DNA from: Somniosus microcephalus
Taxonomy: Eukaryota
Length of the DNA: 64,000 nt
Direction of reading: 5' to 3'
NCBI GenBank assembly: GCA_052327205.1
Contig: CM126202.1
Location: 385,640,001-385,704,000, forward strand
In this document: positions 1 to 64,000 of the stretch, piece after piece
Layout: every line of letters starts with the position of its first letter
Position numbering within the stretch: position 1 is the first letter of the stretch
The notes under the pieces: model-generated
Databases searched by the model: none
What the model was told of the DNA's origin: nothing
The model's input: only the letters and a program-made list of their open reading frames with translations
Made by a program: the position numbers and the translations under genes

Positions 1-380
1 ATTCTGTTTAAAACTACTTCAGATTACTCAAAATAATGTAAACATTTAAAAAAGTTTATAAAAGTTACCAAAATCTTCAAAAAACTTCCAAAAACCTATT
101 TAAACTGCTGCTTTGCATGTAAAAATGGTTAGCAGCTTGACAGAAACATTGGGGGCGTGTCCAGTGAAACAGACCTCAAGGGGCGTGTCTCACTTGCACT
201 GCACGCTCCTGGCTTCGCGCTGGCTGCACTCCTGGGCGGCGTGACGTCATACGCTGCCCGGGATTCTTCTTCTGGAAACACCAATTCCAGGCGTCCCTGG
301 AGCTGATCGGCAGTAGCGCGGGGTAAGTGTAAATACGGGGCTTGCACGCGCTGCAAGCCCCGTTCTGGAATTTCTGGGCC
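1..380. mobile_element. Right end of a Harbinger-type MITE (truncated by window start)
   Basis: Ends in AATTTCTGGGCC|ATT, the reverse complement of the GGCCCAGAA terminus at 11087, 16262 and 44830. AT-rich interior, GC-rich subterminus. Confidence 0.5.
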
Positions 381-479
381 ATTATTGGTAGCAGTGACCA
401 CAGCACAGTCATTGTGGAGACAATGTCCCATCTTCGCACTGATACCACCCTCCATCGTGTTGTATGGCACTACCACCGT

Positions 480-1592
480 GCTAAATGAGATAAATTCAGA
501 ACAGATCTAGCAGCTCAAAACTGGGCATCCATGAGGTGCTATGGGCAATCAGCAGCAGAATTGTATTCCACCACAATCTGTAAACTAATGGCCTAGCATA
601 TCCTTCACGCTACCATTATCATCAAGCCAGGCAACCAACCCTGGTTCAATGAGGAGTGTAGAAGAGCATGCCAGGAGCAGTGTACCTAAAAATGTCTAAG
701 ACCTAAAAATGAAGTGCCAACCTGGGGAAGCTGCAACATAGGACTACATGCATGCTAAACAGCAGAAGCAGCATGCGATAGACAGAGCTGAGCGATCCCA
801 CAACCAACAAATCAGATCAAAGCTCTGCAGTCCTGCCACATCCAATCATGAATGTTGGTGGGCAATTAAATAACTAAGGGGAGGAGGAGGCTCCATAATG
901 ACAGAGCCTAACACGCAAGTGCAAAAGACAAGGTTGAAGCTTTTGTAACCACCTTCAGCCAGAAATGCCGAGTGGATGATCCATCTCGGCCTCCACCCGA
1001 GGTCCCCACCATCACAGAAGACAGTCTTCAGCCAATTCCATTCACTCCACGTGATATCAAGAAACAGCCAAGAGCACTGGATACATCCTGGCTGTCGTGC
1101 TAAAGACCTGTGCTCCAGAACTAGCCGCACCTCTAGCCAAGCTGTTCCAATTCAGCTACAACATTGGCATCTATCCGACAATGTGGAAAACTGCCCAGGT
1201 ATGTCCTGTCCGGCCAATTCCCACCCCATCAGTCTACTCTCATCATCAGCAAAGCAATGGAAGGAGTCGTCGACAGTGATATCAAGCAGCACTTACCATT
1301 GCCCAGTTTGGGTTCCGCCAAGACCACTCGGCTCCAGACCTCATTACAGCCTTGGTCCAAACATGGACAATAGAGCAGAATTCCAGAGGTGAGAGTGACT
1401 GCTGTTGACATCAAGGCAGCATTTGGCCAAGTGTGGCATCAAGGAGCCCAAGTAAAATTTAAGTCAATGGGAATCAGGGGGGAAAAAATTTCTCCGTTGG
1501 CTGGAGTCATACCTAGCACAAAAGGAAGATGGTTGTGGTTGTTGGAGGCCGATCATCTCAGCCTAAGTACGTCGCTACAGGAGTTCCTCAGG
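480..1592 (+). mobile_element. Degenerate non-LTR retrotransposon fragment (L2/CR1 group, RT region)
   Basis: Frameshifted RT peptides LKTCAPELAAPLAKLFQ..GIYPTMWK, VTAVDIKAAFGQVWHQG and GVPQ. Confidence 0.85.
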
Positions 1593-2277
1593 TGGTGGAT
1601 GGGTTGCCAATAAAGCGGGCTGTTGTGTCCTGGATGGTGTCGAGCTTCTTGAGTGTTGTTGGAGCTGCTCTCATCCAGGCAAGTGGAGAGTATTCCATCA
1701 TACTCCTGACTTATGCCTTGTAGATGGTGGAAAGTCTTTGGGGAGTCAGGAGAAGAGACACTTGTCGCAGAATACCCAGCTTCTGACCTGCTCTTTTTGC
1801 CACAGTATTTATGTGGCTGGTCCAGTTAAGTTTATGGTCAATGGTGACCCCCAAGATGTTGATGGTGGGGGATTCAGCGATGGTAATGCCGTTGAATGTC
1901 ATGGGAAGGTTATTGAAGATTCTCGCTTATTGGAGATAGTCATTGCCTGGCACTTCTGTGGCGCGAATGTTACTTGCCACTTATCAGCCCAAGCCTGAAT
2001 GTCATCCAGGTCTTGTTGCATGCAGGCAAGAACTGCTTCATTATCTGAGGAGCTGCAAATGGAACTGAACACTGCAATCATCAGCGAACATCCCCAATTC
2101 CTGACCTTATGATGGAGGGATGGTCATTGATGAAGCAGCTGAAGATGGTTGGGCCTAAGACACTGCCCTGAGGAACTCCTGCAGCGATGTCCTGGGGCCG
2201 AGATGATTGATCAACAACCACAACCATCTTCCTTTGTGCGGAGATGATTGATCAACAACAACCACCACCATCTTCCC
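1593..2277 (-). mobile_element. Second copy of the same LINE family, opposite strand; interrupted by a CR1 and resuming at 5276-5356
   Basis: Peptides QQDLDDIQAWADKWQVTFAPQKC and INILGVTIDHKLNWTSHIN. Host sequence CATCTTCC..TTTGTGCTAGG is split by the CR1 insertion. Confidence 0.85.
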
Positions 2278-5275
2278 TTCATAGAGTCACAGAGTTTTAC
2301 AGCACAGAAAGAGGCCCTTCGGCCCATCGTGTCTGCGCCGCCCATCCATCCCTGTCCAGTCTAATCCCATTTTCCAGCATTTGGTCCATAGCCTTGTATG
2401 CAATGACATTTCAAGTGCTCATCCAAATGCTTCTTGAATGTTGTGAGGGTTCCTGCCTCTACCACCCTTTTAGGCATTGAGTTCCACATTCCAACCACCC
2501 TCTGGGTGAAAAAGTTCCTCCTCAAATCCCCTCTAAATCTCCTGCCCCTTACCCTGAATCTATGCCCCCTTGTTATTGACCCCCCTAAGGGGAAAAGTTC
2601 CTCTTTGTCTACCCTGTCTATGCCCCTCATCATTTTGTACACCTCAATCAGGTCCCCCCTCAGCCTTCTTTGCTCCAAGGAAAACAATCCCAGCCTGTTT
2701 AGTCTTTCTTCATAGCTGAGGCGCTCCATCCCAGGTAACATCCTGGTGAATCTTCTCTGCACCCTCTCCAAAGCAATCACATCCTTCCTATAGTGAGGTG
2801 ACCAGAACTGCACACAGTACTCCAGCTGTGGCCTCACCAGCGTTTTGTACAGCTCCATCATAACCTCCCTGCTCTTATATTCTATGCCTCGGCTAATGAA
2901 GGCAAGTATCCCATATGCCTTTTTAACCACCTTATCTACCTGTTCCGCTGCCTTCAGGGATCTATGTACATGTACACCAAGGTCCCTCTGACCCCCTGTG
3001 CTTCCTAGGGTCCTACCACTCATTGTGTATTCCCTTGCCTTATTTGTCCGTCCAAAATGCATCACCTCGCACTTTTCAGGGTTAAATTCCATTTGCCACT
3101 TTTCCGCCCATCTGACCAACCCGTTTAGATCGTCCTGTAGCCTGAGGCTTTCCTCCTCACAATTTACCACCCCACCAATTTTCGTGTCATCTGCGAACTT
3201 ACTGATCATACCTTTCACATTCTCATCCAAATCATTTATGTAGATCACAAACAACAAGGGACCCAGTACCGATCCCGGAGGTACCCCACTGGACACAGGC
3301 TTCCAGTCACAAAAGCAACCTTCGACCATCACCCTCTGCCTCCTGCCACTCAGCCAGTTTAGGATCCAACGCGCCAAGGCACCCTGGATCCCATGGGCTC
3401 TTACCTTCTTGACCAGTCTCCTATGCGGGACTTTGTCAAAAGCTTTACTGAAGTCCATGTAAACCACATCCACAGCATTTCCCTCATCCACCCCCCTAGT
3501 CACCCCCTCGAAAAATTCAATCAGATTTGTCAGACATGATTTACCCTTGACAAAGCCATGCTGACTATCCCTGATTAATCCTTGCCTCTCCAAGTGGAGA
3601 CTAATTTTGTCCCTCAGAATTTTTTCCAATAATTTCCCTACCACAGATGTTAGGCTCACTGGCCTGTAATTCCCTGGTTTATCCCTGCTACCCTTCTTGT
3701 ATAATGGTACTACATTAGCTGTTCTCCAGTCCTCTGGTACATCCCCTGTGGCCAGAGAGGTTCTGAAAATTTGTGTCAGAGCCCCTGCAATCTCCTCCTT
3801 TGCCTCCCACAGCAGCCTGGGATACATCTCGTCCGGGCCTGGGAATTTATCCACTTTTTGGCCTGCTAAAACCGCTAGCACCTCCTCCCTCTCGATGCTA
3901 ATATGTTCAAGTATGTCACAGTCCCCTTGCCCGATTTCTATGTCTGCATCGTCTCTCTCCATAGTGAACACAGATGCAAAAAATTCATTTAAAACCCCGC
4001 CTACATCATCTGGCTCTACACACAGATTGCCACTTTGGTCCCTAATGGGCCCTACCCTTTCCCTGGTTATCCTCTTGCCCTTAATATACTTATAAAACAT
4101 CTTAGGATTTTCCTTTATTTTGCTCGCCAGTGTTATTTCATGGCCCCTCCTCGCCCTCCTAATTTCTTTTTTAAGTATGCCCCTGCACTTTTTATACACC
4201 TCTAGGGCTTCTTCCGTCTTTAGTCTTTCGTAACTGCCAAAAGCCCCCCTTTTATTTCTAATGCATTTTTGTATATCCCTTGTCATCCAAGGTTCCCTTT
4301 GCTTGTTGGTCCCAGCCTTGACCTTTACAGGAACATGTTGGCGTTGTACTCTCTCTATTTCCCTTCTGAAAGTCTCCCACTGTTTTGATGTGGATTTTCC
4401 TATAAGTAGCTGCTCCCAGTCCACTTTGGCCAGATCCTGCCTTCTCATATTAAAATCGGCCTTCCCCCAATTTAGAACCCTTATTTCCGGGCCGTCTTTG
4501 TCTTTTTCCATGACCACCTTAAATCTCACCGAATTATGGTCACTGTCGCCAAAATGCTCTCCTACTGATACTTCCACCACTTGCCCGGCTACATTCCCCA
4601 GAATTAGGTCCAGTACCGCCCCCTCTCTTGTAGGACTTTCTACATGTTGGCTCAAAAAGCTCTCCTGGATGCACTTTAAGAATTCTGCACCCTCTAAGCC
4701 TTTCACACTCTGACTATCCCAATTTATATTGGGGAAGTTGAAATCCCCCACTATTACCCTCCTATTATTTTCACTTCTCTGAGATTTGCCTACATATCTG
4801 TTCCTCTATCTCCCCCTGACTGTTTGGGGGCCTATAGTACACTCCCAGCAAAGTGCTTGCCCCCTTTTTGTTTTTAAGTTCTACCCATAAGGCCTCATTA
4901 GAGGAACCCGCTAATATATCATCCCTCCTTACAGCAGTAATTGACTCCTTAATTAATATTGCAACACCCCCTCCCCCGAAGATTCTATACCCCGGAATAT
5001 TGAGCTGCCAGTCCTGACCCTCCCTCAACCATGTCTCCGTGATAGCAACAATATCGTACTCCCATGTGTTCAACAACAACTTCAGTTCAACCACCTTATT
5101 TGCAAGACTCCTTGCATTAAAATAAATGCCTTCCAGCCCTGCCATATTCCCTTTTGCCTTCACATATTTGCTCTGCCTTCCCAGCTGACTTGTTTTTTCC
5201 TCTGTATTTGGCTGTAAATCACCCCCTACTATAGCTCCACTCTGTACCCCATCCCCCTGCCAAGTTAGTTTAAAG
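2278..5275 (-). mobile_element. CR1 LINE, 5'-truncated, with near-complete ORF2 (APE endonuclease + RT) and 3' UTR
   Basis: Endonuclease motifs YFNARS, ITETWL, GVYYRPP (4771-5145) and the long RT ORF. Short-repeat 3' tail near 2280. Confidence 0.95.
2361..4751 (-). CDS. CR1 ORF2, uninterrupted 796-aa segment (endonuclease C-terminus + reverse transcriptase); frameshifted from its N-terminus near 4770
   Basis: MGDFN, SDHN, YRPVSLTS, DFSKAFD, GSVLGP, KFADD, C-terminal GYGPNAGKWD. Confidence 0.9.
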   Translation of the reverse strand: MGDFNFPNINWDSQSVKGLEGAEFLKCIQESFLSQHVESPTREGAVLDLILGNVAGQVVEVSVGEHFGDSDHNSVRFKVVMEKDKDGPEIRVLNWGKADFNMRRQDLAKVDWEQLLIGKSTSKQWETFRREIERVQRQHVPVKVKAGTNKQREPWMTRDIQKCIRNKRGAFGSYERLKTEEALEVYKKCRGILKKEIRRARRGHEITLASKIKENPKMFYKYIKGKRITRERVGPIRDQSGNLCVEPDDVGGVLNEFFASVFTMERDDADIEIGQGDCDILEHISIEREEVLAVLAGQKVDKFPGPDEMYPRLLWEAKEEIAGALTQIFRTSLATGDVPEDWRTANVVPLYKKGSRDKPGNYRPVSLTSVVGKLLEKILRDKISLHLERQGLIRDSQHGFVKGKSCLTNLIEFFEGVTRGVDEGNAVDVVYMDFSKAFDKVPHRRLVKKVRAHGIQGALARWILNWLSGRRQRVMVEGCFCDWKPVSSGVPPGSVLGPLLFVIYINDLDENVKGMISKFADDTKIGGVVNCEEESLRLQDDLNGLVRWAEKWQMEFNPEKCEVMHFGRTNKAREYTMSGRTLGSTGGQRDLGVHVHRSLKAAEQVDKVVKKAYGILAFISRGIEYKSREVMMELYKTLVRPQLEYCVQFWSPHYRKDVIALERVQRRFTRMLPGMERLSYEERLNRLGLFSLEQRRLRGDLIEVYKMMRGIDRVDKEELFPLGGSITRGHRFRVRGRRFRGDLRRNFFTQRVVGMWNSMPKRVVEAGTLTTFKKHLDEHLKCHCIQGYGPNAGKWD

Positions 5276-5356
5276 TTTGTGCTAGGTATGACTCCAGGAG
5301 AGTTTTCCCCTTGATTCCCATTGACTTCAATTTTCTTAGGGCTCCTTGATGCCACA

Positions 5357-5660
5357 AGGGACATTATGCAGATAAGGAAATGGAGAAGCCCACCATCATT
5401 TTTGGACTCCAGAATGACAATGCGTGGGTGGGCAAAGAAGTCATTGCTGGAGATGCATTGGTAGGTAAAAATGGAACCATGCAAGAGCAGTCCCATAAAA
5501 CTGAATGATGGAGGATGATCTGGACAACTGTATCGAAAGCTATGGAGAGGCAGAGGAGGAAAAGGTGAGATAACATACCACAGCCAAAGTCATAAAGTAG
5601 TGGTTTTCATCCAGGGGTCCATGAGAAGGTTTTAAGAGGTGTGACAAAAATGACCAGATT
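5357..5660 (-). mobile_element. Old L2-like LINE fragment
   Basis: LLCLSIAFDTV resembles the L2 RT motif LLDLSAAFDTV. Confidence 0.5.
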
Positions 5661-6020
5661 CTGTACAACATCCCGCCCCTCACACACTCAGATTGGTTGG
5701 AGGACCTGCTCGGTTCTGGGGTTCACCCCAGCTGGAAAGCGCAGTGCAAGCGTCAAGCATTGGGAACAACAGCAAGTACTGGGAACTCTCAGGGAGCATC
5801 TGTAAATGATGGACAAATGGTGACTGGTCAGGGCCAGCTCCCCATACCTTCCAGAGTGTTGTTCCCAATATTGGTATCCCCAACCCTAATCTGAACATGT
5901 TAACTGTAACCCCGATCCCTAACCCGCAATCATAAAATCCTAACGCAAAACACTTACGTAATACCCAACCTCTAACTGTACACATAGTCCTAATATCCAT
6001 CACTAATCCCTAAAGGTTAT

Positions 6021-6690
6021 GGCAGAGAAATTCAGTATTGCCCCTTTTGCGGCACGAACTTTTAAAAGTTAAAAAACATTAGTGCCATGCACTAATGTTT
6101 TTCAACTTTTAAAAAATTTGGTTTCGCGCTCCAGGAAGCAAGTGGAGCACTAAATCAAGCGTATTGGAAGGCTCCTGTCCTCCCTTAAAGGGAAGGGCAC
6201 CGCTGCAGGCTCTGCAAGGAAAAACACTTACCTGGTCCTGACGGCAGCCGCGATCCGGCCCGATCAGCCCGATGCACTGTAGCAGCATGCCGGGTTGATT
6301 TTTTGGGGGGTTTTTCCTCCCAATTTTCTTCGCCAGCGATCAAAGAGCATTTGAGAATATTTTCCACTTACCTCGGCCACCTCGCCTTTAAGTATCAAAA
6401 CCGAAGCGCCCGGCATCCCGATGAACGCCTCCTGCAGCCGTTTTCGCCCGGTGATGCTGCAGGGGGCGGAACCAAAGTTCGGGTCCGATGCGCTACCGGG
6501 GCGATACGCAAGGCGATGACATCACGATATCCGAGGGAAGGAAATCGGGGTGCAACGTCATACCGCCGCCGCAAACCTCCTATAGCGGGAGTGGAGCTTC
6601 TCGCCGCGCCCGGTTGGTAAGTGATTAGTGCTCTGTTATTGCCCCCCCAGAGGTGATAACGGGAGGCACCAAGGTGCCCAATTTCTAGCC
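6021..6690. mobile_element. Harbinger-derived MITE
   Basis: Imperfect termini GGCAGAGAAATT / AATTTCTAGCCC. Subterminal GCACTAAATCAAGCG resembles the reverse complement of CGCCTGATTTAGCG near the Harbinger right end (about 44180). Confidence 0.6.
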
Positions 6691-6699
6691 CTATATGTT

Positions 6700-7085
6700 T
6701 AATTGTATGAGTTTTCAAATCTCTCCATGGCCTCGCCCCTCCCTATCTCTGTAATCTGCTCCAGTCCTACAACCCTCCGAGAAATCTGTGCTCCTTCAAT
6801 TCTGGCCTGAGCATCCCCGATTTTAATCGCTCCACCACTGGCAGCCATGCCCTTCAGCCACCAAGGCTCCAAGCTCTGGAATTCCCTCCCAAAACATCTC
6901 CCCTTCTCTACCGCTCTTTCCTCCTTCAAGACACTCCTTAAAACCTACCTCTTTGACCAAACTTTTGGTCATCTGCCCTAGTATCTCATGTGGCTTGGTG
7001 TCAAATTCTGTTTGATAACGCTCTTGTGAAGCGCCTTGGGACATTTTGCTATGTTAAAGGCGCTATATAAATACAAGTTGTTTTA
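6700..7085 (+). mobile_element. L2 LINE 3' end
   Basis: CTCTGGAATTCCCTCCC..CTCCTTAAAACCTACCTCTTTGACC..GAAGCGCCTTGGGAC..AAAGGCGCTATATAAATACAAG tail. Confidence 0.8.
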
Positions 7086-7959
7086 TGTTAAAGGGGGTCC
7101 GTGGAATTTTTATAATTCGGGATGGGGGCCTCAAACAAAAAAGTTGAAAGTCTCTGATAAAATGTATCATTTGTTACTAGCTATTGTCATGCCATGAGAA
7201 CAGTTGGGAGGGGGGTGGGGGAAAGGAAGCCAGACTGGGCAGATTTGAACAGAGTTTTGGGAGCAATTGATTAGTAGTTGCATCGGACAGATAGGTTGAG
7301 GGTGGGTTTTTCCAGGAGGGGGGAGATGATGATGATTTTGAAAAGGGACAGAGATGGAGAAAGGGAGCAGCAACCAAGTCGAGCACACGAGTGAACACAG
7401 AGAAAACTTGAATGATATAAACACGGCAGGGATCTAGACGAGGCAGGGAGGTGGTTTTGGGATGAGGACAGACAGAAGCTATTCATGTTGAAATCGGAGG
7501 GCCAGTAGGCAACAGTGAAATGACATTTGGTTGTAGGAGCCTTGGTATGGGGGTATTTATAAAAAGGTAAAAAGGAGTTACGAAGATTAGAAGTTCCATC
7601 AGTGCACAGATTAAAACTAAGCAAACTTAAATATGAAGGTATAAACTAAAATTAGGGCTAACACCACAAAATATCCTGAGGAATATAGACAGCATAGAGA
7701 AATGAAAGAAGATTGGAAAATAACCCCATTCTTCTTAGAATGGTCTTACAATTAGAGAGATGAAGAGGGGGAAATCTAGTTAAGGAGGATGAAAGTTTGT
7801 TGAAATATTGAATAAATATTTTGTATCTGTTTTTACAAATGCTGCTGAAAATTAGAGTGTATGCGTATCTGATGAGGTGGGACAATTGATTAGTCGTAAT
7901 TGTAGAAAAGGAATTAATTCTAAATGAGTTCAAGTTTGGTAAGTGATAATTGACATGGG

Positions 7960-9590
7960 GAATAATGTTAAGCGCATATCCAAGTACTTTTTAAATGTGA
8001 TGAGGGTTTCTGCCTCTACAACCCTTTCAGGCAGTGAATTCCAGACCCCCACCACCCTCTGGGTAAAAAAGTTCTCCTCAACTCCCTTCTAATCCTTTTA
8101 CCAATTGCTTTAAATCTATGCCCCCTGGTTATTGACCTCTCTGCTAAGGGAAATAGGTGCTTCTTATTCACTCTATCGAGGCTCCTCATAATTTTGTACA
8201 CCTCAATATGTCTCTGCTCCAAAGAAAACAAGCCCAGCCTATCCAATCTTTCCTCATAGCTAAAATTCTTACTTTTCTGACCAGTCTACCATGTGGAACC
8301 TTGTAAAAAGCCTTGCTAAAATCCACACAGGCTACATGAACACACTACCCTCACCGACCCTCCTTGTAACCACCTAAAAAAATTCAAATCAAGTTAGTCA
8401 GACACGACCTTCCCTTAACAAATCCATGCTGACTGTCCTTGATTAATCTGTGATTTTCTAAATGACAATTAACACTGTCCCTCAGAATTTTTTCCAATAA
8501 TTTGCCCACCATCAAGGTTAGGCTGACTGGCATGTAATTACTCGGTTTATCCCTTTCTCCCTTTTTAAACAATGGTACAATGTTAGCAGTCCTCCGGCAC
8601 CACACCTGTAGCCAGGGAGGATTCAAAAATGATGGTCAGAGCCTCAGCTATTTCCTCCCTTGCTTCTAACAGCCTGGGATACATGTCATCTGAGCCTGGC
8701 GATTTATCTAATTTCAAAGATGCTAAACCCCTTAATATTTCCCCTCTCGCTAGGTTTATCTCATCTAATATTTCACACACCTCCTCATCTGCAATGCCTG
8801 CATCGTCCCTCTCTTCTGCAAAAACAGACGCAAAGTATTCATTACGAACCATGCCCGCATCTTCCGCCTCCACACACAGGTTATCTTTTTGGTCTCTCAT
8901 AGGCTCTACTCTTTTAGTTATCCTCTTGCTTTTTATGTATTTATAAAACATCTTTGGATTTTCCTTGATTTTACTTGCCAATATTTTTTCCATGCCCTCT
9001 CTTTGCTTTCCTAATTTCTTATTTAATTTCACCCCAAGCACTTTCTTTACTCCTCTAGGCTTTCTGCAGTATTTAGCTCTCGGTATCAGACATAAGCTTT
9101 CCTTTTTTGCCTTATCCTACTCTGTATGCTCCTTTATATCCAGGGGGCTCTAGATTTGGGAGTCCCACCCTTTTTTTTGTGGGAACATATTTGCACTGAA
9201 CCCTCACCATCTCCTCCTTGAATGCCACCAACTGCTCTGACACTTATTGACCTTCAAGTAGCTGTTTCCAATCGACTTTTGCTAAATCACATCTCAGCTT
9301 TGTAAAATTGGCCTTTCCCCAATAGAAAACTTATACTCATGGTCCATCTTTGTTCTTTTCCATAACTACGCTAAATCTAACCGAATGATGATCACTACCA
9401 CCACCCTTCCACCTGCCCAGCTTCATTCCTTAAACTCAAGTCCAGAACCACCCCCCTCCCTGCCCCTCCCCTCCATCTTGTTGGGCTTGCTACGTACTGG
9501 CTAAAAAGTTCTCCTGAATGCATTTTAAGAATTCTGCGCTCTCTATGCCTTTTACACTGATTCTATCCCAATTATTAGGGTAGTTGAAAA
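7960..9590 (-). mobile_element. Degenerate CR1 LINE with internal deletions
   Basis: Peptides KIKENPKMFYKYIK, SQHGFVKGRSCLTNLI and LGLFSLEQR. Confidence 0.9.
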
Positions 9591-9719
9591 GCTCTTTACA
9601 AAGGTTTTGCATAAAATCATATCCATTTGTTCATGCTTCTTGTAAACAGAGTTTCAATTTCAGAGTCCTGTTACTGCGTTCTAAGTTAGTTAAAGTTTGC
9701 ATAACTTGAATCAACACCT

Positions 9720-9818
9720 TACACTGGTTGTCAAATTTTGTGTCTTATAATACTCCCGTGAAGCACCTTGGGGACTTTTTACTACGTGAAAGGTGCTATA
9801 AATACAAGTTGTTGCTGT
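9720..9818 (+). mobile_element. L2-type 3' tail remnant
   Basis: GTGAAGCACCTTGGG..AAAGGTGCTATAAATACAAGTTGTTG, the same tail as 7020-7085. Confidence 0.6.
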
Positions 9819-10089
9819 TTAAACTTATGGCACCAAATGATGATCACTTATGATCTCCAAATTCTGTCATCGACATCAAGTGCAGCCTGTAACTCTGGTC
9901 ATGATGAAAAAATTGAAGATGTACAGAGATCAAAACAACTATGCTAAGCTACGACAGTTGGTTTGGTAAAGCCAAGACTGTGAACTGCAGCCTAAAAGAA
10001 TCCTACTTCCAGCCTAAGATCAGTAGTGGGTAAGCTACTAGTGGTCATAGCACAGGACAAAATTCATAGAGAGTGTTAATTAAGGTTAG

Positions 10090-11045
10090 TAAGTAGGGAT
10101 TTGTAAAAGGGAATTTGTATGTCTGGAAAATTTAAGAGTTCCTTGAGGAACTGAGTGCACTGATAAAGGAAATACAGAGGATATCATGTATATGGATTTT
10201 CAAAAGGCGTTTGATAAGGTACACGAGGCTGGATGATAAATTAAGGTTCGTGGTATTAAAAAGAATATGGCATATTGGATAGGACATTGGCTAAAGGATA
10301 GAAAACCCAATAGTGGTTAATTGGAGGGCTGGTATCCTCCAGTGGTCAGTGTTGGGACCGTTGTGTGAAAGAGTAAAGACAGAACTTATTTATATTAAAC
10401 AAATATTTTTTTTTTTTTTTTTTTTTTAAACTTATCAAATTATCCTTTTTTTAATTAAAGAGATGCTAGATTTTATACATATGCAGAGTAAAAATCAAAT
10501 AGGCAATGCTAGACATACACAAATTGTTTAGGCAGCAGTTAGAATAGTGTGTCCAGTCCAGATCCCTTAATTTATGAAAAATTCATGACGGGGTGCAGAA
10601 AAAACTTAAAGATGACCCTGGAGATGAGATGCTTTAGTTAGAAGAAACTAGAGAAACTGTGGCTCTTCGCTAGGAGAAAAAGGTTAAAAGCAGTTTTGAT
10701 AGATGTTAAAATTCTGAGGGTCTTTGGTGAGGAAAGTATGAAAAACTCTTTCCACTGGCCAATGAATCAGCAACTAAACATAAATTTAAGGTCACCACCA
10801 AAAGAATGCAGGGACATGTTAAGAGAATTTCTTGTACATGGAGAGCTATTAAGACAGGGAAAACTCAACCAGAAACAGTGGTGGAAGCCATAACTTAAAA
10901 ATGTGAAAAAAACTTTATTTTTAAAAAAAAGGGCAGGGAAAAGGGACTAAGTTGATAGGTCTTACATAGAGCCAGCGGTCTTACATAGAGCCAGCACAGA
11001 TGCAATGGATTGAATGCCTCCTTACATGCTATCAAATTCTATGAT
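10090..11045 (+). mobile_element. Highly decayed CR1 3' half
   Basis: ATGGATTTTCAAAAGGCGTTTGATAAGGT (MDFQKAFDKV) and a CR1 3' UTR ending ATTCTATGATTC. Confidence 0.75.
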
Positions 11046-11086
11046 TCTGCACTGCCCAAACAATCCTGATGCATAGATGTGTGGCT

Positions 11087-12542
11087 GGCCCAGAAAGTCG
11101 GGTCGGAGGCTTCCCGCGGGTGCAAGCCCCCGACCTGCACTTACCTAGCGCGCCAGCCGTTGTGCTGTGGGCCCGCGTGGGATTCCGATCCTGGACCTGC
11201 TCAAACGGCCGGCGCGCAGTGCTTGCGTATCCCAGGGGCGCAGTTAGTTCGAAGCGTCCCCTGGGATCACGTGGGCCACGGAGAGCCAATGGTAGCAGGG
11301 AATCTGTATTCATAGATTTGACAGGAAGACCTGTCAAATCTATGAATACAATTCAGCCCCAAAACATAAACTTCAAATAATTTTTTTTAAATTTTTTTTT
11401 ATATAAAATCACATTTTTAAACTAACTATAAATTACATAAAATAACTAACTATTTTAAACAACAATTTACATTTTTGAAAAAATTAATTCGTTTCTAACG
11501 GGGCTAAAAATAAACTTACCTTTCTTTAAAAAGTATTTAAAAATAATAAACCTGTGGAAAAAAGGTTTTAATTTTACTTAATTCACCACTTACGTTATGT
11601 TATAAGCGTAGCTGCTGGAGACTTACCCTCCCAGAAAAACCTGGGGAAAAAAATGGAAGTTCCAGTCGTACGCGCTGCCTCTCCGGCACACGCGTTCGAC
11701 CTGTGAACCCCTTCTTTTAAGGGAACGGAAGTTCCGGTTTCCCGCACATGCGCAATGCATGCACGAAACCGGCACTTTCGTTGGGCCTACGTGTGAGTAC
11801 CCAGCGCGTACTCACCCGAAGTTCTGGAATGAGCCTGAAATTGTGGTCGGAAGCTTCCCGCGGGCTCGGACTTGCAAAAAATCTACGAACCTACCTGATG
11901 GTCCCGGAGGTTCGGACACTTGTGCTCCTGGGCCTCTATGCGTAGGCCTGCATGGAGGCCCACTTATCCCAGGGGTGCATGCAGTTCGCAAGCGCCCCTG
12001 GGAATCACGTGGGCTGGCTCAACCAACCAATGATACTTATGGAGAATCCGCATGTATGGAACCTCCATTAGGTATGAATTGGAATACCCCCAAAATTACA
12101 TTTAAATAATTTTTTTAAAATCACATTTAAAATTAATCAAAATTGCATTTAACTATTTAAAACAAATTTTTTTTGAAAAAAATAATTTACTTATTTTAAA
12201 TGGTCTAAAAATAACACTTGTAAAATAAGGTAAGTTTATGATGTTTAAATGAATGAAAAAAAGTTTTTTGATATCCTTTAAAAGTCTTACGCTGGTAAAA
12301 GCTTTTACCAGGTGTAAGAATTTCACAGGCATTCAGTGTGCAGAAGTTGGGCAAATAGCCCAATTCTCCACCCACGGATGCCCTTTCCTGGGGGTGGCTA
12401 CGATCTGTCAAGATGATTCTTGGCAGATCGCAAGTTCTGGGCGTTAGCGCATGCGCTTCGCATGCCTAAACCGGGAACTTGCGCGGCCCTTATGGGCGCG
12501 TATGCACCTTGTACGCACCCGTAGAGGCTGCAAAATACGGCC
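11087..12542. mobile_element. Composite of two related Harbinger-type MITE units
   Basis: GGCCCAGAAA start and AAAATACGGCC end. The block CCAGGGG.GCA..GTTCG.AAGCG.CCC(C)TGGGA(A)TCACGTGGGC..CCAATG occurs twice (about 11232 and 11969), each followed by an AT-rich core. Confidence 0.6.
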
Positions 12543-12699
12543 TAATGTTTCCGCTCAGACCTACCTATTGGAATTTCTCTTAACAGCAAGGATTCCTTTG
12601 GAAAACAAACAGGAAAGTTTCCAAGCAATATTAACTGTGAAGACAATTTCTATTTTGGTTGCACCCACACTCAGGTATGCAAATCTTCCGCAAAAGGTC

Positions 12700-13097
12700 T
12701 CCTCTCCAGAGACTTGAGCACAAAAATCTAGGCTGACACTCCAGTGCAGTACTGAGGGAGTGTTGCACTGTCGGAGGTGCCGTCTTTTGGATGGGACGTT
12801 AAACTGAGGCCCTCCTCAGGTGGACGTAAAAGATCCAATGGCACTATTTTGAAGAGGAGCAGGGGAGTTATCCCCGGTGTCTTGGCCAATATTTATCCCT
12901 CAATCAACATCACATGAAACATATTATCTGGTCATTATCACATTGTGGGAGCTTGCTGTGCACAAATTGGCTGTTGCGTTTCCTACATTACAACAGTGAC
13001 TACACTTCAAAAAGTACTTCATCAGCTGTAAAGTGCTTTGGGACGTCTGGTGGTCGTGAAAGGCACTATATAAACGCAAGTCTTTCTTTTCTTTTTC
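12700..13097 (+). mobile_element. DeuSINE / SacSINE1-like SINE
   Basis: GGCTGACACTCCAGTGCAGTACTGAGGGAG..GTAAAAGATCCAATGGCACTATTT core and L2-derived tail AAAGGCACTATATAAACGCAAGTCTTTCTTT. Confidence 0.75.
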
Positions 13098-14633
13098 TCT
13101 ACAAAAAGTTTCAAACAACCAATAAAACTACTGCCTGCTGCCACATCTGCTCCTGTGCACAGCCCTGGTGGTGTGGTTAAGATGAGAGATGTGCACTGTG
13201 AGGAACTAAAGCTGTAAATGCAAGTTCTACACCTTCCATGGGATACTATGTTGGAATATCAACAGTCCTTGTGGTCTCATTTTATTTCTCTCTTTCCCTT
13301 GTTTGTACCTACAATACTCCAGATGTTATTTTGTTCCTTTTTGTATTCAACTTCCTTTTCATTATTTCTCCAAATCAATTTGCACTTCTTTTTCCCCCCT
13401 CTCATTTTAATTTAAATGTAATCATTTTCTTGCTCAATGTATTTTTTAAAAACAGAACACTAACTCACTTCTTTGATGAATGTTAATAAATTGTAAGCCA
13501 TGGTTCAACAAAGTTCTTTTAATAAAAGAGTTAGCAAATACATCAGTTTACTAATGACAACCAAGCACTAAAAAGCAATAAAAATTTAAATGAGAAACAA
13601 GATTTACTAAGAAAATGAATCTGCTCATTTAGTTAATATATTTACAGTGCAAAGAGTGAAAACTAAAGAGCTAGGTTCTATTTAACTTAAAATAGATCAA
13701 CTGTGCAAATGCAATCAGCAATTAATCTTTTTTCACTTTTATAATTGGATTAGGTTCAGACATAGCATATTCTTTGTATTATGCAGTTAGATGAAAGGTG
13801 TTGCAATTCACTGCAAATACTGTACTATCGTAAAATTCAGTCAAATAACCAGCTGAGAGAACGTCTACAATCTTAAATTGTTTTTCTATTATACCTGTAT
13901 TAATTGAGGTCTTGAGTGTAGCTGTGTTCCTGCAATATTTTAAATTAAATGCATTCTCTTTACAGAGGGAATTAGCATTGAAGCACAAAGAGTCTCAAAT
14001 AGCTGGGATACAGAGTGACACTCAAACCAAAACCAATTATATAGGATTGCTTTTTGAGAAAAAAAGGCAAGGGAACAAAAAGCCGAGTCGATGCAGAGAT
14101 GACCACACAAGACTGACAAGGGTATGTTTTAAGAACCGCAGGGCACATTTCTGACAATACTAGATTTCAAGGATCTTAGTGCACTTAAAATGTGACCTTT
14201 GTAAGATTTAACTGAGGTGAAGGAGAGGCCATTATATCTCTCCCAACATCTACTCTAGCATTCTAGGCAAGTGACATTGGGTTACAGCACGGACGTATAG
14301 AACAGGTTTTGAAAGCAAGATTTAAAAAAAAGAGACTCAGGAACTCCCAAACCCCGCTGCATTTGATCTTTTTTATTTTGATTTCAACTTTTCCCTTTGG
14401 CAAAAATAATTATAAAATAATCTTAAAGCATACATAAATTCAGGAACACCAGTTGTAACTTGTTCTTAAATTTTGACTTTGCATCTATCGTTACTCACAA
14501 CATTCAACAGATTCTCTCTCTGCAAGAGGGGATGGGAAGCATTATTAATTCGTGTCTGTAATTCAGATTTAATAGTTCATACAATGCCCCAACAAGTTAC
14601 ACAATTAACCCAAGAGATAGGCTATATATGGAA

Positions 14634-15829
14634 CTAGCTGAAGTGCCCGGCGGTGCCGAGGCTTTTTCGAGGGCATGTTGTTGTTGGAAGAGAGAGCGAT
14701 CGACTGGGGGGGGGGGGGGGGGGGGGGGGGGGAAGAGAGAAAGAGAGAGCGCGACTGGGGGGGGGGGGGGGGGGAAAGAGAGAGAGGGGAGGGCGGGGGG
14801 GGGGGAAAAGGGAGGGCAGGGGGGGGGAAGGGAGGGCGGGGAGAAGGGCGGGGAAGGGAGGGAGGGGGCCCCCCCCCCAGGGTCGCGCGCCCCCTCCCCC
14901 CAAGGTGAAGACCGCCGATTGCGCGCGCAGCAGGAGCTGAGACGCGGCGTCTCTCTCTGGCTCGGCCGGCGGGCCCGGTTGCCAGGGTAACCGTGACGCT
15001 GACCAAGCCCCGCCCCCCGGCCGAGCCAGAGAGAGAGACGCCGCGTCTCAGCTGCTCCTGCTGCGCGCGCCCCCCCCCCCCCCCGGAGGTGAAGACCGCC
15101 GATTGCAGCTGTGCGAGACGTCCGGCGGGCCCGGTTGCCAGGGTAACACTGGACGCTCAGCAAGCCCCGCCCCCCGGCCGAGCCAGAGAGAGACGCCGCG
15201 TCTCAGCTCCTGCTGCGCGCGCACCCTAGCGGCGCTGGGCTGAGGCTCGGCCCTCCAGCCTTCGAGTGGGGCCGGGAGGTGCCTAGCTCGGGCGTGGGTG
15301 CAGAGGAGACGCCGAGGCTTCTAGGCCTACCTGGAAAAACGGGGAATGGTAGGAAAATTAATGAGATTAGATAAGTTAATTACTTTCTAAATCATTTTTT
15401 TTTTTTTTTAAAAACAATGTCTTTTAAAAGCAACGTTTTTTTTTAAGACGCAGAAAGCGGGAAAAAGGAAAAGTTTGGAATCAAGATGGCGGCGACTCAC
15501 CTCGGTTCACAAGGATAAGGCCCGGCCACACACGCACCGATTGGCCCGGCGGCACACGCCAGCAACCCGGTGTACGATTGGTCGAGCTCGAGGTCACTCT
15601 GTCGCTAATGAGCGGATAATGAGATGCTAATGAGCGGAATGTTAAGGTTTTTGGGATACCGCGGGCGCGATTTTAGCCCGGCCGAAACGTAAATACGCTT
15701 AAAACCATCTCGGAAGCGTAAGCTTTCTTTGGAGGTAACGCGCGCGTAGGTACGCCCTGTAACTTTCGAGCGCATACCCGACAGACGCACACGCGATGAC
15801 AGACAGAAGTACCGATTTATATATATAGA
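14634..15829 (-). mobile_element. Non-autonomous Helitron (1196 bp) with GC-rich cargo
   Basis: On the minus strand it starts A|TCTATATATATAAA..CTGTCTGTC and ends CCTCGGCACCGCCGGGCACTTCAGCTAG|T (GC hairpin + CTAG). It sits between A and T with no TSD, and the flanks rejoin to ATGGAA|TACC of the local minisatellite. Confidence 0.85.
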
Positions 15830-15997
15830 TACCAAACAGGAGGAGGGAAATCAAAAACAACCCCCAACAGGAGGAGAGAATCAACAACCCCAACAGAGAT
15901 ATAGATCCAGATGGAATACCCAACAGGAGGAGGAAATTAACAACCACCACCACCCCCAAACAGAGATATAGAGCTACATGGAATACCCAATAGAAGG
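15830..15997 (+). repeat. Degenerate minisatellite (AGAGATATAGA..ATGGAATACCCAACAGGAGGAGG..) split by the Helitron
   Basis: Unit recurs at about 15895 and 15962. A partial unit lies left of the Helitron (14614-14633). Confidence 0.7.
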
Positions 15998-16261
15998 CAG
16001 CAAATAACAATTTGCACTAATAATGCACTTTAATGTAAAGAAATATCTACAGAAAGATGGAAGTTGCTAGGGTGCAAAGGAGATTGGAAAGGAGGGAAAT
16101 GCAAAGTAGAGGCAGCTGCATAGGTGGTTTTGATCCTGCAGACAAAGAACTCCATGAGCTTGTTTCATTTGGTGTTTGCAGCATGGGTGGAGAGTTAATA
16201 TTATATTAAAAACATTGCGTGGTCTCAGAATTCCAGCAGTGAGTGACACTTTAAATAGAAT

Positions 16262-16791
16262 GGCCCAGAATTTGCTGTCAGCAGCGAAGCAACAACGCTT
16301 GCCGCTGACTCGAAGAAAGCTGCCTACAAAGATCCAGCAATCTCTGTCACGTGAATTTCAGCTCTCCCAACTTTAGATTGAATCTGGCGCCAAATCAAGT
16401 GAATCTCCAGCGTCCAGCAACAGTGATGTCATCAAACAGGCTAAGCAGCCAATCACATTGAAGAAGTCTCACAGGCAGCAAACCAGGAAGTAAACTGCAC
16501 AGGTTATAATTTATTTTTTTATAAATTTTGACAGAACAAAATAAAGATCGAGACATACACATAGGATTAAGATAGAAGCTGAATAGCAAACAAACTCTTA
16601 TAAATATATATGTATTAAAAGACATGTATATCTTACCATATTAAATGGAAAAATTTGACATTCCACAAACAATTATTTTTTTTCCGCGTTTATCTGCCGA
16701 TGCGCTGACTCCAGAAGTTGCCGTCACTTTCAGAGGAGTAATGAGGCGAATGCTGACAGTTTCGCCATCATTACTACCGCAAGATCCGGGC
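16262..16791. mobile_element. Harbinger-type MITE
   Basis: Imperfect TIRs GGCCCAGAATTTGC / GCAAGATCCGGGC with AAT/ATT flanks. Confidence 0.6.
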
Positions 16792-17959
16792 TATTGTTAT
16801 GTGGCAAGTTGAAAGCAATGGGGCATGAATTCACATTGCCTGACCACCCCAATCACAACCCTAAATAAGCTTCATTAACTGCTTTCTTAAAACAAGAGGT
16901 TGTGGCCTCCCTGGAGCCATTAAATAGAGCAGAAAGTACTATAAATAAACATCTGCGCTCAGAAATCAGTTTATTAAAAAAATCCTAAAATACATGTCTC
17001 AAAGTATTTGGGAGAATTCCTTAATGCCTGCCACGCACAGAGTATCAATTCAAAATGTGGTCTAGAAACCAGAAGTTAAAACAGAGGACGTGCCAAACGC
17101 AATGGCACCCAAGGAATGGAAAACGATGCAGAGAAAAAAACGTCGGAAGCTTTTGGCTTTGCAGCAGAGTACCCGTGTACAATCAATCAGAACTGAAAAT
17201 GAGTGGTGAATGTACATCACCTGCTATTAAAAAACCACCCTTAACCACTAAGCAAGAAACAATGAACCTCTACCCCTCTCTAAGCAGGAATCGCAGCTCT
17301 CCATCCCCCAAGGCAGAATTGCAACCCCGAGCAACAGCATCACGCACCCGACGAACAAGTTTCACCAAAATCTGCAATGCAGAGGGAACTGAAAGGGACG
17401 AACCGTAATATTCAATGGAAGAAGAAAATGGAAACCCCGAGTCAGAAGTATCTTTTTCATGGTAGGCTTAGAGTGATTATATTAAATACATACAAGTGAA
17501 GCAAGTGGTAAAGGTGCATAGAATTAAGTCAGCAAACATCCTTCTTCTGCTGAGCAAAAATAGCAACCCACCCCACTATTACTCAGCAAGAAACACCCAC
17601 CCCACCACCGAGCAAGAATCTCTCCCTCTCGCTGAGCAAGAATCAAAGAGACCGAGCAAAATAAAACAGCCAACAAGCAGCCTTCTCTCTGGATCACGAA
17701 AAAAGCTGAGAACCCCAGTTGAATGGCACATGAGCAGCAGAGGAGCCGTACAAACAGTGCAACCCCTCCAATGTTGCAATAGAAATCACGAACCCCCCCC
17801 CCCGCCGGTGAAGAAAACAAGGCACCCGCGTTACTCCACTGTGAGAAGATCTCCATCCCCCTCCACAGAAAGGAAATCAACCGAAACCTGGCTGCAAACT
17901 GGACAAGATAGGAAAATAAGCAAAAATATCAGAATATTTAGGAGGGATATAAAAGATAG

Positions 17960-18125
17960 GAAAGGAGAAAATATTGGTAAAGAGGGAATGCATGCTGTAG
18001 AGAGGGTTAATGATAAGATAAAAGAAAAGGACTTTTTAACATTAGTAGGGGTGTATTACAGACCTCCAAATTGCAGGAAGGAAATGCAAGAGGAAACCTG
18101 GAGTCAGATTACAAAGTTGAGTAGG
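17960..18125 (+). mobile_element. CR1 endonuclease fragment
   Basis: LTLVGVYYRPPNC at the end of ORF 17496-18143. Confidence 0.6.
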
Positions 18126-18128
18126 AAT

Positions 18129-18270
18129 CAACATTCCCACTAAGCTACGCAGTCATGCAGCTGTCTGCAGGTCCCGCGCAGCTCGGGTCCGGCTTTGCAA
18201 ATGGGAGATTTTGAATGAGCCACGCAGCCCGTTAAAGGGACCACGCACACAAAGTTAGGGGGAACATAGT
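18129..18270. mobile_element. Small hAT-like MITE
   Basis: Imperfect TIR CAACATTCCCACTAAG / AGTTAGGGGGAACATAG. No clean 8-bp TSD. Confidence 0.4.
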
Positions 18271-18772
18271 TATTCCTACCAAAGTTATTGCTGTGGAAAT
18301 TTCAATTATCCACTTATCGATTGTGACAGAAAAGGAGTAAATGGAATTCCCAAATGCGTAGAGGACTCCTTCCTCAAACAATAAGTTACTATGTGCAGAC
18401 TTCATTACAGCCTTGGCCCAAACATGGACACAAAAGCTGAATTCCAGAGGCAAGGTGAGAGTGACTACCCTCGACATCAAGGCATCATCCACATTCTCTG
18501 AGGAAAACTGGATTCAGCATTATTTGTTAGCCTTTAAGTTTGTTCAAATATTCCAGAGAGACATTAAAGAATTAATATCAACATCTTAAATAGAAAAAAA
18601 ATGTTGCCACCCTTCTGCAACTATTGTTGTGCAATTTATAATGAGGAGGAGTCAGGTTTTTTTAAATACTAGATCAAGCTCTTATATTTCGTACACAAGG
18701 AGTGGGAACATCATGTTCCCAAAGAACATGATAACAGAACACCCTAAATAGGCAAAAACTGCTAATACCATG

Positions 18773-19063
18773 TGATGTGCCTCAATGAATCCGAGACTCA
18801 ACGTTAATGGAGCAAAGCAAGGCTTTTATTAACTCAGAAAGTAATACACAGTGGAGAAGTGTCTCTCATCCAGAGATCTGCTGTACTGCCTGTGAGACAC
18901 GCTGGGGCCTGCTTAAGTAGGGGCCAGGTATGGGCGGAGCCCTACATACAATACAATACAAGTAAGGAAATGAAACTGAAACTAAACTCCCCTGCTTGTC
19001 AGTCACAGGCACAATCAAACACAGAGAATACAGAGTGCCTGATGAATGGCATATTTCATCACA
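18773..19063 (-). repeat. 3' LTR (291 bp)
   Basis: Direct repeat of 22804-23083; adjacent to the PPT. Confidence 0.95.
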
Positions 19064-19073
19064 TTCACCCCTT

Positions 19074-21891
19074 CTACAGATTTAGTCTGTTCGGGGGTTT
19101 GATAGTCCTCTGTGACCGACGTAGCTGTTGTGGTGCCGCGGGTGTCGGCTGGGTGTCCCCGGTGGCCTCCTGGGTCTCTGCCGGGGGCGCCGCCAGGGTT
19201 GTTGAAGGGGTAGTTGGTGGGGGCACCGTTGGGCGATGTTCTTCCAGGGATGATGAAAGGATAGTGGGTGGGTAAGAGTTGCTGTGATCGTTGTTGCTGT
19301 CATGGTTGTCGTCGTTACCGGCTGGGGCGACGTCTTTTATGGACACGGTGTCCTCCCTTCCGTCGGCGTGCCGGACATACGCGTATTGGGGGTTGGCGTG
19401 GAGTAGGTGCACTGACTCCACGAGAGGGTCCGTCTTGTGGCCCCTCACATGCCTTCGTACAAATACCGGACCTGGGGCGGCATGGATACGCCCGAGGTGG
19501 ATTTCCGGGGAAAGACAAACATTCGTTCATGAGGCGTGGCATTAGTGGCAGTACACAATAGCGACCGTATCGAATGGAGCACATCTGGGAGGACTTCCTG
19601 CCAGCGGGAGATAGGGAGGCCCTTGGTCCTTAAAGCTAGAGTGACTGCTTTCCATACTGTCCCGTTCTCTCGCTCCACCTGGCCGTTACCCTGGGGGTTG
19701 TAGCTGGTGGTACGGCTCGTGGCGATCCCCCTGGACAGCATGTACTGGCGTAGCTCTTCACTCATGAAGGACGCCCCCCTATCCGTATGGATGTAGCTCG
19801 GCATACCGAACAGGCTGTTGAGGCATTTAATGACCGTGGCACTGGTCATGTCTGGGCAGGGGAAGGCGAATGGGAAACGGGAGTATTCGTCCACAATGTT
19901 CAGGAAGTAAACATTGCGGTCGACTGACGGGAGGGGGCCCTTGAAATCTAAGCTGAGCCGCTCAAAGGGCCGTGTAGCTTTAAGTGGGCTCTATCTGGGC
20001 GGTAGAACCGAGGCTTGCACTCGGCGCAAGTGCGGCAGTTCCTGGTCAGAGACCGAACTTCCTCAATCGAGTAGGGTAAGTTGCGGGACTTTATGAAGTG
20101 GAACAGCCGTGTGACCCCTGGGTGGCAGAGGTCATTGTGGAGGGTCTGTAGCCGATCCCCGGTGGCGCTGGCACACATCCCTTGAGAGAGAGCGTCGGGG
20201 GATTCGTTAAGGGCCCCTGGCCGGTAAATGATGTCATACTCGAAGGTGGAGAGCTCGATCCGCCACCTGAGAATCTTATTTTTAATCTTCCCCTTCTGTT
20301 TATTATTAAACATAAACGCTACCGACCGCTGGTCGGTAAGTAGGGTGAAGCGTTTGCCGGCTAGGTAGTGGCGCCAGTGGCGCACTGCCTCCACGATGGC
20401 TTGGGCCTCCTTTTCCACGGAGGAGTGTCTGATCTCGGGCCCTTGGAGGGTCCTCGAGAAGAAAGCTACGGGCCGCCCCGCCTGGTTGAGGGTGGCCGCC
20501 AAGGCAAAGTCAGACGCATCACTTTCCACTTGAAAGGGAGTGTTCTCGTCCACTGCCTGTAGCGTGGCCCGTTCAATATCCCGCTTAATGCTTTTGAAGG
20601 CGGCGTGGGCCTCAGCAGAGAGCGGAAAGGAGGATGCTTTCAAGAGGGGGCGGGCTTTGTCGGAGTAGTTGGGGACCCATTGGGCATAAGAAAATAACCC
20701 CAGGCACCTTTTCAGGGCTTTGGGAGTGTTGGGCAGGGGCAGCTCCCGTAGGGGGCGCAATCGGTCGGGGTCTGGTCCGATTTCCCCATTCTCCACCACG
20801 CTGCCTAGTATGCAGAGGCGCGTGGTGTTGAAAACGCACTTGTCCTCGTTGTAAGTGAGGTTGAGTTTTTGTGCGGTTTTCAGGAACCTCTCGAGGTTCG
20901 AGTCGTGATCCTGCTGGTTGTGACCGCAGATGGTGACGTTGTCGAGGTAGGGGAAGGTTGCCTGCAAGTGGTGGTCATCAACCATGCAGTCCATCTCCCT
21001 CTGGAAGACCGAGACCCCATTGGTCACCCCAAAGGGGACTCTGAGGAATTGGTAGAGGCGTCCGTTTGCCTCGAAGGCGGTGTACGGGCGGTCCTCTGGT
21101 CTGATAGGGAGCTGGTGGTACGCTGACTTGAGGTCGATGGTGGAGAACACCCGGTATTGGGCAATTTGGTTCATCATTTCTGATATGCGGGGTAGCGGGT
21201 AGGCGTCTAGTTGGGTGTACATGTTGATCGTTTGGCTATAGTCGATCACCATCCGTTTCTTCTCGCTACCCCTCACCACCACCACTTGGGCGCGCCACGG
21301 GCTGTTGCTGCGTTCAATAACGCGCTCCCTCAGCAGCCTGTCCACCTCGGTCGCGATAAACCGCCTGTCCTCCCAGCTGTACCTCCTGCTTTTGGTCGCT
21401 ATTGGCCGGCAGTTGGGAGTAAGGTTCGCGAATAGCGAAGGCGGCTTTACCTTCAGGGTAGCCAGACCGCACACTGTGAGGGGCGGCTGGGACCCACCGT
21501 AATTGAGCGTGATGCTTTGGTGGTGGCACTGGAAATCCAGGCCCAAGATCACGCTCGCACATAGACTCTTCAGGATTAGTAATTTAAAATTATCGTATAC
21601 AGTTCCGTTAACGGACAATTGTACCGCGCAGTAACCCATAATGGTCGATGTCTGGGTTTTATCAGCCATAGAGATGGTGCCCCGAGCAGGGACCACCGTT
21701 AGAGAGAGTTGTTGTGCTAGTTCAGGGTGGATAAAACTCTCCGTGCTTCCACTGTCAATTAAACATTTAACCCCGCACCCATTTACCTTGATGTCCACCA
21801 TGGATTTGGATAGCGGGTGCGGTCTGGTCTGGTCTGGTCCACTGTGACCGATGCCACTGTAGGGCCCTGATCGAGACAAGATGGCGTCCAC
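19074..21891 (-). pseudogene. pol: Gypsy pol (protease, RT, RNase H, integrase), split into ORFs 19948-21891, 19445-19894 and 19074-19448
   Basis: LIDSGS, DLKSAYHQ, YLDN, ESDASD, H..H..CRTC zinc finger, DEYSRF..HTDRG..GQVER integrase core. Confidence 0.95.
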
Positions 21892-22777
21892 GCTGTCTGC
21901 TCACAAGATGGCGGACCCCACGAGGTCAGGCAAGATGGCGTCCAAGATGGCCGCTCCCACGGCGCACACGCGGCGGTGGCTGGTTTTCCAGCGGGGTTCC
22001 CTCTGCAAACCTTCCCGAAGTGCCCCTTCTTACCGCACTTAAAGCAGGTGGTGCCTTTCGCCGGGCACAGGTTTCTGGTGTGCTTCGGCTGCCCGCAGAA
22101 GTAGCAGTTGGGGCCCCGACGCGTCACGGCTGTCGTAGGGCTTCTGGGGGGAGGAGAGCGGGGCCCCGACGGTGTCGGGCTGGGAAGATGCCTTCCAAGA
22201 TGGCAGCGCCCTTGGTGCACACGTGGCGGCGTGGGCTGAAGAGTAGGCGTCCGAGTTTCTCTGGGCCACATCCAGGGATCGCGCTGTGTCCGCAGCCTGT
22301 TTGAGGTCCAATCCCGTTTTTTCCAGTAGTCTCTGCCGGATGTAAGTGGAGCTGAGGCCTGTGATAAAGGCATCACGAACAAGCTCGTCAGTGTACACTG
22401 CGGCTTTTACATCTTGGCACTTGCAGTCTTTGCCAAGCGTTTTCAGGGTGACTAGGAACTCATCCAGCAGGTCGCTGTGTGCGAGTAGCGAGCAGATGCC
22501 TAGCGTACACCTCGTTCGTAGGCTGCTGGTAATGCGCCTTTAGGATGTCGCAGGCGGCCGGGTACGTGTCGGCGTCTTGGATGAGGGGGTAAACCCGGTG
22601 GCTTACCCAATTCCGCAGGATTCCGAGTTTCATACTTTCAGCGTCCGTAGCGTCTGTGATGGCTGCGGAATTGTCCAGGAAGAATTCCATACACTTAAAC
22701 CAGTGTCCAAATCGTGCCGATGCGTCCGAAGCATGCGGGTCCAAATCCAAACGTTCGGGTTTCAAGAGTTGATCCAT
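21783..22777 (-). pseudogene. gag: Gypsy gag (frameshifted) with zinc knuckles
   Basis: MDQLLKPERLDLDP..., LVRDAFITGL..IRQRLLE, CYFCGQPKHTRNLC and CFKCGKKGHFGKVC, spread over three frames. Confidence 0.9.
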
Positions 22778-22803
22778 TGCGTTGAAAGTTGAGTTAATAA
22801 AAT

Positions 22804-23083
22804 TGATGTGCCTCAATGAATCCGAGACTCAACGTTAACGGAGCAAAGCAAGGCTTTTATTAACTCAGAAAGTAATACACAGTGGAGAAGTGTCTCTCAT
22901 CCAGAGATCTGCTGTACTGCCTGTGAGACACGCTGGGGCCTGCTTAAGTAGGGGCCAGGTATGGGCGGAGCCCTACACACAATACAGGTAAGGAAATGAA
23001 ACTGAAACTAAACTCCCCTGCTTGTCACAGGCACAATCAAACACAGAATACAGAGTGCCTGATGAATGGCATATTTCATCACA
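22804..23083 (-). repeat. 5' LTR (280 bp)
   Basis: Differs from the 3' LTR by 3 substitutions and 3 short slippage indels (5, 4 and 2 bp) on manual alignment. Confidence 0.95.
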
Positions 23084-23339
23084 CCATGGAGATTAAAAAT
23101 TAAAATAAAGTGGAGAACTTAAGTTGCAGCAAAATGTGTTGCAGCTTTTCTTGACACTATACAATTGCAAAAAGAAAAACTCAATCCACAGAAACCATTT
23201 TCTGAACTGTTATTTTGTGCTTTTAATATCTTCACTGAAGTCTTTACACAAAGGCCTCAGCCTCTCCATAAATCCTATACTCAAAAAGCAAGCCAATCTA
23301 ACCTGGCCAATTACCACCAATCATCTTCCTCAAAGTGAT

Positions 23340-24600
23340 GGAAGCAGTTTTCAATAGTGTCAACAAGCAACACCAACTCACCAATAACCTGCTCACTGAT
23401 GCTCAGTTCGTGTTTTGTCAGACCTTGTCACTTCTTTGATCCAGACATGGACACAAGAGCCGAATGCCAGAGGACAGATGAGAGTAGCTACCCTCAACAT
23501 CAAGGTAACATTCAACCGTGTATGGCACTAAGAATCCCTAATAAAACTAAGGTCAGTCAGGGTCAAGGAGAAATTCCCCAAGTGTCTCGAATTATACTCG
23601 ACACGAAGGAAGATGGTTGGCACAGGCCAATTATCACAGTCCCAGAACATTGCTGCAGGAGTTCCTTCACCCAACCATCTTCAGTTGCATCATCAATAAT
23701 CTTCCATCCATAATAAGGCCAGAAGTGGGGCTGTTGGCTGAGAATTCTAGTGTTTAGCGCCAGTCACACTTCCTCAGTAAATGAAGCAGCCCATGCCAGC
23801 CTACAGTAGGACCAGGACAGTATCTGCTGACAAGAGGCAGGTACCATTCATGCCAGGTAATGATCATCTCAAACAACAAAGGGCCCAACCACCTCTCTTG
23901 ACCTTTAATGGCACCACTGTTGACAAGTCCACCACAATCAACATCCTGGGAGTCACCAATGACCAGAATCTTAACTGGACCAAGCCCATCAACCATGTGG
24001 CTACAAAAGCAGGAAAGAGGCTAGATATAATGAGTGGTTCTTCACCTGATCCTGGATGCCTCTCCATTATCTACAAGGCTCAAGTCAGAAGTGTGATGGA
24101 ATACTCAATACTCACTAGATGGGTGTAGCTGCAATAACATTCAAGCAGCACAATACCATCCTGTACAAAGTAGCCCATTTGATCGGCATCCCCACCGCTG
24201 CGCTCAATAAACATTCCCTGCACAACCAGCACAGTGGCTACACTAAGTACGATCTACAGGATGCACTGCAACAATTTACCAAACTTACTTTGGCAGCACC
24301 ACCCAGCCCACGACATCTACCAAGAAGAGCAACAACAACCCATCATGGGAATACGATCAGTGCCAAGCTCCCCTCCAAGTAATGCACAGTCCTGACACTA
24401 TGGGAACACTATCACCAGCAAGTTCCCTGCCAAGTCACACACCATCCTGGCTTGGAACATATAATGTGGTTCCTTCATCAATGCCCAGTCAAAATCCTGG
24501 AATTCCTCACCCAACACCAACATCAGTGAGGGAGCACCAGCAGCACAAATACAATTCAGCAAATAGCGCCAACATCATCCTCAGGGCAAATAAAATCAAG
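23340..24600 (+). mobile_element. Old L2/CR1-group LINE 3' half (same family as 480-2277)
   Basis: TINILGVTNDQNLNWT and IYKAQVRSVMEYS. Confidence 0.8.
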
Positions 24601-25128
24601 TTTTGCCCAAGTCTCGAGAACAAGTTAATATAAAACTTATTATTCACTGAATTTATGGGTTTTTACCCAAGCCATTCCTAGATTAATGTGTATGGGAACT
24701 TAAAATGTCAGGAGACAGTCTCATAAAACTAAAAATTCACAAACCATTTAAAAAAGACTCAGTGCCCACTTTGAGACAGCAGAATGGAGAAGCATCAGCA
24801 ACAGCTGTTTTAGCCAAATAGGATTTGGAAGTGGCACCACACATCCACTTAACCAGAATTCCAAGATGATCCAACACTTATCTGAATATTTCTTGTGAGT
24901 TTAGACCAATTAAGAGTCCTGCTTTGCCTGGAACACTTAATGCTACAAAAAGAACTAATGTTCAGCCAAATTACCATGAGAATTTGACATCTGTTTCAAA
25001 TACCAAACAAGGCAAAAGTCTAAACTGCTCAGATCGGGAAGTAGTAAAATGCTTTTGCCTCATGTCCACTTGAATCTTCTGATTTACAGAAGCAACAATT
25101 TACTTGTGCTCAAACCAATGGCACTCAC

Positions 25129-25237
25129 CAAAACTAAATCCATTAAATGTTAAGAGAACATTTACTGAAGTGAATTTGCAGCAATCATTTCTTAATTTAT
25201 CTGGACTCTCAGTCCAGATTACAGATTAAACTTCACA
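25129..25237 (-). other. Candidate internal (5'-UTR-like) exon of the minus-strand host transcript
   Basis: Acceptor GTTTCTTTACCCAG and donor TTG|GTGAGT. Stops in all three frames; ends with ATG GAT TTA GTT TTG. Confidence 0.35.
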
Positions 25238-26242
25238 CTGGGTAAAGAAACCAAAACAATTTTAGTATCACAACAGGCTAAGTAAGGACCAGGCAGTAGC
25301 AACCCAACAAACAATACCATGATGTAGCAGGATACGTATGGTTGAGTTACAACACAGCAAGTTCCCACCTTGTTTGTATGGTATAGGAAAATAAACTGAA
25401 TAGGGGCAGCACCATTTTTAATTAACCAATAGAGATGACACCAGTGCCACAACCACAATCGTTGTGGCAAGTGACCTAGGAATGGGGGTGAGGCAATGCC
25501 CCACAGAAAGACTGAATTTTAAAAATGGCTAAAGGTCAAGCTCCCTGGGTGTTGGTAAAGACCTGGAGCAGAGTGATCATCCTACCTACAAGGGCAGTCT
25601 ATTTGCTGTAAAATAAGAAACTTTAAAAAAAGATAGGAAAATACATTTCAAGAATGCAAAAGAAATTTGATATACACAAACAAAACAATTTTAGGAATTT
25701 GATTATATAACTATATAAACCATCTGATTAACCCACTTTTGTTTTTGCCCACCTTTGGGATGTTAAAGTACCAATTTTAGTGTTCTATATCGATTTTGAG
25801 AATTTAAAAAGAGTGTTTTTGTAGCATTTCTTTTACATACTCAGACAGGAGACTGGCTGGAGTATAATTTTATATCCGGAAAAAGGTTTGGAACACACCT
25901 GTATGGCCTAGTCTCTATTGTTCAAAAACACTTTTAAAGATTTTAAAAATCCAAACATTTCGAAGATTGGCAAGAAATTATTCTTCAAATTATATGACCA
26001 ACAAGAATGGTTATTAAAAAGCACCAACATAAGTATCCGTTTGAGAAATAATAATTTTGCAGAGAATTATAAACACAACTGAATGTCAAATAATGTAAAC
26101 TTTACTGTCTCCTTCATTCTCTTCCAATTTTACTTTATAAGATTCAGTATTAGGAGTTTGTGGAACATTTATTCTGTCGCTACCTTAAAGTTACAACGAT
26201 TATAACAGGAGCACTCAAAAAAGCCATGTCCACTTGTCGCTG

Positions 26243-26325
26243 TTCTGAGAAAAGGTCAGAAACATTAACTAGTTTTTCGGTCCACAGATGCTGCCGGACT
26301 TGCTGAGCATTTCCTGTTTTTATTC
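26243..26325 (+). mobile_element. Penelope-like terminal remnant
   Basis: GAAACATTAACT..CAGATGCTGCCGGACTTGCTGAGCATTTCC resembles 44683-44750. Confidence 0.55.
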
Positions 26326-26799
26326 CACTTGTATCTGTGCTAGTACATTACACCGAATTAAAGCCCATCTTTAAATTTACAAGAATTTTTTTTTTTTTTT
26401 TAAATCTTCAAACCCTGACTAACGCAATAACCCATAGCAACAACAATACGCTGATTCACGGAACGGGGGACCAGCCGGACCACCCGGCTCCAGCTATCTA
26501 CAAACACTCTCCGGCAGGAGGCGCTTGGTGTTACAACCAGGCACGATGTGGACTCAAAACAATTAAATACTAGTCAATTCGTTTCACATTTGAAAAAAAA
26601 CAGGAGTATGCACAGGGAGTGTGTGTGGGGGAGGGGTAAAGTATTGTACATTAACAGCTATACATATTCAACAATCAAAAATGGGAAGCTCGCCATTTGC
26701 TGCACAAGAAAATAAAGCATCTGAAGTGAACGGATTACAATGAAATGAAAGACACACAGTCATAATTGCAATCACTGGTTTAACTCTTAAAACACTCAC

Positions 26800-26900
26800 C
26801 ATTCGCTGAGCGCTCCTCGCCGCTTCGACTGCCGACCTTATCGACGGTTCCGCGTTTCCATGCAGTTAAACGACAAGGTGCTGTGGCAGGACAAGATGGG
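26800..26900 (-). other. Probable first exon of an unidentified minus-strand gene
   Basis: CpG-rich unique sequence ending ..GCGAATG|GTGAGT (consensus donor) next to promoter motifs. The 5' boundary is approximate. Confidence 0.55.
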
Positions 26901-27056
26901 CCGCACTCCAACCCCGATCATGTGATTGGGCCGAAGGGAGGAGGTTACCAGCGCAGCACACCTCGCCGCTCAGACTACGCAAGCGCAGCGCTATCGGGGG
27001 TTGTCTGGTTACCGTGGAGACGATCGGGAGGAGGAACCGGTACCGCCCACCCGGAC
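26885..27056. promoter_or_regulatory. CpG-rich, probably bidirectional promoter
   Basis: YY1-like CAAGATGG, CCAAT box (GATTGG), ACTAC..GCGC motif and RFX X-box-like GTTACCGTGGAGAC (27008-27021). Divergent exons with donors on both sides. Confidence 0.6.
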
Positions 27057-27164
27057 ATGTTTTCAGTGGACGCAGAGCTCGAGCGGATGGTTCCTGTCTT
27101 GTTGATCTTCATTATATTGATTTTATTCGTACTCAGTAATTTTTTCTTGTTATACATGATTCCG
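27057..27164 (+). CDS. Candidate first coding exon of a small single-pass membrane protein (MFSVDAELERMVPVLLIFIILILFVLSNFFLLYMIP)
   Basis: ATG with a purine at -3, hydrophobic run of about 23 aa, phase-0 donor CCG|GTAAAT, and in-frame acceptor TTTCCTCTCAG at 27258. Confidence 0.4.
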
Positions 27165-28869
27165 GTAAATATATACAACCGCTCGCCTCTGACTGTGCGA
27201 AGGGGGACGTGAAAAAGAAAGAGGAAATCGGATTTCACTTCGTTTTATTTCCTCTCAGGTGAGGACTAATCTCCTTGAAGGGATTTTTGCTTATAAACGC
27301 GTGTGCGATCCCACAAAAGGGGTTAAACACCGGAATGCCTGGACTTCGCCTTTTTTCCTGACATTTGCGTGCGCCCCCGAGTTTGCGAAATGGCACCCTT
27401 TTAAACAAACACCTCAACCCGTCACACAGATTACTGATGGAGGGATTCGTACAAATTGTGTGAAATAAAGCCAGAACTCACGAAGATTTGAATTAGGGTT
27501 CCTCCCTGGTCGTATTGCCAAGTTTTTTTTTTAAAAGGTTAATTTTACTCACGAGGTTATTCGTTTAAGAGTTTTTTTTTTAAATAAGTTTAAACTTTAT
27601 CCTTCGAATGCTACAAGCAACAGAATCAAAAAATATTTATAGATTTTCAGATTTCTGCGATAACGCATAACAAGATTAACGTCTAGAATATAGAGAAATA
27701 TCCGTTTTATAGGGGTTATGTAAAAAACAATGCTCAGTTGTGGAAACAAAGTGCCAGAAACTCAACTGGTTGAAGTAAAATGAAACGTATCAATTGGAGT
27801 TGAAACAGAAATAACAGCTTGTGTGTGTTGATGCCATGTTTTCCGGTCTTGCAGTGTCGGATAATTAAATCAGATACTCTTAAAATGACTTTTCAGTTAA
27901 CGACAGGAATGACAAATATGGTAATAATATTAGCAATTTAGAATGGAAAGGGCTTACTGGGTCAAATATGTATCAACAAGCGGAAGTATAGTATTTTGCT
28001 ACTGTATTAGCGGAAGTATAGACTTAAGTTTCCTGAATATTTCAGGTTCACGCGTCATAGACTATACGGAAAGTTTTACCTTTTTATTAGAATAAAATAA
28101 AACGCTTCTAAAATATGCATCAGTGACTGTACATAGACTCTTCAACGTTACCATCCTTTTATTCAAACAAAATCATGAAAACCATCCTAGCCAGTCTACT
28201 TAATAATTGCTGTGGCAGTGTTGCAGTTTGATTTGTCCATCACTAATTCACTTCCCAGAAAATCAGCGAAAGATTGAGATTTGTTAATCGGCATACAAGT
28301 TCACAAAATACTAAAGTAAACTAGTTATTAAGTCGTGTAGACAGGGTTGCCATATTTTGACAAGTCGAAAATCAAAATGTTGAAAGGAAGGAAGGTGGGA
28401 TTTGTGGTTGGAATACTATTTTTGTTTTTCAAAAAATATTTTAAAACCTTAATTACTAATACCTCAATTATAATACAGAAATAAGTGTAAGAAAATGTAC
28501 TTTGTGTCTGGTTTACATATTAAGAATTTTTAAAAGGAGTTACTCTAAAGGCAAACGGACCATTATAAGTCAGGTGATAATTTTATTTATAAATCATTAA
28601 AAGAAAGCCTGTGTGGTTTGGGTTACTTTGTTCCACACAAGTGAAATACCTCAAAGGTGCACTCCAATCGCTGAGCTGAAAACAGACAGAATTTTCCACA
28701 ATCCACTATGGCAGGTTTCCAAACTTAGGGCTAACTATATTGGTATTTATTACACACGTCAGTAACAAACTGAATCTTATATAACCAGTAATGTTACAAG
28801 TAGCAAGTGATAGAAACCTCATTAGAAATATTTCTACCCTTAAATCCTATTTTCAGAAAAAACGCATCT

Positions 28870-30021
28870 TCATGTAGAGGCAGAGGACATGGCTAAATTA
28901 TTAAATGAGTAACAAAGGAAGTGGGTGCTGTAAAGGTTACACTAAAAGAGAGGGAAGTTATGGACAGAATAGTAATATATAGAGATGTACTAAAAAGATT
29001 AGCATTACTGGTCCAGATGGAATGTATCCTTGGTTGCTGAAAGAAGCAAAGGTAGAAATAACAGGCATTGGTCACAATCTTTCAATCCTCATTGGATACA
29101 GGAGTAATGCCAGAGGACTGGAGTGTTGCTAATGTTATACCACTATTCAAGAAAGAGAAGGATAAACCAGGAAACTGCAGGCTAGCCAGTTTTGGGTCCA
29201 TTACTCTTGCAATTTTTATAAACGACCTAGACTCAGATGTACGGAGCAGCATTATAAAGTTTGCAGATGATACGAAACTTGGCAAAGTACAGTAGTAGTG
29301 ATGAGGATAGTTATAGGCTTCAGGATGACATAGACAGGATGGTGACATGGGCAGAAGCCTGGCAGATGGAGTTCAATAGGGAGAAGTGTGAAGTGATGCA
29401 TTTTGGGAGAAGTAATATGGAAAGGCAGTATAGTATAAATAGCACGATTTTTAAAAGTGAAGATGACCAGAGAGACTTGATGTCCATATACACAAATATT
29501 TAAAGGTGGCAGGATAAGTTGATGTGGTTAATGTTATGTTCATTAATAAATAGACACTTATTATGAACACAGTTAGCTTTTGCTAGTTACTTTATTGAAC
29601 ACATGTGGACTTGTACAGCATCTTGTAGATGCTTCCATGTGTGCTCCTGTGTGCAGGCTGCCATCTTGACTGTTGCCTTGTGGGTAGCCTAGTGCCTCAT
29701 GGGTAATGTAGTCTTAATATCATACAGCTGGGTAGTGTAGTCTTAGACATACAGCTATATACAGCTCCACCTAGTGTCCACTATAGAATGACATGCTATT
29801 GATCACTACAGTTAAAAAAGCATTTGGGTTTATAAATAGAGAAATAGAATATAAAAGTAAAGAGATCATGCTAGAAGTTTGCAAATCACTGGTTAGGCCT
29901 CAGCTGGAGTTTAGTGGGCAATTCTGTGCACCACACTAAAGGAAAAATGTACAGGCCTTAGCGAGTACAGAGGAGGTTTACCAGGATGTTACATGGGATG
30001 AGGGACTTCAGTTATGAGCAG
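28870..30021 (+). mobile_element. Old CR1 fragment, interrupted by a solo LTR and a younger CR1; resumes at 33015-33425
   Basis: FINDLD..IKFADDTKLG. TATGAGCAG (30021) rejoins AGGTTGGAAAAG (33018) to read YEQRLEKLGLFSLEQR. Confidence 0.85.
29532..29810 (-). mobile_element. Solo LTR (279 bp)
   Basis: TG..CA termini and 5-bp TSD GTTAA (29527-29531 and 29811-29815). It interrupts CR1 coding sequence. Orientation is inferred from the minus-strand AATAAA. Confidence 0.8.
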
Positions 30022-33014
30022 TGTCATAACGGCGCAGAAGGAGGCCTTTCGGCCCATCGAGTCCATGCCGGCTCTCTGCAGAGCAATCCAGTCAGTCCCA
30101 TTCCCCCGCTCTATCCCCGTAGCCCTGCAAGTTTATTTCCCTCAAGTGCCTATCCAGTCTCCCCTTGAAAATATTGAATATCTCCGCTCCCACCACTTCC
30201 GTCGGCAACGAGTTCCAGGTCCTCACCACTCGCTGCGTTAAAAAGTTTTTCTTCACATCCCCCCGTATCTCTTGCCCAAAACCTTAAATCTGTGTCCCTT
30301 AGTCCTTGTACCATCAACTAGTGCGAACAGCCTTCCCCATTGAGCCTATCCAAACCCGTCATAATCTTCTACACCTCCATCAAATCACCCCTCAACCTCT
30401 TTTGCTCTAATGAAAACAATTCCAGCTTCTCCAACCTGTCCTTGTAGCTAAGATCCCCCATTCCCAGAAATATTCTGGTAAATCTCCTCTGCACCCTCTC
30501 AAGGGCCTTCACATCCTTCCTAAAGTATGGTGACCAGAACTGGATGCAATACTCCAGTTGTGGCCTAACCAGTGTTTATAAAGATTCAGCATAACTTCTC
30601 TACTTTTGTACTCAATACTTCTATTTATGAAACCCAAGATCCCATATGCTTTGCTAACTACTCTCTCAATATGTCCCGCCACATTCAGGAACCTATGCAC
30701 ATTACTCCCATGTCCAGCTGTCCCTGCACGCTTTTTAAAACTGTGCCATTAAGTGTATATTGCCTCTCCCTGTTCCTTTTGCCAAAATGCATCACCTCAC
30801 ACTTCTCTGTATTAAATTCCATCTGCCACTTGTCTGCCCATTCTGCTAGCCTTTCTTTTGTCCTGTTGCAGTTGACGGTATCATCCTCACTGTTTGCCAC
30901 AACCCCAAGTTTGGTGTCATTGGCCAATTTAGAGATTCTACTCCGTATTCCAATATCCAGGTGTTAAAATATATATATATAAAAAGCAGTGGCCCCAGCA
31001 CTAACCCTTGGGGAACACCACTGTCTACCATCCTCCAGCCTGAAAAACAGCCATTTACCACAACTCACTGTTTTCTGTCCTTAAGCCAATTCCTTATCCA
31101 AGCTGCCACTGACCCACCTATTCCATGAGCCTCGATTTTGTTAACCAGCCTTCTATGTGGTACTTTGTCAAACACCTTCCTAAAATCCATGTAGACAACA
31201 TCCATTGCATTCCCTTCATCGATCCTCCCTGTTACTTCATCAAAAAATTCAATTAGATTAGTCAAACATGATCTGCCTTTTACAAATCCATGTTGGCTCT
31301 CCTTAATTAGCTTAAACCTCTCCAAGTGCCCGTTAATTGTTTCTAAAACTTCACCCACCACTGATGTTAAACTGACTGGCCTGTAGTTACTAGGATTGTC
31401 CTTGCACCCTTGAACAATGGTGTCACATTTGCCACTTTCCAATCCTCAGGCACCTCCCCCATATCTAGGGAAGATTGGAAAATTATGGCAAGCCCTCCCA
31501 CTATCTCCTCCCTCAATTCCCTTAGCAATCTGGGATGCAAGCCATCTGGACCAGGCGACTTATCCACTCTAAGCATACCCAGCCTTTCTAGTACATCCTG
31601 TCTATCAATTTTCACCCCTTCCATTGCTTCTACCTTTTCCACTTCTACTGATATTTTGTCAGCATCCACCTCCTTAGTAAACACAGATACAAAGTACTCA
31701 TTGAGTATTCTAGCCTTGCCCTGCGCTTCTAAGCATATAACACCTTCTTTGTCGCTAATAGGCCCCACCCTGCCTCTTACTACCCGCTTACTGTTTACAT
31801 GCCGGTAGAAAATTTTGGGGTTTCCTTTTATGTTAACCGCCATTCTACTCTCATATATTCTCTCTCTGCCAATTTTATTTTCATCTTCACTTCCCCTCTC
31901 AACTTATTGTATTTGGTCTGGTTCTCCCTTGAAGAATTCACCTGACATGCATCATACACCCTTTTTTTTTGTTTCATCATCTTCTCTATCTCCCTTGTCA
32001 TCCAAGGAGCCCTTGCTTTGGTTCCCTTACCCTTCCCTCTTGTTGGAATGTACCTAGCCTGCACTTGGAACATCTCCTCCTTAAAGATCACCCATTGTTC
32101 TGTTAGAGTTTTTCCTGTCAGTCTTCATTTTACCCTGGCTAGATCCTTTCGCATCCCATTGAAGTTAGCCCTATTCCAGTTTAGAAGTTCCACTCTAGAT
32201 TGTTCCTTGCTCCTCTTCATTGCTAATCTAAATCTTATAATACGATGATCACTCGTACCCAAGTGTTCTTCCACAGACACTTGGTCAACCTGGCCCACCT
32301 CATTCCACAGCACCAGATCCAGCAATGCCTCCTTCCTAGTTGGGCCAAGAACATACTGGTCAAGTAAATTCTCCTGAACACATTTCAGAAATTCCTCCAC
32401 GCCCTTTCGCATTACCCTAGCATTATCCCAATCGATATTTGGGTAATTAAAGTCCCCCAATATCACCACTCTATAGCTCTTGCATATCGCTGCGATTTCC
32501 CTGTAGATTTGCTCCTCTACCTCCCTCACTATTTGGAGGCCTATAGAATACCCCCAATAGCGTGATCATACCCTTTTTGCTCCTCAACTCTAACCAAATG
32601 GATTCTGTACTTGTCCCCTCAAGAACATCCTCCCTTTCCAACATCACAATGTCTTCCTTAATCAGCACAGCCACCCACCTCCCTTTTTTCCTTCCCTATC
32701 TTTTCTGAACACCTTGTACCCTTGAATATTAAGTGCCCAGTCCTCAACGTTTTTAAGCCACGTTTCCGTTATTGCCACATCATATTGCCCCACGGCTATT
32801 TGTGCTTGTAGCTCACCAACCTTATTCACCACACTTTGTGCGTTTACGTACATGCATTCTAAACCCATTTTTGAATTTTTCGTAGTCTTTTTTAGTCTCT
32901 TATCTAATGTGGTACTACTTCCGCCTCTAGTACTACTTCATTCTCTAGTACTATCCAACACACTCACTCTTTCATGCACCTTATTCCTCTTTTCTACTCC
33001 TATATGCTGGTGCC
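30022..33014 (-). mobile_element. CR1 LINE (degenerate ORF2 + 3' UTR) nested in an older CR1
   Basis: YVNAQS, ITETWL, GVFYRPP, LGDFN, YRPVSLTS and DFRKVFDKV across frameshifts. Confidence 0.92.
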
Positions 33015-33425
33015 CAGAGGTTGGAAAAGTTAGGACTGTTCTCCTTGGAACAGAGGTTGAGAGGTGACCTAATGGAGGTTTACAAGATGATGAGAGGTTT
33101 TGATAGAGTAGATATAGAAAAATTATTCCCTCTGGCAAGTGGGTCAATAACCAGAGGCCATAGATTCAAAATCATTGGCAAAAGATCTAGAGGGGAGATG
33201 AGAATTTTTTTTCACTCAGTTGTCAGAAACTGCAATGCTCTACCTGAAAAGGTGGTGGAAGCAGATTCCAGAAATCATTTTAAAAGGGAGTTGGACAGGT
33301 CGTTGAGGATGAGGAACTTCCAGGGTTACGGACAAAAAGCGGGGATGTGGGACTTGGCACAACTGCTCTTTTAGATCCAGCACAGGCACGACAGGCCTCC
33401 TGTGCTGTAAGTATCTAGGATTCTA
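33015..33425 (+). mobile_element. 3' end of the older CR1
   Basis: LGLFSLEQRLRGDLMEVYK..GYGQKAG plus 3' UTR. Confidence 0.85.
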
Positions 33426-33719
33426 TACAATAATATCCCAGTGTACAAGGATTTTAAAAAAAAACATTTTAAATGAGCCTCTATGCAAATGAATAACAAT
33501 GTTTAGAAGTAGCCTCAATCTCACATCAGAGTGTATCATGCTAGGTGGACTACATTCCAAAATAATATTCAACCTAAACCATTTGGGAGAGGGTAGAATA
33601 AAATAGAATGCACCTCAGTTGACTCCATGTAGTCCAATAGTCAGATACCCCTGTATTAAAAAGGTTCTATTCTGAATTAAGATTTCTATTTCCTTTTAGT
33701 TAAAAAGAAAAATATAACA

Positions 33720-34142
33720 AATGAATTTATATTTATATAGTGTTTTTCATCCTCAGGACATTTCAAAATGTTTCACAGCAAATTACTTTCCTTTTTTGAA
33801 GTTATCGAGGCAAATGTGGAAGCCAATTTGTGCACAGCAAGGTAGGCCTCACAAATAGCAAATGAGTAACTAACCAGATAATCTGTTTTGGTGATGTTGG
33901 TTGAAGGATAAATGCTGGCCAGGATACTGTGAAAACTCCCTACTCTTTGTCAAAAAAGTGTCATGGATCTTTTACATCCATCTGAACAGTCAGACAGGAC
34001 CTCAGTTTAATGTCTCATTCAAAAGATGGCCCCTCCCTCAATGCTGCATTGAAATCTCATCTTAGATTATGTGCTTGAGTCATGTAGTGGGGCTTGAATC
34101 CATAGCTTTATGCAAGAGTGCTACAACTGAGCCAAGCTAACA
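33720..34142 (-). mobile_element. DeuSINE / SacSINE1-like SINE, decayed
   Basis: Reverse-complement similarity to 12700-13097 (CATGGATCTTTTACATCCA, TTGTGCACAGCAAG). Confidence 0.7.
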
Positions 34143-34269
34143 CTTTAGTAAGGATAAGGTTTTACTTCTAGGAATGTTTGCATGGTAACAAGAACCCCCT
34201 AACATCCTTTACATTTTCATTCTTTTCCTATCCTCCATTCCTAAAGTATTGATTTCGCACTAGAATACT

Positions 34270-34612
34270 GTTCCACGGGAACCTTTCAGTACACAGGAAC
34301 CTTTCAATACTTGCGCAAGTGGCTATTATTCAGGTGAGCCTCGATAGTGAGTGCCAGTAGGCTATTTATCTGCATGAGCATCAAACACATCAAATCCTGC
34401 CCCCGCCCATGCCCATAAACTTGCACTTCCAGTAACGCTCCCTGGATAGTGATCAGGAGTGTGAATTCTGGGTCAGTTTTTGCAAAGATGGTGAGGGCAG
34501 TTAGGGGTGCGGAGGGCAATTGTAGAACTCCTACTGCCACTCCAGCTGAGATCAGCCAACAGTACCAACGAGGATCAAACCTAGGACCTTACCAGTCAGT
34601 ATGACTCAGCTA
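34270..34612 (-). mobile_element. Old tRNA-derived SINE; probable related copy at about 36180-36430 (+)
   Basis: B-box-like GGTTTGATCC head on the minus strand, with the same motif at 36238 on the plus strand. Confidence 0.4.
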
Positions 34613-36904
34613 CTTACTTATTTTAAAATAAATTCCATACAAGGTAGACCATCAATCACTCTTTGGTATATATTTTTCTCTTTTTTTAAAATATTATATT
34701 CCCCTTTCCTTTAACTACCTGGCCTGATGCATGCAGCTGATGGGGTGAGCACATAGCTTGCTCCCGGGTCGCTGCCACTACTTCTTGTAGCTAACTGCCA
34801 GGAGGCATCAGAGACCATCCAGACCCCACTGAGCACTCTTGAGTTTCTCCTTCGAAGCTCAGTGCATCATCACTTGACATGACTCCGATCAAAAATAAAG
34901 GAGAATGGGACTTAGCCTATGTCTGTCCCTGCTCCATTGTACTGTGCCAGTGCTCTCATGCTCAGCATAAAATAGCATACAATTATACATCATGCTTCCC
35001 TTGTCAATTGATCTAAACTTCAATACCTGCCTTCTCACCATTTCCCTTTTTCCCCAAAAACAGAGTTGTCTCTAGATCCATTAATTCAATTTGCTGCAAT
35101 GACTTACCCTCCTAATGTGAAGAATTTAGAACAGATGGGCATACAGTTTCCTACGTCTCTGTAAAAACACAATTTTCTTCTTTAAAGACTTTACATGCTG
35201 GTTAATCATTCTCTCCAATTATAGATCCTTTGTTTCACAGTTTCTATCCCCATTTTCAGTCTTTCTATACGAGAATAGACTGTTATTTCTTCAGGTTTTA
35301 TTGTTTTTGCTTGCTATACCCATACCCTGCAGGATTACTGCAAAATTAGACTCAAATCTGTTGCTCGTCAGCAACAACTTGGGGAATATGGGAGGACAGG
35401 TAGCCACCTTGGACAATGATTTTTTTTTTCTGTGTTTCAGGAATATCCTAGGAGTGGTAATTTTAAATAACTGAGTTGGATATCATACCTCAGAACATTG
35501 TCAGTGATTCAGAGCATATGACAAGGTTATGTAGATTTGCCTATTTTTCTTACAGAAAGTGGGAGAGAAAGAGTGCAAGAAAAGTAGTTACCAGCAGTGA
35601 GATACAGAAACAACGAAAGAAGTGTACAAGAGCCATACAGAGAGACAAATAAAAAGACGGAGACAGCAAAAATGGAAAACAAACAGAAAGACAAAGAAGA
35701 GTTAGAAACAGGGAGACAGAGGAAATGAGACACAAAATGTCTTTTTACTTTTATCGATGAGCAATGCTATGGGAGATCAACCTGCATTGGAAAAATGAAT
35801 GTCTACAATCGGTAAAAGAGATAACATAAAGCACTAACACAATAAAGCATTAGCAGTCGATCAGTTATATAACTTCTGTGCTTTCAAATTTGAATTCCCA
35901 ATTTTGCATATTTGAAATCCGATCAGTTTATTTAACAGCAATGTAGAAGATTACCTTGAGATCCATCAGGACCCTGTGATAAAGAAATCGACAACTTAAT
36001 AATTCAGGGATATTATGAGTATCAAATAGGCATGCACCTTGTATGCATGGACCATTTTCTCTTCCCCTCCACCCCCACCATCCCATTGGTCCCTCTCTTT
36101 GGCACTCAGTATCCCAGAGCAGCATGTTACTAAGAATTCAATCCTCCAACACAGCCTTTCAGATCTGCCCTGATCCTTTAGTGGATCAATGAATAGTGCT
36201 AGTGTGATACTGAGTCATACAGATCAACATAGTCCAAGGTTTGATCCCAAATCTGTGCACAGTTTACTAGTTTCAGTGGGTAGAGATGCTCACAATGGTT
36301 GAATAGTCTTTTAATGCATACTGTATTTTGAGGCTCACAACTGATGAATGGCCACTTAGATCATGTTCCAGAGGGTAAATAGTGCTGATGGAACCTTACC
36401 ACAACATGACACAGACCGTCAGAGAAGAGGAGTGGAGAGAAAAAAACCTTTTCAGAATCTTCAGCGACGATTATGACCTACAATCTAAGAATAGCATGTG
36501 TGGGAACAATCAAAACATCTGCCATGCATTCAGAGTCATGCAGGTTTCTGGCAGGAAACTGTATTGGCGAATTAATTTCCCACCTGCCCAGCAGCAGCAC
36601 AAGTCCACAGGTATTTTAACTGCCAGGCCTCATTACCATGCCACCCAGAACAGGTGGAAAGTGGACAAAGCTGGCAGCCTGCAGGAAATCAGGCAACCCA
36701 TGGCTGCCTACCAACATGCAGGTAGATGTGGGAAAAGGGGTTCTGGGAGGGTCTTGCAGGAGGCATGGGGGTAGGGGGAGTCTGGGGCAGGGGAGGCCTA
36801 AACTTTATTTGTGGGGCCCAGTGGAGCACTCCTGCTCCTCCTGGCCCCACAAAGAAAAACAAAAAAATTACCTTTTGAGTCTCTTGTGCCAATCCTCTTT
36901 TTTA

Positions 36905-37322
36905 ACAAAAGTAATTCTTGGATGGTGGGTTTCACTGGCAAGACCGGCATTTATTGCTCATCCTTAGTTGCCTTTGAGAAGGTGCTGAAAAGCCGCCGCC
37001 TTGAATCGCCACAGTGTTTGTACTGAAGGTTATCCCACCATGCTGTTATTCTTTGTGGTGGTTTGATACAACTGAATGGTTTGCTAGGTCACTTCAGAAG
37101 GTGATCAACCACATTTACATGGGACTTGAGTCACATATAGGCCAGACCAGATAAGAGCGGTGGGTTTCCTTCCCTAAAGGACATTAGTGAATCAGCTATG
37201 ACAAAACAACTTTTTCTATTTCCAATTTTTAAAACTGTTTGTCAAACTGGCATGGTGAGATTTGAACTGACCTTTTCGTCCAGACCTCTGAATTAATAGT
37301 CCATTGACATAACCACTACACT
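36905..37322 (-). mobile_element. SINE-like element with tRNA-like head and LINE-like 3' tail, within old MITE remnants
   Basis: Minus-strand head TGTAGTGGTTATGTC..GTTCAAATCTCACCA and tail ..GGCAACTAAGGATGAGCAATAAATGCCGG. Confidence 0.5.
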
Positions 37323-39089
37323 AGCTGACTAGCTTCAGCCTGTAGGGAAAGCCACAGTGCCTTCCCTGCTCAGCCCCAAGTTAAAATTGCAGTGGGAGCA
37401 CAATGAAATTGTTGGACCCCGTCAGCTTCAGGCAAATGCTCAGAAGAGCAGGTTGAAATCAGAATCAGCCATTTCAGCAATTAATGCCACCCAAATGTAC
37501 TGAACTGTATAGAAAACTCTTAATATGTGTATCAGCAACTACCATAAATCTGTAATTTAGCATTCATTCATGTACCATGATCTGGGAAAGTATGTAAATT
37601 CTGTATACCTCATTTAAAAAAACTGTCCAAAACATATAGGTGAGGAATATGCTCACATATTCAAGGAGTGGTATGGAAGCAGAGGAATTGTGAGCATGAA
37701 CTATTCTGGATGCTCTCCCAGGCCAGCAGAGGTCATGTATTAATAGAAATGTAACTGTTTTGGATAAATAAAACACTGATGCTACCGCACACCTATACTA
37801 TTAATATTTCCTTTTGATATTTGTTTCTGGTAAAGTTCCTGTGATCACTATTACTGCATTTTGGATCTTAAGTAAAATATTGATGCTAGGTCAATAGCTG
37901 TAGTAGGGATCCTGAATTAATGTTATATTCAAAAAACTGCATCAGATTGCAACAGCCCTTGTTCAGGCTCATTTTGTGCTTATAGCAGATTGATTATATT
38001 TTGATGTATTTGTAATGCAAGAACTGCAGGGTTATAAGTCACAATGAATTAGTGACATTGCACAAGTGCCTATCATTGAAATAGCAATTATTAAAAGGAG
38101 GCAGTGCTAAGATAAGACAATCTTATTTTGCAACAGTATACACGTGTTATATTACAATTGAAGAAGGTTGAAAACTGCTTGTACATACACAATCATTAGT
38201 TACATTATTGAGTGGTAAGGAATGATGTTCAAATTCAAGCGTAGGGATTTTTCAACCTCATATCTTGGCTGTGGTCTGGGAGATTAAAGAATTTTAGATT
38301 TTTATCCCACATTTGAGTTATATTTCCCCAATTACTCACTTCAACAAGTCTACCTAATTTGTTCTTGGTAGGACGTCTTGGAGATGGACCTACCTGCTTA
38401 TTTTCTCTCGCTGCAGAAGGAAAAGTGCCGAATGATCACTCAACGGGCTGGTCGAAACTGTGAACATGCCCCTCAACCTTCATTGCAGCCGAAAGAGTGA
38501 AATTACGGTCAGCATATGGAGTGGGATCCTATGTGCAATTGCCACTTTTCTGAGCGATATGTTTATGGCTAAACCGTAATTAAAATTTAAAACGAGGGTT
38601 TAAGAGGTCTGATTGGGAACTGGTTAAGTGAAGAATCACATGCGAAAACTTATTCTACCAGTGTGTTGAGCTACCACTTACTTTGTAAAGCAGAAAAAAA
38701 TCGCGTACAAGATTTTATTAGGCTTACCTACCAAATGATCTGGAGACCATGATAGAAAATGACTCGTCATAACCGAACCATTAATGGTGAAAATGCATTA
38801 TCTTAACCTAAAAGAGACATGAATATCTACTGCCCTTATAGACCCGACTGCATCATAGCCTGACCGTCCTGAAAACGTCAATTTAGCAGATACGTTGTCT
38901 AAAAGTTCACGTGGGTTAAATTAAAACCATGATTGTTATGTTTTCTTTTGCGAGTCTATATTGCGCATTCTACAAATTAACGAATCAATTTGTGAACGAT
39001 TGCTGTTGTAAAACGATCGCTTTCTCTTATTGTAGTTGCACAAATTGACTTTGAGTTCCAGTTATTCCCGACTTTTCCCTTAACTTTGA

Positions 39090-39280
39090 GCCCAATCTTT
39101 TTGTTATCAGTGCTGAGCAGCGAGCGTATTACCCGGGCGGCGCTGTTTCTGACGCAACAATCTCTAATCTCTATTAGGCATTGCATATGTCCTTTGTGTA
39201 CCCGCCCAGGGCCACTCAAACCAGATGAAATCCCTCGCCCTTCACACTCTGTTTCACAGCAAAGAGCCTCACTGCCTAGA
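39090..39280 (+). promoter_or_regulatory. Candidate promoter and short non-coding first exon
   Basis: CpG-retaining unique DNA with TGACGCAA, ATTGCATATG next to CCTTTGT, a GC box CCCGCCC, and donor AGA|GTAAGC at 39281. Confidence 0.35.
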
Positions 39281-40715
39281 GTAAGCCACGTTTCTGACAC
39301 TATGAAGCTAAAACTCCAGGCTCGTGCTAGTTGGCGAACTGAAGCGATTGTTTTAAAACCAACAATAACAAGCAGCAGGAACCTTGAAATTGGTTTTGTT
39401 CTTGTATCTGTGTAGTAGGAAGCTTAGACTCACGACGAGTTGTAAGGAAAAATAAGTCAGCTTTTTCGTAAAAGAGGCGGGTAAGGTCGAGTAGACTCCA
39501 ATAGCCATAAGTTTTTCACATGAATGTATCTAGAGCTATTCTGGTAACATACTCAAGTGTTATTTCGAAGTAGGAGCACATTGGCCCCAGATTTTCCTGT
39601 AACGGTGAGATCACCAACATACACTGCAAATTACGCCGTCAACACGCCAATCTCCCTGTTGATAACTTACTTCATATTTTCCCGCATTTCTAATTGGAAT
39701 AGGCCGCAGCGGACATAGCGAATCAGAAGTGGCATAGCCAATGTACTGATAGAGCCACTAACTGCGAGTTCTTTGTACGGTGGTAATTGACGTGCTGAAC
39801 TCAACAACCATGCTACATTACTACCGCCTGGTTCTAACTTAGATTCTGATGTAAACTACATTTCTGCACGTGAAATTTTATGTTGGAGCGGGGCGTGCCC
39901 CGTGAGTTGGATTTTTTCCTCATCCTTAAATTCGAAAAAAATTTGCGTCGCAAACTGCTGAAAGTGTGAGCTGATAACGGGGAATCTGGGACCTTAGTGA
40001 ACGACGGGGCCAACAGTCTAGCTCCTTAACCAATTACATTTAAGGATTAAACATGGCATGCAATAGACAAAATTCTGTTTTAAAATCAAAATAAGTAAAC
40101 CAAAGAAGCTACACATCCAAATCAACATGTAAGTTTTGCTGTCCAGAACAACCTTCTCATTATTAGCATTTCAAAGTCTTGATTTATTAAAGGTTCGGGC
40201 TTCATGGGGTTGTAAATACCATGGGGGGGAAATTCAGTTGGTAGTGCCACCCGTTAGCACCTTAAGAGGGCGCTAAGTGGGGCGCAAACCAACTAGCGCC
40301 CGGGCGCGGCGATATCTACGCCTCTCGCGAAATTGGACATTTTGCGGCGGCGCTAAACAATACCGCCCAATCTCCTGCGCACGCAGATTTTGACGTCATT
40401 TGAGAGTGCAATGCCCTTGGGGCGCCCCGGACTGGAAATTCAGTGGTGCCCCCCCTCCTTTCCGCCTGGCGCGACCAACGACAGGTTGACTGGAACGCTT
40501 CCCAGTCGCTGTGGGGCTGGGGGGGGTGCTATTTAAAGGGGGCCTCTTCCTGGCTTTTGTGTGGTAGCCATTTTTGCACCACTCGTTCTGAGAGAGAGAG
40601 AGATTTGGAGAGAGACAAAGAGAGACTTCTGCATTGAGTCAACGCTGTCTGAGGTAGTTTTGGCTTCTGACCAGAACTTTGCAGGTACTTTGCTTTTTGA
40701 CTGTCATAGCTTTGA

Positions 40716-41867
40716 TTGCCCAGATACTATGGGGCTGCAATGGATGGGAACGTCGTACTTCTCCATCACATTCAGAGGGCACAGAGACGCAGAGAGAGAG
40801 TGGCAATCATGGCCAGACAGGGCAGGGCCAACAGACGTCGGTACAGGAGACCTTACCCTTCCAGGGTTTTTTGTCAACAGTTCTCGTACATTAACATGTC
40901 TGAGGAGCAGTGTTTGCGAAGGCTGCGATTCATCAAGGAGGTGGTCACTGAGCTCTGCCACCTGCTTCAGCCAGATCTGCAGCCTCAACTGAGGAGCAGG
41001 ACGTCTCTGTCGGTGGCAGTGAAGATAACAGTAGCTCTCAACTTTTATGCCACCGGCTCCTTTCAATCCGCTACTGGGGACATCGCCAATATCTCCCAGT
41101 TCGCGGTGCATTGCTGCATCCATCAGGTCACAAATGCCCTCTTTAAAAGGAGATGAGAGTACATCTCTTTCCCCATGACCCCGGACAAGCAGCAAGAATG
41201 CGCAACGGGCTTTGCGATGATAGCGGGCTTCCCCATGGTGCAGGGCGCCATTGACTGCACGCATGTGGCTTTGCGGGCACCACAAGAGAATGCCGAGGAT
41301 TTCCGCAACCGAAAGGGCTTCCATTCCTTAAACGTCCAGTTGGTCTGTGACCACAGACTGCTGATACTCGCTGTCAATGCCCACTTTCCAGGCAGCAGCC
41401 ACGATGCCTTCATCCTACGCCAGACTTCTGTGGCAGACCTTTTCGAGGCACCGCTTCACCCAGGAGGTTGGCTTCTCAGGGACAAGGGATGTCCTGTGTG
41501 CACCTGGCTGATGACCCCGCTCCGTTCGCCCAGCACCCCTGCTGAGCTACGCTACAACGAGAGCCATCAAGCTACCAGGAACATCATTGAGCACACAATC
41601 GGCATGCTCAAGCAATGGTTCCACTGTCTGGACCATTCTGGAGGAGCCCTGCAGTACTCGCCTGAGCGAGTCTCCCACTTCGTTGTTGTGTGCTGCATGC
41701 TGCATAACCTAGCAATCCTCAGGACCCAGCCAATGCCACCAGACATTGGAGCACCAACAGAGGAGGAGGAGGAGGATGAGGAGGATGGTCATCAGCAGCA
41801 CCAAGGCGGGAGGGAGGCACAAAGTGCAAGGGCCATCTGTCAAAGGCTCATAGCAAGTCGGTTCTAG
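40716..41867 (+). pseudogene. Harbinger DDE transposase (HARBI1-like family) with one in-frame stop at 41154-41156
   Basis: ALNFYATGSFQ, GAIDCTHV, NRKGFHSLNVQLVCD, PGSSHDAFIL, RNIIEHTIGMLK, CCMLHN. Confidence 0.92.
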
Positions 41868-42174
41868 GCCCCCTCTGAGGGAATGGCTTCTGCCATTCAA
41901 ACAACCTGAATGAAACCATCCCGCAACCCCTAAGCCGGTCAAGGCAACAATGAGTGCAAAGACCAAACATGCACATTTTGAATACTGACACTTCTTTATT
42001 TCCCAAAAACTGTGTCTCATTTCCGCATGACAAAGTAATAGAAAGAAACACCAAAAAAAAGTCATTCACATAACTGGCTCTCACAACCTGGAGACAATGT
42101 CCAAAACAGTAACAAAAATTTCACCACGACCCTCGGCCTTCAACAAAACAATGAAATACATTTTGCGACACCTC

Positions 42175-43957
42175 CTACTTTTTGCCCTTCGAGGGTGATC
42201 TGCCTCCCTTGCGAAATTGCCCCCTTCCTACCCTGCAGCTCCTCAGTAATGGGACCCCAGTGGCTGCAGCAAGGCTGGGGGAAGGCTGCTGAGTGTCAGA
42301 AACTGAGACTGCAGATGCCCTTGAGGGACGGCCTGGACCAGCTCTGGGCCTGGAGGGCCCGGCTGCTGACTGCTCCAACTCTGCATAGGCGGCAGCAGTC
42401 TGTCCTACAGGTGGTGGCAGCTGCAGTGGAGAAGTGACAGTGTTGGCAGCAGGAATGCTGTCATCTTGAGCGAGGACAGCAACTCCCTGCTCGACCGACA
42501 CACTGGCACTCCGACGGGGCAGCACCTCAGCATGCGGAGCAATCTGCTGGAGCACAGATTGTTGGCCTGCTGTGGCGCGGTGAGAGCCCCAAGGAAATCT
42601 GCCCGATCCAGTGAGGGTGGCAGCAGTCAGTGCTCGCATGACCTCAATCTGTGTCTGCATGAGACCAGTCACTGACTGCATTGCAGCACTTAGCATTTGT
42701 GTGGCAGCCGCCTGTGCTCCAGCGAAGTGCTCCACACTCCTTGCCAGTGATTCAATGGATTCGGGCATCCTTGCCACTGCAGCCATGAGCTCAGTGTGCC
42801 TTTGCTCCGCCTGGGCGCTCATTTCAGCAAGGACCTGCTCCTCATCTGCATTCAGTGCAGCAGGACTCGAGGCCACACTTGCCGTCCGGGGAGAAGGCCC
42901 CCGAGCTTCCCTAACCCCCTCGCGTTGCTGCAGCCCGCTGGGTCCTGGAGCTTCACCCTCATCAGACCATTCCCCCCCACTCCCCTCCAGGGAAGTCGTG
43001 TCCCCAGTATGGGCATGGGCTGCCTCGGCAGAGGGTTGCGCTGATGGTCCGGCTTCCTCTTCCTCCTCGCCTTCACCTTCACTCCCAATGGCAGCATGAG
43101 GGCCCATCTCCTCACCTGGTGAATCACCATCTGAAAGCAGGGAGGTACAAGAGTGGCTTTAGCGTGAGGACAGGGCGGCAGCAAGGGAGACATGAGTGCA
43201 GCGATGTACTGATTTGGATTGAAAGTGTCAAAGGCTGCTGTTGTGAGGAACAAGTGGAAGGAGAGAGGACAAAAAGGTGCTGGCCAGAACGGGGTCGGCG
43301 ACTCCAGTGGCAACGGGACCAAGCATCCGGCTTGCCACAATCCTGTGGATGCGCTGCTCAAGATCGCTGAGGGCTTGAAGGTGAGGCCGCCCTCCACCGG
43401 TCCGTTGCTGCTGTCTCCTATTATGAGCCAGCTTGACTGCAAGAAAAAGGACAGCGTCTGAGCAAATATGCAGCCATGATCTTGCCTGAAATGCCTCCCA
43501 TGGTTGAATAGCCCTTACTCTATGCAGCCATGATCTTGCCTGAAATGCCTCCCATGGTTGAATAGCCCTTACTGTATGCAAAGAGTGGAATGTGCATGTG
43601 TGTTTCATGAAAGGGCCATAGGTGTTGGATGAGTGCTGGGCATTGGGGCTTTCAAGACCCCCTGGCCATAAAGTGAGGTGGAGATGGAGGGATGAGGAGG
43701 TTTTGAAAAAAGACACTCACCCTGACGACCCGAGTGAAGTCGCTGAACTTTTTCCTGCATTGCACAGGGGTCCTAGGCACCATGCTGCTTGAGGTCACTC
43801 TGTGAGCCACCTCCCTCCACGCTTTTCTGTATTCACTTGGCAAAGGCCTCCTGCCACTCTCTGGGTACAGTAGAGATCTTCTGCGCTCCACCGCACCAAC
43901 CAAAGCCTCCAAGGCACGCTCGCTGAAGCGCTGTGCTCGCTCCCTGGCCCTCTCCAT
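42175..43957 (-). pseudogene. Harbinger Myb/SANT-like DNA-binding protein; 3 exons (about 43957-43721, 43436-43281, 43130-42175)
   Basis: RFSERALEALV..KAWREVA..RTPVQCRKKFSD trihelix, AGG|GTGAGT donor, two CAG acceptors and RTGGG motif. The exon 1/2 phase mismatch suggests a 1-bp loss. Confidence 0.8.
43467..43574. repeat. 54-bp tandem duplication in the Myb gene intron
   Basis: TATGCAGCCATGATCTTGCCTGAAATGCCTCCCATGGTTGAATAGCCCTTACT x2. Confidence 0.9.
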
Positions 43958-44424
43958 AGCCCCTGGCTGGAAGATTTCGCCACAGGTCTGTCCAGGCCGA
44001 GATTCAAGGCTCCAGTGAGCAGGGCATAGCTGAAGAGCAAGATCGACCCTCCCCTTTAAGAACTGACTGGCGCCAGTGTGTCTGTGTTCAGTCGCTAACT
44101 GACAGCACCTCCGCTGCACCCGCCCTCTGAGGTAGCACCTCGCTCCTTGGGCTTAGCGCCTTAAGAGAGTTGTGTAGCGCCTGATTTAGCGTTCCGATCA
44201 CCTCCAGGGGCGAGAAAGGCGAATTTTGCAGCCGGCGGCGATAATTTGTGCCGGGCGCTAAACTTTGCGCCCAGCCGATATTCGCGCCTCAAAATGGGCG
44301 ATACCAAATTTCACCCCCCATGTCCTGATTAACAAACACATTAAATACATGATTTAAATCCGAAATAACAACAGAAAACGCTGGAAAAACTCAGCAGGTC
44401 AGGCAGCATCCGTGGAGAGAAAAT

Positions 44425-44459
44425 AGAGTCAACGTTTCAGGTCAAAGACCTTTCATCAG
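44425..44459 (-). ncRNA. Minimal hammerhead ribozyme core (Penelope-type)
   Basis: CTGATGA-A-AGGTC-TTT-GACCT-GAAACGTT on the minus strand. Confidence 0.6.
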
Positions 44460-44656
44460 CGCAATTCACATTTCATCTAGAGCCATCCTTTTTTTCCTTA
44501 ACTTGTCCCATTACCACCTCCTCTTGCCTTGAATATCTCTTAATGTCTCTTAATCTCTCCTGCTTTCTATCCTATCACTAACCTTCCCTTTTGTTCTTTC
44601 ATCCCCTCCCCCTTTTTCCAGCCCCTAAACTTGCTTTCCATTTCCTGCCTTTTTTC

Positions 44657-44697
44657 CAGTTCTGACAAAAGGTCTTCGACCTGAAACGTTAACTCTG
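44657..44697 (+). ncRNA. Minimal hammerhead ribozyme with core mutation
   Basis: AGTT-CTGACAA-A-AGGTC-TTC-GACCT-GAAACGTT-AACT. Stems I and II are present; CUGANGA is changed to CUGACAA. Confidence 0.55.
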
Positions 44698-44829
44698 TTT
44701 CTCTCTCCTTGGATGCTGCCTGGCCTGCTGAGTTTTTCCAGCATTTTCTGTTATTATTTCGGATTTCCAGCATCCGCAGTATTTTGCTATTGATTTAAAT
44801 GCAATCTGTGAATGCATTATAAAGTCAAT

Positions 44830-45851
44830 GGCCCAGAAGTTGCTGGAAAAATAACAAATTAACGGCACATGCCATTATTAGTTCTCAAAAAATCCAGCAA
44901 TTTGTGGCGAAGAAGAGATCACCACGAGTTCCGATTCTCCACAAATTGTTGGGCGATTTGTGCAACTCCGCCATTAGCCTCATCAAAACAGAAAAGATAG
45001 CAACCTCGCCGTGAGCCTCTCCATTGAAATTAATTGCATGTCATGAAATTGCTCAATTTGCGCCAAAAATACGAATGAATCTTGCCGCTGCCATTTAGAG
45101 CTGCTAATTCATTTTGTAATGACCCTGTTAATGACGTGATTTATGGTCTTGACATGAAACTCAACCTTGGTGGGCCAGAAAGGGAACAAATGAAGCTGTG
45201 GAGTTTCACTCCAGCAGGTAGTGAATTGTTCCTAAAGGTTTTTTAAACTTTTTAAAAATCTATCTTGGCAGTATTGTTGTGCCAGTCTTGCCATCCACAC
45301 TCCTGTTAGTGTCAGAAGGCAATAATTTTCAGGATCCAAAGCATTTTGACACTCAGAAAGGCAAATTAGGTAGAGAATCATTTTGGGATATGAGTAAGAA
45401 TGTTTGTACATTTCGCACACCTACCCTGCCATTCACTCATTATTAACTTCTCAAGGACCAATACAACAATTCCCAAACACAACTTGGTTACAAAGTCCTC
45501 TTCTTCTGATTGTTCTTTTTACTTTTCCTTTGTCATTTTTTCTCTCTCTGTTTATCCACTCTATTTCTTTCCCTATATTTCTCTTTCTGTATCTAATTTG
45601 ACTCTAATTGACCCTATTTCCTTTTTGTCATTCACTCTGTTTCTTTATCCTTAAATTTCTGTTTAAGGAGATGGACTATTGGGCACAACATTCATGAGGT
45701 CACAGATGCAATGTTGATATCGCTGTGCCATTATCAGTTCGCATTTCCAGCAAATTGCGGCACAAATATAGTGTGATCTTAAAGGGTGAGAGAAAAAAGT
45801 TCAATTCACGTTGCTCGCCATGAACTGTGCCATTCCAGCCATTTCTGTGCC
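44830..45851. mobile_element. Harbinger-type MITE
   Basis: AAT|GGCCCAGAAGT ... ATTTCTGTGCC|ATT. Confidence 0.6.
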
Positions 45852-47984
45852 ATTAAATCAAGCCACTGCCAGGCCTCCAGCGCCATTATTTTTCAGTGGC
45901 GGTGGAGTGAAAACTGGCTTAAATGCAAGAAAATTGCAATCACCATTGATTTCATGGTGGGGTGGGGGCTGTGATAATTACCTTCCAGCTGTTTTTGTGG
46001 CGGGTAATGACAGAGCGACCCGAAAGTCTCAGGAAAATATGGAGTGGCATAAATAATGGTGTAAGTCACTTACTCCATAATTTCTTCTTTCTTTTGTGCC
46101 GTTCAAGGGTCCCCACATCTGGGCCATTATTCCAGGATCTTTCAAAGTGCGCCAACAATCCATCCACAATGTACAAACTCGCACAAGTACACCAGATGCT
46201 GTCTTAGTTCATATTAAAGCACTATTGGATACTCATAGTAACAATACTTTTGAAATTCAACACTGGAATAATAGTTTAAATAAAATACCCCACAGATCCC
46301 CAAATAAATTCTTGTAAAATTAAAGAGTATTTTATTTAATAATAGCTACTTCCCCAATACATTTTTAATATTTTAATGCTCTTGGACCAATATAATATGC
46401 AACATTAATATCCATGTAACATGGTGACTGCTCCAACCCCATCTCAAATTGTGAAAAGTGTCACAGTCCAGTAAACAAAATAGGAGCGATTTACTGCCGG
46501 GTTTGCTTAGGGTTTGAAGAGCAGATTCATATTGGCTCCTGCAAACCCTGATCTTACTTCTTGGGTTGAAAGGGCTATGGAGCCTGCTGACATTTGTTAC
46601 AAACTTCTGGTCTGCGCAATATATTTTTTGGGCGTTCCTGGTCATTGGTCACTCCCTTAAGCAGATCTCTCATCCCCTGTGAACTGGAGGGTATCTTTAC
46701 TACCCAATATCTAATTAAACTATAGCATGACCCAGAGACTGTAAAATGACCCTACATTATGTGTATTAGATGCTGTGATATCACATTTGCCCCCCACTTG
46801 CGTTTCTCCCATCTTGCAGAAGACGGATTAAAAAGCACTCTGAGACAAGGCCAATTGTAAACCAACAAACTGGTTTATTGCATGAAATACATGAATCAAC
46901 AGAGTACTGTTTTCACAGCGAAATTTACTTTTTTCCTATTGTTTCTTGTAATGAGAAATATTAAATTACACAAAATTGCATTTTGATATGAGACTGTCTT
47001 ACTTTAGAAGTCAGCATCACTGAATTGACTCGCACTAACTTTAGTAAAAGAGCCATCTCTCCCTCTTGGACTGTTCCTGACCCAAAATCTGTGCTGGACT
47101 TTCATTTTTCCCAGAGAGAGGAAACCAAAAACTTAGCATCTGCCCGGCCCCTGGCTTTCATTAAGGATTGGTTCACTGAACTGAAAAATCAAATACTACC
47201 ATCTCAAATGAGGAACCTTCCCCCCACCTTGGTATGGGAGCCATGGCACCTACATTGCCTGTTTAGCTAGGCCTCCGGTTGTATTCAATGAATGAAACCC
47301 ATTCAATATTATAGGTGCAAACCTCTCAAGAATGTATTAACAGCCACCCCCTGCCCCATTGCCTCAAGTTAATCTGATTTGTGAAAAACACAATTCTGAG
47401 ACAACTGGTATTCCAGCTAATTGCCCTAAACAGCATCCCAATAGCTTGTGTGTTACTAGAAGTTAACACCGAATGAACCAAAATTAATTTCATAGCAACG
47501 TCATATTATAAATGAACCCCAAACTACCTCCAGGCCAAATAGGTACAAAATCTCGATGTGACATTGTGATTGTAACATTGTATGTACACAATGACGTATC
47601 ACACAGTTAGTAAAATTTCTAAGCAATTATAAAAATCAGTATTATCCCAGGAGGAACAACCAATTCTACAAAGCTTTTCCCTTCAATTTCCATTTTTCAC
47701 GCTTTCCTAGCAAACTTCCAGCCATACCTTTCCTCTACTCTGCGCTTCTGAACCCAAACTGCAGCAAATTGAATTTACATTATGGTTTGTGATCTGGCAC
47801 AGGGAGTTTCACTTCTGGTTCTGAAGTTTAATATGATCTAGTAATGCTACTGCAACCACTTTGCTGCGATACTAAAGATAGTGTGTAAATGCATCCTTGC
47901 ACTTTGACGAGAATCCCTGTGTGCTTGAGCCTGTATTAATTTTGTCTATTACATTCCATGTTTAAATAGAAGCACAACATCATA

Positions 47985-49142
47985 GTACTTTACAGCATAG
48001 AAGGAAATTATTCAGTCCATCATGCTATGCTGGATCTCTGAAAGAGCTATCCATTTAATCCCATTCCTCTTTTTTTCCCATATCCTTCCCTTTTACATTT
48101 TTCTTTTTTCAAAACATTATCCATTTTCCTCTTGAAAGCTATTATAGATGTTTCTTCCACACAGTTCTTAATAGGACATTCCACGCCCCAAACAACCCTT
48201 TGTGTCAAAGGTTCTCCTAATCTCGCCTGTGGCTCTTTTAATGATTATCGTAAATTTATGGTCTCCAGTTACCAATTCACCAACAGTGGGAATTGTTTCC
48301 CCTATTTACTTTATCGAAACATTTCACATTTTTCAATATCTCTATCAAATCTCCTCTCAATGTTTATTCTAATGAAAAGAGCCCCAATTTCTCTAGTATC
48401 TTCTTATAACTAAAGCCAGTTTCCCTGGTACCATCTTAGTAAAAACAAGACAGAACTTGTGACCACAGAATGTCCCAAAGCACTTCACAGCCAATTAATT
48501 ACTTTTTGAATTGTACTCACTATTATAATTTGTGCACAGCAAGGTCCCTCAAACAGCAACGATTTAAATGACCAATTAAACTGTTCCAGTGGTGTTTCTT
48601 GAGGGATAAATGTTGGTCAGCGTACCAAGAGAATTTCCCTTCTCTTCTTTGAATGGTGCCATGGGGTCTTTTATATCTACCTGAGAAGACAGACATAACC
48701 TCGGTTTAATATCTAATCCAAAAGACAGCATCTCCTCAGTACTGCACTGAAGTATCAGCCAAGATTATGTGCTCAAGTCTTAGAGTGGTACTTGTAACCA
48801 TGACCTTCTGACTCAGAGGTAAAGGTGTTACCAATGAGCCAAAGCTGAAACCAATCATTCCTATACCCATTCCATGGCCTTACCATCCTTTCTAAAGTAG
48901 GCCACCCAAAACTGCACATAGTATTCTCACTGCAGCCTAACCAATGATTTATATAAGTTTAGCATTACCTCTTTGATTTTGTACTCTATGTCCCTATTTA
49001 TAAAACTTAGGATCCAATATGCTTTTATGGCTTTATAAATTTGTTCCCCCAATTTTAAAGATCTTTATCTGAACTCTGGAGTCTCTCTGCTCATCCACTT
49101 AGTTTATAGTTTTACCATTTAGTGTATATGTCCTGTCCTTAT
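47985..49142 (-). mobile_element. Old CR1 3' portion interrupted by a SINE; resumes at about 50245-50305
   Basis: Decayed CR1 3' UTR/RT sequence (CCAAAACTGCACATAGTATTC..). Confidence 0.7.
48445..48852 (-). mobile_element. DeuSINE / SacSINE1-like SINE
   Basis: CCTCAGTACTGCACTGAAG, GTGCCATGGGGTCTTTTA and tRNA-like head at 48790-48850. Confidence 0.75.
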
Positions 49143-50087
49143 ATAAGAACAAAGAATTAGGAGCAGGAGTAGGCCATATGGCCCCTCGAGACTGCTCCCC
49201 CATTCAATAAGATCATGGCTGATCTTCGACCTCAACTCCACTTTCCTGCCCTATCTCCATATCCCTTGATTCCTCTAGAATCCAAAATCTATCTATCTCA
49301 GCCTTGAATATACTCAATGACTGAGCATCCACAGCCCTTTGGGGCAGAGAATTCCAAAGATTCACAACCCTCTGAGTGAAGAAATCTCTCCTCATCTCGG
49401 TCTTAAAAGGCTGACCCCTTATCCTGAGACTATGCCCCCTAGTTCTAGACTCTCCAGCCAGGGGAAACAATCTCTCAGCATCTAGCCTGTCAATCCCCCT
49501 CAGAATCTTATATGTTTCAATGAGATCACCTCTCATTCTTCTAAACTCCAGAGGGTATAGGCCCAATCCACTCAATCGATCCTCATAGGACAACCCTCTC
49601 ATCCCAGGAATCAATCTAGTGAACCTTCCTTGCACCTCTAAGGCAAGTATATCCTTGCTTAGATAAGAATAGCAAAACTGTGCACAGCACTCCAGGTGTG
49701 GTCTCACCAAGGCCCTGTACAATTGTAGTAAGACTTCCTTACTCTTGTACTCCAACCCCCTTGCAATAAAGGCCAACATGCCATTTTCCTTCCTAATTGC
49801 TTGCTGTATCTGCATGCTAACTCTGTGTTTCCTGTATGAGAACACCTAAATCTCTCTGAACACCACCATTTAATAGTTTCTCACCATTTAAAAAATATTC
49901 TGTTTTTCTATTCTTCATACCAAAGTGAATAACCCCACATTTCCCCATATTATGCTCCATCTGCCACCTTATTGCCCACTTACTTAACTTGTCTATAACC
50001 CTTTGCAGGCTCTTTGTGTCCTCCTCACAGCTTACTTTTCCACCTAGTTTTGTATCGTCAGCAAACCTGGATACATTGCACTCGGCC
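49143..50087 (-). mobile_element. CR1 3' half
   Basis: 210-aa ORF with LYRALVRPHLE..RRMRGDLIETYK and a TTCTTAT tail. Confidence 0.92.
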
Positions 50088-51256
50088 CCTCCTTCCGCGA
50101 CCGGTGGGCGCCGCGGGGACTGGAGTGCATCATCACCCCGGCCAATTAAATTTTAATTTAATTTGTTAAGGTTACTTTAAGGTTTTATTAATTTACAGAC
50201 CAATTGTTTAAACACCCAACACAAAAGAGTACACTTGGTCCCTTCATTTCCAAAATGTATGCCCTCACATTTCTCCACATCAAATTTCACCGAATACCTA
50301 TTTGCCTAATCTAGGGTAGTCGGATCCAATTGAATCTACTTCTCTAACGGAAACACTGCCACATGTGTAGTTCTATGCACTTGTGTTTGATGATGGCCCA
50401 CGTGCCTAGTCTATACTGTAAATATAGCACAATTACTACAACAGCTATGCTGTGATTAGTGTGTTTATCCAGTTTCTTTTTCACTATCAGTCACGTTTTA
50501 ATCACTCTTATATGTGTTTATAGCATAGGGATTTACAACTCCTTGTGAAGTGCTATGACCATTTTAGTGACTTGCATTATGTAATCACTAATATTCACAT
50601 GTATTCGCCCTGTATGGGTGGTTATCACTTATTACATATTTTAATGGGATTGTGACTCAGTCCTGTATGGAATTAATTGTCTTATATTGTAATATTCTGA
50701 CCTGTTCTAATTCCTCATATAGTTAAATTGTCCCATTATTGACTGTGATTTCGGTATAATTGTTGTCCCAGCGTCGACTGTGGTGATGTGAATGTAACTG
50801 TTGGATCATCACTGACTTTTGTGACTTCTATGATGACCTTATCCCATCACAGAATGCTCTATTGTAATTGTCTTATATAGTTATGTTGCCCCATGACTGA
50901 ACGCTATATTGTAATTTCTACCTATATGTCGTCCAAATTGTGACTGTCCTATTGCGATTCTCCATACATATATTGCTCTACCCCCGATAATTCTGTTATG
51001 ATTCCCCCGGCACATGTAATCCCTTTGAATCTGATTCCTTTCTCCAATTGCCTGTTGCATTGCGATCTATACTTGTTTATGTTCATGTGACCTTGTTACT
51101 AGGGCTGTGAACGTCGCAATGTGATTGGCATTGGTGCCAATGACGACACGACAGAGGGTAGTGTCTGCAGTTCCAGCTGATTCTGATCACATTGTGGGAA
51201 CACAGGACAACAGATGCGGAGACAGATCTACTTCTACAACAACCACTTAGACTTGC

Positions 51257-51298
51257 ATGGAAAAGGCCGAGGCTTGTTTCAGTCCTGATCCCACGGCT
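51257..51298 (+). other. Possible first coding segment (MEKAEACFSPDPTA) ending at a consensus donor
   Basis: ATGG start and GCT|GTAAGT donor in CpG-retaining unique DNA; possible acceptor at 51102. Confidence 0.25.
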
Positions 51299-52247
51299 GT
51301 AAGTCCACATAAGTAGTTCATAACACTGTAATGATAGCGCTGCCACTTTAAATAGTCTTGGAATTTCAGAAGGTATATTCAACAGCTTCACTGTTGGTCT
51401 AGTTCTGTACGGTCATGTAGAGACCAACACTAGCCTTAACTCGGTTTAACTATTGAGCGCATGATTATCTGAGTCATTTATTATTGGCGTGCTATCTTAT
51501 AATCGCAACATAACAGCAACACTTTAGTAACTAAATTTCAAATAAAGGCGGAAGATCTTGGAGCTTTTAAAAATCGATGCACAGATCGCCCTGAATTGTT
51601 CTGTGAGGTTGTGTTTTCCTCTCCCCACTTTCTTATTTTCACGCGAAGAACGCTTTTTGAGAGTTTTTTTTTTGATGTTTACAATTTGTACCTCTGTCAT
51701 CAATTCACATGTTTTTTTGTAAACAGCCACTTCACCTACGAACACTAAAAAGGACGTTAAAATCACGCTGAACATAAAGGTCTTCCTTAGCAGTGTCAGG
51801 AGCGTTTTGTGATGTGACTGAGGGAGTCCCCTCAATAAATGGGTCTTTATTCACAGGGCAAACGCCATAAAGGCAAGCGAATGTCTGCAGCACTCGCCCG
51901 CCCCCACTGCATTTTTTGTGTCGACACGGTAGATTAGATCTTTTTATTATTTTGTTAGTTATTTTTTTCACAGGTGCCAATCGTGAACTTGCACACGATT
52001 ATTTCATTTTAAAATGTGAAACCAAATTACATCCCATCAATCCCAAAACAAAAAATCGTGTTTTCATGGTCCTGCACACAGTTAAACTCTACAATGTATT
52101 TATTGACAGCAAGGCAACGATAAAGATTATCCGGCTCCATCATAGTCTCAGTGTTTGGTACCAGTGTTCCACTTGCAATCAAGTGGGATTTAATGTAGTT
52201 TTAGAGTAAGTTATTCTAAGTGGGTGCCGGGCACCAGGGCATTTATG

Positions 52248-53368
52248 TAGATATTTATGGATTTTCAGAAGACATTCCATAAGATTCCTCACAAAAAAGG
52301 TTATTAAACAAAATTAGCTCTCATGGAATTGGGTGTAATATACTAGCATGGACTGAGGATTGGTTAACGGACTGAAAACAGAGAGTAGGAATCAGAGGGT
52401 CATTTTCAGGCTGTAACTCGTGGGGTTACTGCAAGGATCAGTGCTTGGGCCTCAACTATTCACAATCTACATCAATGATTTGGATGAGGGGACCAAATGT
52501 AATATATCCAAGTTTGCTGATGATACAAAGCTGGGTGGGAATGCAAGTTGTGAGGATGCAAGGAGGCTTCAAGGGGATATAGACAGGCTAAGTGAGTGGG
52601 CAAGAACATGGCAAATGGAATATAATGTGAAGAAATGTGAAGTTATCCACTTTGGTAGAAAAAACAGAAGAGCAGAGTATTTTTAAAATGGTGATAGATT
52701 GGGAAATGTTTGTGTTCAGAGGGACCTGGGTGTCCTTGTACAAGAACCACTGAAAGTTAATATGCAGGTACAGCAAGCAATTAGGAAAGCAAATATGGTG
52801 TATTGGCCTTTATTACAAGAGGATTTGAGTATAAGAGTAAAGATGTCTTACTACAATTGTATAGGGCCCTGGTGAGACCACACCTGGAGTATTATGTACA
52901 GTTTTGGTCTCCTTACTTAAGGAAGGATATACTTGTCAGAGGGAGTGCAACAAAGGTTCACCAAACTGGTTCCTGGGATGGGGGGATTGTCCTATGAGGA
53001 GAGATTGAGTAGACTAAGCCTATATTTTCTAGTGTTGAGAAGAATGAGAGGTGATCTCATTGAAACATACAAAATTCTTACAGGACTTGGCAGGGTAGAT
53101 GCAGGGAGGATGTTTCCCCTGGCTGGGGAGTCTAGAACCAGGGGTCACAGTCTCAGAATAAGGGGTCGGCCATTTAGGACTGAGATGAGAAGAAATTTCT
53201 TCACTCAGTGGGTGGTGAATCTTTGGAATTTTCTACCCCAGAGAGCTGTGGAGGCTCCGTCATTGAGTATATTCAAGACAGAGATCGATAGATTTTTGAC
53301 TATTAAGGGAATCAAGGGATATGGGGATAGTGCAGGAAAGTGGAGATGAGGTCGAAGATCAGCCATGA
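52248..53368 (+). mobile_element. CR1 3' half
   Basis: QGSVLGPQLFTIYINDL, KFADDTKLGG, GYGDSAGKW. Confidence 0.92.
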
Positions 53369-53465
53369 CATTCACCTTGAGAAGAAAAGTAAGAAAACTG
53401 GATGACCTTGTTCCTGCCTATTTATAACCATGGCAGAGACTGTGTAGGAATGTTTAAGGAGCTAA

Positions 53466-54269
53466 GGGCTGGATTTTCTAAGCCCCAAGGAGGCAGGCAT
53501 GGAGGCGGGACAGCCAGTAAATTCGGAGAAAGTGGGGGCGGATGGCGAACCCACCCCGATCCCGCCTCCATGCCCTTTTGCCAGGAGGCGGGAAGATGTG
53601 CTGCTTCGGGTCCCGTCTCCTGGAGGCGGGAAAGGCATTTAATCCTTTTTAAAAAGGATTAGTGCCATTTTACCTTCACAGGTGAAGGCTTCCCGACCTC
53701 AGAACCCCGCCTGGTTGGAAGAGACGTGGAGGAGGTCTGCGGCGGTCGGAGGCACCTGGAAGTAAGATGTAGAGGTGAGTGATGGGTGCAAGTGTGGAGT
53801 GGTAAGTATGCAAGGCGAGTGATAAGTTAAAAAAAATTGTTTACTTACCTTGTTTTCTTCCTACAGCCTTCAGCCATGCTGGATCGGGAGAGCTGACATC
53901 CTCCTTGTCGATTTCACAGACTGGCTGTTGGAACCTCTGAACCAACAGCCATGTGAAATTTAAAAAGTTGAAAGGTTTGATGAGTCCTGAACACAAGGTC
54001 TCATCAAACTACAGAGAATGTCAGTGTTTGACAGCTTCACAGAGCTGACATTTCTTCTTTCAAGAAGCCTTGACAGATAGCACATCTGACATTGACATGC
54101 TTTGTCAGTGACTTCTTCCCTAATTGGCCTGCTGAGCCCGCAGGGCGGGCTTAACAAGCTCAATCAGGGGAAAATCCCTCTGGTTGTTCAGGCGAGGATG
54201 GAGGTGGGACATTGACACAACAAGCAGCAGTCCCGCCTTCAACTTGTCTCCATTCACAAAATCCAGCCC
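53466..54269. mobile_element. Harbinger/Tourist-type MITE (804 bp)
   Basis: Perfect 12-bp TIR GGGCTGGATTTT / AAAATCCAGCCC and TAA TSD (53463-53465 and 54270-54272). Confidence 0.9.
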
Positions 54270-54434
54270 TAAGAGTTTAAGAATCTGTGTTTAAGAATTT
54301 GAGGTGGTAAGCCCCAAAATCTGAGCAGCAGTCTGGTGAGAGCCATGTACACTTTTTACTGTCAATAACTTGGATTTATGTAGCATTTTTAATGTAATAT
54401 AGCAAGGCACTTCACAAAGTGAGACACTGGGAAA

Positions 54435-57400
54435 TAAACATAGAAAACATAGAAGATAGGAGCAGGAGTAGGCCATTCGGCCCCTTGAGGCTGCTCCGCC
54501 ATTCAATGAGATCATGGCGGATCATCCAAACTCAGTACCCTGTCCCTGCCTTCTCCCCATATCCCTTGATCCCTTTAGCCTTAAGAAATATATCTAACTC
54601 CTTCTTGAATATATTTAATGAATTGGCCTCAACTGTCTTCTGTGGTAGAGAATTCCACAGGTTCACCACTCTCTGGGTGAAGAAATTCCTCCTCATCTCT
54701 GTCCGAAATGGCTTACCCCTTATCCTTAGACTGTGACCCCTGGTTCTGGACTCCCCCGCTATCAGGAACATCCTTCCTGCATCTAGTCTGTCTAGTCCTG
54801 TTAGAATTTTATAAGTTTCAGTGAGATCCCCTCTCATTCTTCTAAACTCCAGCGAGTATAAGCCCAATCAACCCAATCTCTACTTATACGTCATTACTGC
54901 CATCCCAGGTATCTGTCTGGTGAATCTTCGCTGCACTCCCTCGATGGCAAGAACATCCTTCCTCAGATAAGGCGACCAAAACTGCACACAATACTCAAGG
55001 TGTGGTCTCACCAAGGCCCTGTACAACTGCAGCAAGACATCCTTGTTGCTGTATTCGAACCCTCTCGCTACGAAGGCCAACATACCATTTGCCTTCTCAA
55101 CCGCCTGCTGCACCTGCATGCTAACCTTTAGTGACTGGACACCCAGGTCTCTTTGCACTTCCCCTTCTCCCAATCTATTGCCGTTCAGGTAATAATCTGC
55201 CTTCCTGTTTTTGCCACCAAAGTGGATAACCTCGCAATTATCCACATTATACTGCATCTGCCATGCATCTGCCCAATACACCACATCCACTGGTTCTCCC
55301 TTATCTATTCTACCAGTTACATCCTCAAAAAATTCCAGTAGATTAGTCAAGCATGATTTACCTTTTGTAAATCCATGTTGACTTTGTCCAATCCTGTCAC
55401 TGTTTTCCAAGTGCTCTGCTATTACATCTTTTATAATGGACTCTAGCATTTTCCCCACTACCGATGTCATGCTTACTGGTCTGTAATTCCCCATTTTCTC
55501 TCTACCACCTTTTTTGAACAGTGGGGTAACATTAGCTACCCTCCAATCCATGGGAACTGTTCCAGAGTCTATCGAATTTTGGAAGATGACCAGCAATGCA
55601 TCTACTATTTCTAGGGCCACTTCCTTAAGTACCCTAGGATGTAGATTATCAGGCCCTGGGGATTTATCGGCCTTCAATTGCCTAACACCATTTCCCTACA
55701 AATACTGATTTCTTTCAGTTCCTCCCTCTCATTAGACCCTATGTTCCCCGACATCTCTGGGAGGTTATTTGTGTCCTCCTTTGTGAAGACAGAACCAAAG
55801 TATGTATTTAATTGGTCTGCCATTCCTTTGTTCCCCATTATAAATTCCCCTGATTCTGACTGCAAGGGACCTATGCTTGACTTCACCAATCTTTTTCTCT
55901 TCACATATCTATAGAAGCTTTTACAGTCAGTTTTTATGTTCCCTGCAAGCTTACTCTCATACTCTATTTTCCCCCTCTTAATTAATCCCTTTGTCCTCCT
56001 TTACTGAATCCTAAACTGCTCCCAATCCTCAGGCTTACTGCTTTTTCTGGCCAATTTATATGTCCTCTCCTTGGATCTTATGCTATCGCTAATTTCCCTT
56101 GTTAGCTACGGTTGAGTCACCTTTTTTGTTTTATTTTTATGCCAAACTGGGATGAACAAATTCTGTAGTTCATCCATGCGATCTTTAAATGTTTGCCATT
56201 GCCTATCCACCGTCAACCCTTTGAGTAACATTCCCCAATCAATCCTACCCAACTCGCGCCTCATACCATCGTAGCTTCCTTTATTTAAATTGAAGACCCT
56301 AATCTCTGAGTCAACTACTTCACTCTCCATCTTAATGAAGAGTTCTATCATATTGTGATCGCTCCGCCCCAAGGGGCCTCGCACCACAAGATTGCTAATT
56401 ATTCCTTTCTCATTACATAATACCCAGTCTAAGATGGCCTGATCTCTAGTTGGTTCCTCGACATGTTGATCCAGGAAACCATCCCATATACACGCCAGAA
56501 ATTCCTCCTCCACAGTATTGTTACCAATTTGGTTAGCCCAATCTATATGTAGATTAAAGTCACCCATGATAACTGCTGTGCCCTTATTGCACGGGTCTCT
56601 AATTTCCCATTTAATGCCATCCCCAACCTCCGCATTGCTGTTTCGGAGTCTGTATACAACTCCCACTAACGTTTTCTGCCCCTTGGTATTTCTCAGCTCT
56701 ACCCATACAGAATCCACATCAGAGCTAATATCCTTCCTTACAATTCTGTTAATCTCCTCTTTAACCAGCAATGCTACCCCACGTCCTTTTCGCCTGTCTT
56801 TCCTGAATATTGAATACCTTTGGATGTTGAGTTCCCAGCTTTGGTCACCCTGGAGCCATGTTTCCGTAATCCCAATCATATTATATACGTTTACATCTAT
56901 TTGCGCAGCTAATTCATCCACCTTATTATGAATGCTCCTCGCAATAAGACGCAAAGCCTTCAGGCTTGTTTTTTTTTTTTAACACTCTTAGACCTTTTAG
57001 AATTATTATTTACTGTGGCCATGTTTGATTTAAACCCTTGATTTCTCTGACGGCCACTTTTGCTTTTCTCCTTCCTGTCTTTTGCTTCTATCCTTGTTTC
57101 CCTTTCCTCTGTCTCCCTGCACAGGTTCCCAACCCCCTGCCATTTTAGATTAAACCCTCCCCCACAGCACTAGCAAACACTCCCCCTAGGACATCAGTCC
57201 CAGTCCTGCCCAGGTGCAAACCGTTCAGTTTGTACTGGTCCCACCTCCCCCAGAACCGGTTCCAATGTCCCAGGAATTTGAATCCCTCCCCCTTGCACCA
57301 TTCCTCTAGCCACGTATTCATCTGAAATATCCTTCTATTTCTACGCTGACTAGCACGTGGCACTGGTAGCAATCCTGAGATTACTACCTATTGAGGTCCT

Positions 57401-57912
57401 ATTTTTTAATTTACCTCGTAACTCCCTATATTCAGCTTTTAGGACCTCATCCCGGTTTTTACCTATACCGTTGGTACCTATATGCACCACGACAACTGGC
57501 TGTTCACCCTCCCCTTCAAAAATGCTCTGCAGCCGCTCCGAGACATCTTTGACCCTTGCACCAGAGAGGCAACATACCATCCTGGAGTCTCGTTTACGGC
57601 CACAGAAACGCCTATCTATTGCCCTTACAATAGAATCCCCTATTACTATAGCTCTCCCACTCTTTTTCCTTCCGTCCTGAGCAGCAGAACCAACCACGGT
57701 GCCAGGAAGTTGGCTGCTGCTGCCTTCCCCCGATAAGCCATCTCCCTCAACAATATCCAAAGCGGTATATCTGTTTGAGAGGGGGATGTCCACAGGGAAC
57801 CCCTGCACTACCTGCCTGCGCCTACTACTCTGCCTGGCGGTCACCCATTCCCTTCCTGCCTGTGCAGCCTTTACCTGCAATGTGACCAACTCATTAAACA
57901 TGCTATCCACGT
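54435..57912 (-). mobile_element. CR1 LINE with esterase ORF1 and internally deleted ORF2
   Basis: ORF1 VIGDSIVR, HIGTN, GLHL (SGNH hydrolase); ORF2 EN/RT peptides; jump DVVY|WADAWQM at about 55277; TTTCTATG-repeat tail. Confidence 0.93.
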
Positions 57913-58189
57913 GCTAAAGGATGAGCAAGTTAATTGAAGGTAAAAAAATAACTTTTTATAATGCTTCTGACATGTGGGGGTTGATTTTAATTGTTCCCGC
58001 TGAGCAGGAAATGGGCGGCAGCTGGTCGGCTGCTTGTTTTACGCCTCGCGAGGAAGAGTTAAAATCAACCTTATGGTTGGCATCCACATGTAAGCTGATA
58101 ACATCCTTGACCATCGTTCCATCAGTTTTCTCAACCTCTTCAATGTCTCTGTGCTATCAGACTGCTTGTCTGACATCTAGTTTTGGATA

Positions 58190-58470
58190 GGTTGCAATTT
58201 CTAAACATTGGGAACACCGAAGCTATCATCATCAACACCCCAGTATCCTTACCACTGACTCCATCCCACTCCCCAACTATTGACTTGGGCTAAACCAGAC
58301 TACTTGCAACCTTGGCATCCTCTTCAACATTGAGCTGAGATTATGACTCCATATCCTATCCAACACACAGACCACCAATTTCCACTTCCATCTTTTGCAC
58401 CAACCTCAGGCCATCAGCTGCTGAAACCCTCATCCATACCTTTTTTAATTCCAGACTCAACTATTCTGAT
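58190..58470 (+). mobile_element. Old L2 fragment
   Basis: GCAACCTTGGCATCCTCTTC.., GCTGAAACCCTCATCCAT..TCCAGACTCAACTATTC (AETLIH..SRL.Y). Confidence 0.6.
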
Positions 58471-58471
58471 C

Positions 58472-60276
58472 ATACATTCCATTGGGAAATAAAAACTCCA
58501 CAGGAAAAGTATTCCATCTGTGGCTAACTAAAGAAGTTAAGGATAGTATTAGATTAAAAGAAGAGGCTTATAATGTTGCAAAGAATAATAGTAAGTCTGA
58601 AGATTGGGAGAGCTTTAGAAACCAGCATAGGATGACCAAAAACCTGATAAAAAGGGTGAAAATAGAATGAGAGTAAACTAGCAAGAAGTATAAAAACAGA
58701 TTGTAAGAGCTTCTACAAGTATATAAAAAGGAAGAGAGTAGCAAAAGTAAGTGTTGGTCCCTTAGAGGCTGAGACAGGAGAAATTATAATAAGGAAATGG
58801 CAGAGACTTTAAATAAATATTTTGTATCTGTCTTTACAGTAGCAGACACAAAAAGCAGACAAGAAATAATGGTAAACCAAGGGGCTAATGAGAGTGAGGA
58901 ACTTAAAGTAATATCAGTAGAGAAAAAGATTTTGAGAAACTAATGGGACTAAAAGCTGACACATCCCCTGGACCTCATGGCCTACATCCTAGGGTTCTAA
59001 AAGAGGTGGCTGCAGAGATAGTGGATGCATTGGTTGAGATCTTCCAAAATTCCCTTGATTCTAAAACGGTCCCAGCGGATTGGAAGGTAGCAAATGTAAC
59101 CCCAAGAAAGGAAAGAGAGAGAAAATAGGGAACTACAGGCCAGTTAGCCTGACATCAGTCGTCGGGGAAAATGTTGGAATCCATTATTAAGGAAGTGGTA
59201 ACAGGGCACTTTGCCTAATCATATTATGATTTTCTGAGTCAACATGGTTTTATGAAAAGGAAATTGTGTTTGACAAATTTATTAGAGTTTTTTGAGGGTG
59301 TAACTAGCAGGGTAGATAAAAGGGAACCAGTGGATGTAGTATATTTGGATTTCCAAAAAGCATTCGATAAGGTGCCACATAAAAGGCTGCTACACAAGAC
59401 AAGGGCTCACGGGGTTGGGGGTAATATATTAGCATGGATAAAGGATTGGTTAACGGACAGAAAACAGAGAGTAGAGATAACCGGGTAATTTTTAGGTTAG
59501 CAGGCTGTAACTAGTGGGGTGCCGCAAGGATCAGTGCTTGGGCCACAGCTATTTACAATCTATATTAATGACTTAGGTGAAGGGATTGACTGTAATGCAT
59601 CCAAGTTTGCTGACAATACAAAGCTAGGTGGGAAAGTAAGCTGTGAGGAGGACACAAAGAGCCTGCAAAGGGATATAGATAGGTTAAGTGAGTGGGCAAT
59701 AAGATGGCAGATGGAGTATAATGTGGGGAAATGTGAGGTTATTCACTTTGGTAGGAATAATAGAAAAACACTATTTTAAATGGTGAGAAACTATTAAATA
59801 TTGGTGTTGAGATTTATGTGTCCTTGTACAGGAAACACAGAGTTAGCATGCAGGTACAGCAAGCAATTAGGAAGGCAAATAGCATGTTGGCCTTTATTGC
59901 AAGGGGGTTGGAGTACAAGGGTAAGGAAGTCTTGCTACAATTGTACAGGCCTTTGGCGAGACCACATCTGGCGTACTGTGCACAGTTTTGGTCTTCTTAT
60001 CTGAGGAAGGATATACTTGCGTTACAGGCGGTGCAACAAAGGTTCACTAGATTGATTCCTGGGACGAGAGGGTTGTCCTATGAAGAGAGCTTGAGTAGAT
60101 TAGGCTTATGCTCTCTGGAGTTTAGAAGAATGAGCATTGATCTCATTGAAACATATAAGATTCTGAAGGGGATTAACAGGGTAGATGCTGCGAGGTTGTT
60201 TCCCCTGGTTACGAGTCAAGAACTAAGGGGCATAGTCTCAGGATAAGGGGTTGGCCATTTAGGACTGGGATGAGGA
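58472..60276 (+). mobile_element. CR1 ORF2 fragment, cut near its 3' end by the next CR1
   Basis: LDFQKAFDKVPH, PQGSVLGP, KFADNTK. Confidence 0.9.
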
Positions 60277-60497
60277 GGTATTTAAAAGTGACCCGAGGCG
60301 GCAGAGCAGCAAGTAGGCCCCAGAGCGGCAGCAGTGTGGACCTGTGTGGGAAGCGGCGGTGGCGGTATTTAAAAGCGACCCCGAGGCAGCAGAGCAGCAG
60401 GTAGGCCCCGGAGCGGCAGCAGTGCGGACCTGTGTGGGAAGCGGCGGCGGTATTTAAACGCGACCCCGAGGCGGCGGCGGCAGCAGCAGGTAGGCTT
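60277..60497 (+). repeat. About 2.6 tandem 85-87-bp monomers at the CR1 5' end
   Basis: GGTATTTAAA starts at 60277, 60364 and 60449. Confidence 0.85.
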
Positions 60498-63400
60498 ACC
60501 AATCTCCAATCTCAGCTCCGAGAGCGGGAGAGGGAAGTAAAAAGTAATCGAACTGTGACGTCACCAGAAAGCAGGTAAGTGATTGGTTGGTGAGTATTTC
60601 TCTCTCTCTCCTTTTTTACAAGCTTAAATTTTGTGTTTTATAGTTTCTAGGGTCTATGTGGTGTAGCGGGGACAGTTGTTAAACAAGGGCCATTGAGTAT
60701 ATAATTTAATTGGTGGTATTGATTTGATTTAATTTGAATTAATTAAAGGGTAAGTCATGTCAGGACAGCCCGGCCCTGTGGTATGCTCCTCCTGCGCTAT
60801 GTGGAAATTCAGGGATACAGATATACCGTATTGGATACCGTGTTGGATACTGTTGGGGGGGATGGCTTATCAGAGGAAGGCAGCAGCAGCCAACTTCCTG
60901 CCACCAGGGGTGGTTCTGCTGCACAGGACGGGAGGAAAAAGAGGGGTAGAGTTACAGTAATAGGGGATTCTATTGTAAGGGGAATAGATAGGTGTTTCTG
61001 CGGCCGCAAACGAGACTCCAGGATGGTGTGTTGCCTCTCTGGTGCAAGGGTCAAGGATGTCTCAGAGCAGCTGCAGAAGATTTTGGAAGGGGAGGGTGAA
61101 CAGCCAGTTGTTGTGGTGCATATAGGTACCAACGATATAGGTAAAAAAAAATGGGATGAGGTCCTAAAAGCTGAATATAGGGAGTTAGGAGGTAAATAAA
61201 TAAAATAGGACCTCAAAGGTAGTAATCTCAGGATTGCTACCAGTGCCACGTGCTAGTCAGAGTAGAAATAGAAGGATATTTCAGATGAATACGTGGCTAG
61301 AGGAATGGTGCGAGGGGGAGGGATTCAAATTCCTAGGACATTGGAACCGGTTCTGGGGAAGGTGGGACCAGTTCAAACCGGACGGTTTGCACCTGGGCAG
61401 GGCCGGGACCAATGTCCTAGGGGGAGTGTTTGCTAGTGCACTGGGGGACAGTTTAAACTAAAATGGCAGGGGGTTGGGAACCTGAGCAGAGAGACAGAGG
61501 AAAGGGAAACGAGGATAAAAGCAAAAGATAGGAAGGAGAAAAACAAAAGTGGCAGTCAGAGAAATCAACTGTTTAAATCAAACATGGCCACAGTAAATAA
61601 TAATTCTAATAGGTCGAAGAGCATTAAAAAAACAAGCCTGAAGGCCTTGTGTCTTAATGCGAGGAGCATTTGTAATAAGGTGGATGAATTAGCTGCGCAA
61701 ATAGAGGTAAACGAAAAGGATTTGATTGGGATTACGGAAACATGGCTCCAGGGTGGCCAAGGCTGGGAACTCAACATCCAGGGATATTCAATATTCAGGA
61801 AAGATAGGCAAAAAGGAAAGGGAGGTGGGGTAGCATTGCTGGTTCAAGATGGGATTAACACAATTGTAAGGAAGGATATCAGCTCTGATGATGTGGAATC
61901 TGTATGGGTAGAACTGAGAAATACCAAGGGGCAGAAAACGTTAGTGGGAGTGGTATATAGACCAGACCTCCAAACAGTAATGCGGAGGTTGGGGATGGCA
62001 TTAAAAGGGAAATTAGAGATGCGTGCAATAAGGGCACAGCAGTCATCATGGGTGACTTTAATCTACATATAGATTGGGCTAACCAAATTAGTAACAATAT
62101 TGTGGAGGAGGAATTCCTGGAGTGTTTATGGGATGGTTTCCTGGACCAATATGTCGAGGAACCAACCAGAGATCAGGCCATCTTAGACTGGGTATTATGT
62201 AACGAGAGGATTAATTAGCAATCATGTTGTACGAGGCCCCTTGGGTCGGAGCGATCATAATATGATCGAATTCTTCATTAAGATGGAGAATGAAGTAGTT
62301 GACTCAGAGACTAGGGTCCTGAATTTAAATAAAGGAAACTACGATGGTCTGAGGCACGAGTTTGGTAGGATTGATTGGGGAATGTCACTCAAAGGGTTGA
62401 CGGTGGATAGGCAATGGCAAACATTCAAAGACCGCATGGATGACCTACAGAATTTGTTCATCCCAGTTTGGCATAAAAATAAAACAAAAAAGGTGACTCA
62501 ACCATGGCTTACAAGGGAAATTAGGGATAGCATAAGATCCAAGGAGAGGACATATAAATTGGCCAGAAAAAGCAGTAAACCTGAGGATTGGGAGCAGTTT
62601 AGGATTCAACAAAGGAGGACAAAGGGATTACTTAAGAAGGGGAAAATTGAATATGAGAGTAAGCTTGCAGGGAACATAAAAACTGACTGTAAAAGGTTTT
62701 ATAGATATGTGAAGAGAAAAAGATTGGTGAAGTCAAGCATAGGTTCCTTGCCGTCAGACTCGGGGGAATTTATAATGGGGAACAAAGAAATGGCAGACCA
62801 ATTAAATACATATTTTGGTTCTGTCTTCACAAAGGAGGACACAAATAACCTCCCAGAGATGTCGGGGAACATAGGGTCTGATGAAAGGGAGGAACTGAAA
62901 GAAATCAGTATTTGTAGGGAAATGGTGTTAGGGAAATTGATGGGATTGAAGGCGGACAGATCCCCAGGGCCTGATAATCTACATCCTAGGGTACTTAAGG
63001 AAGTGGCCCTAGAAATAGTAGATGCATTGCTGATCATCTTCCAACATTCGATGGAATCTGGAACAGTACCCATGGATTGGAGGGTAGCTAATGTTACCCC
63101 ACTCGTCAAAAAAGGTGGTAGAGAGAAAACGGGGAATTACAGACCGGTAAGCCTGACATCAGTAGTGGGGAAAATGCGAGAGTCCATTATAAAAGATGTA
63201 ATAGCAGAGCACTTGGAAAACAGTGACAGGATCGGACAAAGTCAACATGGATTTACAAAAGGTAAATCGTGCTTGACTAATCTACTGGAATTGTTTGAGG
63301 ATGTAACTGGTAAAATAGATAAGGGAGAACCAGTGGATGTGGTGCATTTGGACTTTCAGAAGGCTTTTGATAAGGTCCCGCATAAGAGATTAGCGTGTTA

Positions 63401-64000
63401 AGTTAAGGCACATGGGATTGGGGGCAAGGTATTGACTTGGATAGAGAACTGGTTGGCAGACAGAAAGCAAAGAGTTGGAATAAATGGGTCTTTTTCCGAG
63501 TGGTAGGCAGTGACTAGTGGGGTACCGCAGGGATCAGTCCTTGGACCCCAGCTATTCACAATATATATTAATGATCTAGACAAGGGAACTAGATGTAATA
63601 TCTCCAAATTTGCAGATGACACAAAGCTGGATTGGCGTGTGTGCTGTGAGGAGGATGCCGAGAAACTCCAGGATGATTTGGACAGGTTAGGTGATTGGGC
63701 AAAAGCATGGCAGATGCAATATAACGTGGATAAATGTGAGGTTATCCACTTTGGTGGCAAAAACAGGAAGGCAGATTATTATCTGAATGGCAATAGATTG
63801 GGAGAAGGAGAAGTGCAACAAGACCTGGGTGTCCTTGTGCACCAGTCACTGAAGGTAAACATGCAGGTGGAGTTGGTGGTTAAGAAGGCAAATGGTATGT
63901 TGGCCTTTGTCGCGAGAGGGTTTGAGTACAGGAACAAGGATGCCTTGCTGCAGTTGTACAGGGCCTTGGTGAGACCACAGCTTGAGTATTGTGTGCAGTT
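60277..64000 (+). mobile_element. Apparently full-length CR1 (5' UTR monomers, esterase ORF1, ORF2; degenerate), running off the window
   Basis: ORF1 from 60757 (CSSCAMW, GDSIVR, HIGTND, DGLHL). ORF2 LCLNARS, ITETWL, SDHN, DFQKAFDKV. Confidence 0.93.

Follow-up and report, generated by a model that had tools for sequence, protein, structure and literature searches.

A Ty3/Gypsy element with a primer binding site complementary to its own LTR, and the case for self-priming in a group without a chromodomain

The window, by which we mean the whole 64-kb stretch of DNA that was analysed, contains a Ty3/Gypsy element of 4.3 kb on the minus strand. Its parts, in the order in which the element is read, are as follows.

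23084..23088, minus strand: left target-site duplication (TSD), CATGG, 5 bp
22804..23083, minus strand: 5′ LTR, 280 bp, reading TGTGATG...CACATCA
22963..22970, minus strand: GC box, CTCCGCCC, common to the four neighbouring families of the run-on test described below
22943..22950, minus strand: TATA-like box, TACTTAAG, with TATAAA at the same place in relatives; a putative promoter element
22918..22919, minus strand: putative transcription start, an initiator-like CAGT, placed by the pile-up of run-on ends
22855..22867, minus strand: LTR pairing segment, TGAGTTAATAAAA, the putative 3′ end of the self-primer
22856..22861, minus strand: AATAAA poly(A) hexamer within the helix, predicted to be paired in the 5′ context
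between 22855 and 22854, minus strand: putative cut between A and GCC, at the 3′ edge of the pairing segment
22803, minus strand: 1-nt spacer (A) separating the LTR-terminal CA from the primer binding site
22790..22802, minus strand: non-tRNA primer binding site (PBS), 13 nt, TTTTATTAACTCA, recognised by its sequence and by the complement test
19074..22777, minus strand: gag-pol, with two CCHC knuckles, protease, reverse transcriptase (RT) with the motif YLDN, RNase H and integrase
19064..19075, minus strand: polypurine tract
18773..19063, minus strand: 3′ LTR, 291 bp
18768..18772, minus strand: right TSD, CATGG, 5 bp

The LTRs beginning with TG and ending with CA, the 5-bp TSD, the polypurine tract and the domain order protease, RT, RNase H, integrase place the element in Ty3/Gypsy, and the best PDB matches are the Ty3 Gag-Pol and the Ty3 RT. 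The two LTRs differ by three substitutions over 280 aligned bases, and this copy of gag-pol is broken, with frame changes near 22466, 19990 and 19480. There is no Rfam match anywhere in the window. Elsewhere the window contains a GC-rich remnant of a Harbinger-like DNA transposon (about 40500–44200, with DDE_Tnp_4 at 41157–41867 on the plus strand and Myb/SANT at 43652–44152 on the minus strand), LINE (non-LTR) copies that have both endonuclease and RT domains at 2361–5589, 54880–56978 and 61437–63401, many additional LINE fragments repeated across its length, and a GC-rich segment at 14000–16000 with open frames of 183–201 codons and no Pfam match.

Three features of the leader were noted in a preliminary description of this DNA and are confirmed. 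First, the 5′ LTR is followed not by TGG but by the A at 22803 and then TTTTATTAACTCA. Secondly, the 13 nt at 22802–22790 are an exact complement of the segment at 22867–22855 within the same LTR, with 52 nt lying between the two arms. Thirdly, the gag ATG at 22777 is only 26 nt beyond the LTR end. The 3′ LTR has its own copy of the pairing segment, at 18824–18836, with no PBS behind it. Chance can be rejected as the origin of the complement, as the best match in 5000 dinucleotide shuffles of the LTR was 11/13 (seen three times), and 12 or 13 matches never occurred. As a whole, the 171-nt region has an unremarkable folding energy (z = −1.59), and the signal is the position and co-variation of the complement. 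The PBS is identical in all 29 other fetched copies of the window family, and the LTR arm in 28 of them; this family is young and large, and a search of the 6.4-Gb genome with a gag-start pattern gave 12,699 matches.

Relatives were gathered by gag, and the helix was not a criterion for their inclusion. We entered 132 loci, comprising the window element, L109, 47 of 60 pattern loci and 83 of 86 outside loci (three have no gag start); the pattern loci left out were mostly false matches outside gag, such matches occurring among L061–L090. At least 100 nt upstream was available for 125 of the 132, which fall into 44 families at 80% identity, and the removal of six without a PBS anchor (the anchor requires TTT or TCT) left 38 anchored families. 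Co-variation between PBS and LTR segments had been named in the preliminary description as a check on self-priming, and it is clearly present: the best member of 33 of the 38 families pairs at 12/12 positions, as against 8 of 1406 cross-family pairs. Taken locus by locus over the first 12 PBS bases, the match is 12/12 in 83 of 125 and 11/12 in a further 18. The 33 families with a perfect helix share kinship and do not represent 33 independent events; they have helices of 12–18 nt, loops of 24–72 nt and 31 distinct arm strings. The first pair is A-T in all 33, GCC or ACC follows the LTR arm in 30, and each of helix positions 4–12 is occupied by two to four pair types. The 1-nt spacer is likewise found in all 33, being part of the anchor definition and checked against the LTR ends. 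In most of the inspected loci that have no helix the leader is interrupted or one base is mismatched; TGG was not seen at a recognisable LTR end in any of them.

Co-variation is also seen within families. Compared with 6204 normal junctions, rare PBS variants have a base changed at position 10 (55 copies) or position 9 (51 copies), and among the 30 copies fetched for each variant the LTR arm has the complementary change in 12 and 10 respectively, or 22 of 60 overall. These compensated copies form four separate groups of 11, 1, 7 and 3 members that are 36–64 substitutions apart per 1400 nt. The three groups with several copies are on supported branches, one of which includes an uncompensated copy, and in one group the pair change and a single other shared change are all that separates the copies from their three nearest relatives. 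In one lineage, of which 30 of 42 LTRs were fetched, the matching PBS lies behind all 13 fetched 5′ LTRs that carry the variant. The uncompensated PBS variants are spread over many backgrounds. If the PBS is re-copied from the primer, a single LTR mutation can reach the PBS in a later cycle, and the compensated variants fit such re-copying from an LTR-derived primer, with one mutation giving rise to both changes; two mutations together with selection may also have given the same pairs.

Other Gypsy families of the same genome provide useful controls. We reject priming by a tRNA 3′ end, as a PBS starting with TGG is found neither in the 38 anchored families (the anchor itself requires TTT or TCT) nor at the recognisable LTR ends inspected. 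In half-tRNA-primed elements the PBS matches an internal tRNA segment, and here the best match of the PBS is 7/13, among only 10 tRNA sequences of four isotypes; the tRNA search gave mostly one tandem tRNA-gene array with a period of about 1.6 kb (G000:C24:42.9–43.16 Mb). A control Gypsy family (L361–L363), with 26–28% RT identity to the window group, has LTRs of 211 bp, a canonical TGG PBS and a self-match of at most 8/11. A chromodomain family of the host (L378–L385) has a PBS with an 11/11 self-match about 30 nt after a TATA-like box, which is the geometry of Tf1; this match was found in four of eight fetched copies, the LTR end being misplaced in the other four. Some copies of this chromovirus have a frame of 1452 amino acids, and its LTR-PBS junction has 451 matches. 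Membership of the window element in this family was rejected; the element has no chromodomain. The RTs are about 30% identical (29–31% for the window group).

A primer longer than its pairing segment has a simple consequence: the plus strand would be expected now and then to extend beyond the PBS. Searching with the PBS plus three further complementary bases recovered 68 copies in the window's family group, all of which were fetched, and three further searches for other families gave 3, 31 and 51 matches. Sequences were fetched for all 3, for 30 of the 31 and for 30 of the 51. The removal of 10 duplicates left 121 run-on copies, in which the PBS continues into the inverted upstream LTR. In 59 of these the copied stretch exceeds 140 nt and almost always extends to the first base of the LTR; they look like the products of a plus strand folded back on LTR DNA, and a TSD flanks four of the five long run-ons that have a complete LTR, other than a 3′ LTR, upstream. 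The remaining 62 are partial and stop within 100 nt. Most of the partial run-ons rejoin the element interior, and among 30 examined, all six with both ends visible have a 5-bp TSD. Because they are flanked by 5-bp TSDs, the run-on copies are integrated products of reverse transcription. We note also four short palindromic inserts (L308, L311, L317 and L331) consisting of LTR, PBS and inverted U3-R between 5-bp TSDs; these are integrated fold-back products, and could yield double-stranded RNA.

The ends of the partial run-ons are not evenly distributed. Fifteen of the 62 are 29–33 nt after the TATA-like box, which corresponds to 48–52 nt after the GC box, with 12 upstream of this pile-up (past the putative start) and 35 downstream. 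A uniform distribution would place 4.6 ends in the 7-nt pile-up window (P = 4e-5), a value that is optimistic, as the window was fixed after the ends were known and two of the copies (L441 and L447) probably represent a single event. By search set the pile-up accounts for 5/30, 9/21, 1/10 (family C) and 0/1 of the partial ends. Run-ons of 51 and of 67 nt stop at an equal distance from the promoter, despite the differences in leader length between subfamilies. The simplest reading suggested by these ends is that the template was an RNA beginning at the transcription start, which would here be near 22918, some 64 nt before the primer 3′ end; the pairing segment is then likely to lie at about +52 to +64, within R. 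The template of the piled-up run-ons may be either the attached primer or a separate intact RNA in trans, and the PBS end of the plus strand can also anneal to LTR DNA or to another RNA, as in the long run-ons and the ends that pass the start. RNA reads from two raw runs, aligned on two leaders, cover gag and the LTR, the LTR depth coming mainly from mixed subfamilies and both strands; they resolved neither the start nor the poly(A) site. A search for LTR copies that end in a poly(A) tail gave a single match. Run-on copies offer a means of reading, from genomic sequence by itself, where transcription starts and how long the primer is.

Four things are established: PBS and LTR are complementary, their layout is fixed (LTR-terminal CA, spacer base, PBS, with an LTR arm that ends in A), the two co-vary, and run-on copies exist. 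Self-priming outside the chromodomain elements, as proposed in the preliminary description, is well supported at the level of sequence by the family co-variation, the compensated sub-lineages, the run-ons and the host controls, and we consider it likely for the window element and its relatives. That the primer is a long, internally paired one, made up of 50–65 nt of the transcript 5′ end, is somewhat less secure, but still probable on the positions of the run-on ends. We put at about three in four the likelihood of the explanation as a whole, namely that this is a widespread animal group of Ty3/Gypsy elements which self-primes with a cut-off 5′ fragment of the transcript. The proposed cycle would proceed in five steps. 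Transcription would begin near 22918, some 30 nt beyond the TATA-like box, and the segment at about +52 to +64 would fold onto the PBS. The RNA would then be cut at the 3′ end of the pairing segment, probably by the element's own RNase H as in Tf1, to give a primer of about 52–65 nt that is paired by its last 13 nt only. Plus-strand synthesis would copy the PBS back from the primer, normally having to halt at 13 nt of the approximately 60 nt available, and over-long copying would produce the run-on copies. In Tf1-type self-priming a stem, the R-U5 stem, adjoins the primer duplex. The first 3 nt after the primer are predicted to be paired in 22 of the 33 families, a count taken with no shuffle control and with pairing partners that vary.

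An alternative is the classical geometry of Tf1, in which transcription would begin with the pairing segment itself, on its first base, the primer would be 12–13 nt long and the poly(A) overlap would be incidental. In its favour, most families of this genome have a helix with a sharp 5′ edge at 13 nt, and there is a precedent in Tf1 itself, which primes with its first 11 bases (PMC7175516); moreover, 22 of the 33 families have no TATA-like word in the 130 nt upstream. However, in seven of nine families of this genome a TATAAA or TATA-like box precedes the primer 3′ end by 86–103 nt, the run-on ends cluster about 30 nt beyond such a box, and the real Tf1 layout is displayed by the host chromovirus, unlike the window group. 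We therefore regard a Tf1-like start as improbable here.

The relationship of the helix to the poly(A) signal deserves closer attention. A canonical hexamer (AATAAA or ATTAAA) lies inside the helix in 26 of the 33 families, a variant in three, and it is absent from the helix in four; in three of the 33 the loop holds a canonical hexamer. For all 13 of the 5′ contexts the hexamer has a predicted unpaired probability of 0.00, compared with 0.41–0.92 for all 17 of the 3′ or solo contexts, and for the window copy it is 0.005 in the 5′ context as against 0.44–0.49. Because the putative start is about 57 nt upstream of AAUAAA, the hexamer would be within R at both ends of the transcript, and suppression at the 5′ end would therefore be needed. 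Masking is possible with this arrangement, given a start that apparently precedes the helix by about 50 nt and a hexamer predicted to pair in the 5′ context only. The preliminary description had proposed just such 5′-only masking; the helix is, however, kept without a hexamer-like word in four of 33 families and with only a variant in three. Pairing is more conserved than the hexamer. Whether the helix has a real effect on polyadenylation is, on these predicted structures, nearly an even question, leaning slightly towards no. Were it to do so, the overlap with AAUAAA would be a simple solution to the problem of polyadenylation in 5′ and 3′ LTRs.

A close parallel is the poly(A) hairpin of HIV-1, in which an RNA helix over AAUAAA within R represses polyadenylation at the 5′ end (PMC2645353). 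The HIV-1 hairpin occurs at both ends of the RNA, where 3′ enhancers overcome it, whereas one arm of the helix in the window element is outside the LTR; that helix can therefore form at the 5′ end alone, and it would also serve as the primer duplex. This parallel, the presence of the hexamer in most of the helices and its predicted pairing only in 5′ contexts could together be taken to mean that the helix serves to hide the 5′ poly(A) signal and that the primer is a tRNA fragment or some other small RNA. We consider this very unlikely: besides the helices that persist without a hexamer, the 3′ arm begins one base past the LTR end, where a primer must end, and the PBS is diverse among families yet follows the LTR of each, a match that no conserved host RNA could provide. 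Concealment of AAUAAA in the 5′ LTR would instead be a likely side benefit of self-priming in most families, and not the reason for the helix. Least credible of all is that the helix is a by-product, with no role in priming, of repeated fold-back or template switching at the LTR end; such products are common (59 long run-ons among 121), but fold-back presupposes a complement that is already present, and the complement keeps a fixed place in elements whose RTs are only 56–80% identical and which have no other primer site.

With respect to classification, the earlier statement that no chromodomain follows the integrase holds for the window ORFs, an intact family member and six homologues: neither a chromodomain nor a Tf2-type SH3 was found at E 0.1 in the seven proteins of the intact member and the homologues, and the same search found the chromodomain in both host control proteins. 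A quick RT tree, built without named references and with long separate branches and an unsettled deep order, sets the 33 rows of the window group apart from the TGG and chromodomain families with a support of 85, below the 95 mark. The window group resembles Tf1 and Tf2 of Schizosaccharomyces pombe, Tj1 of S. japonicus and the vertebrate Tf1/sushi elements in having no tRNA PBS, in having a PBS complementary to its own 5′ LTR, and in a primer presumably made by cutting of the RNA (PMC7175516, PMC4600332, PMC6317226), and the copying of the PBS sequence into DNA at the plus-strand end is a further likeness (PMC11042837). There are several differences. The window element has two CCHC knuckles and neither a chromodomain nor a Tf2-type SH3; the helix of its group is 12–18 nt as opposed to 11 in Tf1, and usually overlaps the poly(A) hexamer, whereas the hexamer-like AGTAAA of the host chromovirus, read by eye, is far downstream of its primer. 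The pairing segment also appears to be inside R, whereas the Tf1 primer is described as the 5′ end of the RNA, its first 11 nt; with a start placed about 50 nt upstream of the segment, this feature of Tf1 would not be shared. The element appears to work like a self-priming Tf1 and yet is not a chromovirus by its domains, with a primer that is apparently long and paired inside R.

Other known systems share some of these features. Self-priming has been put forward from LTR-PBS complementarity alone for the plant elements Tcn1 (Gypsy) and TAR (Ty1/copia), so that TAR already extends the proposal outside the chromoviruses (PMC6317226); these elements are of other lineages and hosts, and the parts of that source consulted report neither a poly(A) overlap nor an internal primer. 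Gypsy elements of the Mag lineage likewise have two CCHC arrays and no chromodomain (PMC2577118, PMC3601003, PMC6238403). The Troyka elements or Kuafuorterviruses are described as having an xADD RT motif, a 3-bp TSD and a length of 5–6 kb (PMC11673190), and membership in that group was rejected for an element with YLDN, a 5-bp TSD and 4.3 kb. Comparison with a protein atlas gave generic RT families only. Two families of the host, which we take to be of Mag type from their motifs, have 25–28% RT identity to the window group, and the one with LTRs recovered has a TGG PBS.

The RT motif is a further departure. The window copy reads YLDN (20949–20938, minus strand), and YxDN, with asparagine in place of the second catalytic aspartate, replaces YxDD in 88 of the 119 relatives in which the motif was found (121 proteins examined), as well as in most of the fetched elements; one family (L101) combines YLDD with the same helix. 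The same D-to-N change is reported to abolish transposition in Ty1 (PMC2148107). Our literature search found no mention of the YxDN substitution. An origin of self-priming in this group separate from that in Tf1/sushi is plausible. The stronger proposal, of a second form of self-priming that is independent of Tf1/sushi and is characterised by a capped primer of 50–65 nt, a helix over the poly(A) hexamer and mostly a YxDN RT, can be advanced only tentatively, and we think it rather doubtful; if it were true, one helix would shut off 5′ polyadenylation, define the cut and re-template the PBS in each cycle.

The group is widely distributed. The closest named proteins are from cartilaginous fish (75–80% identity in RT-RNase H), with further relatives in nematodes, a sea anemone, corals and insects; a search of viral contigs found no relatives, and the gag N-terminus had no match among longer proteins. 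To our knowledge self-priming is proven only for Tf1 of fission yeast, and among Gypsy elements it is treated as a chromovirus trait. Our search of the literature, with Repbase outside its scope, found no description of priming in this group. Some marine-invertebrate Gypsy entries in Repbase are presumably annotated as self-primed, and the group may be known there. A second successful animal lineage with another primer geometry would bear on both the frequency and the ancestry of tRNA-free priming, and the question of whether such priming is ancestral has been raised in PMC3601003. Self-priming elements would also be without the site targeted by 3′ tRNA fragments.

Finally, we note several features of individual copies. 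Relatives are present in contigs of bacterial metagenome-assembled genomes (L191–L196), where they most likely reflect host contamination. Copies of one family form a cluster in the same orientation at G000:C1:22.69–22.86 Mb, and two copies (L092 and L093) are inserted in a satellite with a repeat of about 42 bp.
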